64,000 bases of DNA from a virus. The notes beneath the pieces are model-generated. The model ran no database searches and was not told the origin of the DNA. It worked only from the letters and a program-made list of their open reading frames with translations. Positions 1 to 64,000 of this stretch are shown one piece after another. The stretch lies in IMG/VR virus record IMGVR_UViG_3300037313_000833, one strand, 5' to 3'. Numbering within the stretch: position 1 is the first letter of the stretch; every line of letters begins with the position of its first letter. The translations under genes and the position numbers were made by a program.

Positions 1-1
1 A

Positions 2-364
2 GGTCAAACTTTCGCTTTCACGAACAATGAAGACATCGATGACGGGATCTCGATTTCGACTGACGACCTTGCGTCCACCATGCAAACGGAAGGCTTTTTC
101 CGCGCCTCGAATGAGCGCGTGAAGCTTGAGACCCTTCAGGTGAAGTTCCCGAAATTGTCCTCCCGAAATGGCGAAGACACAAATTACAAAGGCCTCATCA
201 AGATGATGCGCTTTGTGGGAACGACCCAGCCTTTCCTCACGGTCGTTGACCCTAATGAGCCCTATTTCTCGCTCATGTGGGGTCAACTCAAAATGATCCC
301 AGGCCGGATGTATTCGATTAATCGTTACACCGACTTCAACATGTCCATCGAGGAAGTCTACTGA
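2..364 (+). CDS. hypothetical structural-module protein, 5' end cut by the window edge
   Basis: Frame 2 is open from nt 2 to TGA 362-364; the ORF track shows it only from Met at 80. It lies directly upstream of the tail-fibre genes. Confidence 0.6.
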   Translation, partial: GQTFAFTNNEDIDDGISISTDDLASTMQTEGFFRASNERVKLETLQVKFPKLSSRNGEDTNYKGLIKMMRFVGTTQPFLTVVDPNEPYFSLMWGQLKMIPGRMYSINRYTDFNMSIEEVY

Positions 365-373
365 TTTTGACAC

Positions 374-393
374 GAGTATATATCTAGTAGGAG
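374..393 (+). promoter_or_regulatory. copy 1 of the GAGTATATATCTAGTAGGAG upstream motif (putative late promoter plus SD-like AGGAG)
   Basis: A 20-mer identical to 6504-6523, with near-identical copies at 27515 and 32778. It precedes fibre gene 421. Confidence 0.55.
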
Positions 394-420
394 TTTCCAA
401 GCTTCGCGAGGTATACCTGA

Positions 421-3400
421 GTGAGTCAAACAATCTTTAAAGATCCAGTCGTTACATCCTCTCCGGTCCGTACTGGGACAGGCAACGGGTCCGTGCAGAT
501 TGACCGCTTGACCCATTTCACGGTCCCGCAGACCTATACCCTGACCTGTCTCGCGAAAACGCCTGACACCCTTTTCGTCGTCTCCGGTGACAAAGACGGG
601 AACGTCGGGATTGCGACCGTAGGAACCCAGTTTTTCGATCAGGATCTCAAAGTCTTTTTCACGATCACCCAAGGCTCCCAGGCGTTCGAAGTGGGCGACC
701 AGTTCGTTTTCACGGTCGGAAGCGGAACCGACCTGAACCAAGCGAACATCGACGAATACGACGAACTCCCTCAAAAGAACTTCGGCCCAGGGCTGAAGGG
801 TTTTGCGCGCGGCGATGATAACCTTCGTTTCAATGATGTCGCTGTTAAGGCCGCGAAATTTATCGATGATTTAAAATACGTCGCGCAAACCGCGGGCTCA
901 ACTGGAAACGACATCACGATCGAGTACGCTCAGACCGTTCCTGCGATCGCCGCAAGCCTTGTTCTCCAGGATCTCACCTTCACGGCCATCACCCCTGGTG
1001 CGGCTGGAAACAATTTAAATGTCCAGTACTTAGACTATACCCCCGCACAAAAAGCACGTGTAACGATTCAAAACTTGGAGTACCAAGCCGTTACCGCTGG
1101 AACTTCGGGGAACTCTATTACGGTTGCTTATACGACCGGCGGAACCGCTGGGTCGGAAGTCGTGACGGTTGTCGGAAGCGCCATTTCCGTCCAGATTCAA
1201 TCTGGAGTCTCGACGGCTGGACAAATTGCGGCCGCAATTGCTGCATTTCCTGCGGCCGCGGCGCTTGTCACGACTGCTTTTAAACCGTTGGCTGGAAACT
1301 CCAGTACGGCTCAATCCGCTCCAGTTTCCGCGACAAGCCTCACCGGGGGCTCGAATTCCATCGGTGCCGCTGGATCTGAAGTCGTCTCCGTTGTGGGGAA
1401 CGCGATCACTGTTACCCTCCAGTCTGGAACGTCAACTGCAACCCAAGTCAAAGCAGCTCTTGACGCCTCATCCGCGTTCACGGCTCTCGCATCCGTTGCG
1501 ATCAGTGGAACCGGCTCGCACGCTCAGACCTCATTTGTGACTGCTCAGAACTTCACGGGCGGCGCGAACATCAAAGGCCCTGCTGGATCTGAAGTCGTGG
1601 AAGTGACCGGATCTGCGATCAAGGTTTTCCTCGAGTCAGGAAAATCCACCTTCACTCAAGTCCGTACAGCTGTCCTCGCATCAACCCCAGCCTCGGCGCT
1701 TGTCGACTGTCAGCTCATCGGCTCAGGTTCGAACTTCGTTTATGCTCCGATGTCGGCCGTAAATCTGGTCGGCGGTCTTAATAAATTCTTTGCATTTAAT
1801 CATGATGAGTTTTCTGACGCTACGAACTTCACCGAAGGGAATGCGTCGATTCAAGCTCGCGATGCAACCCTTTCCGGAAAAGTCGAAATCTCCGGTCACA
1901 CGCATCTCTCTGATGTGCTCTCCCTTGCTGACGGAAGTTCTGGTCAGCCTATTTCGAACGTTCAGCGCGCAATCAATAGTCTCATCGGCCGTGGAAAACT
2001 TCAGCTCCATCTGAACAATGACGGAACCTTCCGATGGGATGGCTCTCAGCTTGTTCTCGCGCAGGACTTGAAAATCATGTTCCGCGACGGAACCGTTGTA
2101 AATACGATTTCTGCTGGAACCTTCTCCCTGTCTGATGGTCAAAGCTTGTACGCTTTCTTGTACGACCTTTCCAGTCAAACGCTTACGACTGCGGTCGGAT
2201 CAAGTGTCCCAGCAAACTTCCCAGCATTCCGTATCGCAACCCGCGTGGGCGATAAACTTTACTGGTTCAATAACGTTGTCTCGTATGCTTACGATGTCGG
2301 CCGAATCGGAGAAGGTGGAAATTTCCGTCAACAAATGATGACCCTTTTGACCGGCGGAGGAACTGTTTCGGTTCCATCCGGAGGCGGATCGGTTGCATGG
2401 TCAGGCGCGCTGTTCGTAAAACCGCTCGGCTCTTCAGCGCTCATCACGATCGCAACGGGTTCAGTCACCATGAACGATGACGATGTCGCGTACATCGATC
2501 TCGATGACCCGATCACAACGGCAACCAAAACCCTGACCGTTGTTCCTCGATCAACCGCAGGTTTGAACCGTCCAGACCGTCTTTGGATTTTCCATCGTGG
2601 CGGAAATCGCATTCATGTTCGCAATGGAACGGCGATCTCTCCAGGTGAAGAAACGACCATCGGCGACGCAATGTCAGACGACACTCTGACCTTCATCGGC
2701 GCGGCAAGCCGTACCGACAACGCTCCAGCATACACCACGGCAAACGGTGGATCGACTGCAAACAACTATATCGCTGACGGCGACAGCTTGACTAAAGCAG
2801 TCAAGAAACTCGACACGCAAGCGAAGACCGATGCGGACAATCTGACGACGCACGCGACTGCAACCTCCGGCGTTCACGGAGTCACGGGAAATGTTGTCGG
2901 AACAACTGACACCCAAACCCTGACGAATAAAACTTTCGATGACGCGATCACGATGAAAGAGATCGCAACCCCATCGAATCCAGCTTCCGGATACGGTAAG
3001 CTTTACCGCAAGGCTGATGGTAATCTGTATACCATCAACTCTTCTGGCACGGAAACCCAGGTCGGCACGGGCTCCGGTGGATCAGGCGCAGGAGGCGGGG
3101 CTCTTGTTAGCTTGAGTTACCGCGCGGAGTTTGCAGCTCCTCTCGATGATGCTCCGACGACTGATACCAGCGTCGACACCTCCACGGGGTACACTGACGC
3201 AAACACGTACCAGTCAACCGGCAAGCTCTATAAACTTTCTTATGATGCGACGAAGACGGTGACGACTAGCGGTACAAACTTCACGCTCTCAGGTGCTCCG
3301 GGCTTCACGATCAAGGCCGGTGACATGATCATCGTGTCCGGCGAGACTCCTAAGCGCATCACGACTGTCACGACCCAGACCACAGGTGTTTTAGAATCTG

Positions 3401-5946
3401 CGTTCAGCACGAATCAAACGGGCGCTGCATGTAACGTTTCTCAGGCTGTCCATACGGTTGACCTGAACAACTACGCGGGATCAGGACTTCCGATCTCGTC
3501 TGAAATCACGACCACGATCGATTCCGTTCTCGTCGATTATGACGACACCGTCACGGTCGGAGATTCTATCCTTGATGTTACGGCTTCAAACGTTGCTGTC
3601 TCGGCATCTGTCGACAACGGCTCAAGCTGGAGCGCTGTCTTCCGTCGCACGAATGATGTGAACACTTCTGCGACTCCTCAAGGCTTTACTACCGCAGGAA
3701 CCCAGCTCAAGCTTCGTTTCTTCGCCGACAAGACTTCCGGTTCTGGAACTGTAAACCTTCTTCGCTACACGGCCTATTTCCATACGCAAACCGTTACTCA
3801 GAACGGAAATATGGCGGCCCAAGCCGCGGGCTTTACGGATGGTTCAGGCTCTCTGAACTGTACGTTCTCCGTGGTCAACAATAAAACCCGCATCACTCTC
3901 ACGAATGGTGTGACTTACGTTCAGGGCGTTAATCCAGGCTCCGCAAACGGTCAGCTTGAAGTTTACGTCAACGGTCAAAAAATCCCTCGTTACGTTTCTT
4001 CAACTGTGACTCCGGATGCTTCTTACTCTGAAGTCGCTGCAAACGTGATCGATCTCGACAGCGATTACTCGGCTCTCAACCTTCTCGTTGAAGTCGTCAA
4101 GCGCGTCGGTGTCGTTGACACTGCGAACTCCAATACGGCTCGCATCACGGCTCTCGAACTGAAACCAGTAGGCATCAACTACATCACGGCTTCTGACGCT
4201 GAAAGCTCTTCTGCTGGATGGAATCGTTATCAGAATACGGCTTCGGCGACTCCTGTCTCAGGCACCGGGGGAACTCCTTCGGCTAGCACTACTTTTGGAA
4301 CGACGACCACAAATCCTCTTCGCGGACTCAGTTCCTTCCTTCTTTCGAAGGACGCTGCAAACCGTCAGGGTGAAGGACTCTCATATGACTTTACGATCGA
4401 CAGAACGGACCGTGCAAAGGTTCTCACGGTGTCGTTTGATTACGAAACGGGTGGAAGCTTCGTTCCTGCTGGCTTCGGCGTTGCTTCTGACCTCCAGATT
4501 TATCTTTATGATGTTACTAACAGTCTGGTCATTCAGCCTGCTGGTTATCTGATCGACGGAACTGGAAAACATAAAGCAACGTTTCAAACTGCATCGAACT
4601 CAACCTCGTATAGATTAATTTTTCACATCGCGAGTACGAACAGCTCAAGCTGGACGTTTAAGTTCGATAACATCAAGATCTCGCCAGAAACTACCATGCA
4701 AGGCGTTCCGGTCTCCGACTGGACTTCATATGTTCCTGCAAGTACCGCGGGTCTCGGAAATGCGACGACTAACCTTCAATGGCGTCGTAACGGAGGATCA
4801 GTTGAAGTTCGTGGAACTTTAGTCGCCGGATCAACTGTGGCAAGTGAAGCACGAGTCTCACTTCCTAGCGTTGTTTCTGACCCCGGACTTCCTACAATTT
4901 CCCACGCTGGAACATACGCCCGCTCTCCAAGTACCAGCAACCACGGCGGTCTAGTTCTCATTGAACCCGGCGTAAGTTACGTGACCTTTTCTGACCCCGG
5001 CACGTGGTCAGGTGTTTCAGCGGCATCGCTGTCTAAAGTTCTTGGAAACAGCATGGCGTCGGCTGGAGAAACGATTTCGATCAATTTCTCCGTTCCTATC
5101 CAAGGCTGGAGTTCAAACGTTGCAATGTCAAACGATACCGAGACTCGAATCGTATCGGCAAAAGCAGGTGGATCAGTGGGTTCCACAACTTCAGCTCCGC
5201 TGCTCTTCCCCACAGTAGAATTTGATACACATGGAATGTACTCTCCTTCAACGGGTAAGTTTACCGTGCCTGTTCCGGGATACTATGAGCTGTCATCTTA
5301 CATAAATGCCGCGGTAACTATCGTATACGATGCTGTCATTAATGGGGCCACGGCTAAACCATTCATGTGTTCAGCCCCAACGACTGGGCGTACAAGCGGA
5401 TCTATTATTCTGAAGCTGAATGCCGGAGACACAGTTTACGTCCAATCTGAAGGAGCAAGCGGAGCAATTGGCTCAGAGTCATGGATCGCATTGAAGAGAT
5501 TGTCCGGTCCTTCTGCAATTGCGGCGACTGAAGCCGTTAATGCAAAATATTATGTTTCATCAAGTCACACTGTGAGCACTAGCGCACAGGCGAACTTTGA
5601 TGGAAAGATTTACGACACTCATGGCGCGGTGACTACGGGTACGGCGGGCTCAGCAGGTACGTGGAAATTTACGGCGCCTGTGGCGGGAAAATACGCAGTC
5701 AAAACGTTCTGGAATAATAGTGTGTCAAACTCTTCATCGCACATATTCCTATACAAGAACGGCGTGAATCAAGAGTCCATGGGTTACATCCTTGGAACAA
5801 CCGGAGCTGGAACAGGCGCTACGACCATACAGCTCAATGCTGGAGATACTATCGATCTCAGATCCAGCGCAAGCTTCGGTCTGTTAGGCGCTGCGTATCC
5901 AGGAAACCTCGGTTCATGGATCGCAATTGAGAAGGTGGGTAACTAA
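421..5946 (+). CDS. giant tail fibre / receptor-binding protein (1841 aa) with tandem repeats, a CBM-like module and two C-terminal C1q/TNF-like domains
   Basis: GTG start just after an in-frame TGA, with GAGG 10 nt upstream. Internal AGSEVVxVxGxAIxV repeats. The C-terminus carries STGKFTVPVPGYYEL...LKLNAGDTVYVQ and WKFTAPVAGKYAV...IQLNAGDTIDL, both gC1q-like signatures. Confidence 0.9.
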   Translation: MSQTIFKDPVVTSSPVRTGTGNGSVQIDRLTHFTVPQTYTLTCLAKTPDTLFVVSGDKDGNVGIATVGTQFFDQDLKVFFTITQGSQAFEVGDQFVFTVGSGTDLNQANIDEYDELPQKNFGPGLKGFARGDDNLRFNDVAVKAAKFIDDLKYVAQTAGSTGNDITIEYAQTVPAIAASLVLQDLTFTAITPGAAGNNLNVQYLDYTPAQKARVTIQNLEYQAVTAGTSGNSITVAYTTGGTAGSEVVTVVGSAISVQIQSGVSTAGQIAAAIAAFPAAAALVTTAFKPLAGNSSTAQSAPVSATSLTGGSNSIGAAGSEVVSVVGNAITVTLQSGTSTATQVKAALDASSAFTALASVAISGTGSHAQTSFVTAQNFTGGANIKGPAGSEVVEVTGSAIKVFLESGKSTFTQVRTAVLASTPASALVDCQLIGSGSNFVYAPMSAVNLVGGLNKFFAFNHDEFSDATNFTEGNASIQARDATLSGKVEISGHTHLSDVLSLADGSSGQPISNVQRAINSLIGRGKLQLHLNNDGTFRWDGSQLVLAQDLKIMFRDGTVVNTISAGTFSLSDGQSLYAFLYDLSSQTLTTAVGSSVPANFPAFRIATRVGDKLYWFNNVVSYAYDVGRIGEGGNFRQQMMTLLTGGGTVSVPSGGGSVAWSGALFVKPLGSSALITIATGSVTMNDDDVAYIDLDDPITTATKTLTVVPRSTAGLNRPDRLWIFHRGGNRIHVRNGTAISPGEETTIGDAMSDDTLTFIGAASRTDNAPAYTTANGGSTANNYIADGDSLTKAVKKLDTQAKTDADNLTTHATATSGVHGVTGNVVGTTDTQTLTNKTFDDAITMKEIATPSNPASGYGKLYRKADGNLYTINSSGTETQVGTGSGGSGAGGGALVSLSYRAEFAAPLDDAPTTDTSVDTSTGYTDANTYQSTGKLYKLSYDATKTVTTSGTNFTLSGAPGFTIKAGDMIIVSGETPKRITTVTTQTTGVLESAFSTNQTGAACNVSQAVHTVDLNNYAGSGLPISSEITTTIDSVLVDYDDTVTVGDSILDVTASNVAVSASVDNGSSWSAVFRRTNDVNTSATPQGFTTAGTQLKLRFFADKTSGSGTVNLLRYTAYFHTQTVTQNGNMAAQAAGFTDGSGSLNCTFSVVNNKTRITLTNGVTYVQGVNPGSANGQLEVYVNGQKIPRYVSSTVTPDASYSEVAANVIDLDSDYSALNLLVEVVKRVGVVDTANSNTARITALELKPVGINYITASDAESSSAGWNRYQNTASATPVSGTGGTPSASTTFGTTTTNPLRGLSSFLLSKDAANRQGEGLSYDFTIDRTDRAKVLTVSFDYETGGSFVPAGFGVASDLQIYLYDVTNSLVIQPAGYLIDGTGKHKATFQTASNSTSYRLIFHIASTNSSSWTFKFDNIKISPETTMQGVPVSDWTSYVPASTAGLGNATTNLQWRRNGGSVEVRGTLVAGSTVASEARVSLPSVVSDPGLPTISHAGTYARSPSTSNHGGLVLIEPGVSYVTFSDPGTWSGVSAASLSKVLGNSMASAGETISINFSVPIQGWSSNVAMSNDTETRIVSAKAGGSVGSTTSAPLLFPTVEFDTHGMYSPSTGKFTVPVPGYYELSSYINAAVTIVYDAVINGATAKPFMCSAPTTGRTSGSIILKLNAGDTVYVQSEGASGAIGSESWIALKRLSGPSAIAATEAVNAKYYVSSSHTVSTSAQANFDGKIYDTHGAVTTGTAGSAGTWKFTAPVAGKYAVKTFWNNSVSNSSSHIFLYKNGVNQESMGYILGTTGAGTGATTIQLNAGDTIDLRSSASFGLLGAAYPGNLGSWIAIEKVGN
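1138..1790 (+). repeat. three tandem 71-75 aa coding repeats inside fibre 1
   Basis: Units begin near 1138, 1362 and 1575. Each reads (A/T)AGSEVVxVxGxAIxVxLQSGxSTxxQ(I/V)xxAxxA. More degenerate (Y/F)xAxTxGxxGNxIxVxY units precede them at about 870-1137. Confidence 0.85.
5524..5549 (+). repeat. 26-bp stretch identical to 8333-8358 at the linker between C1q-like domains
   Basis: GCGACTGAAGCCGTTAATGCAAAATA occurs in both fibre genes and encodes ATEAVNAKY. Confidence 0.9.
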
Positions 5947-5948
5947 TC

Positions 5949-6494
5949 ATGAGTAAGATCATAGGAGTTCACGCGAAGTCTCCCAGCACAAATTGGACAT
6001 CATACTCATTAACAATCGGCGGAACAACGACTGCTCCGACGAAAGGAACAACGACTAGGGACTCCGCACGATGGAGACGCGTCGGTGACTCAATCGAAAT
6101 TGAGTATGATTATAAACAAACAGGCGCAGGCTCCGCAGGAAGTGGATCATATTTGTTTTCGCTTCCATCGGGAATTACCATTGATTCTTCCAAAGCTCCC
6201 TTGTCCCTCGATGGTACAGTTGAGTTCGGTGTCGCCTCATTAGGCACTGGCGCAGATGGATATGTGAGCTTTTCCAATGGTATCGGAAAGGTGATCGCGC
6301 TCAGTTCAACTACATTCTCTATTGTGCGGCAAGTTGACTCCGGCGGTAACTTTGGAGTGACCAGGGACGTGATGGGTAGCTCCGTGTTTTCGCTTTCAAA
6401 TACCTCGATCATCCTCACGGTTCGGGCCAGATTCCCAGTTGTGGGATGGTCATCGAATGACCTTTTACGTACCTCTAACGGAACCAAGGTGTAA
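5949..6494 (+). CDS. fibre-associated protein carrying the W(R/Y)RR(V/N)GDS beta-domain shared with both fibres
   Basis: ATG lies 3 nt after the fibre 1 stop. NWTSYSL...ARWRRVGDSIEIEY...LPSGITIDSSK parallels DWTSYVP...LQWRRNGGSVEVRG in fibre 1 and IWYRRVGDSLHVRG...LPAGYTLDTSKF in fibre 2. Confidence 0.8.
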   Translation: MSKIIGVHAKSPSTNWTSYSLTIGGTTTAPTKGTTTRDSARWRRVGDSIEIEYDYKQTGAGSAGSGSYLFSLPSGITIDSSKAPLSLDGTVEFGVASLGTGADGYVSFSNGIGKVIALSSTTFSIVRQVDSGGNFGVTRDVMGSSVFSLSNTSIILTVRARFPVVGWSSNDLLRTSNGTKV

Positions 6495-6503
6495 CCGGAC
6501 CCT

Positions 6504-6523
6504 GAGTATATATCTAGTAGGAG
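6504..6523 (+). promoter_or_regulatory. copy 2 of the GAGTATATATCTAGTAGGAG motif
   Basis: Identical to 374-393. The AGGAG ends 7 nt before ATG 6530. Confidence 0.6.
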
Positions 6524-6529
6524 TTCCGG

Positions 6530-8749
6530 ATGAGCGTCGTAAAAACACTTAATAAAAACGCAACCGTTAAACAGCAGACCTCGGCTGATTTACCTAGTAA
6601 TCCGGTCAAGTATATTACTCAGCGCGGAAGCCAGACCTCGACTGACGGTCAGACGGTCATCAATCTAGGGTTTGCGGTTGACCTTAGTATCAAAGACGCT
6701 TTCCTTCTGATCGTGGACGGTAAGGTTCTTCTTGAAGGATCTGGAAACGACTACACTTTTACCTCCGTTCAATCGAACAATACTTCGGCTCAAGTCACGC
6801 TAACGCAATCCTTGACCGTCGGACTCAACATTTGTTACATCCTTCTCGGCGCCCTTGTTCAGACCGAACCATCGGTGAATACTCTTGCCGCAACCGTTGC
6901 AAGCCTTTCTAGTGGGAGCGGAACCGGCGGGATCAACTACATAACGGCTTACGATGCCGAAAAAACCGTTGCAGGCTGGAACAGATTTCAAGACGCGGCC
7001 GCGGCAACGCCTACCGACGGCACCGGGACTCTGACCGCGAATAACATCACGCTCACTCAGAACACTACTACTCCTCTTCGCGGAACGGCCGATTTTAAGA
7101 TCACAAAGGATGCTGTCAACCGTCAAGGTGAAGGAGTCTCTTACGACTTCACGATTGACCGTGCGGATCAAGCGAAACCTCTCACGATCACATTCGATTA
7201 TTCGGGCTCCGGTGTCACGTGGGCGACCTCGACAACCTCCATCGGTGATATACAAGTTTGGATTTACGATAAGGATGCAGCTCAACTTATTCAGCCAGCA
7301 GCGTATACGCTAGATGGATCAAAAAAGTTCAAAGGTGTTTTTCAAACCTCCGCATCAAGTTTGAACTATCGCCTGATTTTATTCGTCGGCGGAACGACAG
7401 CGACTTCCTGGACTTTCAATTTCGACAATGTAAAAGTAGGTCCAGATTATGCCTTGCTAGGCTGTCCAGTAACGGACTGGAAAAACGATCTCGCTTGGAC
7501 TTTTGGATCTGGTTACGCTGTTTCAAGTTATGGAATCTGGTATCGTCGCGTAGGGGATTCCTTACACGTTCGCGGATGGTTTCAATCCGGTACAGTATCA
7601 GCAGGAAGTCTTGGGTACATTCAGCTTCCTGCTGGCTATACACTTGACACATCTAAGTTTCCAAGCGGATCAAACGTACATAGAGTCGGCTTAGCAAGCC
7701 AACTGACCGCGGCGACAAACGCACTAGGTAGCTCGTCTCTTTATCAAGTCATATTCTATGACGGCTCTACAAATAATCAATTGTTCTTTGGATGGCAGGC
7801 GTCTAGCGCCCAGTACCAAAAAACCAACGCAAACAGTCTGATCAATTCCAATGAAAATTGTGCGTTTGAATTCAGCGTTCCTATAACAGGCTGGGGCTCG
7901 ACGACTCAGATGTCAAACGACACGGATACCCGTCTCGTTTCTTTTTACGCGCAAAACAATTCTAACCAGTCTCTTGCAACCGGCGTAAACCTTCAGTTTC
8001 CAAACAACATACAAGACTCGCATGGCGCTTGGAATGGAACGGATACCTATACTGTTCCAGTTCCAGGTGACTACTATGTGACAGGCTCCTTCAACATCAG
8101 CACACCTTCCGCTGGCGACGTTTACGTTTATAAAAATGGTGTCATGTTCATGCACCTAACAAGCTGGGTTTCAAACTCAAACTGTTACAACGGCGGAGCA
8201 TTATTGAGAGGTCTTAAGGCTGGCGATACTTTGAAGCTTCAGCATTCAGTATCGAGCGCAACATTTGTCGCAAACTCCGGATTGTATTTCTGGCTTTCGA
8301 TTTTCAGGTTGTCCGGACCTTCAGCGATCGCCGCGACTGAAGCCGTTAATGCAAAATACTATTGCACTGGGGTAGGCACTGCGAATGCTACTACTCCGAT
8401 CAATTTTGACGCTAAAGTTTACGACTCTCATGGGTTCGTTACCACTGGATCGGGCTGGAAAGCGACTGCGCCTGTCGCTGGAAAATACTCGATCAAGGTA
8501 CTGGTAAACCCTAACGTTGCCCCCGGCGGATCTGTCTATATGGACATTTATGTTAACGGGGTGCTGTATGAACATTTTGGATATGTCCCTGCGTCTTCGG
8601 GAAATCCGCTAAATTGCTCAACAACTATACCGCTTCTGGCTGGAGATACCGTTCAGATTAGAACAGGAAACTCATCACTCACCTACTTTGGAACCGCTTC
8701 GCTAGCGTCATTCCCGACAAAGATTGAGATTGAAAAGGTGGGTAACTGA
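6530..8749 (+). CDS. second tail fibre / receptor-binding protein (739 aa) with a CBM-like module and two C1q/TNF-like domains
   Basis: GINYITAYDAEK...NRQGEGVSYDFTIDR...WTFNFDNVKVGP is paralogous to fibre 1. The C-terminus carries TYTVPVPGDYYV...LKAGDTLKL and WKATAPVAGKYSI...LLAGDTVQI. Confidence 0.9.
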   Translation: MSVVKTLNKNATVKQQTSADLPSNPVKYITQRGSQTSTDGQTVINLGFAVDLSIKDAFLLIVDGKVLLEGSGNDYTFTSVQSNNTSAQVTLTQSLTVGLNICYILLGALVQTEPSVNTLAATVASLSSGSGTGGINYITAYDAEKTVAGWNRFQDAAAATPTDGTGTLTANNITLTQNTTTPLRGTADFKITKDAVNRQGEGVSYDFTIDRADQAKPLTITFDYSGSGVTWATSTTSIGDIQVWIYDKDAAQLIQPAAYTLDGSKKFKGVFQTSASSLNYRLILFVGGTTATSWTFNFDNVKVGPDYALLGCPVTDWKNDLAWTFGSGYAVSSYGIWYRRVGDSLHVRGWFQSGTVSAGSLGYIQLPAGYTLDTSKFPSGSNVHRVGLASQLTAATNALGSSSLYQVIFYDGSTNNQLFFGWQASSAQYQKTNANSLINSNENCAFEFSVPITGWGSTTQMSNDTDTRLVSFYAQNNSNQSLATGVNLQFPNNIQDSHGAWNGTDTYTVPVPGDYYVTGSFNISTPSAGDVYVYKNGVMFMHLTSWVSNSNCYNGGALLRGLKAGDTLKLQHSVSSATFVANSGLYFWLSIFRLSGPSAIAATEAVNAKYYCTGVGTANATTPINFDAKVYDSHGFVTTGSGWKATAPVAGKYSIKVLVNPNVAPGGSVYMDIYVNGVLYEHFGYVPASSGNPLNCSTTIPLLAGDTVQIRTGNSSLTYFGTASLASFPTKIEIEKVGN
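8333..8358 (+). repeat. 26-bp stretch identical to 5524-5549
   Basis: Same 26-mer, at the equivalent inter-domain position of fibre 2. Confidence 0.9.
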
Positions 8750-8751
8750 TC

Positions 8752-9201
8752 ATGGCGAAAACTAATCTAAATTTATCCATCAGAAGCGAGATATGGGTCA
8801 CATCTGCAAACGGATACGGCGCAACCAACACGAAAGTTCGTCGATGGACAACGGTTCAAAAAAACGTGGGAAGTGACATCACGTACACTGACGATGCGAA
8901 CTTAGGTGGAAAGTTCACCGTCAACACGGACGGTATTTATAACATTAGCTATGTGGATTCAATGGGCGCCGGTACGTTTCTAGGTATCGTTAAAAACGGA
9001 ACTCAAGGAACAACAAACGTCGGCCCGACGATCACTTCTTCAACGCTCCTAACGATTCAGCAGATCGTTGCAAACGCGATAGGATCAACCTCGGTGACAG
9101 TTAATCTGTCAGCAGGTGACTATGTTTGGGGACAAACAGAAGGATCAGCTACCACGGCCGGTACTATTCAAATGTTCAGAATCGTCAAGGTCAATAAGTA
9201 A
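8752..9201 (+). CDS. stand-alone C1q/TNF-like domain protein (149 aa)
   Basis: GGKFTVNTDGIYNISY...VKNGTQ...VNLSAGDYVWGQTEG. ATG lies 3 nt after the fibre 2 stop. Confidence 0.8.
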   Translation: MAKTNLNLSIRSEIWVTSANGYGATNTKVRRWTTVQKNVGSDITYTDDANLGGKFTVNTDGIYNISYVDSMGAGTFLGIVKNGTQGTTNVGPTITSSTLLTIQQIVANAIGSTSVTVNLSAGDYVWGQTEGSATTAGTIQMFRIVKVNK

Positions 9202-9213
9202 CCGAGGTTCCCG

Positions 9214-12200
9214 ATGTCTTGCGGATCAGGCGGTAAGAAAAGATATTTTTACACCGGGAATCAGGTCGGCGATCTAAATCAGGTCGGCGACTACAATTTC
9301 GTTGCCGGTGGACCTGCTGGCTCAGGACTCTCAGCTGGAACCGTACAGGGTGTTTTCTTTGCGAACACCATGACTCGCCGTCCATGGGAGCGTCAGGACG
9401 CCGTGTTCGATGACTCCCTTCTCGATGCAACCTATCCAGTCATCAACCTTCAATGGTTTGCAGAAATCGAACTCACTCCTGAAGTTGTTTTTCGCGTATC
9501 CGATCGCTCATTCTATGTCCAGGACAAGGATGGGAACAATCGTTATTACGATGCGCGCGTTCAATCCGGTCCTTCCATTCAAGTGACGACAGGTGAATGG
9601 CTTGCGAATAACTTTCAAGTCTCAAACTTCAACCTCGAGCTGAACAATCGCGATGGCTTCTTTAACCAGTACCTTCCAGGCGGAGCAAACTTCCGTCAAT
9701 GGTCGGGTGCAAAAGTCACAATCAAAATCGGATTCTCTGAGAAATACGATAACTATCTCTCAATTTTCTCAGGACAGATCACGTCAAAAGGCGGTCTATC
9801 CACGACCCGCGACACGATCAGCATTCAGGTTTACGATCGTCTTGATCCAGATGAGTCGACGTTCCCAGCGAATACCTATTCGTCTGACCAGTATCCTGAC
9901 ATCGACAGTGATTCTTCCGGAAAGTCCGTCCCTCTCGTTTATGGCGACTGGTCTGAAAACGTTCCAGCTTGGGGCTCCATTCCTGCAACGTGCGTGAACT
10001 CAGGCGAGGAAGACCCTACCGAGTACGTCTTCAAGGTTTCAGATCTCGAGCTTGAATCCATTGATTCCGTATGGCTCCATCGTGGCAACAATGCTGCTGA
10101 TAAGCCTGACGGTCCTATTCCAATCGATACGAACTGTTACGTCACAGATCTTGCACAAGGCCTATTTAAAATCCCGACAGGTACTCCAGTCTTTCAACAA
10201 CCTTTCATCCTTGTTGACCGCGGTAAGGCGGGTCCAGGCTCAGGTGTTGGGTTCATTACGTCTGACGGCTCGATCAACTTCCTCGAGCAAGGTGTCCGCG
10301 TAGGCGACCGCACCCAGCCATCCACTGAGCGCACGGCTTTCGTAACCTATGAGAACATCAAGTTCCAAGCCCAGAAGACCGGCCCGGTGCCTCGGAATGG
10401 AAGCCTTGGAAATGGAATCCGAGTTCAATACGTTCTCCTCACGCCGTACACCGACCCGAAGCTTCCGCTCGATCTCGTTGTGACCGTTTCGGGAACTGAC
10501 ATTACGGTCGGTATCCCCTCACGTGATCCAGGCACGGGACTTGTATACGGCGCCCACACTGCAAACGACATCAAAGCCGCGATCGCTGCAAACCCAGACG
10601 CCGCGGCTCTCGTTCAATGCGTGATCGTTGGAACCGTTCCTTCCGGATACCCAGCGGGAACGACAGTGGGTCAAGTTGTTCAAACCGTTCCATCCGGATG
10701 GCAAACCTTGTCCGGAGGCGTGGATGATGACGGCAACGGTATCATCACATCCGTCACAAACTTCCAGCTCACGGTTACGGGCTCAACGACCTATAACGAA
10801 GGCGACGAGTACACGATTGAGACCATTCAATATGCGTTCGTGAAAAATGACAAGTTCTCCGTCGTCTGTAAAGGAAAGCCGCTGAAGCTTCTCTCCCTCA
10901 CCCGTCTCTCAGACGTGTCAGCGGAGTTCACGGCTCCAAGAGCTGTCGCCCTGATCCGCGGGGAAGACACCTACTTCGTGTCTGACGACGCCTCAAGAAA
11001 AATTTATCAGCTCGGCTTTGATGGAGAGCTTGTCTCTTCGATCACTTACGACACGATCGATCCAGCGCTGGAACAGATCTCAGGCATGTCCTTTGGACTT
11101 GATGAGCGTCTTTGGATTACGGACCCAATCCAGTCAAAAATCTATCTCATCAACCCGGTCTCCGGTGAGGTGGGATATAGCCTCATGACTGGAACGATCA
11201 CCGGGATCAGCTCAAACCTCCCTTACCTGACTGGTATCTCCGTTCAACCGGACAATAAAATCTGGATCGCTGATAAAGATTCAACGACGATTTATCTCGT
11301 TGACGTGTTCGGCGGGATCAATCCAAACGTCGTGACGACCTTTGATTCGTCGGCGTTTGATCCTAACGCATCAGAAGTCACGGACCTCTCTTGGGATGAC
11401 ACCCGCACTGAGCTTGTGGTCGTTGACCGTGGCGCCCAGCAGATCTATAGGCTGACCGCTTCTGGCGATTACATCAGCGCTTTCTCGTACCTCGACATCG
11501 CGGATGACATCACGTACCCAGCCTCAATCGCCGCGGCTCAAGATGGAACGATTTTCCTCCTCGATGGTGATTCGGGAACGATTTACAACTGGAATGAAGC
11601 AAGTGACGCGAACACGAATCCATGCTGGATTGCGCGCGATATGCTTCAAAAGTTCAATGGTCTTAACTATTCGGACTTCGATCTGTCCTGGAACGCGACC
11701 GCGGTTCAGATGTACGGATATAAAACCCGCTGTTACATCAGCTCCTCGACAGCGCTTGTGACCTACATCAATAAGCTCCTGTCGCAATTCAACGTCGTAT
11801 TCTATGAACGCTTTCTGAAGTTCTCCCTCTTCTGGATTGAGTTCCAAAACTTCCGCACGACTGGAAAGAGAATCACGGAAGCTGACATCCAGATGGACAT
11901 GTTCAAGCCATCGAAGGAAACGAACCAATATTTCAACTCGATGACCGCAACCTTCGGTAAAGATGAGTTCACGGGTAAGTCCCAGACCTCGGACACGTAC
12001 ATCTCCCCATCAGGCGTTTCGTTCGCAGGTGAAGAGATCAACCGTAAGTTCGACATGCCAAACGTCTATCGTCGCGATGAGCTTGATAAACTCGTCCCAC
12101 TCCTGATCCGTCTATCGGTTCCTGAGCCTGAGTTTATTGACGTGACGTTCGGATTCCGCGTGATCCGCTCTCAGATCCACGACTTCATCAACATCGATTT

Positions 12201-12900
12201 CGATCAGGACTTCAATTATCGCACCCTTCGTTTTGAAGGCGGGAAGCGCTTTAAGAACGTTCCATCCATGGTTCGTCAGATCCGTTACAACCTGTCCACG
12301 ATGACGGTCCAGATGAAGCTGTGGTCGCTTGGAACAACTCCATTCGGTGCCTATGACCCAGTCGGAAACCACGTCGGCGGAGAAAATGACCCTGTCGTTT
12401 TGACCAGCGTTGGACGCCTTGGACGTTTCAGTCCTACCGGAATCATCACCGGGGTCGGCTCCAATTATGTCGACATCCAGGATCAGGACGCGATGAACGC
12501 TGAAAACCTTGAGACGGATGCCGCGGGCCTTGCCTACCAGCCCGGATTCAAGCTTGCCGTGATCGATCCGGTGACTCAGGCTCAGATCCAGCTCCTCACG
12601 ATCGACAGCGTCTCAGGCTCTCGGATCACGTTCGAAGAGACCTTGGACCCAGCTGTCGTCGCAACGGTCATCGGCGGATCAGGCTTCCCTGAAGGCGGGA
12701 CTTACCTCGAGTACGCAAAATATACGGACGCTGTCCAAGCTCAGCGCAACGTGTTCGGTTTCATTACCCGTCCGACAACCTCGTACCCAATCTCCAAAAC
12801 GCAGGAGCTTGAAGAGCAACGCGGCGGACTCCACTCGTTTGACGACGGCGGAAAACCTTACGTGTTCTATCCAGAAGGGTTCACCTACGTCGGGGAGTGA
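9214..12900 (+). CDS. large tail/baseplate-type protein (1228 aa) with one fibre-type repeat and an NHL-like beta-propeller
   Basis: Long ORF inside the tail module. It has five repeats of the type xKIYLINPVSGEV / TTIYLVDVFGG / QQIYRLTASGDY, plus LVVTVSGTDITVGI...ANDIKAAIAANPDAAALV resembling the fibre 1 repeats. Confidence 0.85.
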   Translation: MSCGSGGKKRYFYTGNQVGDLNQVGDYNFVAGGPAGSGLSAGTVQGVFFANTMTRRPWERQDAVFDDSLLDATYPVINLQWFAEIELTPEVVFRVSDRSFYVQDKDGNNRYYDARVQSGPSIQVTTGEWLANNFQVSNFNLELNNRDGFFNQYLPGGANFRQWSGAKVTIKIGFSEKYDNYLSIFSGQITSKGGLSTTRDTISIQVYDRLDPDESTFPANTYSSDQYPDIDSDSSGKSVPLVYGDWSENVPAWGSIPATCVNSGEEDPTEYVFKVSDLELESIDSVWLHRGNNAADKPDGPIPIDTNCYVTDLAQGLFKIPTGTPVFQQPFILVDRGKAGPGSGVGFITSDGSINFLEQGVRVGDRTQPSTERTAFVTYENIKFQAQKTGPVPRNGSLGNGIRVQYVLLTPYTDPKLPLDLVVTVSGTDITVGIPSRDPGTGLVYGAHTANDIKAAIAANPDAAALVQCVIVGTVPSGYPAGTTVGQVVQTVPSGWQTLSGGVDDDGNGIITSVTNFQLTVTGSTTYNEGDEYTIETIQYAFVKNDKFSVVCKGKPLKLLSLTRLSDVSAEFTAPRAVALIRGEDTYFVSDDASRKIYQLGFDGELVSSITYDTIDPALEQISGMSFGLDERLWITDPIQSKIYLINPVSGEVGYSLMTGTITGISSNLPYLTGISVQPDNKIWIADKDSTTIYLVDVFGGINPNVVTTFDSSAFDPNASEVTDLSWDDTRTELVVVDRGAQQIYRLTASGDYISAFSYLDIADDITYPASIAAAQDGTIFLLDGDSGTIYNWNEASDANTNPCWIARDMLQKFNGLNYSDFDLSWNATAVQMYGYKTRCYISSSTALVTYINKLLSQFNVVFYERFLKFSLFWIEFQNFRTTGKRITEADIQMDMFKPSKETNQYFNSMTATFGKDEFTGKSQTSDTYISPSGVSFAGEEINRKFDMPNVYRRDELDKLVPLLIRLSVPEPEFIDVTFGFRVIRSQIHDFINIDFDQDFNYRTLRFEGGKRFKNVPSMVRQIRYNLSTMTVQMKLWSLGTTPFGAYDPVGNHVGGENDPVVLTSVGRLGRFSPTGIITGVGSNYVDIQDQDAMNAENLETDAAGLAYQPGFKLAVIDPVTQAQIQLLTIDSVSGSRITFEETLDPAVVATVIGGSGFPEGGTYLEYAKYTDAVQAQRNVFGFITRPTTSYPISKTQELEEQRGGLHSFDDGGKPYVFYPEGFTYVGE

Positions 12901-12912
12901 GTATAAAAGAGT

Positions 12913-13431
12913 ATGGGCGTCACAACTCCAAAAACAGTAAAAAAGTTTCGAGACCTGGAAGCCGACTTCGGAACCTCTCAGGCTCAGGCGCTTTTCCAGA
13001 AAGCCGCTCAGACTGTCAATTATATCAACGCATGCGTCCCGGTCGGAAAAATCCTGCTTTTTCATGCCACGCAAGACAATCTCCCTGAAGGCATCGATAC
13101 CCGGTACTGGCAAAAAATGGACGGCTCAGCCGTTACAAACCCTTTGTCTCCCCTGTTCGGACAAACCCTCCCAGACCTCCGCAAACGGTTCTGGCGCCAT
13201 CCAACGACGGGCGAGACGGTCCACACCTTGGGCGGAGCGAATACGATCGATCTGACCCATAACCATGGCGGATACACGGGATATACGGACGACCGTGACG
13301 ACTTTCAGATGGATAACGGGGAAGAAAAACACGAAGCAAACGTTCATCGCCATTCCATTGCAAACGGTTCCGGTGTCGTTTCCACGATCCCGCAATACCG
13401 TGAACTTCAAGTCTGGGTGAGGATCGTATGA
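12913..13431 (+). CDS. tail-collar-domain fibre protein, paralogue 1
   Basis: VPVGKILLF...W..MDGS...SPLFGQTLPDLRKRF...GGANTIDLTHNHGG matches the phage tail collar pattern (G.I..F...W..CDG...LPDLRGR...H.H). Confidence 0.8.
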   Translation: MGVTTPKTVKKFRDLEADFGTSQAQALFQKAAQTVNYINACVPVGKILLFHATQDNLPEGIDTRYWQKMDGSAVTNPLSPLFGQTLPDLRKRFWRHPTTGETVHTLGGANTIDLTHNHGGYTGYTDDRDDFQMDNGEEKHEANVHRHSIANGSGVVSTIPQYRELQVWVRIV

Positions 13432-13928
13432 GCTTTGTACCTCTTGACGACAACTTAGATCAATACGGCGGGATCATCTCGGTTGAGTTCTTCTCAACCC
13501 TGACGGCAAACCTGAACTATCTGATGGAATCTGTTCCAGTCGGCGAGATCAGCCCTTTTTTCATCATCGATGGTGTAAACGAACCAGATCCACGCTTTTG
13601 GCAAGAATGTGACGGATCTCCGATCGTCGATCAGACTTCCCCACTCCGCGGCTATAACGCTCCTGACATGACTCAGAACGGCGGCCTCTATCTCAAAGGC
13701 GCTGACATTCTCCCGAATGCTGGTCAAGTCGCAGGTGCGAACACGAAAAACCTAGCCCACTCCCACGGCGGCAACACCCAGAACTTCCACATCAACAACG
13801 ATGCCGATACCGATGACGACCGTTGGAGCGCGCAAAACGATCACAGCCACACGATCTCCACAGATCTTGGGGTAACGAACTTTGAACCTGAGCGCGTGCT
13901 CTTGAGACATTTTATCAAGATCAATTGA
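13428..13928 (+). CDS. tail-collar-domain fibre protein, paralogue 2
   Basis: VPVGEISPFF...WQECDGSPI...SPLRGYNAPDM...NLAHSHGG. ATGA overlap with the previous gene. Confidence 0.8.
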   Translation: MSFVPLDDNLDQYGGIISVEFFSTLTANLNYLMESVPVGEISPFFIIDGVNEPDPRFWQECDGSPIVDQTSPLRGYNAPDMTQNGGLYLKGADILPNAGQVAGANTKNLAHSHGGNTQNFHINNDADTDDDRWSAQNDHSHTISTDLGVTNFEPERVLLRHFIKIN

Positions 13929-13934
13929 GGATTT

Positions 13935-14465
13935 ATGGCTGTCACCTATCCAAACAAACTCCCAATTCTGAACGACGAAGAGTACTCCCTCGAGCGCCCG
14001 GTATCAACTCAGGCCGCGCTCAAGCTCATTCGCGCATGCAACATGATGCAAAAGCTTGTTCCAATCGGCGAGCTTAAGGCCATGGCTGTCAATAACCAAG
14101 GTGTAAAGGCACCGAACGGAGATCTCTTTCAGTATTGCGACGGCGGAGAAATCACGAACGGGCTCTCCCCACTCAGGTCCACCGGACTGACTCAGCGCTA
14201 TACTCCTGACATGAAGGATCGTTTCCCTCGAGGTGCCGACGCAAGTACGGTTCTCGGAAGTGAGGCGGGAGGAAACGCAACCGTTGATCTCTCCCACACC
14301 CACACGACCGGAACGAATGAACCTCTCCGCGGGTCCGATGGAGAAGAGGGCGATGAACAAGCTCCCGGTGTCGATCATAATCACGGAGTGAATTCTGATC
14401 TCTCGAGTACCGAACCTTTGAATCCAGCCCATCTCAAAGTCGTTTATTACATGAAAGTGAGCTAA
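13935..14465 (+). CDS. tail-collar-domain fibre protein, paralogue 3
   Basis: VPIGELKAM...FQYCDGGEI...SPLRS...TPDMKDRFPRG...VDLSHTHT. Confidence 0.8.
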   Translation: MAVTYPNKLPILNDEEYSLERPVSTQAALKLIRACNMMQKLVPIGELKAMAVNNQGVKAPNGDLFQYCDGGEITNGLSPLRSTGLTQRYTPDMKDRFPRGADASTVLGSEAGGNATVDLSHTHTTGTNEPLRGSDGEEGDEQAPGVDHNHGVNSDLSSTEPLNPAHLKVVYYMKVS

Positions 14466-14467
14466 GT

Positions 14468-14902
14468 ATGGCAAAGCATCTCAACAATGGAAAATGTCCA
14501 GCCTGTCAGGAATTCTTAACCCGCGCTCGCCCTGAGCTTAAAGCTTGGTTTGAACCAGAACAAACGGCTGACCCTACGCTGCACATCTCTTGCTCGACTC
14601 GAGGGAAGGTTGATCAGGAAAATGACTTTGCGAATAAAAAATCTAAGGCGCATTACGGCGAGAGTCCGCATAACTATTACCCCTCCTGGGCTATTGATTT
14701 ATTTTTTATAATCAATGGTAACGCATCCTGGGTGATGAGTAAATACCAAGCTCTCGCATCACGCATTCCAGCGTGGATTACTTGGGGTGCTGACTGGAAT
14801 CACAATGGACGAACCGATGATGAGAAGTTCAAAGACGGTCCACATTTTGAAGTAACGAACTGGAAGCGCCTTGAGATGCGTTACCCGAAAGGCTCAGTTT
14901 AA
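14468..14902 (+). CDS. peptidoglycan peptidase, M15 family (L-alanyl-D-glutamate / D-Ala-D-Ala peptidase type lysin)
   Basis: SKAHYGESPHNYYPSWAIDLF...WGADWNHNG...FKDGPHFEV, i.e. the H..D...WGGDW...D.PHFE arrangement typical of phage M15 lysins. Confidence 0.75.
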   Translation: MAKHLNNGKCPACQEFLTRARPELKAWFEPEQTADPTLHISCSTRGKVDQENDFANKKSKAHYGESPHNYYPSWAIDLFFIINGNASWVMSKYQALASRIPAWITWGADWNHNGRTDDEKFKDGPHFEVTNWKRLEMRYPKGSV

Positions 14903-15137
14903 TCACTAGCCCGATCATCGTAACAATGATCAAAAACATAATCCCACACCATGCGACCTTGATGGTATCGAAGACTGGTTTCAACTGACTCTCCGGAATC
15001 AGTCTTCGTCCTCCACTCGGATACTCTACAATCGCCCAACGCTCCGACGCCATATAACGAAACCCGCGGATGACACCCACGGGCTGTTTCGTCTTTCCCC
15101 ATTTCAGTCGGACACAGTCGAGGGCTTTAAACTTCAT
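14829..15137 (-). CDS. small protein with a C-terminal transmembrane segment
   Basis: ATGA-coupled to the helicase gene stop. Hydrophobic VAWCGIMFLIIVTMIGLVI. The 3' end overlaps the convergent M15 gene by 74 nt. Confidence 0.5.
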   Translation of the reverse strand: MKFKALDCVRLKWGKTKQPVGVIRGFRYMASERWAIVEYPSGGRRLIPESQLKPVFDTIKVAWCGIMFLIIVTMIGLVIKLSLSGNASQGASSSLLQNVDRL

Positions 15138-16510
15138 AATTCAAGCTTTGCTGGAACGATTCCGTATTCTTCTTTTAGGTACTTCACTTGAGCTTTGAAA
15201 TGCTCCAAGGTCCATTTATGGGACGGATCGCGGAACAGGATGAGAACCCCACGCTCTTTCGTCGGATGAAGCCTGAAGAGGCGTCCCACGTTTTGCATGA
15301 ACTGGTTCTTTGACTTTCCTCCACCTGCAAGGACACAGTATTCGGTCGGGCGCGTATCGATACCCTCACCGATGACTGAAGTTCCCATCAGAACTTCTTC
15401 GATCCGTTCATTGAAAGCTGAAATTAAACTCTCATTGTTGTCGTTCTCACCCTTTGCGAAGGGGACGCGCACGCCGCGCTTCTGAAGCTCGAACTCAATT
15501 TTCAATCCATGCTCGACTTGCTTCAATAAAACGAGAGTCGACTTGTTACCGTTTTTGAGATTTTCGATCAGATCGCAGATGATCTGGTTACGATCTGCGC
15601 GATCGACGACAAGTTCTTTGTAAACCGAATGCCATTTCTCGCCCGAACATTTAAGCTTAACCGCGGGGAGATCAATGTAAAAGGCGTCGAATGGACAGAC
15701 GTACCCTTTGTCGAGAGCCGTCTTGTATGGAATCTGATAAATGACTTTTGAGAGCACCGACTCGAGAAGGAGGCGCTCTTCGGACTTTGAGCGGAACGGC
15801 GTCGCGGTGAGCCCGAATTTAAAATAAACGTCCTTCCAGGCTTTCATATTCAGCTCGCGGTAAGACTTCGCGCCTGAGTGATGGAACTCATCGATCAAAA
15901 CGAGATCGATTCCAGGGACCGGACACTTCGGATCAAGCTGGTCAATGTTCTCAACCGTGAATAAATGCCTCGCGCGTCCGCGGTAAAGAGGGCCGACCAT
16001 CTCATCTCCGAAAACCTTTTTCAGATCCTCGGTGAGCTGCTTCTTCAGGCCCAAGCTTGGAACGACGATCATGGATCTAACCTGAAAGCGATCCAGGATT
16101 AGGGCGGCTATTAAGCTCTTACCGCACCCGGTAGGCGCAACGACGATCCCGCGGCTCTCTTGGAATGCGACTTCTGGCGCTTCGGCTTGCTCAGGACGGG
16201 GAGTTTTGTCCAAACCGACCATCAGTGACCCGGCACCTTCCGCGCGCGTCTTAGGCCGAATGCGCGTGTCCTGGACGGTATATTCAATCCCATTGGACTT
16301 TAGGGTCTCCTCGACAAGATAAAGAAGCCCTGTCGGAAAGTTCCCGCTCTTATCGATCAGGTATTTCCGGACGGAGCCGAATCCAGAAAATCGAGAACGC
16401 GTCGTCTCGGTATAAGACAACGCGTTTCGAAGAAGTTTAAACTGCTCAGTTAGGAACCCCACGACTGTACTCGAGGAGTTCCCGATTCTTATCGTTAGTT
16501 GAGAGCCCAA
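15134..16510 (-). CDS. superfamily 2 DEAD/DEAH-type DNA helicase (UvsW-like architecture)
   Basis: APTGCGKS (Walker A), DEFHH (motif II), LTATP, GEGIDT, QNVGRLFR. No ATG is available. TTG at 16510 has GGAGCGGAGG 9 nt upstream; the track's alternative TTG at 16576 lacks an SD. Confidence 0.85.
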   Translation of the reverse strand: MGSQLTIRIGNSSSTVVGFLTEQFKLLRNALSYTETTRSRFSGFGSVRKYLIDKSGNFPTGLLYLVEETLKSNGIEYTVQDTRIRPKTRAEGAGSLMVGLDKTPRPEQAEAPEVAFQESRGIVVAPTGCGKSLIAALILDRFQVRSMIVVPSLGLKKQLTEDLKKVFGDEMVGPLYRGRARHLFTVENIDQLDPKCPVPGIDLVLIDEFHHSGAKSYRELNMKAWKDVYFKFGLTATPFRSKSEERLLLESVLSKVIYQIPYKTALDKGYVCPFDAFYIDLPAVKLKCSGEKWHSVYKELVVDRADRNQIICDLIENLKNGNKSTLVLLKQVEHGLKIEFELQKRGVRVPFAKGENDNNESLISAFNERIEEVLMGTSVIGEGIDTRPTEYCVLAGGGKSKNQFMQNVGRLFRLHPTKERGVLILFRDPSHKWTLEHFKAQVKYLKEEYGIVPAKLEL

Positions 16511-17040
16511 GACTGAGAACCTCCGCTCCACGATATAGTTCGGATGCCGTTGGAGGTTCCCACAGAGAAAACGCAATTCGTTCCGTCTGTCGTCGTGTAC
16601 CCAACGCCGTCAAAGATTTCCGAGAGACGGGTGTTCTTTCCATTCTTGTCGTCAGAGAAGCTCGCAATGAGGCTTCCGTCCGCGAGACGCAGAAAAATTT
16701 CATCTTGAGAGCTTTGGTTTCCGCAAGGATTGACGATCCCCATGATCGCGTAGGCGGTTTGAACTGGGACGCCGTCTTTTCCGTTCTGTCCCGGAGCGCC
16801 ATTCGAAATCAATACCGCACCATTCGCGCAAGTGATTAAGGCTCCGCCGTAAGGTAATACCGCATCGCCCGGAAGAATAATTTGTTGTGTGCATCCGACG
16901 CCGTCGTTCCCAGCAGTGCCGACAGGGCCTTGCGGACCTGCTGGACCCTGTGGGCCCGGAACCTGTTCAACTTTGCCGCATCCAGCGAGGATGCATGCCA
17001 TAATAATACAAATGACTGCTTTCAACATACGTTCAACCAT
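16495..17040 (-). CDS. lipoprotein with collagen-like G-X-Y repeats
   Basis: Signal peptide with lipobox ILAGC. GPQGPAGPQGPVGTAGNDG and GAPGQNGKDG runs. AAGGAG lies 8 nt upstream of the ATG. Confidence 0.8.
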   Translation of the reverse strand: MVERMLKAVICIIMACILAGCGKVEQVPGPQGPAGPQGPVGTAGNDGVGCTQQIILPGDAVLPYGGALITCANGAVLISNGAPGQNGKDGVPVQTAYAIMGIVNPCGNQSSQDEIFLRLADGSLIASFSDDKNGKNTRLSEIFDGVGYTTTDGTNCVFSVGTSNGIRTISWSGGSQSWALN

Positions 17041-17052
17041 TGTGGGACTCCT

Positions 17053-17523
17053 TCATTGAAAAAGCGAGCCCCTTGTGGGGCGCGCATGATAAATAGTCCA
17101 CCTCAACTCAACTGCGTCCTCGACCGGGAAAGGACGGCTCTCGTACTGCGAGCGGTCTAGTACATGTTGGGAGTGATGCCAGTACCCGATACTGATCTCG
17201 GGTGTGACTCTCACGCCTAGATTCAACTGGAGTCCGACTGCGCGGTATTGCGCGCCCGTCGTAAGGCTCTCAACCGTTGAATCAAAATAACCTGCTTTGA
17301 AGAGATCGATGTTCGTTTGAAGGTTCAAGGCCTCTTTCGCGGACTCCGGATAAATCAGGAGGGGCCTATTGTTCTCATTGAGCCACGCATAGTTTCTGTA
17401 AGTCAGGGTCAGCTCATCAAGCTTTACCACATCCGCTTTCGCGTAGTGAGCTATGAGGATCGAAGCAAGTCCGATCAGTGCGCAGATCAAAGAGGCCCTT
17501 TTATGCTTTGCGTCAACCTTCAT
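17053..17523 (-). CDS. secreted, beta-strand-rich (outer-membrane-like) protein
   Basis: N-terminal signal peptide ...LIAHYAKA/DV. Alternating hydrophobic pattern LQLNLGVRVTPEISIGYW. C-terminus ...GSLFQ. Confidence 0.7.
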   Translation of the reverse strand: MKVDAKHKRASLICALIGLASILIAHYAKADVVKLDELTLTYRNYAWLNENNRPLLIYPESAKEALNLQTNIDLFKAGYFDSTVESLTTGAQYRAVGLQLNLGVRVTPEISIGYWHHSQHVLDRSQYESRPFPVEDAVELRWTIYHARPTRGSLFQ

Positions 17524-17540
17524 ATTTTCAGCCTACACGT

Positions 17541-17556
17541 GCGGTAAGCCTTAACG
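17541..17556 (+). promoter_or_regulatory. GCGGTAAGCCTTAACG element facing into the ORF-poor region
   Basis: Exact consensus copy, 18 nt past the start of the divergent gene at 17523. Confidence 0.5.
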
Positions 17557-17585
17557 CAAGTATTTTTTAACTCACTGTGTCAATT

Positions 17586-17598
17586 ATTTCTTACCGCC
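17586..17598 (-). promoter_or_regulatory. GGCGGTAAGAAATAA element on the minus strand, upstream of the minus-strand cassette
   Basis: The reverse complement reads GGCGGTAAGAAATAA, matching 18277-18290 on the + strand. It lies about 65-75 nt upstream of ATG 17523. Confidence 0.45.
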
Positions 17599-18069
17599 TC
17601 TCAAGGCAAGCCTTCGGCATTGAGGCTTTGCCAGCCTCTCACCGGGACACATTATTAAAGTTTTGAACGTAAAATCTTAAGAAGAGATTTTTAGTTAAAA
17701 CTTAAGGCCGAATATAATTGGGCCCTTCTGACTGATTTAGTCAGATAATGTGCGGTTGCGTTTTGCGACGGTAGGATCTTTGTCATCTCTGTCTGGACAT
17801 CACCACACGGAATCCATCCGATTAGGCTTTGTCTCCCGGTGCTTCCGACACCGTGCTGTTCGACGCGAGAGAACCCGATGAAAGAACTCGCTTGTCGAGA
17901 TGACCGATCATTCCCGCGAATACTCGTCAAGTGAAAAGTGAAACCGTCCAGGGTATGAAGACTCGGGTCTCCATAGCCATCCCTGCTCTCCCTCAAGCCT
18001 GTTTCAATCGAGTTGAGAGGTTCAACGGTTTCTGACAAGGGCTCCCGCATACGCTTTAGCAGTATCCCC

Positions 18070-18115
18070 GGACCCCATGGCTTTAGAGCTTGTGACTCTT
18101 GGGGGTCCATTTTTT
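18070..18115 (+). terminator. intrinsic terminator
   Basis: GGACCCC (18070-76) pairs with GGGGTCC (18102-08). An inner AGAG/CTCT helix is present. T6 run at 18110-15. Confidence 0.6.
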
Positions 18116-18219
18116 CACTCACCTGAGAGACCTTTTTTCGGGACAAAAGTATCCCGGCGCACCCTGGGCGCGCGCCATCTAACGCATGGTCTACTGATTC
18201 GATGGAGAGGACTAACCTC

Positions 18220-18336
18220 ATGATGCATGAAAGTGTGCGCGCAATAAAGCGTACCGTCAATAAAAATTCTCCCGGTGCGGTAAGAAATACCGACAAAATA
18301 GTTGTTGCAGCTTCTCGGACACTGTGTCAGCATTGA
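18220..18336 (+). CDS. possible 38-aa basic peptide
   Basis: GGAGAGG lies 10 nt upstream of ATGATG. The ORF runs through the 18277 motif copy and is below the track's size cutoff. Confidence 0.25.
   Translation: MMHESVRAIKRTVNKNSPGAVRNTDKIVVAASRTLCQH
18277..18290 (+). promoter_or_regulatory. GCGGTAAGAAATAC element upstream of the 18376 operon
   Basis: TCTCCCGGTGCGGTAAG (18267-83) is identical to 50226-42. Confidence 0.45.
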
Positions 18337-18375
18337 ATTCTATAGTGCGTTCCTCCAAGACGGAGAAGAGAGGCG

Positions 18376-18786
18376 ATGACGATGACGACAGGTTCAAACG
18401 GGGATGGACTCAACTTAGAGCAATACAAGCTCGACCTTACGCAGGTAACAGTCAAAACTGTTTTTGACGTGTACGCCGAGGAGAAGCGTAAGTATGGTGA
18501 ACTATTCGCGAAAGAGCTGTTACTCGGAATCATCGCCTCTCTAATCTGTACGACGATGTATCACTCGCTCACCGAACCTACGGCTGACCGGGAACCCGTC
18601 GAGGGCGAGGATCAAGAAGGATACGAGATGACACGCGACTCCTTCTTGGAAATGCGAGAAGCCATTGAGAACACTGTGTCGTCAGCGTTTACCGGCGCTG
18701 TCAACTTGTGGAATCCGGATGGAAGAAATCCGGAGTATTGTTGTGAAATCGCTCCAGTCCCGGAGCCCGGAAAGTTCGAACACTGA
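18376..18786 (+). CDS. hypothetical protein
   Basis: GGAGAAGAGAGG upstream; first gene after the ORF-poor region. Confidence 0.65.
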   Translation: MTMTTGSNGDGLNLEQYKLDLTQVTVKTVFDVYAEEKRKYGELFAKELLLGIIASLICTTMYHSLTEPTADREPVEGEDQEGYEMTRDSFLEMREAIENTVSSAFTGAVNLWNPDGRNPEYCCEIAPVPEPGKFEH

Positions 18787-18804
18787 AAGAGAAGGAGAGA
18801 GACA

Positions 18805-19026
18805 ATGAAGCTGAAGAGGAATCAAAAGACGGCACGTTTTGGATGGAGCCTGCACATTCGTCGTGAAGGTGAAACAAAATTCGAACGCGTAGGTGAAAAC
18901 TTTGTATCAAGACACCTCGCTGATCAGCACCGTCAGCGCTACTATCCGACGGCCGCGGCGGCAAGGATTATGGGCATTCGTGCAAACGTGAAGCCCTTAA
19001 CTGCAACCCGTGAAGGTGACAAATGA
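18805..19026 (+). CDS. hypothetical basic protein
   Basis: AAGGAGAGAG upstream; coupled to the next gene by ATGA. Confidence 0.6.
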   Translation: MKLKRNQKTARFGWSLHIRREGETKFERVGENFVSRHLADQHRQRYYPTAAAARIMGIRANVKPLTATREGDK

Positions 19027-19415
19027 GATTTACGAAAAAAACTCAATACGGAATTATGTTCACGCTGCATCTCGCACGCGTGGGAAAAACGGGAACCCGT
19101 CAAGCTTCAAAAGAGCTTTCGATCTCCCCGACCTTCCTTGATCACGTCGTCATGGACCTCCGTCAAGCCGGAGTCATCGATGTGAAGAAAGGTCCAGGCG
19201 GAGGAGCGACACTTCGGAAGGATGCAACCCTTCTTGATGTCGTTGCAGCTCTTGAGAAGGACGTGATCCTGAACGATGAAGACGTGCGGTTTTATGAAGC
19301 AGGTGCGAGCGAAACGCACAAAAAATCGCTGCTCTTCTTGGACATGGCGGCCTCTTCGATGAAGCACCTTCTGTCCCAAACCATTAAAGAGTTTGCGACA
19401 AAGAGCGTGTTATGA
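19023..19415 (+). CDS. Rrf2-family (IscR/BadM-like) winged-helix transcriptional regulator
   Basis: MRFTKKTQYGIMFTLHLA...ISPTFLDHVVMDLRQAGVIDVKKGPGGGATL...LLDVVAALE fits the Rrf2 N-terminal pattern. Confidence 0.75.
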   Translation: MRFTKKTQYGIMFTLHLARVGKTGTRQASKELSISPTFLDHVVMDLRQAGVIDVKKGPGGGATLRKDATLLDVVAALEKDVILNDEDVRFYEAGASETHKKSLLFLDMAASSMKHLLSQTIKEFATKSVL

Positions 19416-19666
19416 CTTTGAAGAAAGCGCGACAAAAACTTCTCGAGCATGCATTGTCCTGGAAATTCCACTTGCTTTGTTTAAGCACGTGGCTCTTTTA
19501 CCATGACAAGCTCTCAGAGTCAGGCTGGCTGATGATGGCGGCATCCACAACCGGACTCCGCGAACTCGTCAACCTTGTCACGCTTAGGATGGGCGTCCAA
19601 TCTCAAGAACCGACCACGACGGTCGCAAACCCAGTCGTGGAGGAAAAATCAGATGGATCAAAATAA
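19412..19666 (+). CDS. hypothetical protein
   Basis: ATGA coupling at the start. Confidence 0.5.
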   Translation: MTLKKARQKLLEHALSWKFHLLCLSTWLFYHDKLSESGWLMMAASTTGLRELVNLVTLRMGVQSQEPTTTVANPVVEEKSDGSK

Positions 19667-20168
19667 AAAGCTCATCGCAATAGGCGCTGTGTTCATTGCT
19701 GTCGTGGCATTCGCGTTCGGTAGATACACAACGCCCGAAAAAGTCAAAGTCGAAACCGTAACCAAGACCGTGGAAGTGGAGAAGAAGACCCATGATGCGA
19801 CTACTCAGATTGATCAGAACCGAAATCGCAAACGCGAAATTGAGACTGTGGAACTGGTTCGTCCAGATGGATCAAAAGAGACTCGAACGAAAACTGTTGA
19901 AACTACAGAAACGAACCGAGACCGAACGACAACTGTATCTGATCGCGAAAAGAGCACAACGACGCGAGACGAAGAAACGCGAAAAGAAGTTTCAAAAGCA
20001 TCGGGCTCGACGGTTGTTAGCGTCCTCGGCGGCGCAAAACTCGACGACTGGGTAAGCGGTAAGCGCTATGGCCTTGCTGTGACCAGAAACGTAATCGGCC
20101 CGGTGACTATTGGGGTCTGGGGCCTCAACGATACAACGTGCGGCCTATCTGTAGGCCTGAGCTTTTAA
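19653..20168 (+). CDS. membrane-anchored T/E/K-rich protein
   Basis: GGAGGAAAAATCAG ATG. TM helix LIAIGAVFIAVVAFAF. C-terminus ends ...GLSVGLSF. Contains GGGTAAGCGGTAAG (20050-63). Confidence 0.65.
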   Translation: MDQNKKLIAIGAVFIAVVAFAFGRYTTPEKVKVETVTKTVEVEKKTHDATTQIDQNRNRKREIETVELVRPDGSKETRTKTVETTETNRDRTTTVSDREKSTTTRDEETRKEVSKASGSTVVSVLGGAKLDDWVSGKRYGLAVTRNVIGPVTIGVWGLNDTTCGLSVGLSF

Positions 20169-20178
20169 GGAGACCACT

Positions 20179-20718
20179 GTGGAAAAGACTCAAGAATTAG
20201 AACAGGAATTAAATAAACTGGGTGTTTATCTCGAGCCCCGGTGCAATTTCCTGGTTGATCCACGCCCGAACCTTATTGGGGTTCGCGTGGAGATCGCGAT
20301 CACGGACAAGATCAAGTTTGATCCTCCGAAGTTCAACATCATCACCGTGAGCAAGCGCGGGGTTCGTACAACGTTTTCAGACTTCATGATCGTTGATACT
20401 CACTCCCAAGGCAAAAAATTGACGTTCCTCTCGTATCAGCAGCTCCCAGACGGGACTATCCCACCGATGGAAACGGAGAAGCAGATCGCGACAAGCTTCC
20501 TTGATCTCTGTTTCTTCCAAGGGAATGAGGCTGTGGACCCTAACTATATTCCTGCTGTCACAACGCAGGTCGCTCCGAACGCCGTAAAGGAAGACTTGGG
20601 CTGGTACATGCCAGCGCGTTTCCTCGACAGCTTCATTGAAGCGGTCGCAAAGGTGAATGAAGTTTTTCTCTCGGGGCTTCTTGACGAAGCCATCGTGTAC
20701 GGTATCATCAAAAAGTGA
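20179..20718 (+). CDS. hypothetical protein
   Basis: AAGGAG lies 7 nt upstream of the GTG. Confidence 0.65.
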   Translation: MEKTQELEQELNKLGVYLEPRCNFLVDPRPNLIGVRVEIAITDKIKFDPPKFNIITVSKRGVRTTFSDFMIVDTHSQGKKLTFLSYQQLPDGTIPPMETEKQIATSFLDLCFFQGNEAVDPNYIPAVTTQVAPNAVKEDLGWYMPARFLDSFIEAVAKVNEVFLSGLLDEAIVYGIIKK

Positions 20719-20736
20719 GCGGTAAGGAGTAACGAC

Positions 20737-21180
20737 ATGGCAAGAAAAAGAGTGACTGAAGGCGATGAGTTGAACGCATACGGACAAACCGGCGAGGAAG
20801 GCGGAGTCGGTACTTTGATCCAGCCTGAAGCCGACCGTGAGATTGATGTCGCGGACTTGCAGCGCGAATTTAGAGTGTACCCTTCCGTTCTTTTCGCACA
20901 CAATGAAGCTAAGGCCGAAGCTGAAAAAACCTTCGATCTATTGAAGCTTCGATGCGAAGAAGCCGAAGCAGCGGCGTATATTAAGATCAAAAGCGGACCT
21001 GAGAAGGTCACAGAGAAACACGTGGAAGCTATGATCGCGACTGATAAAGCGATTCAAGAACTGAAGCGTGAAATGCTCGACGCGAAGCGTGATCTTGAGA
21101 CTCTGAAGAACGATGTCGAGTCCATGCGCGCAAAAAAAGATATGCTCATTCAACTGGGCGCAGACGCCCGCAAGGAGTAA
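20737..21180 (+). CDS. coiled-coil protein; possible recombination mediator
   Basis: Immediately upstream of the RecA-like gene. The mediator role is inferred only from position and loose UvsY-like heptad character. Confidence 0.6.
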   Translation: MARKRVTEGDELNAYGQTGEEGGVGTLIQPEADREIDVADLQREFRVYPSVLFAHNEAKAEAEKTFDLLKLRCEEAEAAAYIKIKSGPEKVTEKHVEAMIATDKAIQELKREMLDAKRDLETLKNDVESMRAKKDMLIQLGADARKE

Positions 21181-21183
21181 TTC

Positions 21184-22110
21184 ATGAGCAACGTTGACGT
21201 TAAAAAGCTTGCCGCACAGATGCGGGATCGCCTAAATGCCGATGCTGGTAAGGAGATCGCCCGTAATCTGACGACAGCTGAAGAGCTGGTTCAGGTTGAA
21301 GACTGGGTGAACATGCCTGAGTTCTTCGAAAGAGCCGCGGGCGGACCTGGATGGCCTCAAGGTCATATCTCCCAAGTGATCGGAGACTCCGACACTGGGA
21401 AGACGACTCTCGTTATGTACGGGATGCTCGAGTGTCAGAAGCAAGGCGGGATCGTTTTCTTGATCGATTCTGAGCACAAGTTCTCGTTTGAGCGCTTCAG
21501 AACCATGGGCGGAGTTCCCGAAGACATCATCGTCATCTCCATTGACTCTCTCGAAGAAGCTTGGAACGCTTGGAGCAAGGTATGCACCCAAGTCGAACAC
21601 CTTCGCAAGAAGGCTCCAAACGTTCCAATTTTCTGCGCATGGGACTCCGTCGCGGCCTCGGTGCCTGATGCAATCCTTGAGGGCGATGCTGAAGACGCAC
21701 ACGTTTCCGTTGAAGCAAAGATCAACAACAAGGAAGTCAGAAAGCTTCGTAAGCGTGTGAGACTGCTCAAGATCACCGCGGTTTTCATTAACCATTCCTA
21801 TATGACCATGCCGAAGTTCGGCATTCCAAAAGAAGTCATTAAAGGCGGATCTGAGATGTACTTCATGAGCACGCTGATCCTTAAGACGAAGCGTCGTGCA
21901 TGGCTCGATCGCGAAGTTAAAGGAATGCGTCAGCGCTATGGCACCCATTCGCACCTTGAGGTTTACAAAGGCCATCTCGGCGGCAAGCGCAATACGACTG
22001 AGTTTTTCATCGTTGAAGAGGGCGTCCTCTCTGACAAAGAAGCGCTCAAAGCGTACAACGCGAAGAACGGCGTTAAAGACGCTGGCACCGTCGAGGACGA
22101 AAGCGAATGA
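21184..22110 (+). CDS. RecA/UvsX-family recombinase-like ATPase
   Basis: GHISQVIGDSDTGKTTLV (Walker A), IVFLIDSEH (Walker B-like), RecA-like length. Confidence 0.75.
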   Translation: MSNVDVKKLAAQMRDRLNADAGKEIARNLTTAEELVQVEDWVNMPEFFERAAGGPGWPQGHISQVIGDSDTGKTTLVMYGMLECQKQGGIVFLIDSEHKFSFERFRTMGGVPEDIIVISIDSLEEAWNAWSKVCTQVEHLRKKAPNVPIFCAWDSVAASVPDAILEGDAEDAHVSVEAKINNKEVRKLRKRVRLLKITAVFINHSYMTMPKFGIPKEVIKGGSEMYFMSTLILKTKRRAWLDREVKGMRQRYGTHSHLEVYKGHLGGKRNTTEFFIVEEGVLSDKEALKAYNAKNGVKDAGTVEDESE

Positions 22111-23162
22111 GAAAAGCTGTCGGAGTTCTGATCAGCGACGTTCATTTCTCTTTGAGCACCTTGCAGCTTGCCGTTCAGGCATTCATGCGGGCGATTAAAA
22201 CGGCACGCGAGCTTAATGTTCCGCTATACGTGACCGGAGATCTCCACGACTCGAAAGCGCTCATCCGGGGAGAGTGTGCAAACGCTCTCCTCGAATGCAT
22301 GCGACAAGCGAAGAACTGGGGAGTGGAAGTCGTCATCCTGATCGGAAATCACGACATGATCAACGAGAAGGGTGAAGCCCACTCGCTGAACTTCCTTGAA
22401 GGTGCGGGAGCTGTGATCTTTGATCGGCCGAACTGCGTTCAGCTCGATAAAGGTCTTGTCGCTCATCTGATCCCTTATCAGAACGACGGCGAGAAGTTTG
22501 TTGAATTAGTTCATGGTCTGAAAAAAGGTTCTCTCATTCTCTGTCATCAAGGTGTCCGCGGAGCATACATGGGCGAGTACGTCGTCGATAAAACCTCCGT
22601 TGATCCCTCGCTGTTTAAAGATTACGCAATTATTTCCGGACACTATCATCGCCGTCAAACCATCGTCACTGATGGAAAAAAGCATGACACTTATTTTGGA
22701 GTCGGCACCTGGAACTATGTTGGCTCACCTTACTCCACGACGTTTGCCGAAGCAGGTGATGGCGATAAAGGAATCCAGATTCTTTTTAACGATATGAGCA
22801 TGCAGCTGGTTCCGACTGGACTCAGAAAGCATGTCATCATTGAAGTTGATCTGGAGGGGTTAGACATTTTGCTACACACTGCATCTCATCCAAACCCAGA
22901 TGATGCGGTATGGCTTAAGGTCACAGGTCCGGCTTTGATGCTCGATAAGCTTTCGAAAAAAGAAATCGGTATGAAGCTTTTAGGCCATGCGAATTACCGA
23001 CTCGATAAGATTCCGAATGATGAAGAGGTCCAGCTTCAAAAGCTCGACACCATGACACCCATGCAGATGATCGAAGAGCTGATCGATCAGAATCAGAACG
23101 ATCTCGAACAATCGAAGTATCTCAAGGCTTTAGCTAAGGAGATTATGGATGAAGCTCGGTAA
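22107..23162 (+). CDS. sbcD: SbcD/Mre11-type nuclease (metallophosphoesterase)
   Basis: ISDVHFS, GDLHDS, GNHD, HQGV, SGHYH motifs in canonical order. Confidence 0.85.
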   Translation: MRKAVGVLISDVHFSLSTLQLAVQAFMRAIKTARELNVPLYVTGDLHDSKALIRGECANALLECMRQAKNWGVEVVILIGNHDMINEKGEAHSLNFLEGAGAVIFDRPNCVQLDKGLVAHLIPYQNDGEKFVELVHGLKKGSLILCHQGVRGAYMGEYVVDKTSVDPSLFKDYAIISGHYHRRQTIVTDGKKHDTYFGVGTWNYVGSPYSTTFAEAGDGDKGIQILFNDMSMQLVPTGLRKHVIIEVDLEGLDILLHTASHPNPDDAVWLKVTGPALMLDKLSKKEIGMKLLGHANYRLDKIPNDEEVQLQKLDTMTPMQMIEELIDQNQNDLEQSKYLKALAKEIMDEAR

Positions 23163-24987
23163 AACGGTCATTGATAACTTCCAATCCTATGAGCACACGG
23201 AGTTCGATTACTCCGACCTCGGTATCGCCCTGATCTCCGGTGAGACTGGCGCCGGAAAGTCAACGTTCTTGGATGCACCGGCATGGTGTATTTTCGGAGT
23301 GACCTCAAAGGACGGCGCTGCTGATGACGTGCGCGCTTGGGGCTCAAACGAAGCGACTCGGGTTGAAACCGAAGTGTTTCTCCCCGATGGTAAAATTACA
23401 GTCACTCGTATCCGCGGGAAGTCCTCTCAGAACGATCTTTACTGGACGGAGAATGGTGGAGAGCCTATCCGCGGGAAGAACGCACCTGAGACTCAGAAAC
23501 TACTCGAGCAACGTCTCGGCATGACTGCGGAGCGGTTCCTGACAAGCTCCTACATGACCCAGTTTATGGACGGAGGGAAGTTCTTTACCCAGACCGGCAA
23601 GGAACGCAGACCCACGCTCGATAAGATCGCAGACCTCAAGACCCCAAACCTTTTGGCTGAAAGAGCAAGTGAAGCGCGAAAAAGCGCGAAAAAAGCGCTC
23701 GATAACGCTGTGGAATTAAACGCGAAAGCAAAAGGCCGCCTTGAGGTTCTTACGCGCACCGTTGAGCGCACGCGCGAGGATTGTGAACGCTGGGCGGACA
23801 TGCAGCTGATCCGGATCAACGACCTTCGCAAACAGGCTGAGAATTTTGAAGCTGACAGAAATAGTCAGATCGAAACACTTGTATCCCAGCTCGAGCAGGT
23901 TGACTCGATGATCAAAGAGGATTCGGAGTTCGACGCAAAGGAGAAGCAAGCTCAGGCCCAGCTCAAGGCCTTGACTCCGCTCAAGAGCGAGCGCAAAGAG
24001 CTGGAACCTCGGCTCAGAACTGCTCGCGTGAATGCGGCAACGCTTAAAGCACAGTTCGAAAAGCTCAGCACGATCAGCGCAGAGACCTGCTCGGTGTGTC
24101 TGGGCCCTACCAGAAACCCTAACCGTTTGAGAGAAATCGAAAAGGTTAAGCAGCAATGGTACGAAGCGAATGAAGCTGTCGAACCCCTTGAAGACCGGAT
24201 GAACAAGATCGACGAAGCTCTTGCTATCGAGGACTCGCTTCGTAAAGCGCTCGATAAAATTGTTCGTGACCGCTCTTCAAACAACGCCCTTGTCGAAAAA
24301 TTTAGGACGCTCCAGGCGAAAATTTTGGGGCTCAGGGATAGTGTGAACCGTCATGAAGCTCAGCTGGAACTCGCGAGAAAGGATCTTAATCCTCATACTG
24401 TCGCTCTTGATCGTGTCGAGCGTGAACTTGCGCAGGCGGAAGTTGAGCACGCGGAAACCGAAGGAACCGTCCAAGGTTTTCAGCACCGAGTGTTCTCCCT
24501 CACATGGCTTTACGACAAGGCATTCGCCCTCCGCGGGATGCTTTTACAGAAAGCCGTCCGATCCCTTAACAAGAGAATGAATGATATTCTCGAGCGGTAT
24601 TTCGGCGCAAACCTTCGCGTGACAATGACTTTGAGTGACGCGGACTCGCTCGAGGTTGTCATCAACAATTCCGGATACCCATGCAAGTTCGGTCAGCTCT
24701 CAGGCGGAGAGCGGGCTCAACTCAAGCTCGCATTCTCAATCGCTCTTCTTGAAGCGTCACAGAATACGGCGGGTCGTAAGTTTGAAACCATCATGTTTGA
24801 CGAAGCGTTGAATGGCATGAGCGATAAGCTCAAGCGTGAAGCTTTCGGCGTGTTCCAGGAACTCGGCAAAGAACATGGGACGGTACTGCTTATCGACCAC
24901 TGCGAGGAGTTAAAGAGCTTCTTTTCAAGACGATTTCTGGTCACGAAGAAGGGCTCGATTTCCGCCATACAGGAGCTTGACGGATAA
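23149..24987 (+). CDS. sbcC: SbcC/Rad50-type ATPase
   Basis: GETGAGKST Walker A, long coiled coil with a CSVC hook-like CxxC, LSGGERAQL signature, IMFDEALNG Walker B. Confidence 0.85.
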   Translation: MKLGKTVIDNFQSYEHTEFDYSDLGIALISGETGAGKSTFLDAPAWCIFGVTSKDGAADDVRAWGSNEATRVETEVFLPDGKITVTRIRGKSSQNDLYWTENGGEPIRGKNAPETQKLLEQRLGMTAERFLTSSYMTQFMDGGKFFTQTGKERRPTLDKIADLKTPNLLAERASEARKSAKKALDNAVELNAKAKGRLEVLTRTVERTREDCERWADMQLIRINDLRKQAENFEADRNSQIETLVSQLEQVDSMIKEDSEFDAKEKQAQAQLKALTPLKSERKELEPRLRTARVNAATLKAQFEKLSTISAETCSVCLGPTRNPNRLREIEKVKQQWYEANEAVEPLEDRMNKIDEALAIEDSLRKALDKIVRDRSSNNALVEKFRTLQAKILGLRDSVNRHEAQLELARKDLNPHTVALDRVERELAQAEVEHAETEGTVQGFQHRVFSLTWLYDKAFALRGMLLQKAVRSLNKRMNDILERYFGANLRVTMTLSDADSLEVVINNSGYPCKFGQLSGGERAQLKLAFSIALLEASQNTAGRKFETIMFDEALNGMSDKLKREAFGVFQELGKEHGTVLLIDHCEELKSFFSRRFLVTKKGSISAIQELDG

Positions 24988-25398
24988 ATGGCGGATAAAA
25001 AAGAAAAGAAGCCGAGACCTCCAGCAACGGATAATCAGCTCATCAAAGGGGCTCTTCGTCGGGCGTTTGCACGTTCAATGGTTCACGATGCGATTATCTC
25101 AGCAACAATAGTGCAAGGATATTCCGACCCTAATCGTAAGAGAGTCAAGACGTGGTGCAGGTGTCCTAACTGTGGGAACTATGAAGCAAAATCCTATATG
25201 CAGGTGGATCACCTGGACCCGGTTCAACCCCTCGGTGTAACCCTGGAGGAGATGGACAAACACGAACTTATGGACCGCATATGGTGCAGTCCGACTAATC
25301 TCATGGCAACGTGTAAGACCTGTCACAGGACGAAAACGAATGCCGAGAACGCGGAACGACGCAAGATCCGCAATGCTAAAAAGAAAACCTTGCGGTAA
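24988..25398 (+). CDS. HNH endonuclease
   Basis: CRCPNCG...QVDHLDP...NLMATCKTCHRTKT. Confidence 0.8.
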   Translation: MADKKEKKPRPPATDNQLIKGALRRAFARSMVHDAIISATIVQGYSDPNRKRVKTWCRCPNCGNYEAKSYMQVDHLDPVQPLGVTLEEMDKHELMDRIWCSPTNLMATCKTCHRTKTNAENAERRKIRNAKKKTLR

Positions 25399-25408
25399 GC
25401 GTTAACGC
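25392..25408 (+). promoter_or_regulatory. GCGGTAAGCGTTAACGC element (supplies the HNH gene's TAA stop)
   Basis: Consensus-like copy. CATACT follows 14 nt downstream, then GAGGAG and ATG 25447. Confidence 0.5.
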
Positions 25409-25446
25409 ATGTCACGATAGACATACTTTGAGGAGAGGACGTAAAA

Positions 25447-25905
25447 ATGAGCAAACAGGACAAGAAAATTAGAAACGTTGCTAAGGACTTGTACAAGTGT
25501 ATTACCGACGACATCATCAACCCCCGTCTCGACAAAATCGAAACTTATGTGAAAGAGTCCATGGCTCGCATGACGGCTCAAAACAATCGCATCCAGGGCT
25601 TCCTATTGGGTGAAGTGAAGTTCACGATCGCAAACGAACTGGACGATGCAAAGGTCACGCGCGAAGCGCTTCTCGAGATTCTCAATGAGAAACTCGGAGT
25701 GGAAGGGCTTACCGCACTGATCAATGAGCGCAAGCCTATCGTCAAGGCTCGCCTGATTAAGGAAGCTGAAGAGCGTATGGCGGCCGAACAAGAAGCCGCG
25801 CGCCTTGCAGCTGAACAAGAAAACAAAGGTCCAGGTGCCGAGAACATGACCTCGGATGAGACCCCAGTCACTCCATCCGAAGGAGCTGATAATGGCCAAA
25901 ACTAA
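25447..25905 (+). CDS. hypothetical coiled-coil protein
   Basis: GAGGAGAGG upstream. Confidence 0.65.
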   Translation: MSKQDKKIRNVAKDLYKCITDDIINPRLDKIETYVKESMARMTAQNNRIQGFLLGEVKFTIANELDDAKVTREALLEILNEKLGVEGLTALINERKPIVKARLIKEAEERMAAEQEAARLAAEQENKGPGAENMTSDETPVTPSEGADNGQN

Positions 25906-27493
25906 GAAGAGTGAACGTCAAGACGACATCGTCAAGATTTACCTTGACCTTGTCAAAGAGAAGAAGGCTCACCCATCTCTCATCGATATGAAAGCAAAGA
26001 AGGTCACGCGATCCATGATCCGTGAGTCCTTCGATACGCTTGCAGGACTCCGCAAGTTTGCGAAGAAGTATTATCCTGAAGCGTTTGCTGGTATCATCGA
26101 CTATGAGCTTTTCACCCCAGCGGCTTTCAAAAAGCTCCAGACGAAGACGAAGAAGTACAAGCGTTTCGTCGTGACGACCGCAGTGCAAGGCTGTAAAGTT
26201 CATCGTGGCTTTTTCAATAGCTTGAAGACGTACTGCGCTGAGAACGACGCGCTTCTTCTCGTCATGCTTTGTACCGATCCAGCGGCGCTTGTCGGAGATA
26301 AGATCGATCCGATCCTCAACAAAGAAGTTATCGTTTTTGATAACCTCGCTTTGAACTCGAACATCTTTACGAATCCGATTAAGTTGTCGGCAAAGCATAT
26401 CGACCCAGTCACGGGTCTCGGACGCTTGGGTCAGCGCAACGGTTCGTTTATCTATGCATCACCGAAGCAGCGCCTTAAGATGATCCCGACTTCAAACACG
26501 AAGCCCCCAGTCGCCCTGATGACGACGGGAGCTTGTACGATTCCAGCTTACAACTCTGAACGCTACCTCTCGGATCGTACCGCGGTCATCGCACACAACG
26601 ACCACGTCATGGGCGCGATCATCGTTGAAGTTGAGAGCGATCGATTCTTCCACTTCCGTCAGATCCAATCTGAGCGAAGCGGAAGCTTTATTGATCTTGA
26701 CAAGTATTTCCAAGGCGACGTGATCTCCGCGGCACGCCCTGAAGCGCTTGTTCTCGGTGACTGGCATTCCGGTTCGACGGACCCAGTCGCGAAGGCCGCA
26801 ACGTTTGACCAGATCTGTACGCTGAAACCACGACGCCTCATCATTCATGACGGCTTTGATGGTCGCTCGATCTCACACCATGCGGAGAAAAATAAGATCC
26901 TTCGAGCCCAACGCGCTTCGAAGAACCAGCTCTCTCTTGAGCAGGAGCTTCGTCAATACGCAAAGGACTTGAATGAGCTTGTCGAGCTTTGTGAAGACGT
27001 GGAAGAAATCGTCATCGTTGAATCGAATCACGATGAACACCTGGATCGTTACCTCACCGAGGCTCGGTACGTGGAAGACCCGCAGAACCATGCGCTAGGT
27101 CTCAAGCTTGCCGGAGCAATGGTTGAAGGACGCGACCCGGTGAGAGCAGGCGTTGAAATGTTCGGGCTCAAGTACCCGGAGAAAATCCGCTGGCTCAGTC
27201 GTGACGAAGACTTCAAGATCGCACGCATCGAACTCGGCGCCCATGGTGACAAGGGTGCAAACGGTTCACGTGGCTCTCTCCGTGCCATGGAACAAGCCTA
27301 CGGTCAATCTGTGTCAGGCCATGCCCACACAGCTGAGATCCTCCGCGGCGCGTTCCAGACCGGAACTCTCTCCCTCCTCAAGATGGACTACAATGTGGGT
27401 CCGTCATCCTGGACACAGACAAACTGCACCGTGAATAAAAACGGATCGCGTCAGCTCCTAAATATCTTTAATGGACGCTGGCGTTTGCGGTAA
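25892..27493 (+). CDS. large metallophosphoesterase-domain protein (533 aa)
   Basis: AAGGAG before ATG 25892. C-terminal half carries LGDWHSG, HDGFDG, ESNHDEH, GAHGDKG, SGHAH. Confidence 0.75.
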   Translation: MAKTKKSERQDDIVKIYLDLVKEKKAHPSLIDMKAKKVTRSMIRESFDTLAGLRKFAKKYYPEAFAGIIDYELFTPAAFKKLQTKTKKYKRFVVTTAVQGCKVHRGFFNSLKTYCAENDALLLVMLCTDPAALVGDKIDPILNKEVIVFDNLALNSNIFTNPIKLSAKHIDPVTGLGRLGQRNGSFIYASPKQRLKMIPTSNTKPPVALMTTGACTIPAYNSERYLSDRTAVIAHNDHVMGAIIVEVESDRFFHFRQIQSERSGSFIDLDKYFQGDVISAARPEALVLGDWHSGSTDPVAKAATFDQICTLKPRRLIIHDGFDGRSISHHAEKNKILRAQRASKNQLSLEQELRQYAKDLNELVELCEDVEEIVIVESNHDEHLDRYLTEARYVEDPQNHALGLKLAGAMVEGRDPVRAGVEMFGLKYPEKIRWLSRDEDFKIARIELGAHGDKGANGSRGSLRAMEQAYGQSVSGHAHTAEILRGAFQTGTLSLLKMDYNVGPSSWTQTNCTVNKNGSRQLLNIFNGRWRLR

Positions 27494-27500
27494 GGCTTAC
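27487..27500 (+). promoter_or_regulatory. GCGGTAAGGCTTAC element (perfect GGTAAG-G-CTTACC palindrome; supplies a TAA stop)
   Basis: Read directly from the sequence. Confidence 0.45.
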
Positions 27501-27505
27501 CACGC

Positions 27506-27538
27506 GGGGCTCCTGAGTATATATTTATCAGGAGCCCC
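27506..27538 (+). promoter_or_regulatory. 11-bp perfect inverted repeat enclosing late-motif copy 3 and the SD of gene 27540
   Basis: GGGGCTCCTGA ... TCAGGAGCCCC. The loop is GTATATATTTA. No T-run follows. Confidence 0.6.
27515..27534 (+). promoter_or_regulatory. copy 3 of the GAGTATATAT...AGGAG motif
   Basis: GAGTATATATTTATCAGGAG; ATG 27540 follows. Confidence 0.55.
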
Positions 27539-27539
27539 T

Positions 27540-27734
27540 ATGGCGAAAATCATTGAGTTTCCAAAATCCAAGCAAGTTCAAAATGTTGTGTCCCTCGAGA
27601 CATTCAAAAAGAACAAGATGGTTTTTGACTTAACTGATCATCTCCGTCGGCTTCGTGAATTGCAGGAAGAAGTTCAAACCCTTAAAAAACAGGTACTTTT
27701 GAGAGTCGTAAAAGATGGAGACGATAAGACTTGA
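27540..27734 (+). CDS. hypothetical small protein (64 aa)
   Basis: Met chosen at MAKIIEF, behind the AGGAG. Confidence 0.6.
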   Translation: MAKIIEFPKSKQVQNVVSLETFKKNKMVFDLTDHLRRLRELQEEVQTLKKQVLLRVVKDGDDKT

Positions 27735-28002
27735 GCCCAAGGCTCATGAAGAATTAAAGCTTCTTCGATTCGCGTTAGCGCTTACTGACGCAAACATCGA
27801 TCGTCTGTCGTCCAGAAAACTCAAGAGTTATGAGGAGTTAGCAAAACTCCATGACGAACGACAAGTCTTGACACGTCGCATCACCCAGGTTATCCTTGAT
27901 CATGGAGGCCGAGTACCCCATGACAAAGACGTGTATTACGCGGTTAGCAATACTTGCCATGTTCTCATTCCCGCTCTCTGTGGCTGGGAATGGAAAGCTT
28001 GA
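27715..28002 (+). CDS. hypothetical protein
   Basis: ORF overlaps both neighbours. Confidence 0.5.
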   Translation: METIRLEPKAHEELKLLRFALALTDANIDRLSSRKLKSYEELAKLHDERQVLTRRITQVILDHGGRVPHDKDVYYAVSNTCHVLIPALCGWEWKA

Positions 28003-28492
28003 CTCGAGCGTCGTCCGCGATCCTATTTTGGAATCCATCTCTAAGCTCCAGCCTCGCCTCAAAGGCGATGCTAAAGCACGCCTAGCCCGCGCCCTGCGCG
28101 ACGTTTCCCACGACAACGAATGCCAGATCTCTTGGAAGGTTTTGATCGCCGTAGCGTTCAATGAAAGCTCTCTTTGGGTCGGTAAGGTTAACCACAAAAC
28201 CAAAGATCATGGCTTGATGCAGATTAATGAAAAAAATATCTTGCGGATGGGTCTGGACAGACATAGACTCAAAACAGATGAGCGGTATGCCTTATCAGCA
28301 GGGTGCCGGATTCTGACTGACTTCAAGAAGGGATATGCGAAAAAGTTCCCAGCTTGGGTCGGAATGTATCGTGCGGGAGTTAATCTCCACAAACCTGCGG
28401 TAGTGCTTAGCGCACAGAAGTATGACACCATGATTCGTAAGACTGTCGCCCGCGTTGAAATGTCGGGCGTTCAGATCGCGAGGATGAAGTGA
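27920..28492 (+). CDS. lytic transglycosylase (SLT domain) with an N-terminal signal/SAR-like segment
   Basis: MTKTCITRLAILAMFSFPLSVAG; AFNESS (catalytic Glu-Ser); DHGLMQIN; MYRAGVN. An alternative ATG exists at 27896. Confidence 0.8.
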   Translation: MTKTCITRLAILAMFSFPLSVAGNGKLDSSVVRDPILESISKLQPRLKGDAKARLARALRDVSHDNECQISWKVLIAVAFNESSLWVGKVNHKTKDHGLMQINEKNILRMGLDRHRLKTDERYALSAGCRILTDFKKGYAKKFPAWVGMYRAGVNLHKPAVVLSAQKYDTMIRKTVARVEMSGVQIARMK

Positions 28493-28671
28493 GCGGGACT
28501 GAAGCCAAAATTCAAAAAGTGAAGAAGGTCATCGACCGCTCCGTTGAGCCCAAGATCGCGAAGGTCATTGAGGAATTCAACAAGTCCATCGCGAAAATGG
28601 GAATGCGTGTGGGCGCAGAGATTCAATGGTTCATCGAAGAAATTCCAAGCGAACCACGGAGAGACGGATGA
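28489..28671 (+). CDS. hypothetical small protein
   Basis: GTGA coupling upstream and ATGA coupling downstream. Confidence 0.5.
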   Translation: MSGTEAKIQKVKKVIDRSVEPKIAKVIEEFNKSIAKMGMRVGAEIQWFIEEIPSEPRRDG

Positions 28672-29222
28672 AGAAGAGAAAGATCGCCGGACGTTCGAGA
28701 TCTGCTGAAGACAGCGGTTGTTTCATCGATCGTAAGCTCAGCACGATTTACATCACGGGAGAAATTAATCAGCGGATGGCGAGTCTGTTTCGAAAGTATT
28801 TCCGATCTCTCGAAGCTGTAAAAGCTGAAATCATTATCGAGATCAATTCTCCAGGCGGAGACATCCAGGCCGGTCTTGCCATTGTGGACACGATTCGTCT
28901 TTGTAAAAAGAGCGTCGTGACTCGCGTGACAGGTGAGGCGATGTCCATGGGATCTGTGATCCTCGCCGTTGGAAAGAAGCGTGAAGCCCTGGAGCTTTCG
29001 AGCATCATGGTTCATCAAGGAAGCTTCTCTCTTCACGCTAGAGCGGATGAGATTGAGACGGAAGTAAAAGAGCTTCAGCGTCTCGAGACTCTCTGCTGGG
29101 CGATCCTTGACTCCCGGTGCGGTAAACCGTCGGGATACTGGGAGAAGCTTTGTAACAGAAAAAATAAATACCTTTCGGCGGCGCAAGCTAAGGCCGAAGG
29201 TCTTGTCGATGAGGTGCTCTAA
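28668..29222 (+). CDS. ClpP-family serine protease
   Basis: INSPGGDI, GEAMSMG (Ser), IMVHQG (His). Start taken at MKKRK, ATGA-coupled. Confidence 0.8.
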   Translation: MKKRKIAGRSRSAEDSGCFIDRKLSTIYITGEINQRMASLFRKYFRSLEAVKAEIIIEINSPGGDIQAGLAIVDTIRLCKKSVVTRVTGEAMSMGSVILAVGKKREALELSSIMVHQGSFSLHARADEIETEVKELQRLETLCWAILDSRCGKPSGYWEKLCNRKNKYLSAAQAKAEGLVDEVL

Positions 29223-29668
29223 TGAATGCAAAAGTCGTTACATGGCCACGTAAGCGCGAACTTTGTCAGGAGTTTGAACACCGTCTGAATCACGTCATCG
29301 CTGCATCTGGGGAGATCGAAGCCATTAGGCTTTTCGAACGCGGCGATTTTGTAGACGTTGTTCTTCTCATCAGTGATGCACCGGGATCAGGTCAGACCGC
29401 GATGGTCATGGCGCCTGATGAACTGGATGAAGTCATCGATGCGATGAACTTGAAAATTAAGAAGAGGGAGACAAACGCGAAGCTGATCGGACTTCTCGCC
29501 TTAGCGGGCGGAAGGTATGTTGGGACCGTCATCACTCGCCCTAATGTGGAAGTAGTAAAACGTGACGCAAACGAAGGGCAAGATGCGAAGTCTGATGGAG
29601 GCGCAAAACGCGGAAAGCAACGCGGCGCTGTCGCTCCGAATCGAAGAACTGATGGAGGGGATACTTGA
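29222..29668 (+). CDS. hypothetical protein
   Basis: ATG immediately after the ClpP-like gene stop. Confidence 0.55.
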   Translation: MNAKVVTWPRKRELCQEFEHRLNHVIAASGEIEAIRLFERGDFVDVVLLISDAPGSGQTAMVMAPDELDEVIDAMNLKIKKRETNAKLIGLLALAGGRYVGTVITRPNVEVVKRDANEGQDAKSDGGAKRGKQRGAVAPNRRTDGGDT

Positions 29669-30197
29669 ACCCACGATTACTTTCCACATCAACAAGTACG
29701 CAAAGAATCTCGGCGAGAAGCTAGGGATGGATGAGGATGACCTCCTCAACGATGTGAGAGAGCAGATCTGGAAAGGTCTCCTGAGCCACGATAAATCGAA
29801 GCCAGCCAGTGAATACACGTACCTAAGCTTCATTATCGCAAACAGATTTAAAACGCTTGCAAAGCGCTCCTCTCTCCCGAAGCATAACTGCGTGCAGTAT
29901 TACGCTGACGTGTACAGTGCTTCAGGAATCGAAGAAGAGGATCTCATCGATAATACGACCGGCGAGGCTTTACTCGAAGCCCGTCAGCAGCTTGCAATTT
30001 ATCTGAGTCTACTGAATGAGACGGACCGTGAAATCTATGGGTTTCTTGTCCACGGATACAGCTTGGATGAGATGGTCACGACCTACAACAAATTACATAA
30101 GGCACCCGGATTCCTCCCGGTGAATCGGGTATTCATCACCGGGATAATTAATCGGGTCCAAGAAACAATCGTAAGGCAAAGGAAGCTTACCCCATGA
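29583..30197 (+). CDS. sigma-70-family-like protein (region 2 and region 4 like)
   Basis: DDLLNDVREQIWKGLLSHD...YLSFIIANRFKTLAKR (region 2-like). LNETDREIYGFLVHGYSLDEM (region 4-like). Start uncertain, somewhere in 29562-29652. Confidence 0.55.
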   Translation: MRSLMEAQNAESNAALSLRIEELMEGILEPTITFHINKYAKNLGEKLGMDEDDLLNDVREQIWKGLLSHDKSKPASEYTYLSFIIANRFKTLAKRSSLPKHNCVQYYADVYSASGIEEEDLIDNTTGEALLEARQQLAIYLSLLNETDREIYGFLVHGYSLDEMVTTYNKLHKAPGFLPVNRVFITGIINRVQETIVRQRKLTP

Positions 30198-30787
30198 AGA
30201 AAAAGAAGACTCAAGCTCCCCCAGTAACAGACATTCAAGTCTCTGATTCCATTTCAAGAGATGTCGACATGTTCAAGAAGTGGATGTCAGGCGCGACGAA
30301 AGAGTCTATCGCTCAGGAGTATGGGCTCAGCACGCAAGCGATCTATGACATCGCCCGTAAAAACGATTGGAAGGGTAAGCGCCGGATGGTCAAGGACGCG
30401 GTTTACGCGGACGTAATGACTGAAGTCAAAGACCGTGCCGTTGAGCTTTTTGGCCTTCTTGCTACGGACTTAGGGCTCTTGAAGCAGTCCGCGCACCTTA
30501 AGAAGAAAAAGCGCCAGCTGACAAAAGAAGAGCGTCAGTACGCAATGAAGTTCCTGGAGATCTGTCTCCATGAACAAAAGCTTTCGGAAGGCAAGCCGAC
30601 GGCTATTACGTCAGGCGAGCAAGAGCTTCGTCTGGTTCTCCCTCAAGGCGTTGAGGACGCATGGGTCATCCCACCTGATCCAAGGCTTGCGATTCAACGC
30701 GAGACTCCTGAAACAAAGAACGAAGACATCAGTCCCGCGGACTTCGATGAGATCGTAAACGCAGAAAAAAATAAAAGCGGACGTTGA
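30194..30787 (+). CDS. HTH DNA-binding protein (small-terminase-like N-terminus, unproven)
   Basis: ATKESIAQEYGLSTQAIYDIARKNDW helix-turn-helix. Confidence 0.55.
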   Translation: MKKKKTQAPPVTDIQVSDSISRDVDMFKKWMSGATKESIAQEYGLSTQAIYDIARKNDWKGKRRMVKDAVYADVMTEVKDRAVELFGLLATDLGLLKQSAHLKKKKRQLTKEERQYAMKFLEICLHEQKLSEGKPTAITSGEQELRLVLPQGVEDAWVIPPDPRLAIQRETPETKNEDISPADFDEIVNAEKNKSGR

Positions 30788-30829
30788 CGCGGGCGCGATG
30801 TCGGTTAGAATTAGAGCAAGGAGTCGTCA

Positions 30830-31246
30830 GTGAACAATCCAAACTTTACGGCTGATGGTGTTCTCGTCCTGCGTTTGGATCACGAACCAGATGTGACTGG
30901 GCATACTATGCCGCCTAAAGCGCGGTTGCGTTACCGTCAGATGATCCCAGTTGTCTTTGACACAGAAGACGCTAGACCTGTCGGAATGGCAAAGCTTGTC
31001 CGTAATGGCGACGAAGTATTCGCTGACCTTACAATTGCGGTAAGCCCTTACGACAAAGCCCACGCGCTCAAGATGCTCAGGAAGCTTGTCCCAGCTATTG
31101 GGGGAGTGACTGTCAAGATTGTTGGTTCAGAGATTGTCGATTTTGAAATCAAGTTCATCATGCTGACGACTGAGAACCAAGATGACACCATCCCACCTCT
31201 CGGGGACAAAGTGATCCCGATCCCAGATAAAACGGAGATGCATTAA
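30830..31246 (+). CDS. hypothetical protein
   Basis: AAGGAG before the GTG. Contains an internal GCGGTAAGCCCTTAC (31037-51). Confidence 0.6.
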   Translation: MNNPNFTADGVLVLRLDHEPDVTGHTMPPKARLRYRQMIPVVFDTEDARPVGMAKLVRNGDEVFADLTIAVSPYDKAHALKMLRKLVPAIGGVTVKIVGSEIVDFEIKFIMLTTENQDDTIPPLGDKVIPIPDKTEMH

Positions 31247-31482
31247 TGAAACCGGGTCGCGCTCCAAACTATCGCCTAACCGAAGCCCATGAGGTTCGCA
31301 TGGGACAAGACTACGTCACACTACCGCAAGGCGCGTGGGTTCGTCCGGTTGAGGCTTGCTACCTACCAAAGCACATCACTGAGAGCGACGACTTCAGATG
31401 GTTTAATCCGGAGATGAAAGTCTATTGTTACACGCGTTTCGGGTTCCATCCGATCCCGCGAGATAAAGTGGAGACGGCTTAA
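31246..31482 (+). CDS. hypothetical protein
   Basis: TAATG junction: the A of the previous TAA stop is the A of this ATG (1-nt overlap). Confidence 0.6.
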   Translation: MKPGRAPNYRLTEAHEVRMGQDYVTLPQGAWVRPVEACYLPKHITESDDFRWFNPEMKVYCYTRFGFHPIPRDKVETA

Positions 31483-31955
31483 TGGAAGCGGATAGAATCA
31501 AAGCGATTAGAGCAAGCGCCATCTATAAAGCAACCCAGAAGGGGTACCCATTGGAGTGGGCCGAAGACTTCGCTCAGGAAGCTTGTGAGCGCATTTTCCA
31601 CGGCCGCAAAGCCACGGTGTCCCAGCTCTTGATCGACTACGTCCGCGAGACGCAAGGCGCGACAAGGCATGCCGAAAATAAGCGCATAAAGCTTGAGCTG
31701 CACGCTGATGGCTTTGACGACGAAGTGTTAAGCGATCCCGGCATTACTGGAACTGAGCCCGACCTTCTTAACTATCTCAATCTGCTCGAGGGTGATGACC
31801 GTGCCATCATGGCTTTAAAGTTCGCTTGGGATATGACCGAACCCGAGATCGGCGCGGTGTTTGGCGTTAGCGGAAGCCGCATTTCCCAAAAGGTCAAAGA
31901 AATCACGGCACGATTGAGAAAACGCCTTAACAATCTCGAGCGTGGTACGTCTTAA
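31482..31955 (+). CDS. small sigma-factor-like protein (ECF-size, region 4.2 HTH)
   Basis: DRAIMALKFAWDMTEPEIGAVFGVSGSRISQKVKEITARLRKRL. Confidence 0.65.
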   Translation: MEADRIKAIRASAIYKATQKGYPLEWAEDFAQEACERIFHGRKATVSQLLIDYVRETQGATRHAENKRIKLELHADGFDDEVLSDPGITGTEPDLLNYLNLLEGDDRAIMALKFAWDMTEPEIGAVFGVSGSRISQKVKEITARLRKRLNNLERGTS

Positions 31956-31960
31956 CAATT

Positions 31961-31988
31961 CGTCAAAAACCCGTCGAACTTTTTGACG
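31961..31988 (+). terminator. 9-bp hairpin after the sigma-like gene (possible terminator)
   Basis: CGTCAAAAA / TTTTTGACG with a 10-nt loop. Further hairpins at 32042-60 and 32063-77. Confidence 0.4.
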
Positions 31989-32098
31989 ATCGTCAGCGCT
32001 ATGCTAGGTCATTTTTGATTTCCTGCATTTTAGAGGGCTCCCACGCTGGCACACAGCGTGCAACGATAACGCGTATCGCACGTGCAGTTAGCGTGCTA

Positions 32099-32135
32099 GT
32101 AAGCCTTGACACCGGGGATTAATTAGGTGTACAAG
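32099..32135 (+). promoter_or_regulatory. GTAAGCCTTGACA element fused to a sigma70-like promoter
   Basis: TTGACA 32106-11, then 18 nt, then TACAAG; GAGAAGGAG and ATG 32163 follow. Confidence 0.5.
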
Positions 32136-32162
32136 CGCAGTTGAGAAGGAGATAAAACTAAA

Positions 32163-32726
32163 ATGCATACTCAAAAGGTTCAGGAAGTAAGTAACGAACA
32201 AGTGAAAGCGATCCAATCTATTGCGAATGAAATTCCTGGTTCTCTCGATCTTTTTGAATACATGTCCGCACGTATCCGCGGCCGTCAAGACTTCAGCTTT
32301 AAACGCGTGATCCGCGTTATGCGTGAGCATGGACGCAACATCACAAAAGACCAGCTTCAAACCATTTGTGAGAAGCTCCAGTCGATCGGTGTCGGCCGTA
32401 TCGAATACGGCAAGAACGGCAAAGACAACCGCTTCATCGTTGCCTTTCACCTGATCTCTATCGCGAAAGCCGCGAAGGGCGAGATCGCGGAACTCGATCC
32501 CGTTGGTAAACAGAAGGTTGTGCTCCCGCACCTTGCGCTTGTGAAAACCGCAGAAGAGCAGAAGGCAACCGAACTGCAACCGGCACCGATCGAACAGAAG
32601 AAGCCACGCATGATTCTGGTTCGTTGCGGAGCCTTTGAGATGGAACTCCCACTCAATATGACGGCTGAAGAGCGTGAGAGCGCTTCCGACCTCATCGCCT
32701 CCATGCCGCAAGTTTATCAGAACTAA
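32163..32726 (+). CDS. hypothetical protein
   Basis: Strong SD GAGAAGGAGA. Confidence 0.7.
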   Translation: MHTQKVQEVSNEQVKAIQSIANEIPGSLDLFEYMSARIRGRQDFSFKRVIRVMREHGRNITKDQLQTICEKLQSIGVGRIEYGKNGKDNRFIVAFHLISIAKAAKGEIAELDPVGKQKVVLPHLALVKTAEEQKATELQPAPIEQKKPRMILVRCGAFEMELPLNMTAEERESASDLIASMPQVYQN

Positions 32727-32777
32727 ACGAAAGTTCTGACTAACTTAATCGGGTATACAGGCCCGATCGAGCCGTCC

Positions 32778-32797
32778 GAGTATATATCTCTTAGGAG
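32778..32797 (+). promoter_or_regulatory. copy 4 of the GAGTATATAT...AGGAG motif
   Basis: GAGTATATATCTCTTAGGAG; ATG 32807 follows. Confidence 0.55.
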
Positions 32798-32806
32798 AGT
32801 ATACTC

Positions 32807-33202
32807 ATGGCGCTCAAGGTTCTCGCAAAAGCAAGACTGACGGTTTCTCAAGACAACGCACCGAATCCACAAGAGATCACTTTTGATTCGGGCGATAAGT
32901 CTGCAACCGACACGACGACCTACTCTGAGAGCGTCTCGCACACTTTCAACGTCGAGGCCGGTGCAACGGATGTCCAGGTTGACCTTGGATCTCTTGCCGA
33001 GGTTGACTTCTTATATCTCTTCGCAAAGGCGTCAGGCCTTACCATCAAGCTTGTCCCGGTCGGCAAGACCGTTGCGGACGTTTCGGCTTATGAAATCCTC
33101 CAGAACACTCCATGCGTAATCCCTTTTAAAATTAAAGAGATTTACGTTTCAAACCCCGGCGCAAGCGACGCGGTTATTGTTCTGGGAGCTGCTGGTAATT
33201 AA
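32807..33202 (+). CDS. small virion-type (decoration/structural?) protein
   Basis: Lies behind the late-type motif, directly upstream of the terminase. The beta-rich sequence has no recognisable motif. Confidence 0.6.
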   Translation: MALKVLAKARLTVSQDNAPNPQEITFDSGDKSATDTTTYSESVSHTFNVEAGATDVQVDLGSLAEVDFLYLFAKASGLTIKLVPVGKTVADVSAYEILQNTPCVIPFKIKEIYVSNPGASDAVIVLGAAGN

Positions 33203-33216
33203 CCGAGGGGTGTTGG

Positions 33217-34707
33217 ATGCTGAAGGTCCATTACCCATTCGGCAAGAAGCCGGACCCGACTTTCATTTACCCGCGGTATCAAGAGCATCCGGGTCAGCGC
33301 GAAATCACGCAAGCGCTGAAGAAAAACTTTTCCCTACCGGAAGAGGATCAAGCCAGCATCATCGAGATCATCTGCGGACGTGGCTGGGGTAAGACCCTGT
33401 ACTTCGTTTGCAAGATCCTGATCCCCTATCTCAACACCCATCCAGGTGCGAAGGTCATGTGGGTCGCACCATCCTATCTGGTCGCCCAGTCTCCGATCGA
33501 AGACGTGTTCAAGGGGATGAACGAACAGACCGGCGAGCGCTGGGTTGAGGAATTCGACTCCCAAGGGAACAAGATCTGGGAGTTCGCGACGACACGCTCC
33601 GGCCCGGTGCTCACGTGGTGGAACGGCGCGACTGTCACCTTCCGTTCGGCCGAAGCTCCGGAGTCCATCGTTTCCCGCGGATACAACTTGATCATCATGG
33701 ACGAAGCGGCTTTGATCGCTGAACAGGTGTTCAGGCTTCAGATTCTCGGAACTGCACGTAAAGCCGGAATTAAGATCTTTGCTATTACCACGCCGCGCGG
33801 TCGGAAGCATTGGACATACGACTTCTTTATTAAAGGTCAAGATCCATCCGAGAAAAATTATCTATCATTTCAGCAAGCGTACACACGGAATCCGTTCCAC
33901 AATAAAACTCAGGCCGCTCTCGTCAAGGACATTCCTGACTGGCTGTACCGTCAAGAGTATCTCGCCGAGTTCATCGAAGACGGCGACAGCGTATTCCGCG
34001 GGCTCGACTCCGTCATCGACGGGGCCGAGATCTCGTACCCTGGTCAGCATCAGGAATGGGCGGCCGAACAGAAGGACGTTATCCTCGATACGCCTCAAGG
34101 TCAGATCCGTCGCAAGTGGAGCGAGCGGCGCTTCGTTGTAGGGCTCGACCTTGCGAAGTCGGTTGACTATACCGTATATTGGGTTCTCGATTGTGAGACG
34201 GGAGAGACCGTCTATTACAAGCGCGTGAACAAGACGGATTACAAAGACATCCTCAAGACCGCGCAGTCGCTTTGCCAAACCTACAACGGCGCAGACCTAG
34301 TGTTCGACGCGACAGGCGTGGGCTCAGGTCTTGCCGACATGATGTCCGCTTACGACATCGTTGCACATCCATTCGTCTTCACAAACGATACGAAGTCCGA
34401 ACTCGTCACGCGCCTTGCGGTTGCGATCGAGCACGGACAGATTAAGATCCCAAACATTGTCACCGTAAAGAATGAGCTTTCTGCTTTCACCTACCAGATA
34501 ACTCGCACCGGGAAAATCACGTACAATGCGCCGACTGGCTTCCATGACGACATCGTCATGGCACTGGCGCTTGCTAACTGGTTCCGCGTGGAGAACGAGG
34601 GAACTGATCAGGTAAGCGCGATCGACGAAGTGATCGCGTTCAATGAGCGCCAGTCGCGCGGAAACAGCGGAAGCTTCTTTGACTTTATGGATGACGATAA
34701 TGACTAA
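33217..34707 (+). CDS. terL: terminase large subunit
   Basis: ICGRGWGKT (Walker A-like), IIMDEAA (Walker B), nuclease half with GLDLAKSVDYTV and GFHDDIVMALALA. Confidence 0.85.
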   Translation: MLKVHYPFGKKPDPTFIYPRYQEHPGQREITQALKKNFSLPEEDQASIIEIICGRGWGKTLYFVCKILIPYLNTHPGAKVMWVAPSYLVAQSPIEDVFKGMNEQTGERWVEEFDSQGNKIWEFATTRSGPVLTWWNGATVTFRSAEAPESIVSRGYNLIIMDEAALIAEQVFRLQILGTARKAGIKIFAITTPRGRKHWTYDFFIKGQDPSEKNYLSFQQAYTRNPFHNKTQAALVKDIPDWLYRQEYLAEFIEDGDSVFRGLDSVIDGAEISYPGQHQEWAAEQKDVILDTPQGQIRRKWSERRFVVGLDLAKSVDYTVYWVLDCETGETVYYKRVNKTDYKDILKTAQSLCQTYNGADLVFDATGVGSGLADMMSAYDIVAHPFVFTNDTKSELVTRLAVAIEHGQIKIPNIVTVKNELSAFTYQITRTGKITYNAPTGFHDDIVMALALANWFRVENEGTDQVSAIDEVIAFNERQSRGNSGSFFDFMDDDND

Positions 34708-35317
34708 GCTCCTAACGTTTATCGCCGCGGTAACGCTTATTGCTCTCCTACCACTGAAGGCTTCTGCGACTGTGGTTCAACTCCCGTCGCTCCACATCAT
34801 GCTGACCACGCAGAAAGTTGTTCACATCGGAGACGTGGAGAAGGCGGGGCTTGAGCGGTTCCGCAGAGAGTACAAAGAAGCAGACAAGCTCCCCGGTGAT
34901 ATGATCGTCCTCATCAACTCCAATGGCGGGTATCAGGAGATGGGTCAGGAGATGATTAACGCGATCAAGTTCCAGCAGAAAAAAGGCGTTAAGGTCATCT
35001 GCATTGTGGAAGACCATGCGGCATCTATGGCGTTTAATATCTTGACAAACTGTTCTGTTCGTGCAGCGACAAGGAATGCGCGCCTCATGTTCCATAAACT
35101 TTCTCTTGTGTCATGGCCTAAAGGGAAAAGACTTACCGCAAGAAATCTCCGAATTGCGGCGGATGATCTCGATAAAGATGACGAACCATACCGTCAAGCC
35201 AACGCAAAGGCTTTGAGCTTAACTCTTGAAGAGTACGACGCTTTTGCTGATCGGGATGCTGAATGGAAAGCACCTGAGCTTTTGATCATTGAGTACCTGC
35301 ACGCGGTCACAGAATAA
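34700..35317 (+). CDS. ClpP/SppA-family serine protease with a cleavable-looking signal peptide
   Basis: MTKLLTFIAAVTLIALLPLKASA; INSNGG; AASMAF (Ser); LMFHKL (His). An alternative ATG exists at 34691. Confidence 0.75.
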   Translation: MTKLLTFIAAVTLIALLPLKASATVVQLPSLHIMLTTQKVVHIGDVEKAGLERFRREYKEADKLPGDMIVLINSNGGYQEMGQEMINAIKFQQKKGVKVICIVEDHAASMAFNILTNCSVRAATRNARLMFHKLSLVSWPKGKRLTARNLRIAADDLDKDDEPYRQANAKALSLTLEEYDAFADRDAEWKAPELLIIEYLHAVTE

Positions 35318-35321
35318 AAGC

Positions 35322-35350
35322 TTGACGCGCGGTAAGCCGTACCGTACCGT
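35322..35350 (+). promoter_or_regulatory. TTGACG-N17-TACCGT promoter-like site containing GCGGTAAGCC
   Basis: Read directly from the sequence; GGGAGA and ATG 35374 follow. Confidence 0.45.
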
Positions 35351-35373
35351 GTCTATAGGGAGACAGGTACGAT

Positions 35374-35934
35374 ATGATTCGATTGATCGGATTTAATGGC
35401 GGCATGGGAAGCGGTAAGAGTACCGCAATTGAGTTCTTGAAAGCTCAGTACCCCGATCAAGAGATTGTGAATGTTAAGTTCGCCGGACCTCTCTATGAGA
35501 TCCAAGAGTTTATCTATAAACGAATCGAAAGCGTTTACAAACGCCCGCCGACATTCGTTAAGGATCGCAAGCTCTTGCAATGGATCGGAACCGATTGGGG
35601 CCGTGATACCATCAGCCAGAACCTATGGGTGGACATCTGGCGCGCGGAAGTTAACGATGCTTTGAAGCGTGGATGTCTTGTCGTATGCGATGACGTGCGC
35701 TTTGATAATGAAGCCGCGCTGGTTCGTGCGATGGGCGGTAGGGTCATACAGCTTCAGTGCAATAAGACACATGAACGTATTGACACAGCCGCAGGGATCG
35801 TGAATCATAAGAGTGAGGCGGGTATCGCTGTCGAGTTCATCGATGCGGTAGTGCTTAACGACGGCACGCTAGAGGATTTCAAAGTTTCGCTGACGGAGGT
35901 GTTTAATCACTTCGGCGTAGGATTCAGCGAGTAA
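35374..35934 (+). CDS. P-loop kinase, dNMP-kinase-like
   Basis: GFNGGMGSGKST Walker A. Size and genomic context match phage dNMP kinases. Confidence 0.6.
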   Translation: MIRLIGFNGGMGSGKSTAIEFLKAQYPDQEIVNVKFAGPLYEIQEFIYKRIESVYKRPPTFVKDRKLLQWIGTDWGRDTISQNLWVDIWRAEVNDALKRGCLVVCDDVRFDNEAALVRAMGGRVIQLQCNKTHERIDTAAGIVNHKSEAGIAVEFIDAVVLNDGTLEDFKVSLTEVFNHFGVGFSE

Positions 35935-35967
35935 CCGGGGGAGACCCCACAGAACGAGGAGCACACA

Positions 35968-36564
35968 ATGGCACGTAAAAAAGTATTAGACTTGGATGCA
36001 GATTCGACCGTTAAGTTCGAGAAGAAAGGCCAGCAATTCGAAGGCTTTTATATCGGTTCAAAGAAGGTGAAGTCAGACTACGGTATGTCTAACCTTCACG
36101 TCTTTCAAACCGAAGACGGGAACCAAGGTATCTGGGGTTCGGCAAAGCTTGACGCAAAGCTTGCCAACGTTCCAGCTGGCTTCATGACCTACATCACCTA
36201 TGAAGGTAAGGTCAAGATTCCAGGCGGTAAGACTATGCACAAGTACGAAGTCGATTTCGATGATGAGCTTTCCATCGATGTCGGCGGAGTGAACATCAAC
36301 TTCCAGCAATCGGAAGAACCTTCTGAAGACGAAGCAGGTGAAGGCGTTGAAGCCGCTGCTGACGATGAAGAAGAGATCGACGAAGAAGCCGCTGCTGATG
36401 AGGACGAAAACTCTGAAGACGAAGAAGAGGAAGAAGTTCAAGCCAACGCGAAGACTCCGAAGGGCGTGACCTCCAACGCTCCACGCGTCTCGAAGGCTCC
36501 AGCTTCCGCTCCTTCTCGCGCTGCTCAAGACAAGGTCGCATCGCTTCTCTCGAAGAAGCGCTAA
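35968..36564 (+). CDS. putative ssDNA-binding protein with an acidic tail region
   Basis: N-terminal beta-rich domain, then about 45 residues rich in D/E. Lies immediately upstream of the primase-helicase and polymerase genes. Confidence 0.55.
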   Translation: MARKKVLDLDADSTVKFEKKGQQFEGFYIGSKKVKSDYGMSNLHVFQTEDGNQGIWGSAKLDAKLANVPAGFMTYITYEGKVKIPGGKTMHKYEVDFDDELSIDVGGVNINFQQSEEPSEDEAGEGVEAAADDEEEIDEEAAADEDENSEDEEEEEVQANAKTPKGVTSNAPRVSKAPASAPSRAAQDKVASLLSKKR

Positions 36565-36600
36565 GTGTGCCTTGGGGATCTCCCCCAACACCCCACGGCC

Positions 36601-36646
36601 GGACGGCTCGGCCTTACCCTCCTTCGAGGCTGGGCCGTCCACTTTT
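36601..36646 (+). terminator. intrinsic terminator-like hairpin
   Basis: GGACGGC / GCCGTCC with an inner CCTC/GAGG helix, followed by ACTTTTA. Confidence 0.45.
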
Positions 36647-36679
36647 ATCAACGCGACAACTTGAACGAGGTTCAGCTTG

Positions 36680-38629
36680 ATGTATCGAGCGATCCCCGCG
36701 AAATGGTTATGGGAAGGCGAGACCGACCCACAACTCATTAAAGAAAAGCGGCGGAGCCGGAGCGGAGAGTTCACGGACGAAGAGCTTCGTGAGCTGAACG
36801 CTGCTGGCTATAACATTTATTATTTACCGAACCATCCTTCAAAGCCTGTCTATGGACGCCCAACAAACGGACGTGACGTGGACGTGTGGAACTATGTCTT
36901 TGCGGACATGGACCTGAAGGATAAGAAGTGGGAAAGCAAAGAAGCTTTCCTCGAAGTCGTGCGCCTGTTCCCATTGAAGCCGTCAGCGATCGTTGATTCC
37001 GGTCGCGGGATTCATGTGTATTGGAGAGTCACTGACCTCGACGCCATGAGCTTCTTGCGCTTACAGCGCCGGATCTCGGTGCAATTCAATACGGACCCAG
37101 CCGTCGCGAACATGCATCAACTGATGCGTGTACCCGGCACCGTGAACGTTAAAGATCCAAACCCAGACAACTGGGTTCTTTGTGAAGTCATTCAGTCTTC
37201 AGATAAAGAGTACGACGCCCAGACGATGGACGCTCACCTCCCGCGCATCACGCCCGAGGACGAAGCCCATTGCAAGCGTCACTACGAGAAGACCATGAAC
37301 GACCCTGGTCAGCTTGCGCCGCAAGAAGCCTTAGAGCTTTCGAACAAGGCAAAGCTGATGTGGGGTAAGATGCTCAAGGACAATGCTGAAGTCAAGAAGC
37401 TCATCAACTATGAAGAGGTGAAGGACCGAAGCACCGCGGACTGGCGCCTTGCTCACTTGCTTCTTGCCAGCGGCTTTAAGCGTAACGATGCTCGCGCTAT
37501 CCTGATGACGACGGGGAAAGCGATTGAGCGCGCACCGATCCATCAATTCAATTACGCTGAGAATATTGTCGACAAGCTTTGGGAAGAAAAGCCTGTAAAG
37601 AAAATCGAAGCAGGCGATGCGCTTGATGAAGCAGATGTCGCCGATGAGGACGATGACTTCGAGGATCTGTCTAGCACCGTGGAAGACATCCTGATCAAGT
37701 CAGCTGAAGCACCACGCAACACGCGCATCCGTTGCCATGAGGCGATCGACGCCACGGTCCACGGATACAGGCTCGGCGAAGTCTTGGGCCTAGTCGGAGG
37801 CGCAGGCTCCGGTAAGACTACGTTCTCGCTCAATATGTTCCACTGGTTCTTTGAGCGCAACCCTGAGTACATCCACATCTTTGTCACGCTCGAACAGCCC
37901 GAGGATGAAATCGCTGAGCGCTGGCGCCAGATGGCTGGAAGTAACTCCAAGCTTTATAAGCAAGTCCGCATCATTGGGAACTACGACAAGGACGGGATGT
38001 TCCGCAACCTATCGCTCCAGCGTATCGAGAAGCACGTCAAAGCGTTGGAGAAGAAGACCGGACAGAAGGTCGGATGCGTTGTCATCGACCACATCGCCAT
38101 CTTGAACTATGAGCGCGAGACGAAAGAGATGAAGGACAAGCTGTCTGGACTCTGCGAACAAATGAAACAGTTTGCGGTAAGGACTAACACCTTCCTGATC
38201 ATGCAGTCTCAAACCTCCCGTCAGAAGGCTGGCGTCGGTGACGTTGAGCTGGATAAGGACGCGGCATATGGGACTGGGTACTTCGAGTTCTATGCTGACT
38301 ATGTAGTCACGACGTGGCAACCGCTCAAGCGTTTGTACGGCGACGATAAGTTCAAAGAGTCAGATAATCCGCTGTACGTGAACTGCTGGAAGTATTGCAA
38401 GATCCGCCACAAGAAAGCGAACAAAGACAAGGTCCAAGAGGATCAGGTGTACGCGTTCCGATTCGACATCGATACGGATCGCTTGCGCCCACTTCATGAG
38501 GACGAATACTCCGCGTTTGAGTTCCAAGCGAAGAAAGCAACCCAGCTTCGAAATAAAGATAAGAAGCTTAATCCTGCACCGCTCAAGGTCATCTCTTGGG
38601 CGACTCCAGTTGAGGAGCCGAAGAAATGA
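36680..38629 (+). CDS. bifunctional primase-polymerase (AEP-type) / DnaB-like helicase
   Basis: DMDLKD and DSGRGIHVYW (prim-pol), GGAGSGKTT Walker A, VVIDHIA Walker B. A TTG one codon upstream (36677) is also possible. Confidence 0.85.
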   Translation: MYRAIPAKWLWEGETDPQLIKEKRRSRSGEFTDEELRELNAAGYNIYYLPNHPSKPVYGRPTNGRDVDVWNYVFADMDLKDKKWESKEAFLEVVRLFPLKPSAIVDSGRGIHVYWRVTDLDAMSFLRLQRRISVQFNTDPAVANMHQLMRVPGTVNVKDPNPDNWVLCEVIQSSDKEYDAQTMDAHLPRITPEDEAHCKRHYEKTMNDPGQLAPQEALELSNKAKLMWGKMLKDNAEVKKLINYEEVKDRSTADWRLAHLLLASGFKRNDARAILMTTGKAIERAPIHQFNYAENIVDKLWEEKPVKKIEAGDALDEADVADEDDDFEDLSSTVEDILIKSAEAPRNTRIRCHEAIDATVHGYRLGEVLGLVGGAGSGKTTFSLNMFHWFFERNPEYIHIFVTLEQPEDEIAERWRQMAGSNSKLYKQVRIIGNYDKDGMFRNLSLQRIEKHVKALEKKTGQKVGCVVIDHIAILNYERETKEMKDKLSGLCEQMKQFAVRTNTFLIMQSQTSRQKAGVGDVELDKDAAYGTGYFEFYADYVVTTWQPLKRLYGDDKFKESDNPLYVNCWKYCKIRHKKANKDKVQEDQVYAFRFDIDTDRLRPLHEDEYSAFEFQAKKATQLRNKDKKLNPAPLKVISWATPVEEPKK

Positions 38630-40743
38630 AAAAGAAGAAGGTGCAAGAGATTGTTGAGAAGCTGTATGTGCTCAGGACTTGCGAGGAGATCGACGCGGTC
38701 ATTGAGTACCTCGACAGCTTTGAGTTCGCGGCTTACGATACAGAAACCACGGGTCTTGAGCAGGACGCTGAGATCATTGGATTCTCTATCGCATGTGAAG
38801 TTGACTGCGGCTTTTACATCCTGACTTCTGAATGGGATAAAGAGAAACAGCAGCTCATCCGTTATGCAACCGGAGAGTATCTCGAGAAGGTGAAGGAGCT
38901 GCTCCGTAAGCTCACGACGAAGAAGCTTGTCATGCACAACGCGACAGTCGACGTGAACTGGACGCGTAGGAACTTCGGCATTGATCTCATGCCAGCGCTC
39001 CACACTGACACCATGATCCTTGCTCACTTGCTCGACGAAGAGTCGCTGGTCGGCTTGAAAGAGCTTGGATACCGGATCTTCGGTGAGGGCGCAAAGAAAG
39101 AGCAAGAGGAGATGATGGCGTCAGTTCTCGCGAACGGCGGCATCTGGGAGAAGAAGCGCGGCGGGAATAAAGAGATGTACAAGGCCGACGCCGAGATCAT
39201 CGGGCGTTACGGCGCGAAGGATACCATCCTCACGCTCAAACTCTTTTATCACTTCATCCCACAGCTCTTTGAGCAAGGGCTCGACAAGTTCTTTTATGAC
39301 GATGAGTCCATGCCTTTGTTCCGCGGTCCTACCTATGATCTCAATACCACGGGCCTTAAGATCGATATGGAGAAGCTCAAGAAGCTTGAGCAGGATCTCG
39401 AGCTTGAGTGTGTGACCTTGCGCGCTGAGATCATGGAGATCATCACGCCATGGATCAAGGACAAGTATCCAGGCACGAAGAAGAACAACACGTTCAACCT
39501 GAACGCTGGACAACAACTCTCATGGCTTCTCTTCATCAAGCTCAACAACGACTGGAAGAAGCTCACGAAGAAAGGCCGTGAGTTTGCGAAGGAGCACATG
39601 GGGAAAGTCCCATACAATCCTTCGGGTAAGCGCGAGTTCATGCGCATCTGTAATGAGCTTGGAGTCCCACCGCAGAAGTACATTCAGTGCGACAAGAATG
39701 CGCTGATGAACTATGCCGTTAAATATAAATGGGTTGAGAAGCTTCTTCAGCTCAAGGCCGCAGATAAGCTGCTCGGCACCTACGCCCGCGGGATGCAACG
39801 CTTCATTCGTTACGGCGTGATCTATCCAAGCTTCCGTCAGACTGGAACCACTGGAGGCCGTTACTCAAGCTCGAATCCTAACTTCCAAAACCTTCCACGT
39901 AAGGACAAGCGCATCAAGTCATGCGTGATCTCGCGCCCAGGCAAGTCCTTCGTCGGTGCCGACTATGAGCAGCTCGAGCCGCGGGTGTTCGCATCTCAGT
40001 CTCAAGACCCGGAGCTGATGGGATGTTTCGCGAAGAAGGAAGACTTTTACTCCGTCATCGGGATGCCCGTGTTCCGTAAGTACGACTGTCACAAAAAGAA
40101 GGGCGATGACCCGAAGTTCTTCGGTAACAAGTATCCAGTCCTTCGTGACATCTCGAAAGGCGTTGCGCTGTCGGCGACGTATGGAACCACGGCGTTCAAG
40201 ATGGCTGACCTTCTTCGTGATGATGAAGGAAAGAACCTGAGCCCTAAACAGACCCAGCAGATCATCGACGATTACTTCAAGTCATTCCCAATGGTTAAAA
40301 AGCTTCAGCTTGAAAGCCATGTGATGGCGATGAAAGACGGCGTCGTTTACAACCTCTTCGGTCGTCCTCGCCGTATTCCAGCGGCGAAAAAGATCCCAAA
40401 GATGTTCCCCGGTGCTGAGCACCATGAGCTTCCATACGTGTGGCGCTCATTGCTTAACCTATCGATTAACCATCGGATTCAATCCACGGCGGCATCCATT
40501 ATGAATCGTGCAGCTATCGCATTCTATGAGAAGTGTCGGGCTCTTGAGGCCGAAGACTCAGCATGGGCTGAAGTCAAGATCGTAATGCAGATCCACGACG
40601 AACTCATCGTCGAAGCACCGGATCATCTTGCTGAACAGGTGCGGGTAGTGCTTAAGGACGCAATGGAAAATACTGTGACGCTTCCAGGCGTTGCGCTTGT
40701 TGCGGAACCAAAGATCGCAAAATGTTTGGCTGACTTGAAATAA
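38626..40743 (+). CDS. family A DNA polymerase with 3'-5' exonuclease domain
   Basis: DTETTGL, HNATVD, YGAKDT (exo I-III); DYEQLEPRV, RDISKGVALSATYG, QIHDELIVE (pol A-C). Confidence 0.9.
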   Translation: MKKKKVQEIVEKLYVLRTCEEIDAVIEYLDSFEFAAYDTETTGLEQDAEIIGFSIACEVDCGFYILTSEWDKEKQQLIRYATGEYLEKVKELLRKLTTKKLVMHNATVDVNWTRRNFGIDLMPALHTDTMILAHLLDEESLVGLKELGYRIFGEGAKKEQEEMMASVLANGGIWEKKRGGNKEMYKADAEIIGRYGAKDTILTLKLFYHFIPQLFEQGLDKFFYDDESMPLFRGPTYDLNTTGLKIDMEKLKKLEQDLELECVTLRAEIMEIITPWIKDKYPGTKKNNTFNLNAGQQLSWLLFIKLNNDWKKLTKKGREFAKEHMGKVPYNPSGKREFMRICNELGVPPQKYIQCDKNALMNYAVKYKWVEKLLQLKAADKLLGTYARGMQRFIRYGVIYPSFRQTGTTGGRYSSSNPNFQNLPRKDKRIKSCVISRPGKSFVGADYEQLEPRVFASQSQDPELMGCFAKKEDFYSVIGMPVFRKYDCHKKKGDDPKFFGNKYPVLRDISKGVALSATYGTTAFKMADLLRDDEGKNLSPKQTQQIIDDYFKSFPMVKKLQLESHVMAMKDGVVYNLFGRPRRIPAAKKIPKMFPGAEHHELPYVWRSLLNLSINHRIQSTAASIMNRAAIAFYEKCRALEAEDSAWAEVKIVMQIHDELIVEAPDHLAEQVRVVLKDAMENTVTLPGVALVAEPKIAKCLADLK

Positions 40744-40746
40744 TTC

Positions 40747-40775
40747 TTGCCGACACATGTGCGGTAAGACATACT
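40747..40775 (+). promoter_or_regulatory. TTGCCG-N17-CATACT promoter-like site containing GCGGTAAG
   Basis: The downstream CATACTGACAAAGCAGGAG leader is nearly identical to 50412-50431. Confidence 0.5.
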
Positions 40776-40792
40776 GACAAAGCAGGAGGAGA

Positions 40793-42694
40793 GTGGACGT
40801 GAACGATTGGAGCAACCTAGCTAAAGTAGTGTACAAGCGGACGTATGCGAGAGATGACAAGGGGACTGGAAAAGAAAGCTGGAGAGAGACGATCGATAGA
40901 GTTATCGCAGGGAACTTTAGAATCGCGCGTGAGCGCGCAGGAACTTCAGGAGCACGATTAGATCTTGACGTTGAGGCTGAGACCCTCCGCATGATCATGA
41001 TCGATCGCAAGGGCGGTCCAGCTGGACGCGGCCTATGGTTCAGCGGAGCCCCAGCGCATGAGCGCATCGGCGGGATCGCTTTGAACAACTGCTGGTTCCT
41101 GACCGCGGATCATTGGAATAATTTCGTGATCGGTATGGATCTCCTCATGTTAGGCGGAGGAGTGGGACTCAGCGTGGAGCATCGCTTTGTCTCGAAGTTA
41201 CCGAGAGTTAAGAAGGATGTACAGATTGTCAACAAAAATACCAAAGACGCCGACTTCATCGTCCCGGACTCGCGCGAGGGATGGTGCGAACTCATGCGAC
41301 GAGTGTTGGAAGCATTCTTCGTTACGGGTCGCGGGTTCTCGTATTCGACGGTCTGCGTCCGTGGTTATGGAGAGAGGATTGAGGGATTCGGGGGTACAGC
41401 GAGCGGCCCTATGCCTCTTATCGCTTTTGTCGAAAATCTTATTAAGATTCTCTCGGCGAGAGCAGGACGCACCGTAAGACCAGTCGACGCGATGGACATC
41501 ATCTGCGCAACGGGTGAGATGGTCGTCGCAGGCAACGTCAGACGTTCAGCGATCATCATCCTCGGCGATGCACACGACAAAGAGTACCTGAAGGCAAAGC
41601 GCTGGGATCTAGGCCCGGTGCCGACCTATCGCTCATGTGCGAACCTGTCCATCGTGGCTGATGATCCTGAGAATGATCTGACCCCACTCTTCTGGAAAAC
41701 CTATGAGCAGGGTGAGCCCTTCGGGATTGTAAACCGTGCGAACATCCAGACTTATGGACGCATGGGCGAGATGATGGAAGACTCAGCCGTCGGTGTGAAT
41801 CCATGTGCGGAAGCAACGCTCGAACCGTTTGAGCCTTGCAACCTTCAGGAGATCCCACTCGGCAACCTCTCGACACCTCAAGAGTTCATGAACATCGCAC
41901 GTCTTCTCCATCGTTATGGAAAGCGTGTGACCCTTGAGCACTACCATCACCCTGAGATCATGGATGTGATCGAGCGCAACCGTCGCATCGGCACCGGGAT
42001 CACGGGCTGTCTTCAGTCCCCGCTCTTCAAGCCTGAAGTGTTGGACGATGTGTATCGTGAGATCCAAAGAGAGAACCATGAATACTCTAAGTTTCTCGGG
42101 ATCGCACCATCCATTCGCACCACAGTTGTTAAGCCATCGGGAACGATGTCAAAGCTTCTTGACCAGCGTTGCGAAGGGATTCATCCAGCCTACTCACGCC
42201 ACATGATTCAGCGTGTGCGCTTTGCTTCGAACGATCCACTCATTCCAGTCTTGCGAGCCGCGGGACACCACATGGAACCAGTTGTGAAGTTCGATGGCAC
42301 GATGGACACTGGAACGCTGGTCGTGGACTTTTATCTGGAAGCTCCAGAAGGAGTCCCATGCGCTGATGAGGGCTTTGATACTTGGAAGCAGCTTGACGCC
42401 TTACTCCTTGCGCAAAAGCATTGGGCGGATCAGGCGGTAAGCGTTACCGTCTATTACAAGCGCGAAGAGCTGTCACAAATAAAGGCATGGATTTGTGACA
42501 ACCTCAAGTACCTCAAGACGATCAGCTTCCTATGTCACAGCGATCATGGATTCAAACAAGCCCCTAAAGAGGCGATCGATAGGGAAACGTTTGAGAAGCT
42601 CAGCTCCAAGATCAAGCCGATCGATGTGGATCAGATCCAAGGCGACGCAATTGTCGCCGCTGAATGTGAAGGCGGAGTATGCCCGATCAGGTGA
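40793..42694 (+). CDS. nrdJ: class II (adenosylcobalamin-dependent) ribonucleotide reductase
   Basis: NPCAEATLEPFEPCNLQEI active-site loop and C-terminal CEGGVCPI cysteine pair. Single large subunit, with no NrdB-like gene nearby. Confidence 0.8.
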   Translation: MDVNDWSNLAKVVYKRTYARDDKGTGKESWRETIDRVIAGNFRIARERAGTSGARLDLDVEAETLRMIMIDRKGGPAGRGLWFSGAPAHERIGGIALNNCWFLTADHWNNFVIGMDLLMLGGGVGLSVEHRFVSKLPRVKKDVQIVNKNTKDADFIVPDSREGWCELMRRVLEAFFVTGRGFSYSTVCVRGYGERIEGFGGTASGPMPLIAFVENLIKILSARAGRTVRPVDAMDIICATGEMVVAGNVRRSAIIILGDAHDKEYLKAKRWDLGPVPTYRSCANLSIVADDPENDLTPLFWKTYEQGEPFGIVNRANIQTYGRMGEMMEDSAVGVNPCAEATLEPFEPCNLQEIPLGNLSTPQEFMNIARLLHRYGKRVTLEHYHHPEIMDVIERNRRIGTGITGCLQSPLFKPEVLDDVYREIQRENHEYSKFLGIAPSIRTTVVKPSGTMSKLLDQRCEGIHPAYSRHMIQRVRFASNDPLIPVLRAAGHHMEPVVKFDGTMDTGTLVVDFYLEAPEGVPCADEGFDTWKQLDALLLAQKHWADQAVSVTVYYKREELSQIKAWICDNLKYLKTISFLCHSDHGFKQAPKEAIDRETFEKLSSKIKPIDVDQIQGDAIVAAECEGGVCPIR

Positions 42695-42701
42695 GGTGAA
42701 C

Positions 42702-42908
42702 ATGTGTAAAGACGGATTCAAAGCTCAGATCATCTGGAACGTCCTCAATCGCAACGGCGTCAAGATCGGAACCGTAACCGGGAACGATGAGACGAAGCTG
42801 AAGAAAGAGGCATCGGTGATCCTAAAAGTTCCCGAGGACTACATCACCCTTGTTGACTCGGGCGCCCGCAAAGAACGATGCGGGGGTTGTGGAAATAAAG
42901 CAACGTGA
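42702..42908 (+). CDS. hypothetical small protein
   Basis: AGGTGAGGTGA before the ATG; C-terminal CGGCG. Confidence 0.6.
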   Translation: MCKDGFKAQIIWNVLNRNGVKIGTVTGNDETKLKKEASVILKVPEDYITLVDSGARKERCGGCGNKAT

Positions 42909-42916
42909 GGACACGG

Positions 42917-43162
42917 ATGAAAGACGGAAAAGTTGTTGTTCTGAGTGATGGAGTGATCGGGACCGTCATCGGCAAGATAAGCGAGGACGGAGCTGAGAAG
43001 CTTCAAGTTGTAACGAACAAGGGATACATCCGTTATGTGTCCCCGTCCGAAGTGTACGAATGGCAAGAAGGTATTGAATCGAAGGAGGAAAACGATGTCG
43101 GAAGTAAATCTCAAGGTGAAGCTGCTCCATCCAAACGCAAAGGCTCCGGCTCGCGCGCATGA
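42917..43162 (+). CDS. hypothetical small protein
   Basis: GAGGA lies 5 nt upstream. The 3' end overlaps the dut start by 68 nt. Confidence 0.45.
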   Translation: MKDGKVVVLSDGVIGTVIGKISEDGAEKLQVVTNKGYIRYVSPSEVYEWQEGIESKEENDVGSKSQGEAAPSKRKGSGSRA

Positions 43163-43532
43163 TGACGATGCATGCTTTGACATCACATGCGTCGATAAAA
43201 ATTACGACAACGCCCAAGAAGGTTACTGGTATCGTCTAGGGTTTGCCGCGGAGATCCCACCGGGACACGTTGGGCTCCTGTTCCCACGCTCATCCGTATG
43301 TAAGCGGGGCTTAGGCCTTGCGAACTGCGTGGGCGTCATCGATCCAGGATACCGCGGGGAGTGGATGGCGTTCTTCCGTCCAACGACCCTCAACCCTGAG
43401 CCGTATCAAGTGGGTGAGCGAATCCTTCAACTTTTAATCTTGCCTACCCCGTCGGTAAGCATTACCATCGTCGATGAGCTGTCAGATACGACACGGGGTC
43501 AAGGCGGCTTCGGAAGCTCAGGCCGGACATGA
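43095..43532 (+). CDS. dut: dUTP diphosphatase
   Basis: GVIDPGYRGEW and RGQGGFGSSG motifs; GGAGG before ATG 43095. Confidence 0.9.
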   Translation: MSEVNLKVKLLHPNAKAPARAHDDDACFDITCVDKNYDNAQEGYWYRLGFAAEIPPGHVGLLFPRSSVCKRGLGLANCVGVIDPGYRGEWMAFFRPTTLNPEPYQVGERILQLLILPTPSVSITIVDELSDTTRGQGGFGSSGRT

Positions 43533-43858
43533 GAGAGATCGACGCAACGGGCGGAGTTCTAACCGTCGAGACCCTTGAGAGAGTGAGGAAAGTTATGGAA
43601 GAAAATAACAGAAGTGTTGGACCCTCGATGTCCGAAGTGAAAGAAGCTGAAGAGCAGTCCAAACAAAAAGTCGTGGAACAGCCACGTCAGCCCGGTGAAG
43701 CTCCAAAGCCCACCGAGTATCAGAAGCGTTTGATCGCTCAATGGCATGAGACCGGACACTCCGGCCCAGCGCCGTTCGCGTCAGACGGTAAGGAACTCTT
43801 CTGGCTCAATCGTCAACAACGTCGCGCGCGTGCGGCGATTGCGAGGAAGCGGAAGTGA
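43529..43858 (+). CDS. hypothetical protein
   Basis: ATGA coupling. Confidence 0.6.
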   Translation: MREIDATGGVLTVETLERVRKVMEENNRSVGPSMSEVKEAEEQSKQKVVEQPRQPGEAPKPTEYQKRLIAQWHETGHSGPAPFASDGKELFWLNRQQRRARAAIARKRK

Positions 43859-44355
43859 TCACAAACAAGAACCCCATCGTTCTGAAAATAGCCGCATGTT
43901 ATCATGCGGATCAGAACTTTTGGAAGCAGTTGTGGGAAGTCTTACCGACAGACACGGAGCTTGCGGACGTTCATACGGATCACAGCCCGCCGAACTATGT
44001 GGACCGGATTTTCCAGTTCAAGTTCATGTCGGATAGATTCCCACCTGTTCCAGCATGGGTTTCGGTTCCCGAGATGATCCCGGTCATGTCTGCGGTTCCA
44101 GGTCGGCCCTCAAAGCTTACGGGGATGATGGTGGATGGAGTTGAGCCCCTTTGGTTCAAGGAGCGCCTGATGGAACGGGATAAGGCCGAGAAGCCTGAAC
44201 CTATCCGGATGCCAGCTGCAACGTACATGGAAGCCATCAGAGATCAGATCGCACGTGGCGTTCAGATCCCGAAAGGCGCTTTAGGAAACTGCATCTGCGA
44301 CATGGAGTACACGGGTCTGAAGACTCACCGAAAGGATTGTCCATGCCATCCCTAG
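43855..44355 (+). CDS. hypothetical protein
   Basis: GTGA coupling. Confidence 0.6.
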   Translation: MITNKNPIVLKIAACYHADQNFWKQLWEVLPTDTELADVHTDHSPPNYVDRIFQFKFMSDRFPPVPAWVSVPEMIPVMSAVPGRPSKLTGMMVDGVEPLWFKERLMERDKAEKPEPIRMPAATYMEAIRDQIARGVQIPKGALGNCICDMEYTGLKTHRKDCPCHP

Positions 44356-44738
44356 TTTTCCATCCAGCCGGTGAGCAACAAGCTGACGCATTCCGTCGGT
44401 TATTCAAAGGCTATTCAGAGTACCAGCAGAAGCAATACCCAATCCCTGAGAATGCAAACAAGGATTATGGGGAGTGGGTTCATCAGAAGCCGACTGTGCT
44501 CTCACCGCTGAGTTACAAACAACCCGAGGAAGAATACGCAAAGAATCGGAACATCGTGTTCACCCGAATCCGCGTGTGTCTCGATGGGTACGAAGAAGAC
44601 CCAAGATTCCCACGCAATTGGAATACGATCAGAGAGAAGTTTTACATCTGGCATAACGCCGAAGTCTGGAGGGCGTTCCAAGATCAGTTACAGCTCCAGA
44701 TAATATTAGCTGACGAGTTCAATAAAGAACTCAAGTGA
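44343..44738 (+). CDS. hypothetical protein
   Basis: AAAGGA before ATG 44343. Confidence 0.6.
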   Translation: MPSLVFHPAGEQQADAFRRLFKGYSEYQQKQYPIPENANKDYGEWVHQKPTVLSPLSYKQPEEEYAKNRNIVFTRIRVCLDGYEEDPRFPRNWNTIREKFYIWHNAEVWRAFQDQLQLQIILADEFNKELK

Positions 44739-44749
44739 AGGAGATCCTA

Positions 44750-45235
44750 ATGTCAAAAGAAAATAAACACCCAAACGACATCCTGAATGAATACGTGTCC
44801 GAGAAAGTCCTGAAAGCAATTCCTGAATACGTGAAGGAAGAAATGGACACGATGGGTGAGGAAGAACTCCGTCAAGTGATTGTCCAGGCCCACGGTGCTA
44901 TGAAGCAGGTGGAAGAAGAACTCGCTGCAAACGAGAAGTATCAGCAGGCAAAGCAAGCCGTGTCAGATCTCTCGCAAGGAAAGCGCGAGACGAATAAATA
45001 CCAGAAGGCAAAGATCGCGTACAGCCTTGGAAGACTCGAGCAGATTGGAAAGCTCGATCTGAATCAGAAGTATGACCTAGCCCTTGCGCTCCGTGAAGCA
45101 AGAGCAAAGCTTGAGCAAAAGCGCGCAAAGTCAAAGGACATTGTGGAGGTTGCTGAGACTGGGAAGGTCACGGTGACTCATGCTCCAGAAGGGTCTGAAA
45201 GCGATGATACCTCAAGCGAGGAAGAAAATAGCTAA
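44750..45235 (+). CDS. hypothetical coiled-coil acidic protein
   Basis: GGAG before ATG 44750. Confidence 0.65.
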   Translation: MSKENKHPNDILNEYVSEKVLKAIPEYVKEEMDTMGEEELRQVIVQAHGAMKQVEEELAANEKYQQAKQAVSDLSQGKRETNKYQKAKIAYSLGRLEQIGKLDLNQKYDLALALREARAKLEQKRAKSKDIVEVAETGKVTVTHAPEGSESDDTSSEEENS

Positions 45236-45265
45236 GTCATTGAAATCATAGAGGGGAAGTATTAC

Positions 45266-45517
45266 ATGACAAAATCGATCAGCTTGTTGTTCACTATAGG
45301 TCTAATAACATTAGGCTTTTTGAGCGTGGTAAGTCTAACCGCATGTACGGAAGGGCCCTGCATGGAGACAGACAAGGTCGCAGAAGTAGGTCAATGTGCA
45401 TACAGTAAGCTGTGGGACGTTGGCGACTCCGACTGTGTGGCGCTTACTGAGCGCGGGTACAAGGTCCACTCGAACAACCCCTACGTGAAGGGCGAACTCG
45501 TTTGTATCCGGAGATGA
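45266..45517 (+). CDS. small lipoprotein
   Basis: Signal peptide with lipobox SLTAC. Confidence 0.65.
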   Translation: MTKSISLLFTIGLITLGFLSVVSLTACTEGPCMETDKVAEVGQCAYSKLWDVGDSDCVALTERGYKVHSNNPYVKGELVCIRR

Positions 45518-45771
45518 CCATGAAACAAAAACGATTTAGCATTGAATACTCCCTGCTATGGACCGCGGCGATGTGCGGTTTGATTTACCTCACCGTGTCG
45601 GCCTTGACAGGGTGCAGTCAACCCGAGGTAGTATGTGAAGAGCGGGATTTTATTGACGGCGCAAGGGGTGCTGTTCCTGTATGCCGTAAGTGGGGCCCTA
45701 ATCCCTACTATCGGCCTAGTTCAAGACCGTCCCAAGGGCCCAGCGCTTCGGCAAAGGGCTTGCAACCCTGA
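45514..45771 (+). CDS. small lipoprotein
   Basis: ATGA coupling; signal peptide with lipobox ALTGC. Confidence 0.6.
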   Translation: MTMKQKRFSIEYSLLWTAAMCGLIYLTVSALTGCSQPEVVCEERDFIDGARGAVPVCRKWGPNPYYRPSSRPSQGPSASAKGLQP

Positions 45772-45790
45772 TGACGCAAGGAGACGCGAC

Positions 45791-46147
45791 ATGAGCGATA
45801 ACGGAAAGAAGAGAGACCTCGAGCAGAACGAAAGACAGGTGATGGAGCTGATCAACACCTGGAATCGTCTATGCGATGAGGGGAAGCAAGTGGGAACGCT
45901 TACCATGACGGAAGAAGGGGCTGAGACCCTCATGCGGCACGGCATAGCGCAACCGTACAAAGTCGAGTCCATGAACAATGGACGGATCAGGATGTTCTTC
46001 ACCCTAGTCGAGATGGAGAAGTATCTGTACTTCGCTGCAAAGCAAGTGGGCTTCACCCTGCTTCTGAACGGCGGAGTCAGGACCGGAGACGGCCTCTTTG
46101 TCGAACCGACCCCGGTGAACCTAAGCCCTAATCAGGTGTTCTCATGA
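45791..46147 (+). CDS. hypothetical protein
   Basis: AAGGAG before ATG 45791. Confidence 0.65.
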   Translation: MSDNGKKRDLEQNERQVMELINTWNRLCDEGKQVGTLTMTEEGAETLMRHGIAQPYKVESMNNGRIRMFFTLVEMEKYLYFAAKQVGFTLLLNGGVRTGDGLFVEPTPVNLSPNQVFS

Positions 46148-46569
46148 TCGAGTGTATTAAGACCCGTGGCACCGGAAGAACCATTAGGATCGCTTTATCG
46201 GCGATCCTTGAGGCTTGCAGCAATACGGACAAGGGTGCAGTAGTCTCAGACCATTCGGATCATCCTGGAGCGATTAGGCACCTCCAGGACGTGATCCATA
46301 GGGTTGCCTATGTCCTGGACATCCCGCTCTTCATTACCCGGTCTGTGACCCTAGAGGGACATCCGAAGCTGTGCGTGAGCCTGAACATGATGGAAGTCCA
46401 GAAGCGGCGGGAGTACATTGAGCGGATGCATCCCTGTCACCCTAGCTGTCACTGCGCGTTTCCTTCAATCCTCGAGGCCCATGAAATACGTCGAGAGTTT
46501 AAAGTTGAGTATGTCGGGCCCAAGCGTAAATCCAAAACCAAGAAGAAAAGAAAGGCAAAGAAGAAATGA
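46144..46569 (+). CDS. hypothetical protein
   Basis: ATGA coupling; lysine-rich tail. Confidence 0.6.
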   Translation: MIECIKTRGTGRTIRIALSAILEACSNTDKGAVVSDHSDHPGAIRHLQDVIHRVAYVLDIPLFITRSVTLEGHPKLCVSLNMMEVQKRREYIERMHPCHPSCHCAFPSILEAHEIRREFKVEYVGPKRKSKTKKKRKAKKK

Positions 46570-46832
46570 GAGTCACCTGTCAAGAAGTTATTATCAAGTT
46601 CCGCTCGAGCGTCGGCGGTCACAATAATCAGCGGATCACTTTGGGTGACGGCGGAACCTCAACACAGCGGATCGCGGTAACGGATACCGGCGAACGTCTC
46701 ATGCTCGCCTTTATGGATAAAGACAACCAAGTTCGCAAAGTCATTGCGTTTCCTATGGACGTTGTCCAGGAATACAGCCTTGACCGATGCGATACGGTTC
46801 CAGCTCCTAAGCCATTCCAAGGCGACATATGA
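46566..46832 (+). CDS. hypothetical protein
   Basis: ATGA coupling. Confidence 0.6.
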   Translation: MRVTCQEVIIKFRSSVGGHNNQRITLGDGGTSTQRIAVTDTGERLMLAFMDKDNQVRKVIAFPMDVVQEYSLDRCDTVPAPKPFQGDI

Positions 46833-46934
46833 TGGGTGAACCGCATCAAGGGGACGATGCGGTTGCGCTTATTGCTATTGCGTTCTATATTTTGATGCTG
46901 TACGATCTAGTCAGGTATTACCGAAGGAGGATTC

Positions 46935-47432
46935 ATGGGACGAAAACTAACAGACCGGCAAGCGATAACGCTTCTGAAGGAAAAGCTCGAGAAAGCTGAG
47001 GCAAGTATCAGCTGTCTCTCGGAGTCAAACCGAGTTCATCAAGAGAATTATGCTTTTGTTGAGAGCGAGCGCAAGCGACTCGAGCTGGAACTCGATGAGA
47101 CTCAAGGGGCCCTTCAAGAATGGACTAGCCTTGCACGGAGCAAAGAGGAGGAACTGGGACGCCGTCTAGCTAGGCTCCAGGTTCTCGAGGAGAAGCTCAA
47201 GAACTCAATGGACGCTCAAGAGCGATACCGCGAAATGCTCCGCAAGCGCACAGACGCTCAGGCGCGCATGAGCCGGGAGATGTTCGAAGGACGACGCGCA
47301 AACATCGCGGCAACGCTTATGAGCACCATGAGCCGTGGTCTCTTTGGAGACTCAGCGCGTCAGAGAGCTGAGAAGGCTGTCCTCGAAGCTGACATCCTTC
47401 TTCAAAAACTTGGAATGAGGAGACCACAATGA
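46935..47432 (+). CDS. hypothetical coiled-coil protein
   Basis: GAAGGAGG before the ATG. Confidence 0.7.
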   Translation: MGRKLTDRQAITLLKEKLEKAEASISCLSESNRVHQENYAFVESERKRLELELDETQGALQEWTSLARSKEEELGRRLARLQVLEEKLKNSMDAQERYREMLRKRTDAQARMSREMFEGRRANIAATLMSTMSRGLFGDSARQRAEKAVLEADILLQKLGMRRPQ

Positions 47433-47680
47433 TCACTGGAATCGTTCAAGTACCTATGGACTTAAACGCAACGATGGATCAGATCGAACTCGGATTCATC
47501 TCAGAAGCCCTGAAGCGTTCGGACTTCAGCAAGACGAAGGCCGCAAAGCTCTTGGGCATCAACCGCACCACGCTGATCCAAAAGCTTAAGAAGCATGGCA
47601 TCCCACTCAACGCTCCAGTCCAGAAGGGCCGCGCAAACATCCGAGTGACCCCGGTGCTTCCACCATGGAGGTCCACATGA
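47429..47680 (+). CDS. Fis-type HTH DNA-binding protein
   Basis: ISEALKRSDFSKTKAAKLLGINRTTLIQKLKKHGI matches the Fis/NtrC C-terminal HTH. Confidence 0.7.
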   Translation: MITGIVQVPMDLNATMDQIELGFISEALKRSDFSKTKAAKLLGINRTTLIQKLKKHGIPLNAPVQKGRANIRVTPVLPPWRST

Positions 47681-48027
47681 GCAACGCCACATATGGTTAC
47701 TTGTACATTGCGAGCTTTGTGATCATCACCCTAGCTCTACTCGGCGACAAGAGTGAGGATCGTCCCTTTGCTCAGATCACAGCTCTAATCCCGTTCCTGA
47801 ACGTCGTATTCGCGATCCCGATGGCTTATGAGCTGATCAAGCGGATCGCGATCAGCAAAGGTCGCTGCACCTTCGGACATCACATGGTCAGGAGCTACAG
47901 CTCCGAGGAAGTAAAGAATCGGGCGAGACGTGCAGGGGTTCCGCTCCTATGCTCAATTGCGGGCATTGAGGACTATAAATGCACCCGATGCCCAGGTGAA
48001 CAAACCATAACGTGGAAGGCGTTTTGA
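47677..48027 (+). CDS. membrane protein
   Basis: ATGA coupling; two hydrophobic helices; C-terminal CxxC. Confidence 0.6.
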   Translation: MSNATYGYLYIASFVIITLALLGDKSEDRPFAQITALIPFLNVVFAIPMAYELIKRIAISKGRCTFGHHMVRSYSSEEVKNRARRAGVPLLCSIAGIEDYKCTRCPGEQTITWKAF

Positions 48028-48028
48028 T

Positions 48029-48295
48029 ATGAGAACCATTCAAGAAGCAAGTATCGAGGAACTGGAAGCGGCGATCGCTGAGAAGCGCAAGGCTCAGTAT
48101 GCGAATCGGATCGCACAGATCCATGAGACGACCGCTCTTCTCCACAAGATTGTAGACCAGCGGAAGCAAGTCAGGGACTACCTGAAGTCGCTGCTCTTCA
48201 TCCCAGAAGAATGTCCGAATAAACATCCACGTGATGAGTTTGGATACTATCCAAGCGACTGTGAACTCTGCTCCCTTCCGATCAGGCGCCCATGA
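48029..48295 (+). CDS. hypothetical protein
   Basis: Compact spacing with its neighbours. Confidence 0.6.
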   Translation: MRTIQEASIEELEAAIAEKRKAQYANRIAQIHETTALLHKIVDQRKQVRDYLKSLLFIPEECPNKHPRDEFGYYPSDCELCSLPIRRP

Positions 48296-48600
48296 ACAAC
48301 CCAAGACATAGAATCCTTACGCATTCTGATCTGAGCTGTGCTCCCGTGGATGAGATGGGGGAGTGTATTGAAGAAATGCATGTGACTGCAAGAAAGCTTA
48401 TTGCAATCCATGATCAGATCAGTAAGGTAATAAAGAGAGCGAGGCCCTATGCAATTCACAGCCACATGCAACCGCTGCAAAAAGCAAGTCGCGATGCCAG
48501 TGTCGTCCATGAGCAAGGACGTGTTCAGGGATTGGGACGAAGCGAAGGCGGAGCACATCAAGAACTGCACAGCGAAAATCCTGACCATTGGGGAGCTTAG
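48292..48600 (+). CDS. hypothetical protein (3' half doubtful)
   Basis: ATGA-coupled start. After about codon 52 the sequence is low-quality (H/Q/G/R rich) and overlaps the next ORF by 152 nt. Confidence 0.35.
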   Translation: MNNPRHRILTHSDLSCAPVDEMGECIEEMHVTARKLIAIHDQISKVIKRARPYAIHSHMQPLQKASRDASVVHEQGRVQGLGRSEGGAHQELHSENPDHWGA

Positions 48601-48760
48601 GAAAGCGCTCGAGGGTTTGCCTGATGGTGGAGAGGTACTCATCCCCACGAAGGGCGTCCTATGGAACGCGACTGGCTTTGAAGTGAGCTTCTTCACATCG
48701 AAGGAGAATAAGCACATCAAGCTTCTCTCTGATCTCCAGGATGAGGACGTGAAGTCATGA
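48449..48760 (+). CDS. hypothetical protein
   Basis: GAGCGAGG before the ATG. Protein-like composition. Its stop is ATGA-coupled to the next gene. Confidence 0.6.
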   Translation: MQFTATCNRCKKQVAMPVSSMSKDVFRDWDEAKAEHIKNCTAKILTIGELRKALEGLPDGGEVLIPTKGVLWNATGFEVSFFTSKENKHIKLLSDLQDEDVKS

Positions 48761-49023
48761 ACGGGATGAGACGCGGTCGGTTAGGCATGTCATCTGCGAT
48801 CATGGCGATGATCCTTGCTGGTCAGGTTGACATGCTGGGTCTGCTAGGTGATACTGGACTGGGAAGGTCAGCAACCGACGAAGAGATCAGGTTCCTGAAA
48901 ACCCTGAGCGGTACGCCTTACCGGATCTGGGCTAGGCGTGTTGCAAGAGGGCTTACCCCAAGCGAGACGGAGTACATCCGTGAAAGGCTGAAGGAGCATG
49001 TCGAGACAACTCGGGACGCTTAA
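48757..49023 (+). CDS. hypothetical protein
   Basis: ATGA coupling. Confidence 0.6.
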   Translation: MNGMRRGRLGMSSAIMAMILAGQVDMLGLLGDTGLGRSATDEEIRFLKTLSGTPYRIWARRVARGLTPSETEYIRERLKEHVETTRDA

Positions 49024-49429
49024 ATGGTTCAATAAAACCCGCGGGTATGGATTCATCATTCCCGATGAGGGCGAGAAGCGCGACATCTTTGTGAGCTTCA
49101 AGTGGATTGAGGGCTGGCGCAAGCTCTTGTTTGAAGGCGAGCGTCTGGAGTTTGAGATCGAAGAGGGTCCGACTGGACCGCTCGCAAAACATGTAACCAA
49201 AGTCAAGGAGATCAATATGGGACGAACAATGAAGCAGAACTGGACAAAGACAGCGGATAACACCTGGAGCTGTACAGCTCACCGGGGATACACGGCTCAA
49301 GTCGTTTACTCAGCCGGTGTCGGTTACACGCTCACCATTACGGGAACTGGAGCGCCAGCCGCGGTTGCGTATACCACGCTGAAGCTCGCGAAAGCAGCGT
49401 TCTCGAAGTTCTTGAGGACGAAGTCATGA
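48998..49429 (+). CDS. cold-shock-domain protein fused to a C-terminal extension
   Basis: GTLKWFNKTRGYGFIIPDEGEKRDIFVSF (CspA RNP motifs), followed by about 70 unrelated residues in the same frame. Confidence 0.75.
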   Translation: MSRQLGTLKWFNKTRGYGFIIPDEGEKRDIFVSFKWIEGWRKLLFEGERLEFEIEEGPTGPLAKHVTKVKEINMGRTMKQNWTKTADNTWSCTAHRGYTAQVVYSAGVGYTLTITGTGAPAAVAYTTLKLAKAAFSKFLRTKS

Positions 49430-49656
49430 TGGTCGCTGGACCTAAGTTTTATCATTGTGAGGTCGGATACGAGGTTCGTCTCAAGGGAGGAAAGGACGTA
49501 TGGATCATTACAAGCTACGACGCTTGCGGATCAGACGGACACCGATATGTCACGATCACTCATAAAGTGAGTGAGGTCTCTGTAGCATTAAATAGTAAGA
49601 AGCTTGGACCTGCACGCAAACCAAGGGTGAAGTCATGCCATACGATCCAGAACTAG
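49426..49656 (+). CDS. hypothetical protein
   Basis: ATGATG coupling. Confidence 0.6.
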   Translation: MMVAGPKFYHCEVGYEVRLKGGKDVWIITSYDACGSDGHRYVTITHKVSEVSVALNSKKLGPARKPRVKSCHTIQN

Positions 49657-49811
49657 ATAGGTACTTGGAGAGGCGGGAAAGGTTTCGTGCGAGAGTGAAG
49701 CATGAACTGGTTCAGTTCTTGGGCTGTCTCATTGCGTCCGCCGCGGTAGGGCTTGCCGTGTTCACAGTCCTGACTGTATTGTTCTACGCGGCAAAGGGTA
49801 TCGCGAAATAA
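49635..49811 (+). CDS. 58-aa single-pass membrane protein (below the track cutoff)
   Basis: MPYDPELDRYLERRERF...LGCLIASAAVGLAVFTVLTVLFYAAKGIAK. Ends just before the hairpin at 49816. Confidence 0.5.
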   Translation: MPYDPELDRYLERRERFRARVKHELVQFLGCLIASAAVGLAVFTVLTVLFYAAKGIAK

Positions 49812-49815
49812 GAAA

Positions 49816-49843
49816 AGCCGGGAATCATCCTGATAACCCGGCT
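49816..49843. terminator. hairpin between convergent genes (better T-run for the minus-strand gene)
   Basis: AGCCGGG / CCCGGCT with a 14-nt loop. The minus-strand reading is followed by TTTTCTTATTT. Confidence 0.5.
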
Positions 49844-49857
49844 CTCTTAAACCCAGA

Positions 49858-50094
49858 TTAAGCTTTTGGAGTCGTGTCGGTAGTTGTTACCGCTGGCGTC
49901 TCCACAGCTTGAGGCTGGGGTTTAAATTGCTCCACGAAGGTCATGATCAGGGTGCGGACAAGGCCGTACCACGTATTCGCCTTGATGCTGTCGGTTTCCG
50001 ACATGACCGTTTGAGCGATCAAAAGAAGAAGGAGAATAGCGTTCATCACGCTGAAGTTATGAACTACGTTCGTAAGAGCTGTTTGAATATCCAT
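49858..50094 (-). CDS. small membrane protein
   Basis: Hydrophobic NAILLLLLIAQTVM. A minus-strand motif copy lies upstream at 50154-68. Confidence 0.6.
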   Translation of the reverse strand: MDIQTALTNVVHNFSVMNAILLLLLIAQTVMSETDSIKANTWYGLVRTLIMTFVEQFKPQPQAVETPAVTTTDTTPKA

Positions 50095-50153
50095 TGTTTG
50101 ATTCCTTTCATGAAAGCGCGCCGATCATTGACGCGTGAATCTATAGTAAATGC

Positions 50154-50168
50154 GTTTAGCGTTACCGC
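50154..50168 (-). promoter_or_regulatory. GCGGTAACGCTAAAC element on the minus strand
   Basis: The reverse complement reads ATAGTTATTGCGGTAACGCTAAACG; compare 54517-46. It lies upstream of minus gene 50094. Confidence 0.45.
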
Positions 50169-50234
50169 AATAACTATTTGAAGTCGCTCGCTTAAAAAAT
50201 GTCAGAAGTGACACAATTGCGGAAATCTCCCGGT

Positions 50235-50250
50235 GCGGTAAGCTCTAATC
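50235..50250 (+). promoter_or_regulatory. GCGGTAAGCTCTAATC element
   Basis: Preceded by TCTCCCGGT, as at 18267; ATG 50251 follows directly. Confidence 0.4.
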
Positions 50251-50388
50251 ATGAGCAAGTTTGAATATAAGACGGTTGATACGAGTACGCTGAAAGGCCT
50301 GAAGGAAGCTGAGAAGCTTCACATGAGCGGATGGAAAATGATCCGTGTGGGTTTGTTCAGTATCCTGTTCGAGCGCAAGAAAAAGTAA
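50251..50388 (+). CDS. possible 45-aa protein
   Basis: MSKFEYKTVDTSTLKGLKEAEKLHMSGWKMIRVGLFSILFERKKK. No SD is visible. Confidence 0.4.
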   Translation: MSKFEYKTVDTSTLKGLKEAEKLHMSGWKMIRVGLFSILFERKKK

Positions 50389-50417
50389 TTGACTGACGGT
50401 AACAACTACCGCAAACT
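50389..50417 (+). promoter_or_regulatory. TTGACT-N17-CAAACT promoter-like site
   Basis: The leader CAAACTGACAAAGAAGGAG parallels the nrdJ leader. Confidence 0.45.
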
Positions 50418-50433
50418 GACAAAGAAGGAGAGA

Positions 50434-50709
50434 ATGATGAAGGACGTAAAAGAGATTCAGCTGGGATCGGAAGTGATGGACCTAGTGACAGGCTTCAAGG
50501 GGATCGCGATGGGACGCACACTCTTCTTGAACGGTTGCGCGCGCATCGGTGTTCAACCCCCAATGGATAAGGACGGCAAGATCCCAGATGCTCAATGGTT
50601 CGACGAACCACAGCTCAAGGTCTTGAAAGAGGGAAAGGTGAAAGTGGGATCGCGTGATACAGGCGGCCCATGTCCTTCCACTCCACAACGTCGAAAGGAC
50701 TACAAGTAA
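50434..50709 (+). CDS. hypothetical protein
   Basis: AAGGAGAGA before ATGATG. Confidence 0.65.
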   Translation: MMKDVKEIQLGSEVMDLVTGFKGIAMGRTLFLNGCARIGVQPPMDKDGKIPDAQWFDEPQLKVLKEGKVKVGSRDTGGPCPSTPQRRKDYK

Positions 50710-51079
50710 ACCAAGTTCCGACAGGCACCCGCTGAAAGTCTCGGATAAAAGTTATCGGTCTGAGAGTCTGTCGGTTAAGTTCCAATACCCTGACCCAAAG
50801 GATGCAAAGTAAGAGTCGAAATGGGGTAACGCCCGGACTCCCAAACGGTCGCGAGTAGGTGCATGGTGCGGAAGTCGAAAACCTGGACACTAAAGCAGGT
50901 GGGTAGTAGTCGCCCTGTACGCGCCTTTCCGGTTGGGCGCAAGAGATTGCAAACTGGACCCGGCGGGGGATAACCCGTAAAGGAGAGGGCTTAGCGGCCC
51001 CGGTGAAAAGGCGAAAGGCTCGATGCATAGGGCCCTAGCAACGGTTCCGAATGGAGCCTCCCACTCCGCCGGTTCATAT
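50710..51079 (+). ncRNA. candidate structured RNA upstream of the tRNA (unclassified)
   Basis: 370 nt, GC-rich, with no credible ORF. Helices at 50718-24/50768-74 and 50921-25/50936-40. Direct repeats AAGTTCC x2 and AGTCGAAA x2. Confidence 0.25.
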
Positions 51080-51155
51080 GTTGAGGTAGCTCAGCGAAGA
51101 GCGCCGGGATTCCAGCCCGGAGGTCGTGTGGTTCAAGTCCACACCCTCAACTCCA
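51080..51155 (+). tRNA. tRNA-Gly (anticodon UCC), slightly non-canonical
   Basis: Acceptor GTTGAGG/CCTCAAC. U8-A9. D arm GCTC-AGCGAA-GAGC. Anticodon arm CCGGG-AUUCCAG-CCCGG with U33 and A37. T arm GTGTGG-TTCAAGT-CCACAC. Discriminator U plus an encoded CCA. Confidence 0.75.
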
Positions 51156-51272
51156 ATTTCGAACCGGCTCTCAGGAGTACCGGGCGGTCCGAGAAGGCCG
51201 GGTTGTCGCAAGACGCCCCTCGGGAAGCGAACTGGGCGCGAACGTGGCGTTTGGGACTCCTCGGTTTTATAG

Positions 51273-51302
51273 TTGACAACAATTGTCGGTAAGCCTTAAC
51301 GT
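51273..51302 (+). promoter_or_regulatory. ATAGTTGACA-N18-TAACGT promoter with TCGGTAAGCC in the spacer
   Basis: Read directly from the sequence; GGGAGGA and ATG 51321 follow. Confidence 0.55.
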
Positions 51303-51320
51303 CAGATCAGGGAGGAACGC

Positions 51321-51716
51321 ATGTTCAAGAACAAGTGTGAGAAGAAAGAAAACCACAAGCCTAAAGCGGAGAAGCCAGTTGTATCACCTCACGGCGTCGG
51401 TGAGATCGAAGCAGCTCTTCAGATCATTAACGACGCGTTGAAGACTGGACAGCTCCCACACAACGTACACGGCCGCGACGCAATGCTTTGTATCATCCCA
51501 TGCCCGGTGCCAACGAGTCCATTCGATGATCGTTACATCGGGTACATCCACAGCTTTGTCACCGTCATCGAGCCTAAGAACATCCGCTCATGGGAAGACA
51601 TCCAAGCTGAGCAACGTAAGCAGAAGGAAGACATGCTGCTCGCTGCAAAGAAGTCGCTTGCTGAAGCAGCGGACCGGGTTGAAACGCTTTCAAGAGAACT
51701 CGGGATCAGCTCATGA
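51321..51716 (+). CDS. hypothetical protein
   Basis: GGGAGGA before the ATG. Confidence 0.65.
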   Translation: MFKNKCEKKENHKPKAEKPVVSPHGVGEIEAALQIINDALKTGQLPHNVHGRDAMLCIIPCPVPTSPFDDRYIGYIHSFVTVIEPKNIRSWEDIQAEQRKQKEDMLLAAKKSLAEAADRVETLSRELGISS

Positions 51717-52045
51717 GCGAGCGTCCTAAGTTCGTCAAGATCAAAGCTAAGCTAGGCGATGGATCGCCTAGATCTGCGATGCGATTGACGGGTAATACCA
51801 AGTATTACAGAGACGCAGGGAACTGGGAGATCGGCTCAAAGTTTATTAACGGGAAGCTTGTATCTATCGGTCCTCTTGATCATTGGGAGGTTCGTCAGGA
51901 TAAGAACGGACACTGGAAACAGTTTGTCAGAGAGAAGCCTGTCCACATGGAACATCTCCATGAGTGTGAGCTGGTTCCTTGCACATACGAAGAATGGCTC
52001 GAGGATAACGGAGAGTACGCACCGAAAGGAGTTCAACGTGAATAA
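51713..52045 (+). CDS. hypothetical protein
   Basis: ATGA coupling. Confidence 0.6.
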   Translation: MSERPKFVKIKAKLGDGSPRSAMRLTGNTKYYRDAGNWEIGSKFINGKLVSIGPLDHWEVRQDKNGHWKQFVREKPVHMEHLHECELVPCTYEEWLEDNGEYAPKGVQRE

Positions 52046-52337
52046 CGTGGTATCGCTTAAAGACTGGAAAGAGAAGAGAACCGAACAGATTGATCTGTAC
52101 CGTTATGAGATCGAGCTGATGGGTATGGACAAGCTCGAGCTTCTTGAGGAGATGGTACGCTTTCAAGAGCTTAGAGGAAAGCAGCGTGACGTTTGTGGTG
52201 AGCACATTCCACCTGAGACCATTGAGCGGGGCCTGATTTTATTCAAACAGCTTAAGAAAAACGCCGAGACGCCTGAGCTTGAAACGCTTTGCGCGTCTTA
52301 CTTGAAGTCCCTCGAAGCGAAGAAAGGTTCCGCATGA
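52038..52337 (+). CDS. hypothetical protein
   Basis: AAAGGAG before GTG 52038. Confidence 0.55.
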   Translation: MNNVVSLKDWKEKRTEQIDLYRYEIELMGMDKLELLEEMVRFQELRGKQRDVCGEHIPPETIERGLILFKQLKKNAETPELETLCASYLKSLEAKKGSA

Positions 52338-52582
52338 CAATGAACGAACTGAAAAAGATGTGCGCTGAGACGCGCGCCCAAGGTGGATCAAGCCTTTACC
52401 TGAAGGTTAACCAGACTAGGGCCCCAAGAAACCCACGTGTACGAGTCGCTGGCTTTGGTAATGGAACCATCGTCAACTGGAACCAGCTTCCGGACGGCTC
52501 TTACGATCTCACGTGCATGTTCAAGCTCTCAACGGTTGAGAAGAACATCGCAAAGCATGAGATGGGAGTTAAGTTTAAATGA
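52334..52582 (+). CDS. hypothetical protein
   Basis: ATGA coupling at MTMNELKK. Confidence 0.6.
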   Translation: MTMNELKKMCAETRAQGGSSLYLKVNQTRAPRNPRVRVAGFGNGTIVNWNQLPDGSYDLTCMFKLSTVEKNIAKHEMGVKFK

Positions 52583-52767
52583 ACGATTGGAAAGAAGCAC
52601 GGATCGCACAGCTTGAGCGTCAGCGGTTTCTCTTACAAACCAAGCTCAAGGAAATCGACACTGAAGTCAGTAAGATAAGGGAGCTTCAAGTATTGGAGCG
52701 TCCAAACATCCTCATCAAGAAAAGGGACGACGATGACTCGATACGAGATCGCGCAACATCTCGCTAA
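52579..52767 (+). CDS. hypothetical small protein
   Basis: ATGA coupling. Confidence 0.5.
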   Translation: MNDWKEARIAQLERQRFLLQTKLKEIDTEVSKIRELQVLERPNILIKKRDDDDSIRDRATSR

Positions 52768-53119
52768 CATGAAATACAAGCCGGGCGTCACGTTCGGCGT
52801 GCGGCAAGGCTATGGGCTCGATGTTCTCGAGATCTGGATTCAAGCGTATGTGGATGATGCGCTTTATGTTCCAAGTCCAGCGAACCCGAATTACCCAAAG
52901 ATTCCGCTAAGGCTCGCCGAATGCGTACCGCCTTATGTGGTAACGCTTGCCGCTCTCAAAGAGTTCATGAGATACTTGTTTCGTAAGCTCGAGAACCATG
53001 AGGTTGACGAATGGTTCAAGTACGATGGGGAGTGTGTGACTGATCCACACCCCGAATTTAAATATGGAGATCTTGGAGATGACTCTAGCACTACTGCAAC
53101 AACTAATCGATCTCGGTAA
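52733..53119 (+). CDS. hypothetical protein
   Basis: ORF with protein-like composition. Confidence 0.6.
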   Translation: MTRYEIAQHLANMKYKPGVTFGVRQGYGLDVLEIWIQAYVDDALYVPSPANPNYPKIPLRLAECVPPYVVTLAALKEFMRYLFRKLENHEVDEWFKYDGECVTDPHPEFKYGDLGDDSSTTATTNRSR

Positions 53120-53297
53120 ACGGGACGGCGCTGGCTTCCACATGGAACCAGATAACTCCGGCTTGGGAGATATGCGTCTCTCCATTGGAGACTGGGCGTG
53201 GATCACTCGAGCCCCACTCACTGATGAGCAGCTCATAGACGCGCTGATCTCAGCAAGCGTTCACATCGAACTGAAGAAAAGGACGAAGTACGAATGA
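53064..53297 (+). CDS. hypothetical small protein
   Basis: The stop is ATGA-coupled to the next gene; the start is uncertain. Confidence 0.45.
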   Translation: MEILEMTLALLQQLIDLGKRDGAGFHMEPDNSGLGDMRLSIGDWAWITRAPLTDEQLIDALISASVHIELKKRTKYE

Positions 53298-54061
53298 CAC
53301 TGAAGTCAAGAATCGGGAATGGATACCTAGATAAGAACAGCCTTGTGTGTCCCAAACGGGATACAGGCTCAAACAATGGCGTGATGTATAGCGGGGAGTT
53401 CTTGTGGCTTCTCGTTAAGAATCAAGAGATGCGTCCTGAGATCGTAAGTCAATGGGCTGTGATCTTAGATCGCTGCTTTAAAGAGCCGGGGCTTCTCATG
53501 CGCTCACCGGATAATGCAGGTGGACAGGAAGGTCCGGATGATTATCTGGGCGTTTGTCTCGCTGCAAAGGCCATGAACGAAGGGATCAAAGGCAAGCCCT
53601 ACAGCGTTGCGATTGGAAACCACATCCTCCGCTATGGGCTCAAACACTTCGGCTTCTTCCGAAACGACCCCGGCGCATCGACATTCGGTCCGTTCCTATG
53701 GCGCCAGCCCCAGCTCATCGCCGCGGCTTTCAGTGTGGCTGTAGGTCCATGGTATAGCAGATTGCTATATTTCATCCTAAGCCGTCCGTTCATGTGGTAC
53801 ACAGCCGCGGTTATCTTTTTCGCGTGCCGCGGGAAGTTCGATGGCACGGACCCATGGCGTCTCACCTGGATCTTGATCCAGCTCACCGAGGATAAATCGT
53901 GGCTGTGTAAGTGGGCCGTGAAGGGCTGGTACTACCGCCTTGCGTGCCGCTTTGGATACCCCGGCATGTGTCTAGTCGCTCGAGACTACTATGAGCCTGA
54001 TCATCCCTTCGCGACTTATCATGAGCGTGCAGACCGCACCTACCTTGGAGATAGATCATGA
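53294..54061 (+). CDS. hypothetical protein with C-terminal hydrophobic helices
   Basis: LIAAAFSVAVGPWYSRLLYFIL and FMWYTAAVIFFAC. Confidence 0.65.
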   Translation: MTLKSRIGNGYLDKNSLVCPKRDTGSNNGVMYSGEFLWLLVKNQEMRPEIVSQWAVILDRCFKEPGLLMRSPDNAGGQEGPDDYLGVCLAAKAMNEGIKGKPYSVAIGNHILRYGLKHFGFFRNDPGASTFGPFLWRQPQLIAAAFSVAVGPWYSRLLYFILSRPFMWYTAAVIFFACRGKFDGTDPWRLTWILIQLTEDKSWLCKWAVKGWYYRLACRFGYPGMCLVARDYYEPDHPFATYHERADRTYLGDRS

Positions 54062-54288
54062 AAGACTTTATTGTTGAACTTCATTTCGCAGGGAACCTCA
54101 TCTTGACCCGTCTTACATCAGCGGAAACCGAAGCCATGGCGATCAGTAACGTCATGGAGACGAGACTGTTTTACGGCTTCAATGGCTTTTACTATCCACG
54201 GCATTCAATCGTGAAAGCGAGGGCGTATGAGGAGAAAAGCGAAGACGAATCAGGAAAAAAGGGCCGAGACCTCGCTTCAGCGTGCTGA
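54058..54288 (+). CDS. hypothetical small protein
   Basis: ATGA coupling. Confidence 0.55.
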   Translation: MKDFIVELHFAGNLILTRLTSAETEAMAISNVMETRLFYGFNGFYYPRHSIVKARAYEEKSEDESGKKGRDLASAC

Positions 54289-54520
54289 GCGGATCGCGCC
54301 GAACTTCGAGTTCGTCATCTCCTGTCGCAAGTTCTACACTGAGCGCGGCTTCCTAAGCGACAAACAAGTCAAGGCCCTGGATTCCATTCAGGAACGTGGA
54401 TACCGCATGGGCGTGGATCTCAGTCGGATCTTTGGGGATGGAAGCTGTCCGAATGGCCTCTTTGACTTTGAGGACGATTGGGACTTTGACGGTTTCGATC
54501 CCACGGATCTTTACGATTGA
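54227..54520 (+). CDS. hypothetical small acidic protein
   Basis: Its TGA stop lies inside the TTGACA hexamer of the next promoter. Confidence 0.5.
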   Translation: MRRKAKTNQEKRAETSLQRAERIAPNFEFVISCRKFYTERGFLSDKQVKALDSIQERGYRMGVDLSRIFGDGSCPNGLFDFEDDWDFDGFDPTDLYD

Positions 54521-54546
54521 CAGCGTGACGCGGTAACGCTTAACAT
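54517..54546 (+). promoter_or_regulatory. TTGACA-N18-TAACAT promoter with GCGGTAACGC in the spacer
   Basis: Read directly from the sequence; AAAGGAGA and ATG 54571 follow. Confidence 0.6.
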
Positions 54547-54570
54547 CAAACCAGACAAAGGAGATCAGGT

Positions 54571-55317
54571 ATGTACATTCCCCCAGAAAAAGAAATCGAG
54601 AAGAAGCTTGAAGCAGTTTACACGGAAATCTTTTCAAACCTTGGACGGTTCAAAGGCTCATTCATCGCAGGGGGATCGATCACATCCCTCGTTCTCGGAG
54701 AAGAGCCAAACGATTATGACATCTGGTTTGAGACCGTGGCTGACTGGGAGAACGCTTGTCACCTTGCACGTCGCGCTGTGGGCGATTTCAACGAAGGGCC
54801 TGTCACCATCATTTGTGAAACGGAACACGCGCTCACGTTCAAGCTCTTAGGCATGACCCCGGTGCTCCAGTTCGTAAAATCCCGCACCGGAGCATATGAC
54901 GAAGTCATTGAGCAGTTTGATTTCCTGCACGCTCAGGCCGCGTACCTCCCGTCTGATGAAGACGGGCTCGAGGGTGAGCTTTTGTTCGGGAACCGGAACT
55001 GCATCGACTTCATCAAAGAAAAAGTCCTCGTATTCGAAGGGAAGCTCGATTACCCAATCCATACGCTTTCGCGTCTCCAGAAGTTTGCAAAGCGTGGCTG
55101 GATCGTCCCCGACCAGACCCTTGCATGTCTGATTCGTGAGATCCGCAGGGCTGATCAAGATCTCATCGATCGGGATCAGAACGCTTGCGGTATGAAGTAC
55201 GGCGGGGAGGATTATCTGGGAGCAAAGAAAGCCGCGCTTGAAGCGGAGCATAAAATCATACACGATCCTGAGACCCAGCAATGCACGTGCGCCATCTGCG
55301 AAGGGATCTTTACTTGA
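54571..55317 (+). CDS. Pol-beta-superfamily nucleotidyltransferase-like protein
   Basis: GGSITSLVLGEEPNDYDIW fits the G[GS]-x(9-13)-DxD signature; C-terminal CTCAIC. Confidence 0.5.
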   Translation: MYIPPEKEIEKKLEAVYTEIFSNLGRFKGSFIAGGSITSLVLGEEPNDYDIWFETVADWENACHLARRAVGDFNEGPVTIICETEHALTFKLLGMTPVLQFVKSRTGAYDEVIEQFDFLHAQAAYLPSDEDGLEGELLFGNRNCIDFIKEKVLVFEGKLDYPIHTLSRLQKFAKRGWIVPDQTLACLIREIRRADQDLIDRDQNACGMKYGGEDYLGAKKAALEAEHKIIHDPETQQCTCAICEGIFT

Positions 55318-55343
55318 CAGCCCTTAGCGGTAAGCCTTAACAT
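55314..55343 (+). promoter_or_regulatory. TTGACA-N18-TAACAT promoter with GCGGTAAGCC in the spacer
   Basis: The TGA stop of the upstream gene lies inside TTGACA. The leader TCAAAGAAGAAGGAGA precedes ATG 55364. Confidence 0.6.
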
Positions 55344-55363
55344 CAAAGAAGAAGGAGAACAAC

Positions 55364-55930
55364 ATGAAACGGAATCTTGGGAGCATTAAGTATTGGACAC
55401 CTGCACGTATTTTGGAAGAAGCAAAAAAGTACAAACAGCGTGGAGAGTGGATTAAAAAGAGTCCTGTCAGTTACACTGAATCGATCAAGCTCGGGCATCG
55501 ATTCCACCGCAAAGCCTGTAAGCATATGAGCTGGGGTCGTAAACTTAAGAACCCGCCTTTGAAGCCGCATGGTTATTGGACAAAAGAGCGCGTGACTCAA
55601 GAGGCTCTTAAGTGGGGGTCTTTCGCTCGCTGGCGTAAAAAGAGCTTCAGTTCTTACCTTATCGCTTATCAGCGTGGCTGGCGAAATCAGATTAGACGGC
55701 TTTTAGGTGATTACTCACATGGCGATGTGGGTCGAAAGTATTGGACTGAAAAGCGTATCGTGAATTACGTCGAGCGAAGCGACTACATGAAGTCCATGAA
55801 AGACTGGGCTAAAGAGTCTCCATCGACTTTTAAAGCTGCAAAGTCGTTGAGCAAAAAGAACAAAAAACTGATGCTGATTTGCAAGGTAGTGATCGAAAAG
55901 CGCGCCGCTCTTGACACACTGACGCGGTAA
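55364..55930 (+). CDS. protein made of three ~45-aa (K/G)YWT-type repeats
   Basis: IKYWTPARILEEAKKY..., HGYWTKERVTQEALKW..., RKYWTEKRIVNYVERS... Confidence 0.65.
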   Translation: MKRNLGSIKYWTPARILEEAKKYKQRGEWIKKSPVSYTESIKLGHRFHRKACKHMSWGRKLKNPPLKPHGYWTKERVTQEALKWGSFARWRKKSFSSYLIAYQRGWRNQIRRLLGDYSHGDVGRKYWTEKRIVNYVERSDYMKSMKDWAKESPSTFKAAKSLSKKNKKLMLICKVVIEKRAALDTLTR

Positions 55931-55940
55931 GCCTTAACAT
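55911..55940 (+). promoter_or_regulatory. TTGACA-N18-TAACAT promoter with GCGGTAAGCC in the spacer
   Basis: Lies inside the 3' end of gene 55364; the TAA stop is the TAA of GGTAAG. Confidence 0.6.
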
Positions 55941-55959
55941 CAAAGAAGGAGAACCTAGA

Positions 55960-56283
55960 ATGAAAGTCGAATATATCTGCAAGGAATGCGATCACAACCG
56001 AATGTACAAAAAGCGTCGCCCTAAAGTTTCGTCAAGAGCTGGAACCTATCCAGTTCTGTCGGGCTTTATTCGTATGCGCCGGATGGAACTCAAGATCAAA
56101 CAGCGGGATCTAGGTAAGATCTTGGGACTCCTTCCATCGGGCATGACCTCGATCGAGCAGGGGAAGGTAAGCGTCAAAACGACCCACCTTCCAACGATCG
56201 CAGAAGCGCTCCAGGTGGATCTCAGAACCATCGTGGACATGGCTGAGCTTGATCGGTTTATTGCGGCAAAAGGAGCGCGGTAA
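55960..56283 (+). CDS. XRE-family HTH regulator with an N-terminal CxxC element
   Basis: LSGFIRMRRMELKIKQRDLGKILGLLPSGMTSIEQGK. Confidence 0.7.
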   Translation: MKVEYICKECDHNRMYKKRRPKVSSRAGTYPVLSGFIRMRRMELKIKQRDLGKILGLLPSGMTSIEQGKVSVKTTHLPTIAEALQVDLRTIVDMAELDRFIAAKGAR

Positions 56284-56291
56284 GGCTTATG
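56277..56291 (+). promoter_or_regulatory. GCGGTAAGGCTTATG element spanning a stop codon and the next start codon
   Basis: TAA 56281-83 and ATG 56289-91 both fall inside the element. Confidence 0.4.
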
Positions 56292-56630
56292 GCATCAAAG
56301 AAAAATAGTCGTAAAAAAGTTTCAAAGAAAGTCGCAAAGACTACCTCAAAAGTAGGTCATATGACCTACAAACTAGGTGATCTGTTTTACGTGGGTAAGG
56401 ATCTCCAGACCATGGAAGTCGCGTTCATCAACGCAGGGAAAGCATTCATGAAACCGATCGGAGGTTTCATCGTTGAGGCTGTCCTCGATGAGCGTGGATA
56501 CGATCGCAAAGGCGTTCCAGCCGTTGCTCTCCAGGTCGTGGAGAAAATCGGTCAGGAAGTCGTTGAGAAGGTCTATAAAGAACAAGAGCGCGTCCTCTTC
56601 GGACACGCCATGGGATCAGGTGCAGTATGA
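56289..56630 (+). CDS. hypothetical protein with a lysine-rich N-terminus
   Basis: ORF; an alternative Met exists at 56361. Confidence 0.55.
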   Translation: MASKKNSRKKVSKKVAKTTSKVGHMTYKLGDLFYVGKDLQTMEVAFINAGKAFMKPIGGFIVEAVLDERGYDRKGVPAVALQVVEKIGQEVVEKVYKEQERVLFGHAMGSGAV

Positions 56631-56818
56631 GTGAACGCTTCGGTCCTTGTCGAACCTGCAAAGGCCGCGGCGTCGTTATCGCTGCAACGGGAACCCGTGA
56701 CCCGGTGCTCTTACGCCCTGAGTACAAAGAACAAGAATGTGGAACGTGTGAAGGCACCGGACACAGCGGTCACGTTGAAGACTGTCCGTGGCTTCAGCCG
56801 GAGGATGAAAACAGATGA
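56627..56818 (+). CDS. DnaJ-type zinc-finger mini-protein
   Basis: CRTCKGRG and CGTCEGTG (CxxCxGxG twice). Confidence 0.6.
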   Translation: MSERFGPCRTCKGRGVVIAATGTRDPVLLRPEYKEQECGTCEGTGHSGHVEDCPWLQPEDENR

Positions 56819-57093
56819 GTCTCCCAATCGATCCCCCAAAACCTTCAGCCTGTCACGGTAACGTTCACTTCTGGGCGGCATCAGAAGCCGAAGGCACCTA
56901 CTGCATTTGTGGTAAGGCCTATAGCCCTAAGCAACCTTACGGCGAGAGAGTCGCTGTAAAGGCTGGAGAGACCCGTGAGTTTCCAGAAGGCTTCAAGGTC
57001 ACATTCCCATTCGCAGGCTTTTGGCAAGTCACCGTCAAGCCTCAAGAGGATCTGGTCAACTCGAAAGCCGCGATTATGGTGATGCGACTATGA
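56815..57093 (+). CDS. hypothetical protein
   Basis: ATGA coupling at both ends. Confidence 0.55.
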   Translation: MSLPIDPPKPSACHGNVHFWAASEAEGTYCICGKAYSPKQPYGERVAVKAGETREFPEGFKVTFPFAGFWQVTVKPQEDLVNSKAAIMVMRL

Positions 57094-57623
57094 GAACATC
57101 CAAGTACCTGAACAACAAAAAGCCCATCTCTGAATGCACTGACAAAGAGCTGAAGGAAGTGATGTCCATTGCACGGATGCATGCGAAGCGCAAAGGCAAG
57201 GATGAGCTTGCTGACGACTTCGCTTCATTCCTCATGGAAGACTTAGCCCGTCAAGGCGTTCTGTATTACAATCTGCAATGGCGCTGGGCTCAGTTCCTAC
57301 GTGAACAAAAAGGGAATCTGGCTCAAAAGAAGGGTCAGGCAAGAGCCCTCGGTGAGTTTAAGCCTGTCCAGATTGACCACGTCGTTGAGGGTGAGACACC
57401 TCTACAGCCCGTGGATCTATCACCCTTGCCAGATGAACCAGACGACATTAACCTATTCTCAACCCGTGTACGTGGGGCTCAAGAGCGAGGTTTCTTGATT
57501 CTCAAGTCTAAGTGGGGATTCACAAACGCCGAGATAGGCGAGGTCTTTGGAGTGTCCGTCCAGCGCATCGAGCAGATCCATAGAACGATCGAGCGTCGAC
57601 TCAAGGCAAGAGGTTTTGCATGA
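57090..57623 (+). CDS. small sigma-factor-like protein (region 4 HTH)
   Basis: ERGFLILKSKWGFTNAEIGEVFGVSVQRIEQIHRTIERRLKARG. Confidence 0.65.
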   Translation: MRTSKYLNNKKPISECTDKELKEVMSIARMHAKRKGKDELADDFASFLMEDLARQGVLYYNLQWRWAQFLREQKGNLAQKKGQARALGEFKPVQIDHVVEGETPLQPVDLSPLPDEPDDINLFSTRVRGAQERGFLILKSKWGFTNAEIGEVFGVSVQRIEQIHRTIERRLKARGFA

Positions 57624-57703
57624 ACACGACATTCGCAACCTTCGGCGCATTGTATTTCGCCATGAGCTTGATCTGGTTCGGGCTTGCTTTATACTGGAGA
57701 TAA
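57620..57703 (+). CDS. possible 27-aa hydrophobic peptide
   Basis: ATGA-coupled; MNTTFATFGALYFAMSLIWFGLALYWR. Confidence 0.3.
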   Translation: MNTTFATFGALYFAMSLIWFGLALYWR

Positions 57704-57705
57704 CT

Positions 57706-58314
57706 ATGAACAGGTACTTCACGTCAGATCAACATTTCTCCCACGCAAACATCATCAAGTATTGCAACCGTCCGTTTGCTGACATCGAAGAGATGAATGA
57801 AGCCATGGTCGCACGTCACAATGCGATCGTGAAGCCGGGAGATGAAGTGTGGCACCTTGGAGACTTCTCGATGGGCCTTTCTGCGTTGAAGTATGTGGCA
57901 AGGCTTAACGGCATCCATAAGCTAGTGATGGGGAACCACGACAAGCCCCATCCCGTTTGCGCGAAGAGCGCCGCACATTCCATTGCAGCGTCAAAAACCT
58001 ACCACGCCGCGGGCTTCGATGAGATCATGCAGACGGCAAGCCTTATCATCGGCGAGGATCGTGTTCTTCTCCATCACATGCCGTACACCGGGGATACGCA
58101 TCCGAAAGAGGAGCGCTATAAAGACTACCGCTTGACGGATGAAGGCTTGTACCTGCTCCACGGTCACGTTCACAACGCTTGGTTAAAGCGTGGACGCCAG
58201 ATCAATGTCGGCGTCGATGTCTGGGCCTTTGCTCCGGTGAGCGAGGACGAAATTCTCGCCGTGATCAATTGCGGTAAGCGCGATCTAAAGAACATGGGAG
58301 AGTTCCCGTGGTAG
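57706..58314 (+). CDS. small metallophosphoesterase
   Basis: SDQHFSH, LGDFS, GNHD, HGHVH. Confidence 0.75.
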   Translation: MNRYFTSDQHFSHANIIKYCNRPFADIEEMNEAMVARHNAIVKPGDEVWHLGDFSMGLSALKYVARLNGIHKLVMGNHDKPHPVCAKSAAHSIAASKTYHAAGFDEIMQTASLIIGEDRVLLHHMPYTGDTHPKEERYKDYRLTDEGLYLLHGHVHNAWLKRGRQINVGVDVWAFAPVSEDEILAVINCGKRDLKNMGEFPW

Positions 58315-58463
58315 TCATTAGCGCGCTCATTATGGCGAACCTCATTGTCCATCCTGACACACCTAACCGCGGTTTCGGCGTATTCTTCGTTATATTGACG
58401 CTGGCCTTTGCTATAGCCGAGGCTGAGCACGCCGCACGTAAGAAAAATCCCCCTCAAAAATAG
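58308..58463 (+). CDS. possible 51-aa membrane peptide
   Basis: GTG overlaps the previous stop; GFGVFFVILTLAFAIA. Confidence 0.35.
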   Translation: MVVISALIMANLIVHPDTPNRGFGVFFVILTLAFAIAEAEHAARKKNPPQK

Positions 58464-58492
58464 TTGACGAAGTCGGTAAGGCTTAGTATCCT
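58464..58492 (+). promoter_or_regulatory. ATAGTTGACG-N17-TATCCT promoter with TCGGTAAGGC in the spacer
   Basis: Read directly from the sequence; AGGAGG and ATG 58518 follow. Confidence 0.6.
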
Positions 58493-58517
58493 TGACTCAT
58501 AGGTACTAGGAGGCTTT

Positions 58518-58616
58518 ATGTTGAGACTTTGGATTAAGCTCTTCGGAATGCACGGTAAGTCCCACGCTAAAAAAGAACAGCGCCGTATTGCAGCGCTGGA
58601 AATGGCGGGTATCTAA
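58518..58616 (+). CDS. possible 32-aa basic peptide
   Basis: AGGAGG lies 4 nt upstream of the ATG. The TAATG junction overlaps the next start by 1 nt. Confidence 0.45.
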   Translation: MLRLWIKLFGMHGKSHAKKEQRRIAALEMAGI

Positions 58617-58885
58617 TGCCTAAGCGATGGATGATCGGCGAAATCGTTCTCGCGCGCTCCTGTCAGTTCTGCGGCGGAGACGGGCTTGTTGAAGTGTTCG
58701 GCGATCAGCAGATTGAAGCCATTCGAAGCCGAGACAAATGCGGTCCTCTTACAGCGGCGGAAATCGCTAAAGATGAGCCTGAAGGGACAGCGATCGAATG
58801 TGGAGAATGTGAAGGCAAAGGCGGTTTTCTTACCGACGCTGGCGCGGACATGTTAAGCTTCATGAAACAGTTTGGAGATAAGTAA
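58616..58885 (+). CDS. DnaJ-type zinc-finger mini-protein
   Basis: CQFCGGDG and CGECEGKG. Confidence 0.6.
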   Translation: MPKRWMIGEIVLARSCQFCGGDGLVEVFGDQQIEAIRSRDKCGPLTAAEIAKDEPEGTAIECGECEGKGGFLTDAGADMLSFMKQFGDK

Positions 58886-58886
58886 A

Positions 58887-59072
58887 ATGAACTTCATGCA
58901 AGCTATAGGAATATTCATGGCTGGGGTAGGTATGACCATCGCAGTTCAAGGCTGTGGACCGACGGAGTCCAAGGCCGGAGGAAATTACGAGAACCACTGG
59001 CGAGGCGCTGATGGTTCAGACTGTTACGTGGTCTATGACTCAGGCCGCGCTGTAGGAGGTAACTGTAAATGA
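58887..59072 (+). CDS. small lipoprotein
   Basis: MNFMQAIGIFMAGVGMTIAVQGC lipobox. Confidence 0.55.
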   Translation: MNFMQAIGIFMAGVGMTIAVQGCGPTESKAGGNYENHWRGADGSDCYVVYDSGRAVGGNCK

Positions 59073-59842
59073 ACGCCTGTAAGAAATGCGGTCGCATGAC
59101 GACCCGTAAAGAACTCTTCAGTTCCTTTTATGATCATTGCGATGTCTGCGACGCACCGAAGAAAAAACCGGATGCCGTCGGTGATGTCGTCATAGGGGAT
59201 GAAACGATTCTCACACTCCCACCGGGGATGAAGTTTAATCACGAATGGAAGCAGTACGATCCTCAATTCGGAAGCCCAGCGAATAAGGTAGTACGCTGGA
59301 GCACGCGGAAGGACACCCTCGTTATGAACGGGACGCATGAGATCATGTCGGTTGCTCCAGGCGCTAGGGGCTATTGGAGCGACGACATCAACTCCGGAGA
59401 CGTGTTCCAGATCAACACCCACAGCTGGACCTGTCTCGTTACAGGCTTCCATCAATTCGACTTCGATGGATCGATCCTGATCATTACTCGAAGCTCGGAT
59501 GGTACGCGCTGGTTCATGGACCCAAACCAAGGGCTGATCGCTGGAAGCGTGAGGGGAAAGCTTCCACATTCTGCACCCCAGATACAGTCGATTCCAAAGA
59601 CAACGCGATCAGCGTTTGCAGTAGGCTCAGGCCCTTGTTATGTTGACTCGAAAGACCCGACCACGATGATTCATGTCATTGGACATAAGCCTAACGGCGT
59701 GTGCTCTTGTGGTCAAACGACTGGCTCTTTCCACATGAGCAACGGAGTCCCAGCGCGTCCAGCCCACAGCCTGAAGTCGTTAAGCGACGCGGTTGATGAC
59801 GCAAAGAAAAAACTCGATGAGATCAAGAAAGGCACCCCATGA
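59069..59842 (+). CDS. hypothetical protein with an N-terminal zinc ribbon
   Basis: CKKCG...CDVCD. Confidence 0.65.
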   Translation: MNACKKCGRMTTRKELFSSFYDHCDVCDAPKKKPDAVGDVVIGDETILTLPPGMKFNHEWKQYDPQFGSPANKVVRWSTRKDTLVMNGTHEIMSVAPGARGYWSDDINSGDVFQINTHSWTCLVTGFHQFDFDGSILIITRSSDGTRWFMDPNQGLIAGSVRGKLPHSAPQIQSIPKTTRSAFAVGSGPCYVDSKDPTTMIHVIGHKPNGVCSCGQTTGSFHMSNGVPARPAHSLKSLSDAVDDAKKKLDEIKKGTP

Positions 59843-60231
59843 AAATCAATGACTGGGAAAGCTTTAAACCAAAGGACGGAACGCAAGCGAGTTACCGAAG
59901 GATCGGGAACGAAGTGGAGATGTTCTTTGTCACCGACGACTCCTTCTTCGATGTGCTCATGGAAGTCGATGCAGGGCTTGACATTGATTACTCGAAAATC
60001 GCTCCCGGTGCGAAACTCGTTTCGGAGACGTACACGTGGGAGATCACCCAGCGCATGCAACCAAGCTTCTGGCGCAGACTCATGGGCGATAAGCCTTGGA
60101 CCGAAACGTTCAAGGTCTACACGATCGGCGGACGCCCTCCCTATGATCCGTCTTACGTGAAGGTGCGGTTCCTGAAGAAAGCTGGAAGCGTTCGGTTCCC
60201 AGGCGTGCCGCGGCAAAAGGAAGAAGGGTAA
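59839..60231 (+). CDS. hypothetical protein
   Basis: ATGA coupling. The stop lies inside GGGTAAGCGGTAAG. Confidence 0.6.
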   Translation: MKINDWESFKPKDGTQASYRRIGNEVEMFFVTDDSFFDVLMEVDAGLDIDYSKIAPGAKLVSETYTWEITQRMQPSFWRRLMGDKPWTETFKVYTIGGRPPYDPSYVKVRFLKKAGSVRFPGVPRQKEEG

Positions 60232-60269
60232 GCGGTAAGGCTTGACACTATTGACAGGATGAGTCAGCA
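60232..60269 (+). promoter_or_regulatory. GCGGTAAGGCTTGACA element with tandem TTGACA hexamers
   Basis: TTGACA at 60242-47 and 60251-56; GGAGG and ATG 60288 follow. Confidence 0.45.
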
Positions 60270-60287
60270 TCTAGCACGGAGGTTATT

Positions 60288-60536
60288 ATGAGCGATTCAT
60301 GGGAAAAAGTTAGAGTCATCGAAGCCGAGACGAAGCTGGTCGAGGCGCAGGCACGTGACAAAGAAGCAAAGGCGAAAGTCCTTGCCGAGTCAAAGCATAC
60401 GACTGCGGTAAAGCTTTTCGGCTTGTCCGTCCTGGACGTACCTCCACTCTTTATCTGGGGAACGTTGTGGCTCAGTCAGATCTTGACGTGGGGCTTCCTC
60501 ATGATGGTTTTCAGAAAGGACGTATTCCCACGATGA
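60288..60536 (+). CDS. membrane protein
   Basis: PPLFIWGTLWLSQILTWGFLMMVF. Confidence 0.6.
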   Translation: MSDSWEKVRVIEAETKLVEAQARDKEAKAKVLAESKHTTAVKLFGLSVLDVPPLFIWGTLWLSQILTWGFLMMVFRKDVFPR

Positions 60537-60745
60537 GCGAATTGAAAGAGCACGTTAAAGGAGTTGTTCGATTCGAGTATTACCGTGACGGGAATCTTTG
60601 GTACATCACTGAGTCCGGATTCAAGTTCCCGGTGCCAATCGACGACATAGGAAACGCCACATTCAAAGCTGAAGACAAAGCCATGCTCTTTATGCGTTAC
60701 ATCAGAAAACACATGGCTTTACGCGACAAGGGAGGTACGGCATGA
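60533..60745 (+). CDS. hypothetical small protein
   Basis: ATGA coupling at MSELKEH. Confidence 0.6.
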   Translation: MSELKEHVKGVVRFEYYRDGNLWYITESGFKFPVPIDDIGNATFKAEDKAMLFMRYIRKHMALRDKGGTA

Positions 60746-61407
60746 GCGCTGAGATCAAAGTTCATTTCATCGATAAAATGGGTAAGGATCTGACGGTTGT
60801 GAATGCCGCACGGATCAGCTTTGCGAACGAGAGCGCTGAGTTCTCGGAGAAAGACCAGAAGCTTGTCGACTACCTCGCAAAGCATGAGCACCTCTCACCC
60901 TTCGAGCATTGCACGCTGACGGTCATGGTGGAGTGTCCGCTGTACATTCGGTCCCAGATTCATCGCCATCGGACGTTTGCATACAATGAAGTCTCCCGAC
61001 GCTATACGGCTGACGGCTTGGAGTTTTATCTCCCGCCGATGGATGACATCCGCGTCCAGTCGAAAAACAATAAACAAGCTTCGGAAGGCGCAATCGATGA
61101 AGCGACCGCACAAAAAGCGCTCGCACGCATGGAGTACGTCGTGATGGTCGCGTCCCAGGTGTTTGACGACCTCATCGGGATGGGCGTCTCACGCGAGCAA
61201 GCCCGCGGCATTCTCCCTCAATGCCTGATGACGAAGTTCTACATGACGGGGAATCTGCGGAACTTTGCTCACTTCGTCCGTCTTCGCGTGGATAACCACG
61301 CTCAAAAAGAAGCGCAGTACGTGGGACAGCAGGTGAAAAATATCATGCTGGAACATTTTCCAAACGCCGCGGCATCGCTCTTCGCGCATTCCGCAAAGGT
61401 GGGTTGA
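60742..61407 (+). CDS. thyX: FAD-dependent thymidylate synthase
   Basis: QIHRHRTFAYNEVSRRY contains the ThyX RHRxxSxxxxSxR motif. Confidence 0.9.
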   Translation: MSAEIKVHFIDKMGKDLTVVNAARISFANESAEFSEKDQKLVDYLAKHEHLSPFEHCTLTVMVECPLYIRSQIHRHRTFAYNEVSRRYTADGLEFYLPPMDDIRVQSKNNKQASEGAIDEATAQKALARMEYVVMVASQVFDDLIGMGVSREQARGILPQCLMTKFYMTGNLRNFAHFVRLRVDNHAQKEAQYVGQQVKNIMLEHFPNAAASLFAHSAKVG

Positions 61408-61655
61408 TGCTTCTGTTCATGGTGGGGCTTTACCTCTTGGGAAGTAAACATCCGATCTGCGGAATCATCTGCATAGTGAGTTCATTGCATGCCTAAACGC
61501 ACCTTAAGAAAATTTGTTGAGGAGCTTGGACCTGATTTATCTTGGGCGATGCTCATCATGCTCGCGCTTTTTTACGCTAAACTGATTCGCGAGAGGCACG
61601 AAGTACCGCAAAATCAAAGCGAAAAGTATGAGGCCCTGAGTCCGGAGAGACACAA

Positions 61656-61684
61656 TTGAAAAGTATTCTTCACAGTGTAATACT
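61656..61684 (+). promoter_or_regulatory. TTGAAA-N17-AATACT promoter placing the predicted start at the ATG of the lipoprotein gene (leaderless)
   Basis: No SD. The -10 ends 6 nt before ATG 61691. Confidence 0.45.
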
Positions 61685-61690
61685 GTATTC

Positions 61691-62263
61691 ATGAATACGA
61701 AAACTTCGTCCCTCCTACTCGTCGCGATCCTAGTTCCACTTTCAGCCTGTGAATCAGGCGGATCGCCGACGAAATCATCCGGTGTGCTCACGGATAAGAC
61801 CACACCGGCTGTAGCTCCGACTTTAAGCCCAACACCTTCACCCATTCCAAGTCCCGTCCCCTCTCCGACATCCACACCATTGAGTCTGGATGGGACTTGG
61901 AAATTCCAGTATGACGTTTGCGGGACAACCGTCACGTCCTTACCCTACAACCATTACCTCGACATCTCAGGTTCCCAGATGATCATCCGGACCCGCGTCG
62001 GAGATGGAAGCGCATGGTGTCCGGGTTCAAACCCATCCATGATCGAGACGCTTGATTACTCGAATGGAGACTTCACCACGACCCCGGTCCAGGCCTACGA
62101 CTACACGGGGAACTGTGCGAACCCGACTCTGAATTATGTGACGGGGCCGCAGACCTCTTACGAAACTTTCACGATGGCAAACGCCACAACCCTAGTGATC
62201 TTTTCCGCGACGAATTGCGGAACGTCCGGCGCTCCAAAGCGCACCTACTACTATAAGCAGTAA
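61691..62263 (+). CDS. lipoprotein with a Pro/Ser/Thr linker and a Cys-containing beta domain
   Basis: LLLVAILVPLSAC lipobox; PTLSPTPSPIPSPVPSPTSTP linker. Confidence 0.8.
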   Translation: MNTKTSSLLLVAILVPLSACESGGSPTKSSGVLTDKTTPAVAPTLSPTPSPIPSPVPSPTSTPLSLDGTWKFQYDVCGTTVTSLPYNHYLDISGSQMIIRTRVGDGSAWCPGSNPSMIETLDYSNGDFTTTPVQAYDYTGNCANPTLNYVTGPQTSYETFTMANATTLVIFSATNCGTSGAPKRTYYYKQ

Positions 62264-62292
62264 TCACGTTTCACGCTCAGAACGTGATCATG

Positions 62293-62330
62293 AGGCCTGA
62301 GAGGTAACACTCTCGGGCCTTTTTGTTTTT
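62293..62330 (+). terminator. strong intrinsic terminator
   Basis: AGGCCTGAGAG / CTCTCGGGCCT stem, then TTTTGTTTTT. Confidence 0.8.
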
Positions 62331-62341
62331 AGACCCCCGGT

Positions 62342-62357
62342 GCGGTAAGCCTTGACA
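62342..62357 (+). promoter_or_regulatory. GCGGTAAGCCTTGACA element
   Basis: Preceded by CCCGGT, as at 18271 and 50230. Confidence 0.45.
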
Positions 62358-62543
62358 AAAACGCAGAAGTGAGAAACAAGATCAGAATCGCCGAAAGCAC
62401 GATGTACACGCAGGCGATGAGGGTCAAACAAGATTTTACGACGCGACGCATCATGAGTTTAAGTTTATGCCCGACCGCTAGGGTGTGTCAACAAGGACAA
62501 CCGACAATTCGACATCAATCTAAAAAATGTATGCGGATAGTAA

Positions 62544-62572
62544 TTGACATGCGAAGTCAAGTATTGTAACCT
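62544..62572 (+). promoter_or_regulatory. TTGACA-N17-TAACCT sigma70-like promoter
   Basis: The TAACCTGAG -10 context is shared with 63425. AAAAGGAGA and ATG 62631 lie downstream. Confidence 0.6.
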
Positions 62573-62630
62573 GAGTTTAGATAGTGGGGAATTAACAACT
62601 TCTTCACAACTGAAAAGGAGACCTGATAAA

Positions 62631-62849
62631 ATGGACCTCAAGAATATGCTGTACTGGGAGAAGTTCCGTAAACTCCAAGCTAAGGCCGCTCAAAAAGGTT
62701 TGTACTGCGTCCCATGCAATGCCCGTCGCACATTAGGTAAGGATGTGACCCCTGAAGTCGCATTAAACGCCTACCGCTGCAAAACCTGCAAAACCCTGTG
62801 TCTTTTTCGATCCAGTGCTCCCCTCTCGAATCGTGCATTGTGCAATTGA
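62631..62849 (+). CDS. small zinc-ribbon protein
   Basis: CVPC...CKTC; AAAAGGAGA upstream. Confidence 0.65.
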   Translation: MDLKNMLYWEKFRKLQAKAAQKGLYCVPCNARRTLGKDVTPEVALNAYRCKTCKTLCLFRSSAPLSNRALCN

Positions 62850-62852
62850 TAG

Positions 62853-62881
62853 TTGACAAGTTTAATCGGACTTGAGATCCT
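62853..62881 (+). promoter_or_regulatory. ATAGTTGACA-N17-GATCCT promoter-like site
   Basis: Shares the ATAGTTGAC context with 51269, 58460 and 63398; the -10 is weak. Confidence 0.4.
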
Positions 62882-62912
62882 GTATCTGTGGAACGTCGGA
62901 TAGGAGGACACC

Positions 62913-63167
62913 ATGGATACTAACAAGAAAGTACAGCTACTCAGAAGCCCAGCACGTGAAGGAATCGAACTCGTAATCGGAACGGACCGCGTAACTCTGA
63001 AACTGGACAATACAGTGGACGATGCTGAAGTGGAATCGCTTGTGGAGTTTGCACAGCTTGTCGCTCAAAAGTGTGGTAAGACAAAAGTAATCGTTCGCGG
63101 AAAAGTAGAACGAACCTTGGACGGCGGTTTCAGTACCGCCATCCCAGCAGCAAGTCTCGGAGCCTGA
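62913..63167 (+). CDS. hypothetical small protein
   Basis: TAGGAGGA upstream; a terminator lies downstream. Confidence 0.7.
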   Translation: MDTNKKVQLLRSPAREGIELVIGTDRVTLKLDNTVDDAEVESLVEFAQLVAQKCGKTKVIVRGKVERTLDGGFSTAIPAASLGA

Positions 63168-63196
63168 GCAATAGGTTCCCGAGTGGAGGAACGAAA

Positions 63197-63231
63197 GGCC
63201 CGGTGGGAAACCATCGGGCCTTTTGCTTTTT
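63197..63231 (+). terminator. strong intrinsic terminator
   Basis: 10-bp stem GGCCCGGTGG / CCATCGGGCC with a GAAA loop, then TTTTGCTTTTT. Confidence 0.85.
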
Positions 63232-63401
63232 ATGGTGTCATATAGGGCGTCAGACGCGTGCGGTAAGGTGCCTTAAAAGACATCATTCGAGGGTGTGCGC
63301 TAAGCGCTATGTGCAAAAATCTGCACCTAATTTTGTGCAAAAAAGTGTACATACGATAAATTCCCTAATGGTTTCAACGAAAGATTTTTTGAAAATAATA
63401 G

Positions 63402-63430
63402 TTGACGGTAGCAGTAAGGCTTAGTAACCT
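63402..63430 (+). promoter_or_regulatory. ATAGTTGACG-N17-TAACCT promoter with GCAGTAAGGC in the spacer
   Basis: Read directly from the sequence; AGGAAGGA and ATG 63486 lie downstream. Confidence 0.6.
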
Positions 63431-63485
63431 GAGAGTGTAGGTAAGACAACGCGGCAAGATGCCGCACAGAAGGAAGGACGTAAGT

Positions 63486-63806
63486 ATGATCAAGATCGTA
63501 AGAACCAAAGACAACAAGTGGGGAATCATGGCACCGCAAGCAGGTGTGGTGATGGAGCCAGCTGAGTTCAGCGAAATGATTGATCAGGCCGCGGCCTTGG
63601 GAATCGCTCCAGAAGAATTAGAGTGTGCATTCACCGAGATGTATGCGAGAGAACACAACTGCGCTCATTTCGGTGCGGTTAACCGTATGTTCATCTTTAC
63701 GGAGGTTGTCACCATCATTACCCGTCAGGACGCTCTCCAGCCGTCCATCCAGCAAGAGTTCGTGCGAACGGACTCGGCTCCCATCCTCATGGTGGGGTTA
63801 GCATGA
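63486..63806 (+). CDS. hypothetical protein
   Basis: AGGAAGGA before ATG 63486 (MIKIVRTKDNKWG). Confidence 0.65.
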   Translation: MIKIVRTKDNKWGIMAPQAGVVMEPAEFSEMIDQAAALGIAPEELECAFTEMYAREHNCAHFGAVNRMFIFTEVVTIITRQDALQPSIQQEFVRTDSAPILMVGLA

Positions 63807-63895
63807 AGAACTCATATCGCATCGCCTGTGCGCAGGCTGTGGCGGTTTGGAGTCTCGTTGCGATACTCGCCATATCCCACACATTCGGCGGATAA
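63803..63895 (+). CDS. possible 30-aa hydrophobic peptide
   Basis: ATGA-coupled; AVAVWSLVAILAISHTFGG. Confidence 0.3.
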   Translation: MKNSYRIACAQAVAVWSLVAILAISHTFGG

Positions 63896-63922
63896 CATCC
63901 ACCGAATATCTTGACAACGGAT

Positions 63923-63980
63923 CGGCCCCGTGTAAATCCCCTCCTCCGATGGGAAACTTGCACGGGGCCGAATACGTTTT
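63923..63980 (+). terminator. 10-bp hairpin with a long loop, then a short T-run
   Basis: CGGCCCCGTG / CACGGGGCCG, with TTTT at 63977-80. Confidence 0.4.
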
Positions 63981-64000
63981 AGTCGTCGAGGACGACAATA

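What the first reader, a model, noticed from the sequence alone, without database searches (positions are those of the whole stretch)
50710..51320. tRNA-Gly(UCC) embedded in 610 nt of GC-rich non-coding sequence
**Upstream and downstream flanks**
- The tRNA (51080-51155) is preceded by 370 nt and followed by 165 nt with no credible ORF. This is a genome whose genes normally overlap.
- The upstream part has helices CCGACAG/CTGTCGG (50718/50768) and GCGCC/GGCGC (50921/50936), several GNRA-like loops, and short direct repeats (AAGTTCC x2, AGTCGAAA x2).
- The downstream part can form a long-range AGGAGT/ACTCCT helix (51173/51256) before a T-run.
- Large phage-borne ncRNAs are often found next to tRNAs.

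**The tRNA is atypical**
- It has a 6-nt D-loop without the GG pair.
- It has a 6-bp T stem.
- The CCA is encoded.

GGA glycine codons are visibly frequent in the fibre genes, for example the repeated GCT GGA and TCT GGA codons at 880-1450. That would rationalise a phage tRNA-Gly(UCC).
Basis: partly seen in the sequence, partly recalled or inferred. Interest (0 to 1): 0.68.

Follow-up and report, generated by a model that had tools for sequence, protein, structure and literature searches.

The report
Phage tRNA inside a modular non-coding RNA
An uncultured phage carries an unusual glycine tRNA inside about 560 bases of non-coding sequence, part of which is conserved as folded RNA, and near-identical sister phages carry an unrelated 215-base RNA segment where the tRNA sits.

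Summary
ARAGORN and the Rfam tRNA model (53 bits) both call tRNA-Gly(UCC) at 51080-51155. The D-loop has 6 nt and no GG, the T stem has 6 bp, and CCA is encoded. The 611-nt gap (50710-51320) has no conserved ORF and is 56-62% GC, against 51% for the window.

No Rfam family matches the flanks. No homologue was found outside one phage lineage of about five contigs with two sequence versions.

Comparing the two versions gave three results:
- A 113-nt four-way-junction module (50960-51072) differs at 17 positions, and none breaks a pair. There are five double compensatory pairs, one paired deletion and one GU/GC change.
- The tRNA is an exchangeable cassette. Sister phages have an unrelated 215-nt segment there and no tRNA.
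- The 3' module (51158-51272) is identical in both. It is a long hairpin followed by UUUU, and a phage-specific promoter motif follows at 51273-51300.

Best reading: a modular structured non-coding RNA with a tRNA in a variable linker. This resembles GOLLD in layout, but it is not a GOLLD or ROOL member. Whole-region folding energies and long-range 5'-3' pairings are not better than chance. Function, transcription and processing are all inferred.

The parts
50718..50774 (+). Hairpin 1. Lower stem of 9 bp (CCGACAGGC/GUCUGUCGG), a 12-nt asymmetric internal loop and an 8-bp upper stem. It starts 8 nt after the stop codon of the upstream gene.
   Evidence: MFE -21.8 kcal/mol, z = -3.14, 2 of 200 shuffles fold as well. 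It is identical in the sister phages, so there is no covariation information.
50775..50880 (+). Purine-rich 5' segment. It contains a small GGG-GUAACG-CCC hairpin and one copy of AGTCGAAA. No significant local fold.
   Evidence: z = +0.82. Identical in the sister phages. No ORF with a plausible start.
50881..50900 (+). Hairpin Hv1: ACCUG-loop-CAGGU. The sister phages have GCCUG-loop-CAGGC.
   Evidence: The outer pair changes from A-U to G-C while the loops differ (10 vs 12 nt). Read from the alignment and sequences.
50901..50959 (+). Window-specific insert V1, absent from the sister phages. It includes the hairpin GCGCCU/GGGCGC at 50921-50940.
   Evidence: Gap in L012/L013 in the alignment. 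Fold (z = +0.47, not significant).
50960..51072 (+). Domain B, a 113-nt four-way junction. A 9-bp closing stem (CCGGCGGGG/CUCCGCCGG) encloses three main hairpins (29 pairs in 6 helices in the consensus model) and conserved purine-rich joining strands (CGGUGAAAAGGCGAAA, CUAGCAAC).
   Evidence: RNAalifold consensus. Pairing is 100% in both versions, with 5 pairs changed on both sides, 1 paired deletion and 1 GU/GC change; slid controls give 0. Random placement of the same number of changes on the MFE fold of the window's domain B alone breaks no pair only about once in 100,000 trials. z = -1.76 (window) and -2.43 (L012).
51068..51075 (+). 5' arm (GCCGGUUC) of an 8-bp helix that encloses the tRNA. 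It overlaps the 3' strand of the domain B closing stem.
   Evidence: Perfect inverted repeat I12 with 51161-51168. The MFE of 51066-51170 gives the cloverleaf plus this clamp, z = -4.65. It is window-specific, so it is untested by comparison.
51080..51155 (+). tRNA-Gly(UCC). Acceptor stem 7 bp, D-loop 6 nt without GG, variable loop 5 nt, T stem 6 bp, discriminator U73, CCA encoded, U at position -1.
   Evidence: ARAGORN. Rfam tRNA 53.1 bits with alignment. No close relative in INPHARED phages, IMG/VR or the JGI metagenome collection.
51161..51168 (+). 3' arm (GAACCGGC) of the tRNA-enclosing helix. It lies at the start of the conserved 3' module.
   Evidence: (I12).
51158..51272 (+). Domain C. 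A long irregular hairpin (51179-51265) whose base, ACCGGG/CUCGGU, is followed by UUUU (51265-51268). It looks like an intrinsic terminator and marks the end of the non-coding unit.
   Evidence: Identical in window and L012 from TTCGAACC onward; blastn gives 99.2% over 51155-51272, the one mismatch lying before TTCGAACC. Both adjacent segments are unrelated or about 85% identical. Fold (z = -0.64, not significant). The simple terminator scan did not call it, because its loop limit is 8 nt.
51273..51300 (+). Phage-specific promoter-like motif TTGACA-N8-CGGTAAGCCTTAAC. It starts the next transcription unit (gene at 51321).
   Evidence: Four exact copies of TTGACA-N17-TTAAC, all on the + strand and just before genes. 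The 14-mer has 51 matches at <= 3 mismatches against 2.8 expected.

Best explanation
The 611-nt gap is a non-coding RNA unit of about 560 nt (50710-51272). It sits at the end of a short early-gene transcription unit and is built from helix-closed modules.

**Layout**
- A 5' region: hairpin 1 plus a purine-rich segment.
- A variable slot, V1.
- A conserved four-way-junction module, domain B.
- A second variable slot, which holds tRNA-Gly(UCC) in this phage and an unrelated 215-nt RNA segment in the sister phages.
- An invariant 3' hairpin ending in a U-tract, domain C.

**Proposed mechanism (inferred)**
- The unit is transcribed from upstream and ends at the domain C hairpin and U-tract.
- Host RNase P cuts at 51079/51080. 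U at position -1 and the encoded CCA suit a bacterial RNase P substrate.
- 3' trimming releases a tRNA that reads GGA, the phage's commonest glycine codon.
- The flanking modules persist as structured RNA. Their role does not depend on the tRNA, because they are kept where the tRNA is absent.

**Shown versus inferred**
- Shown: the region is non-coding; the tRNA is real; domain B structure is conserved; the cassette is exchanged; a promoter-like motif follows the unit.
- Inferred: transcription, processing, tRNA charging, and any function of the flanking modules.

In layout it works like a GOLLD-type phage RNA with a tRNA in its linker. It is not a sequence or structure member of GOLLD or ROOL.
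For: **Non-coding**
- No gene is called in the gap.
- The ORFs in the gap are not conserved, and the two versions differ by 1-nt indels.
- The spurious ORFs have no homologues.

**tRNA**
-.

**Structure under selection**
- All 17 differences in domain B are neutral to the fold. They comprise 5 compensatory pairs, 1 paired deletion, 1 GU/GC change and 4 changes at unpaired positions.
- Randomly placed changes typically break 7-9 pairs of the MFE fold of the window's domain B. P(no break) is about 1e-5.
- Hairpin Hv1 also changes A-U to G-C.
- Hairpin 1, domain B and the clamped tRNA each fold better than shuffles: z = -3.1, -1.8/-2.4 and -4.7.

**Modularity**
- The boundaries of homology coincide with helix ends. 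The tRNA cassette is closed by GCCGGUUC/GAACCGGC. The 215-nt substitute in L012 is closed by UUUAAGA/UCUUAAA (read).
- Domain B is about 10% diverged while the 5.2 kb upstream is 99.6% identical and domain C is identical. This implies import from an unsampled, more distant relative.

**Unit boundaries**
- A hairpin plus UUUU is followed by a motif that recurs before other genes.

**Precedent**
- tRNAs occur in the GOLLD linker, and GOLLD and ROOL lie near phage tRNA islands (PMC12286853).

**Codon fit**
- GGA is 31.7% of glycine codons overall and 38-40% in the structural genes.
Against: - Only two distinct versions exist, so covariation rests on a single pairwise comparison. The consensus structure was itself chosen with a covariation term. 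On the MFE fold of the window's domain B alone the count is 3 compensated, 3 one-sided and 3 broken pairs.
- Whole-flank MFE z-scores are about 0.
- Segments 50780-50880, V1 and domain C are not more stable than shuffles.
- The best 5'-3' complementarity is within chance (p about 0.17), so nothing ties the 5' and 3' parts into one fold.
- No Rfam hit.
- No homologue in IMG/VR, JGI metagenomes, GTDB genomes, INPHARED phages or PLSDB plasmids.
- The identity of the 5' part and of domain C could simply reflect recent common ancestry rather than constraint.
- No expression data, and no promoter identified for the unit.
- The tRNA departs from canonical geometry. It also lacks the C2:G71 and G3:C70 pairs that bacterial GlyRS uses (my own knowledge), so charging is uncertain.
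Confidence: 0.5

Rival explanations
1. This is an ordinary accessory phage tRNA gene in a recombination-prone intergenic spacer. The flanks are mostly non-functional mosaic DNA, plus the terminator of the upstream operon and one or two small stabilising hairpins. There is no larger functional RNA.
For: - Whole-flank folding is no better than shuffles, and several segments have z > 0.
- No family-level conservation anywhere.
- The locus is a mosaic breakpoint: identity drops from 99.6% exactly inside it, with cassettes swapped and a 75-aa ORF inserted in the relatives.
- Distant phages with a homologue of the upstream gene have no gap there.
Against: - Domain B has 17 of 17 fold-neutral differences.
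- The flanks are retained where the tRNA is absent, so they are not just tRNA leader and trailer.
- About 370 nt of GC-rich non-coding DNA is retained in a genome with tightly packed genes.
Confidence: 0.3
2. This is a cis-acting regulatory or processing element between two early transcription units. Alternative pairings among 50831-50847, 51173-51186 and 51248-51264 would decide whether the domain C terminator forms, tuning read-through or the 3'-end stability of the upstream mRNA.
For: - Three mutually complementary segments exist. GGACTCCCAAACG / CGTTTGGGACTCC match at 12 of 13 positions (I1). The alifold model pairs GCCCGGACUCC with GGAGUACCGGGC.
- The element ends in a hairpin plus U-tract, directly followed by a promoter-like motif.
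- A cold-shock-domain (RNA chaperone) gene lies 1.3 kb upstream.
Against: - The complementarity is not above chance for this composition.
- These segments are identical in both versions, so there is no covariation test.
- The next genes have their own promoter motif, and in the relatives a whole extra ORF separates terminator and promoter.
- No riboswitch, T-box or antiterminator family matches.
Confidence: 0.12
3. The region is protein-coding after all (minus-strand 137-aa ORF at 50615-51028, or small + strand ORFs), or it is a mobile-element or attachment-site remnant built around a tRNA.
For: - Gene callers placed a 64-aa minus-strand ORF here in L012/L013.
- An 8-bp inverted repeat flanks the tRNA cassette.
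Against: - The 64-aa and 106-aa translations have no homologue in 5.8 billion clusters or 1.84 billion representatives.
- The frames are not conserved between the two versions.
- All surrounding genes are on the + strand.
- No transposase was seen in the locus, and no integrase among the window proteins scanned against Pfam or PHROGs or in the precomputed Pfam marks of the gene calls; the window was not searched exhaustively.
- The tRNA is full-length, not a 3' fragment.
Confidence: 0.04

Closest known systems
[quoted passage not shown]
   Same: - It is phage-borne.
- It has a less conserved 5' region and a conserved 3' region joined by a variable linker that sometimes contains tRNAs.
- Its function is unknown (PMC12286853).
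- Here too a tRNA sits in a variable slot between conserved modules, and the 3' module is the most conserved.
   Different: - No match to the Rfam model, even at E <= 10.
- About 560 nt here, against more than 800 nt for many GOLLD members.
- The 3' module here is a single 115-nt hairpin, not a large multi-junction domain.
- No evidence of multimer or cage formation.
- The family here is known from one lineage only.
ROOL RNA (rumen-originating, ornate, large; Rfam family)
   Same: It is encoded in phages and prophages, often near tRNA islands. It has no known protein partner or function. Its size is similar: about 580 nt by my recollection, against about 560 nt here.
   Different: No match to the Rfam model. 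Whole-region folding energy is not above shuffles, and no pseudoknot or covariation support exists beyond domain B.
Phage T4 RNAC and RNAD (small stable RNAs of the tRNA region)
   Same: They are non-coding RNAs transcribed from a phage tRNA region with no known biological role (PMC3014915). This is the same idea of structured RNAs released next to tRNAs.
   Different: The T4 RNAs are short (about 120-140 nt, from my own knowledge) and lie in an eight-tRNA cluster. Here there is a single tRNA with a 370-nt 5' flank. No sequence relationship was tested or expected.
Canonical bacterial or phage elongator tRNA-Gly(UCC)
   Same: It has a cloverleaf and the anticodon loop AUUCCAG, with U33 and A37. 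Also canonical are U8, A14, the G15-C48 pair, the T-loop UUCAAGU, U73 and CCA.
   Different: - The D-loop has 6 nt and a single G, where the canonical loop has G18G19.
- The T stem has 6 bp, giving a 13-bp acceptor/T stack. This is the same total as tRNA-Sec (my own knowledge), though split 7/6 rather than 8/5.
- Pairs 2:71 and 3:70 are U:A rather than C:G and G:C.

Membership tests
tRNA (Rfam RF00005; elongator tRNA-Gly) | Cloverleaf recognised by tRNA predictors above threshold | tested here: met
   ARAGORN tRNA-Gly(tcc) at 51080-51155. Rfam tRNA 53.1 bits against a gathering score of 29. The whole-window gathering-mode run failed to list it, probably a filter effect.
tRNA (Rfam RF00005; elongator tRNA-Gly) | Canonical tertiary-interaction nucleotides: a D-loop with G18G19, and a 5-bp T stem | tested here: not met
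   The D-loop is AGCGAA (6 nt, one G). The T stem is GUGUGG/CCACAC, 6 bp (alignment).
tRNA (Rfam RF00005; elongator tRNA-Gly) | Bacterial GlyRS identity set (U73, C35, C36, G1:C72, C2:G71, G3:C70; from established knowledge) | tested here: inconclusive
   U73, C35, C36 and G1:C72 are present. Pairs 2:71 and 3:70 are U:A (sequence). The host and its GlyRS type are unknown.
tRNA (Rfam RF00005; elongator tRNA-Gly) | Expressed, processed and aminoacylated | not testable with these tools
   No transcript or biochemical data are available.
GOLLD RNA | Match to the family covariance model (conserved 3' domain) | tested here: not met
   cmscan of 50300-51700 and of L012 4900-6100 at E <= 10 lists no GOLLD hit.
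GOLLD RNA | Phage-borne, with a variable linker that can hold tRNAs between a variable 5' and a conserved 3' region | tested here: met
   The tRNA is replaced by an unrelated 215-nt segment in sister phages, and the 3' module is invariant. The family description comes from PMC12286853. This is a resemblance of layout only.
GOLLD RNA | Homo-oligomeric nanocage | not testable with these tools
   This needs cryo-EM or sizing of the transcript.
ROOL RNA | Match to the family covariance model | tested here: not met
   No ROOL hit at E <= 10.
Rho-independent terminator | G+C-rich hairpin immediately followed by a U-tract | tested here: inconclusive
   The stem base ACCGGG/CUCGGU is followed by UUUU at 51265-51268. 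The stem-loop is 87 nt and irregular, the consensus scan did not call it, and its stability is not above shuffles.
Riboswitch, T-box, RNase P RNA, tmRNA, group I/II intron or small ribozymes | Match to any curated covariance model | tested here: not met
   No such family appears at E <= 10. ARAGORN finds no tmRNA. The upstream protein is full-length in its homologues, so there is no split gene.

The most novel reading that the evidence does not exclude
This is the first sampled member of a new class of large modular phage RNA. It would carry interchangeable cargo (a tRNA in one strain, a 215-nt structured domain in another) in a helix-closed linker between conserved scaffold modules. It would be functionally analogous to GOLLD, for example as a self-assembling scaffold or cage, or as a decoy that presents or protects RNA cargo early in infection, in a genome region that also encodes a Gad2-like protein (Gad2 is a known anti-Gabija factor, my own knowledge). 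The 10% divergence of domain B inside otherwise near-identical genomes implies further, unsampled relatives.
Probability: 0.2. Interest if true: 0.75.

Novelty: new variant of a known kind. Interest (0 to 1): 0.45.

Why it matters
Phage-encoded large structured RNAs next to tRNAs (GOLLD, ROOL, T4 RNAC and RNAD) have no known function. Here nature provides matched strains. They are 99.6% identical over the 5.2 kb upstream of the element, and one carries a tRNA in the RNA's variable slot while the other carries a different RNA domain. If the flanks are a functional RNA, this pair offers a compact natural with/without-tRNA comparison for asking why such RNAs travel with tRNAs. It would also add a class that current covariance-model libraries miss. 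If the flanks are not functional, the finding is an unusual but accessory phage tRNA at a mosaic breakpoint.

Tried and rejected
**Known RNA classes considered and dropped**
- RNase P RNA. I noticed GAAAGUC and GGUAACGCC, which resemble conserved RNase P strings. A shared 9-mer between two sequences of about 370 nt is expected about 0.5 times by chance (my estimate), and no RNase P model hits. Dropped.
- SRP-like GGAAG/AAGCAG strings, hammerhead-like CUGA..GAAA strings, and a T-box acting on tRNA-Gly. No model hits and the spacing is wrong. Dropped.
- Group I intron. The upstream protein is complete in its homologues, so there is no split gene. Dropped.

**Structural ideas that failed a test**
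- Long-range 5'-3' helices and an antiterminator reading. A local complementarity score against dinucleotide shuffles gives p about 0.17. Kept only as a low-confidence rival.
- A rearranged shared module between the window's V1 and the L012 insert. Only 6-7-mers are shared, E > 1. Dropped.
- RNAduplex on the whole domains gave a meaningless giant-loop duplex.

**Homologue searches, all negative outside the lineage**
- blastn against INPHARED phages and PLSDB plasmids.
- Exact or degenerate motifs against IMG/VR, JGI metagenomes and GTDB genomes. The hits were chance matches, with no tRNA and no nhmmer similarity.
- Back-translated probe scans using the stop-free reverse-frame translation.
- Searches for spurious ORFs called over the RNA.
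- Synteny through homologues of the upstream gene. They have no gap and no tRNA.
- A covariance model of domain B found no paralogue in the window, in 10 kb beyond it, or in any fetched locus.

Full report
**What is there**

The window is a phage genome. It encodes a large terminase, family A DNA polymerase, a DnaB-like helicase, ribonucleotide reductase, RecA-like and SbcC-like proteins. Its DNA polymerase is at most 30% identical to that of any cultured phage.

The 6.4 kb around the finding (window 48321-54716) is base-for-base identical to part of an 83.8-kb Logan contig from SRR35147159.

Between the stop codon of a 106-aa gene (50709) and the start of a 131-aa gene (51321) lie 611 nt. The contig's own gene calls leave them empty.

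**Checking the observation**

ARAGORN finds one tRNA in the window: tRNA-Gly(UCC) at 51080-51155. The Rfam tRNA model gives 53.1 bits. The alignment confirms a 6-nt D-loop (AGCGAA) without GG, a 6-bp T stem and an encoded CCA after U73. The remaining tertiary-interaction positions are canonical: U8, A14, G15-C48, U33, A37 and the T-loop UUCAAGU.

The whole-window gathering-mode run listed nothing, not even this tRNA. Negatives from that mode are therefore weak. The targeted E <= 10 run is the relevant one, and apart from the tRNA it lists only chance-level hits.

The flanks are 56-62% GC against 51% for the window. GGA is the commonest glycine codon: 31.7% overall and 38-40% in the structural genes at 1-15 kb.

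**Is it coding?**

No. The longest ORFs in the gap are 137 aa on the minus strand and 89 aa across the tRNA. Neither is kept in the relatives. The two available versions differ by single-base indels. The reverse-frame translation has no relative among 1.84 billion representative proteins. The 64-aa ORF that gene callers placed over the region in the relatives matches only itself.

**Relatives**

The downstream protein has one relative at 75% identity. It lies on two contigs, L012 (Logan SRR35148586) and L013 (JGI 3300037420). The two are identical to each other across the element. About five contigs in the whole collection belong to this lineage, and they carry two versions of the element.

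The relatives are 99.6% identical to the window for the 5.2 kb that ends at 50885. After that the alignment becomes mosaic:
- The window has about 59 extra nt (50901-50959).
- 50966-51070 is about 90% identical (89.5% over 50966-51070; 90.6% over 50966-51061).
- The tRNA and a few flanking bases are replaced by an unrelated 215-nt segment. ARAGORN and Rfam find no tRNA there.
- 51158-51272 is identical in both.
- A 75-aa ORF is inserted after the U-tract in the relatives.
- The downstream genes are 77-97% identical.

No second tRNA occurs in the window or in 10 kb beyond it. None occurs in about 26 kb of the relative. The tRNA is therefore an accessory, exchangeable cassette.

**Evidence for RNA structure**

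The roughly 90%-identical stretch is exactly one helix-closed unit, domain B (50960-51072). RNAalifold folds it as a four-way junction with 29 pairs. Every one of the 17 differences between the two versions is neutral to that fold:
- five pairs are changed on both sides (CG to AU, CG to UA, GC to AU, CG to UA, CG to UA);
- one pair is deleted on both sides;
- one pair changes between GU and GC;
- four changes fall at unpaired positions.

Sliding the partners by 1-3 columns gives no compensatory pairs and 30-61% pairing.

If 17 changes are placed at random on the MFE fold predicted from the window's domain B alone, they typically break 7-9 pairs. They break none about once in 100,000 trials. 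On that window-only fold the real data give 3 compensated, 3 one-sided and 3 broken pairs. The consensus fold is therefore partly chosen by the covariation it displays. With two sequences, this is the main caveat.

Other local evidence:
- The adjacent hairpin Hv1 also changes its outer pair from A-U to G-C.
- Submodule stabilities are mixed: hairpin 1 z = -3.1, domain B z = -1.8 (window) and -2.4 (L012), and the tRNA with an 8-bp enclosing helix z = -4.7. By contrast 50780-50880 gives +0.8, V1 gives +0.5 and domain C gives -0.6.
- The whole flanks give +0.25 and +0.17.
- The best complementarity between the 5' flank and domain C is within chance (p about 0.17).

I therefore claim conserved structure for domain B, plausible structure for hairpin 1 and Hv1, and no demonstrated global fold.

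**Boundaries of the unit**

Domain C is a long hairpin whose base is followed by UUUU (51265-51268). Five bases later comes TTGACA-N8-CGGTAAGCCTTAAC. TTGACA-N17-TTAAC occurs in four exact copies, each before a + strand gene. The 14-mer occurs 51 times at <= 3 mismatches against 2.8 expected. So the element ends a transcription unit and a new one begins at about 51300.

No consensus promoter was found for the element itself. A weak copy of the motif lies at 50236, before the two small genes upstream.

**Homologue search**

Every available route was exhausted and all were negative outside the lineage:
- blastn against cultured phages and plasmids;
- exact and degenerate motifs, and back-translated probes, against IMG/VR, JGI metagenomes and GTDB genomes (with the chance hits excluded);
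- spurious-ORF protein searches;
- synteny through homologues of the upstream gene, which have no gap there;
- a covariance model of domain B.

One indirect point remains. Domain B is about 10% diverged while its surroundings are 0-0.4% diverged. This implies that it was imported by recombination from a more distant, unsampled carrier of the same RNA.

**Interpretation**

The best-supported reading (confidence 0.5) is a modular non-coding RNA unit in which the tRNA occupies a variable, helix-closed slot between conserved modules.

This layout matches what is reported for GOLLD: a variable 5' region, a linker that sometimes holds tRNAs and a conserved 3' region (PMC12286853). It also echoes T4's RNAC and RNAD from the tRNA region (PMC3014915).

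Membership in GOLLD or ROOL was tested and failed. This is therefore a resemblance of organisation, not of family.

The proposed steps are inference from sequence and from established knowledge of bacterial tRNA processing. They are read-through transcription, RNase P cleavage after U(-1), 3' trimming to the encoded CCA, decoding of GGA, and persistence of the flanking modules.

The main rival (0.3) is an accessory tRNA at a mosaic breakpoint whose flanks are largely non-functional. A termination-control element (0.12) and coding or mobile-element readings (0.04) are less likely.

**Verdict**

If real, the RNA is a new variant of the known kind "phage tRNA-associated structured RNA".

It is of moderate interest because of the natural tRNA / no-tRNA pair. 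The interest is limited by the tiny sample, the unknown host and the absence of expression data.

Noticed in passing
window-wide; e.g. 17542, 25393, 27488, 35330, 51287, 54531, 55328, 55925, 62343 (+ strand): A 14-nt motif, CGGTAAGCCTTAAC (variants GGTAAGSSTTACC, partly palindromic), occurs 51 times at <= 3 mismatches against 2.8 expected. Most copies are on the + strand and just upstream of gene starts. Four copies have TTGACA at a fixed distance upstream. It is probably a phage-specific promoter or operator. It does not fit a sigma-70 -10 box.
   Followed up: partly
window 54571-55317 (+): The 248-aa product hits Pfam PF26128 (Gad2) in the precomputed annotation; Gad2 is known as an anti-Gabija protein (my own knowledge). 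It lies in a run of small early genes that each have their own promoter-like motif. The tRNA/ncRNA unit therefore sits in a likely host-takeover or anti-defence region. A cold-shock-domain protein (48998-49429) lies 1.3 kb upstream.
   Followed up: no
L012 5722-5949 (= L013 5298-5525), between the U-tract and the promoter motif: The sister phages carry an extra 75-aa ORF exactly between the domain C terminator-like hairpin and the TTGACA...CGGTAAGCCTTAAC motif. The window has none there. It is another cassette-type difference at the same locus.
   Followed up: no
window 51080-51155, tool behaviour: The whole-window Rfam run at gathering thresholds returned no matches. The same tRNA scores 53 bits, against a gathering score of 29, in the targeted run. 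The default filters seem to lose this atypical tRNA, so gathering-mode negatives on this window should not be over-read.
   Followed up: partly
window 1-64000 versus Logan contig SRR35147159_5970 (83,825 nt): Mapping L011 (window 48321-54716 = record 39163-32768, reversed) puts window position 1 at record coordinate about 87,483. That is beyond the contig end. The window therefore comes from a differently permuted assembly (an 83,922-nt contig also exists). This suggests a circularly permuted or terminally redundant genome of about 83.5-84 kb.
   Followed up: no
window 421-5946, 6530-8749, 9214-12900 (+): These are very large putative fibre or tail proteins (1841, 739 and 1228 aa). The 739-aa one has a BclA C-terminal domain.
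   Followed up: partly
L012 5382-5597: The 215-nt segment that replaces the tRNA in the sister phages is GC-rich and closed by a 7-bp helix (UUUAAGA/UCUUAAA). It has no Rfam or blastn match. Its fold is not more stable than shuffles (z = -1.2 and -0.5). What it is remains unexplained.
   Followed up: partly
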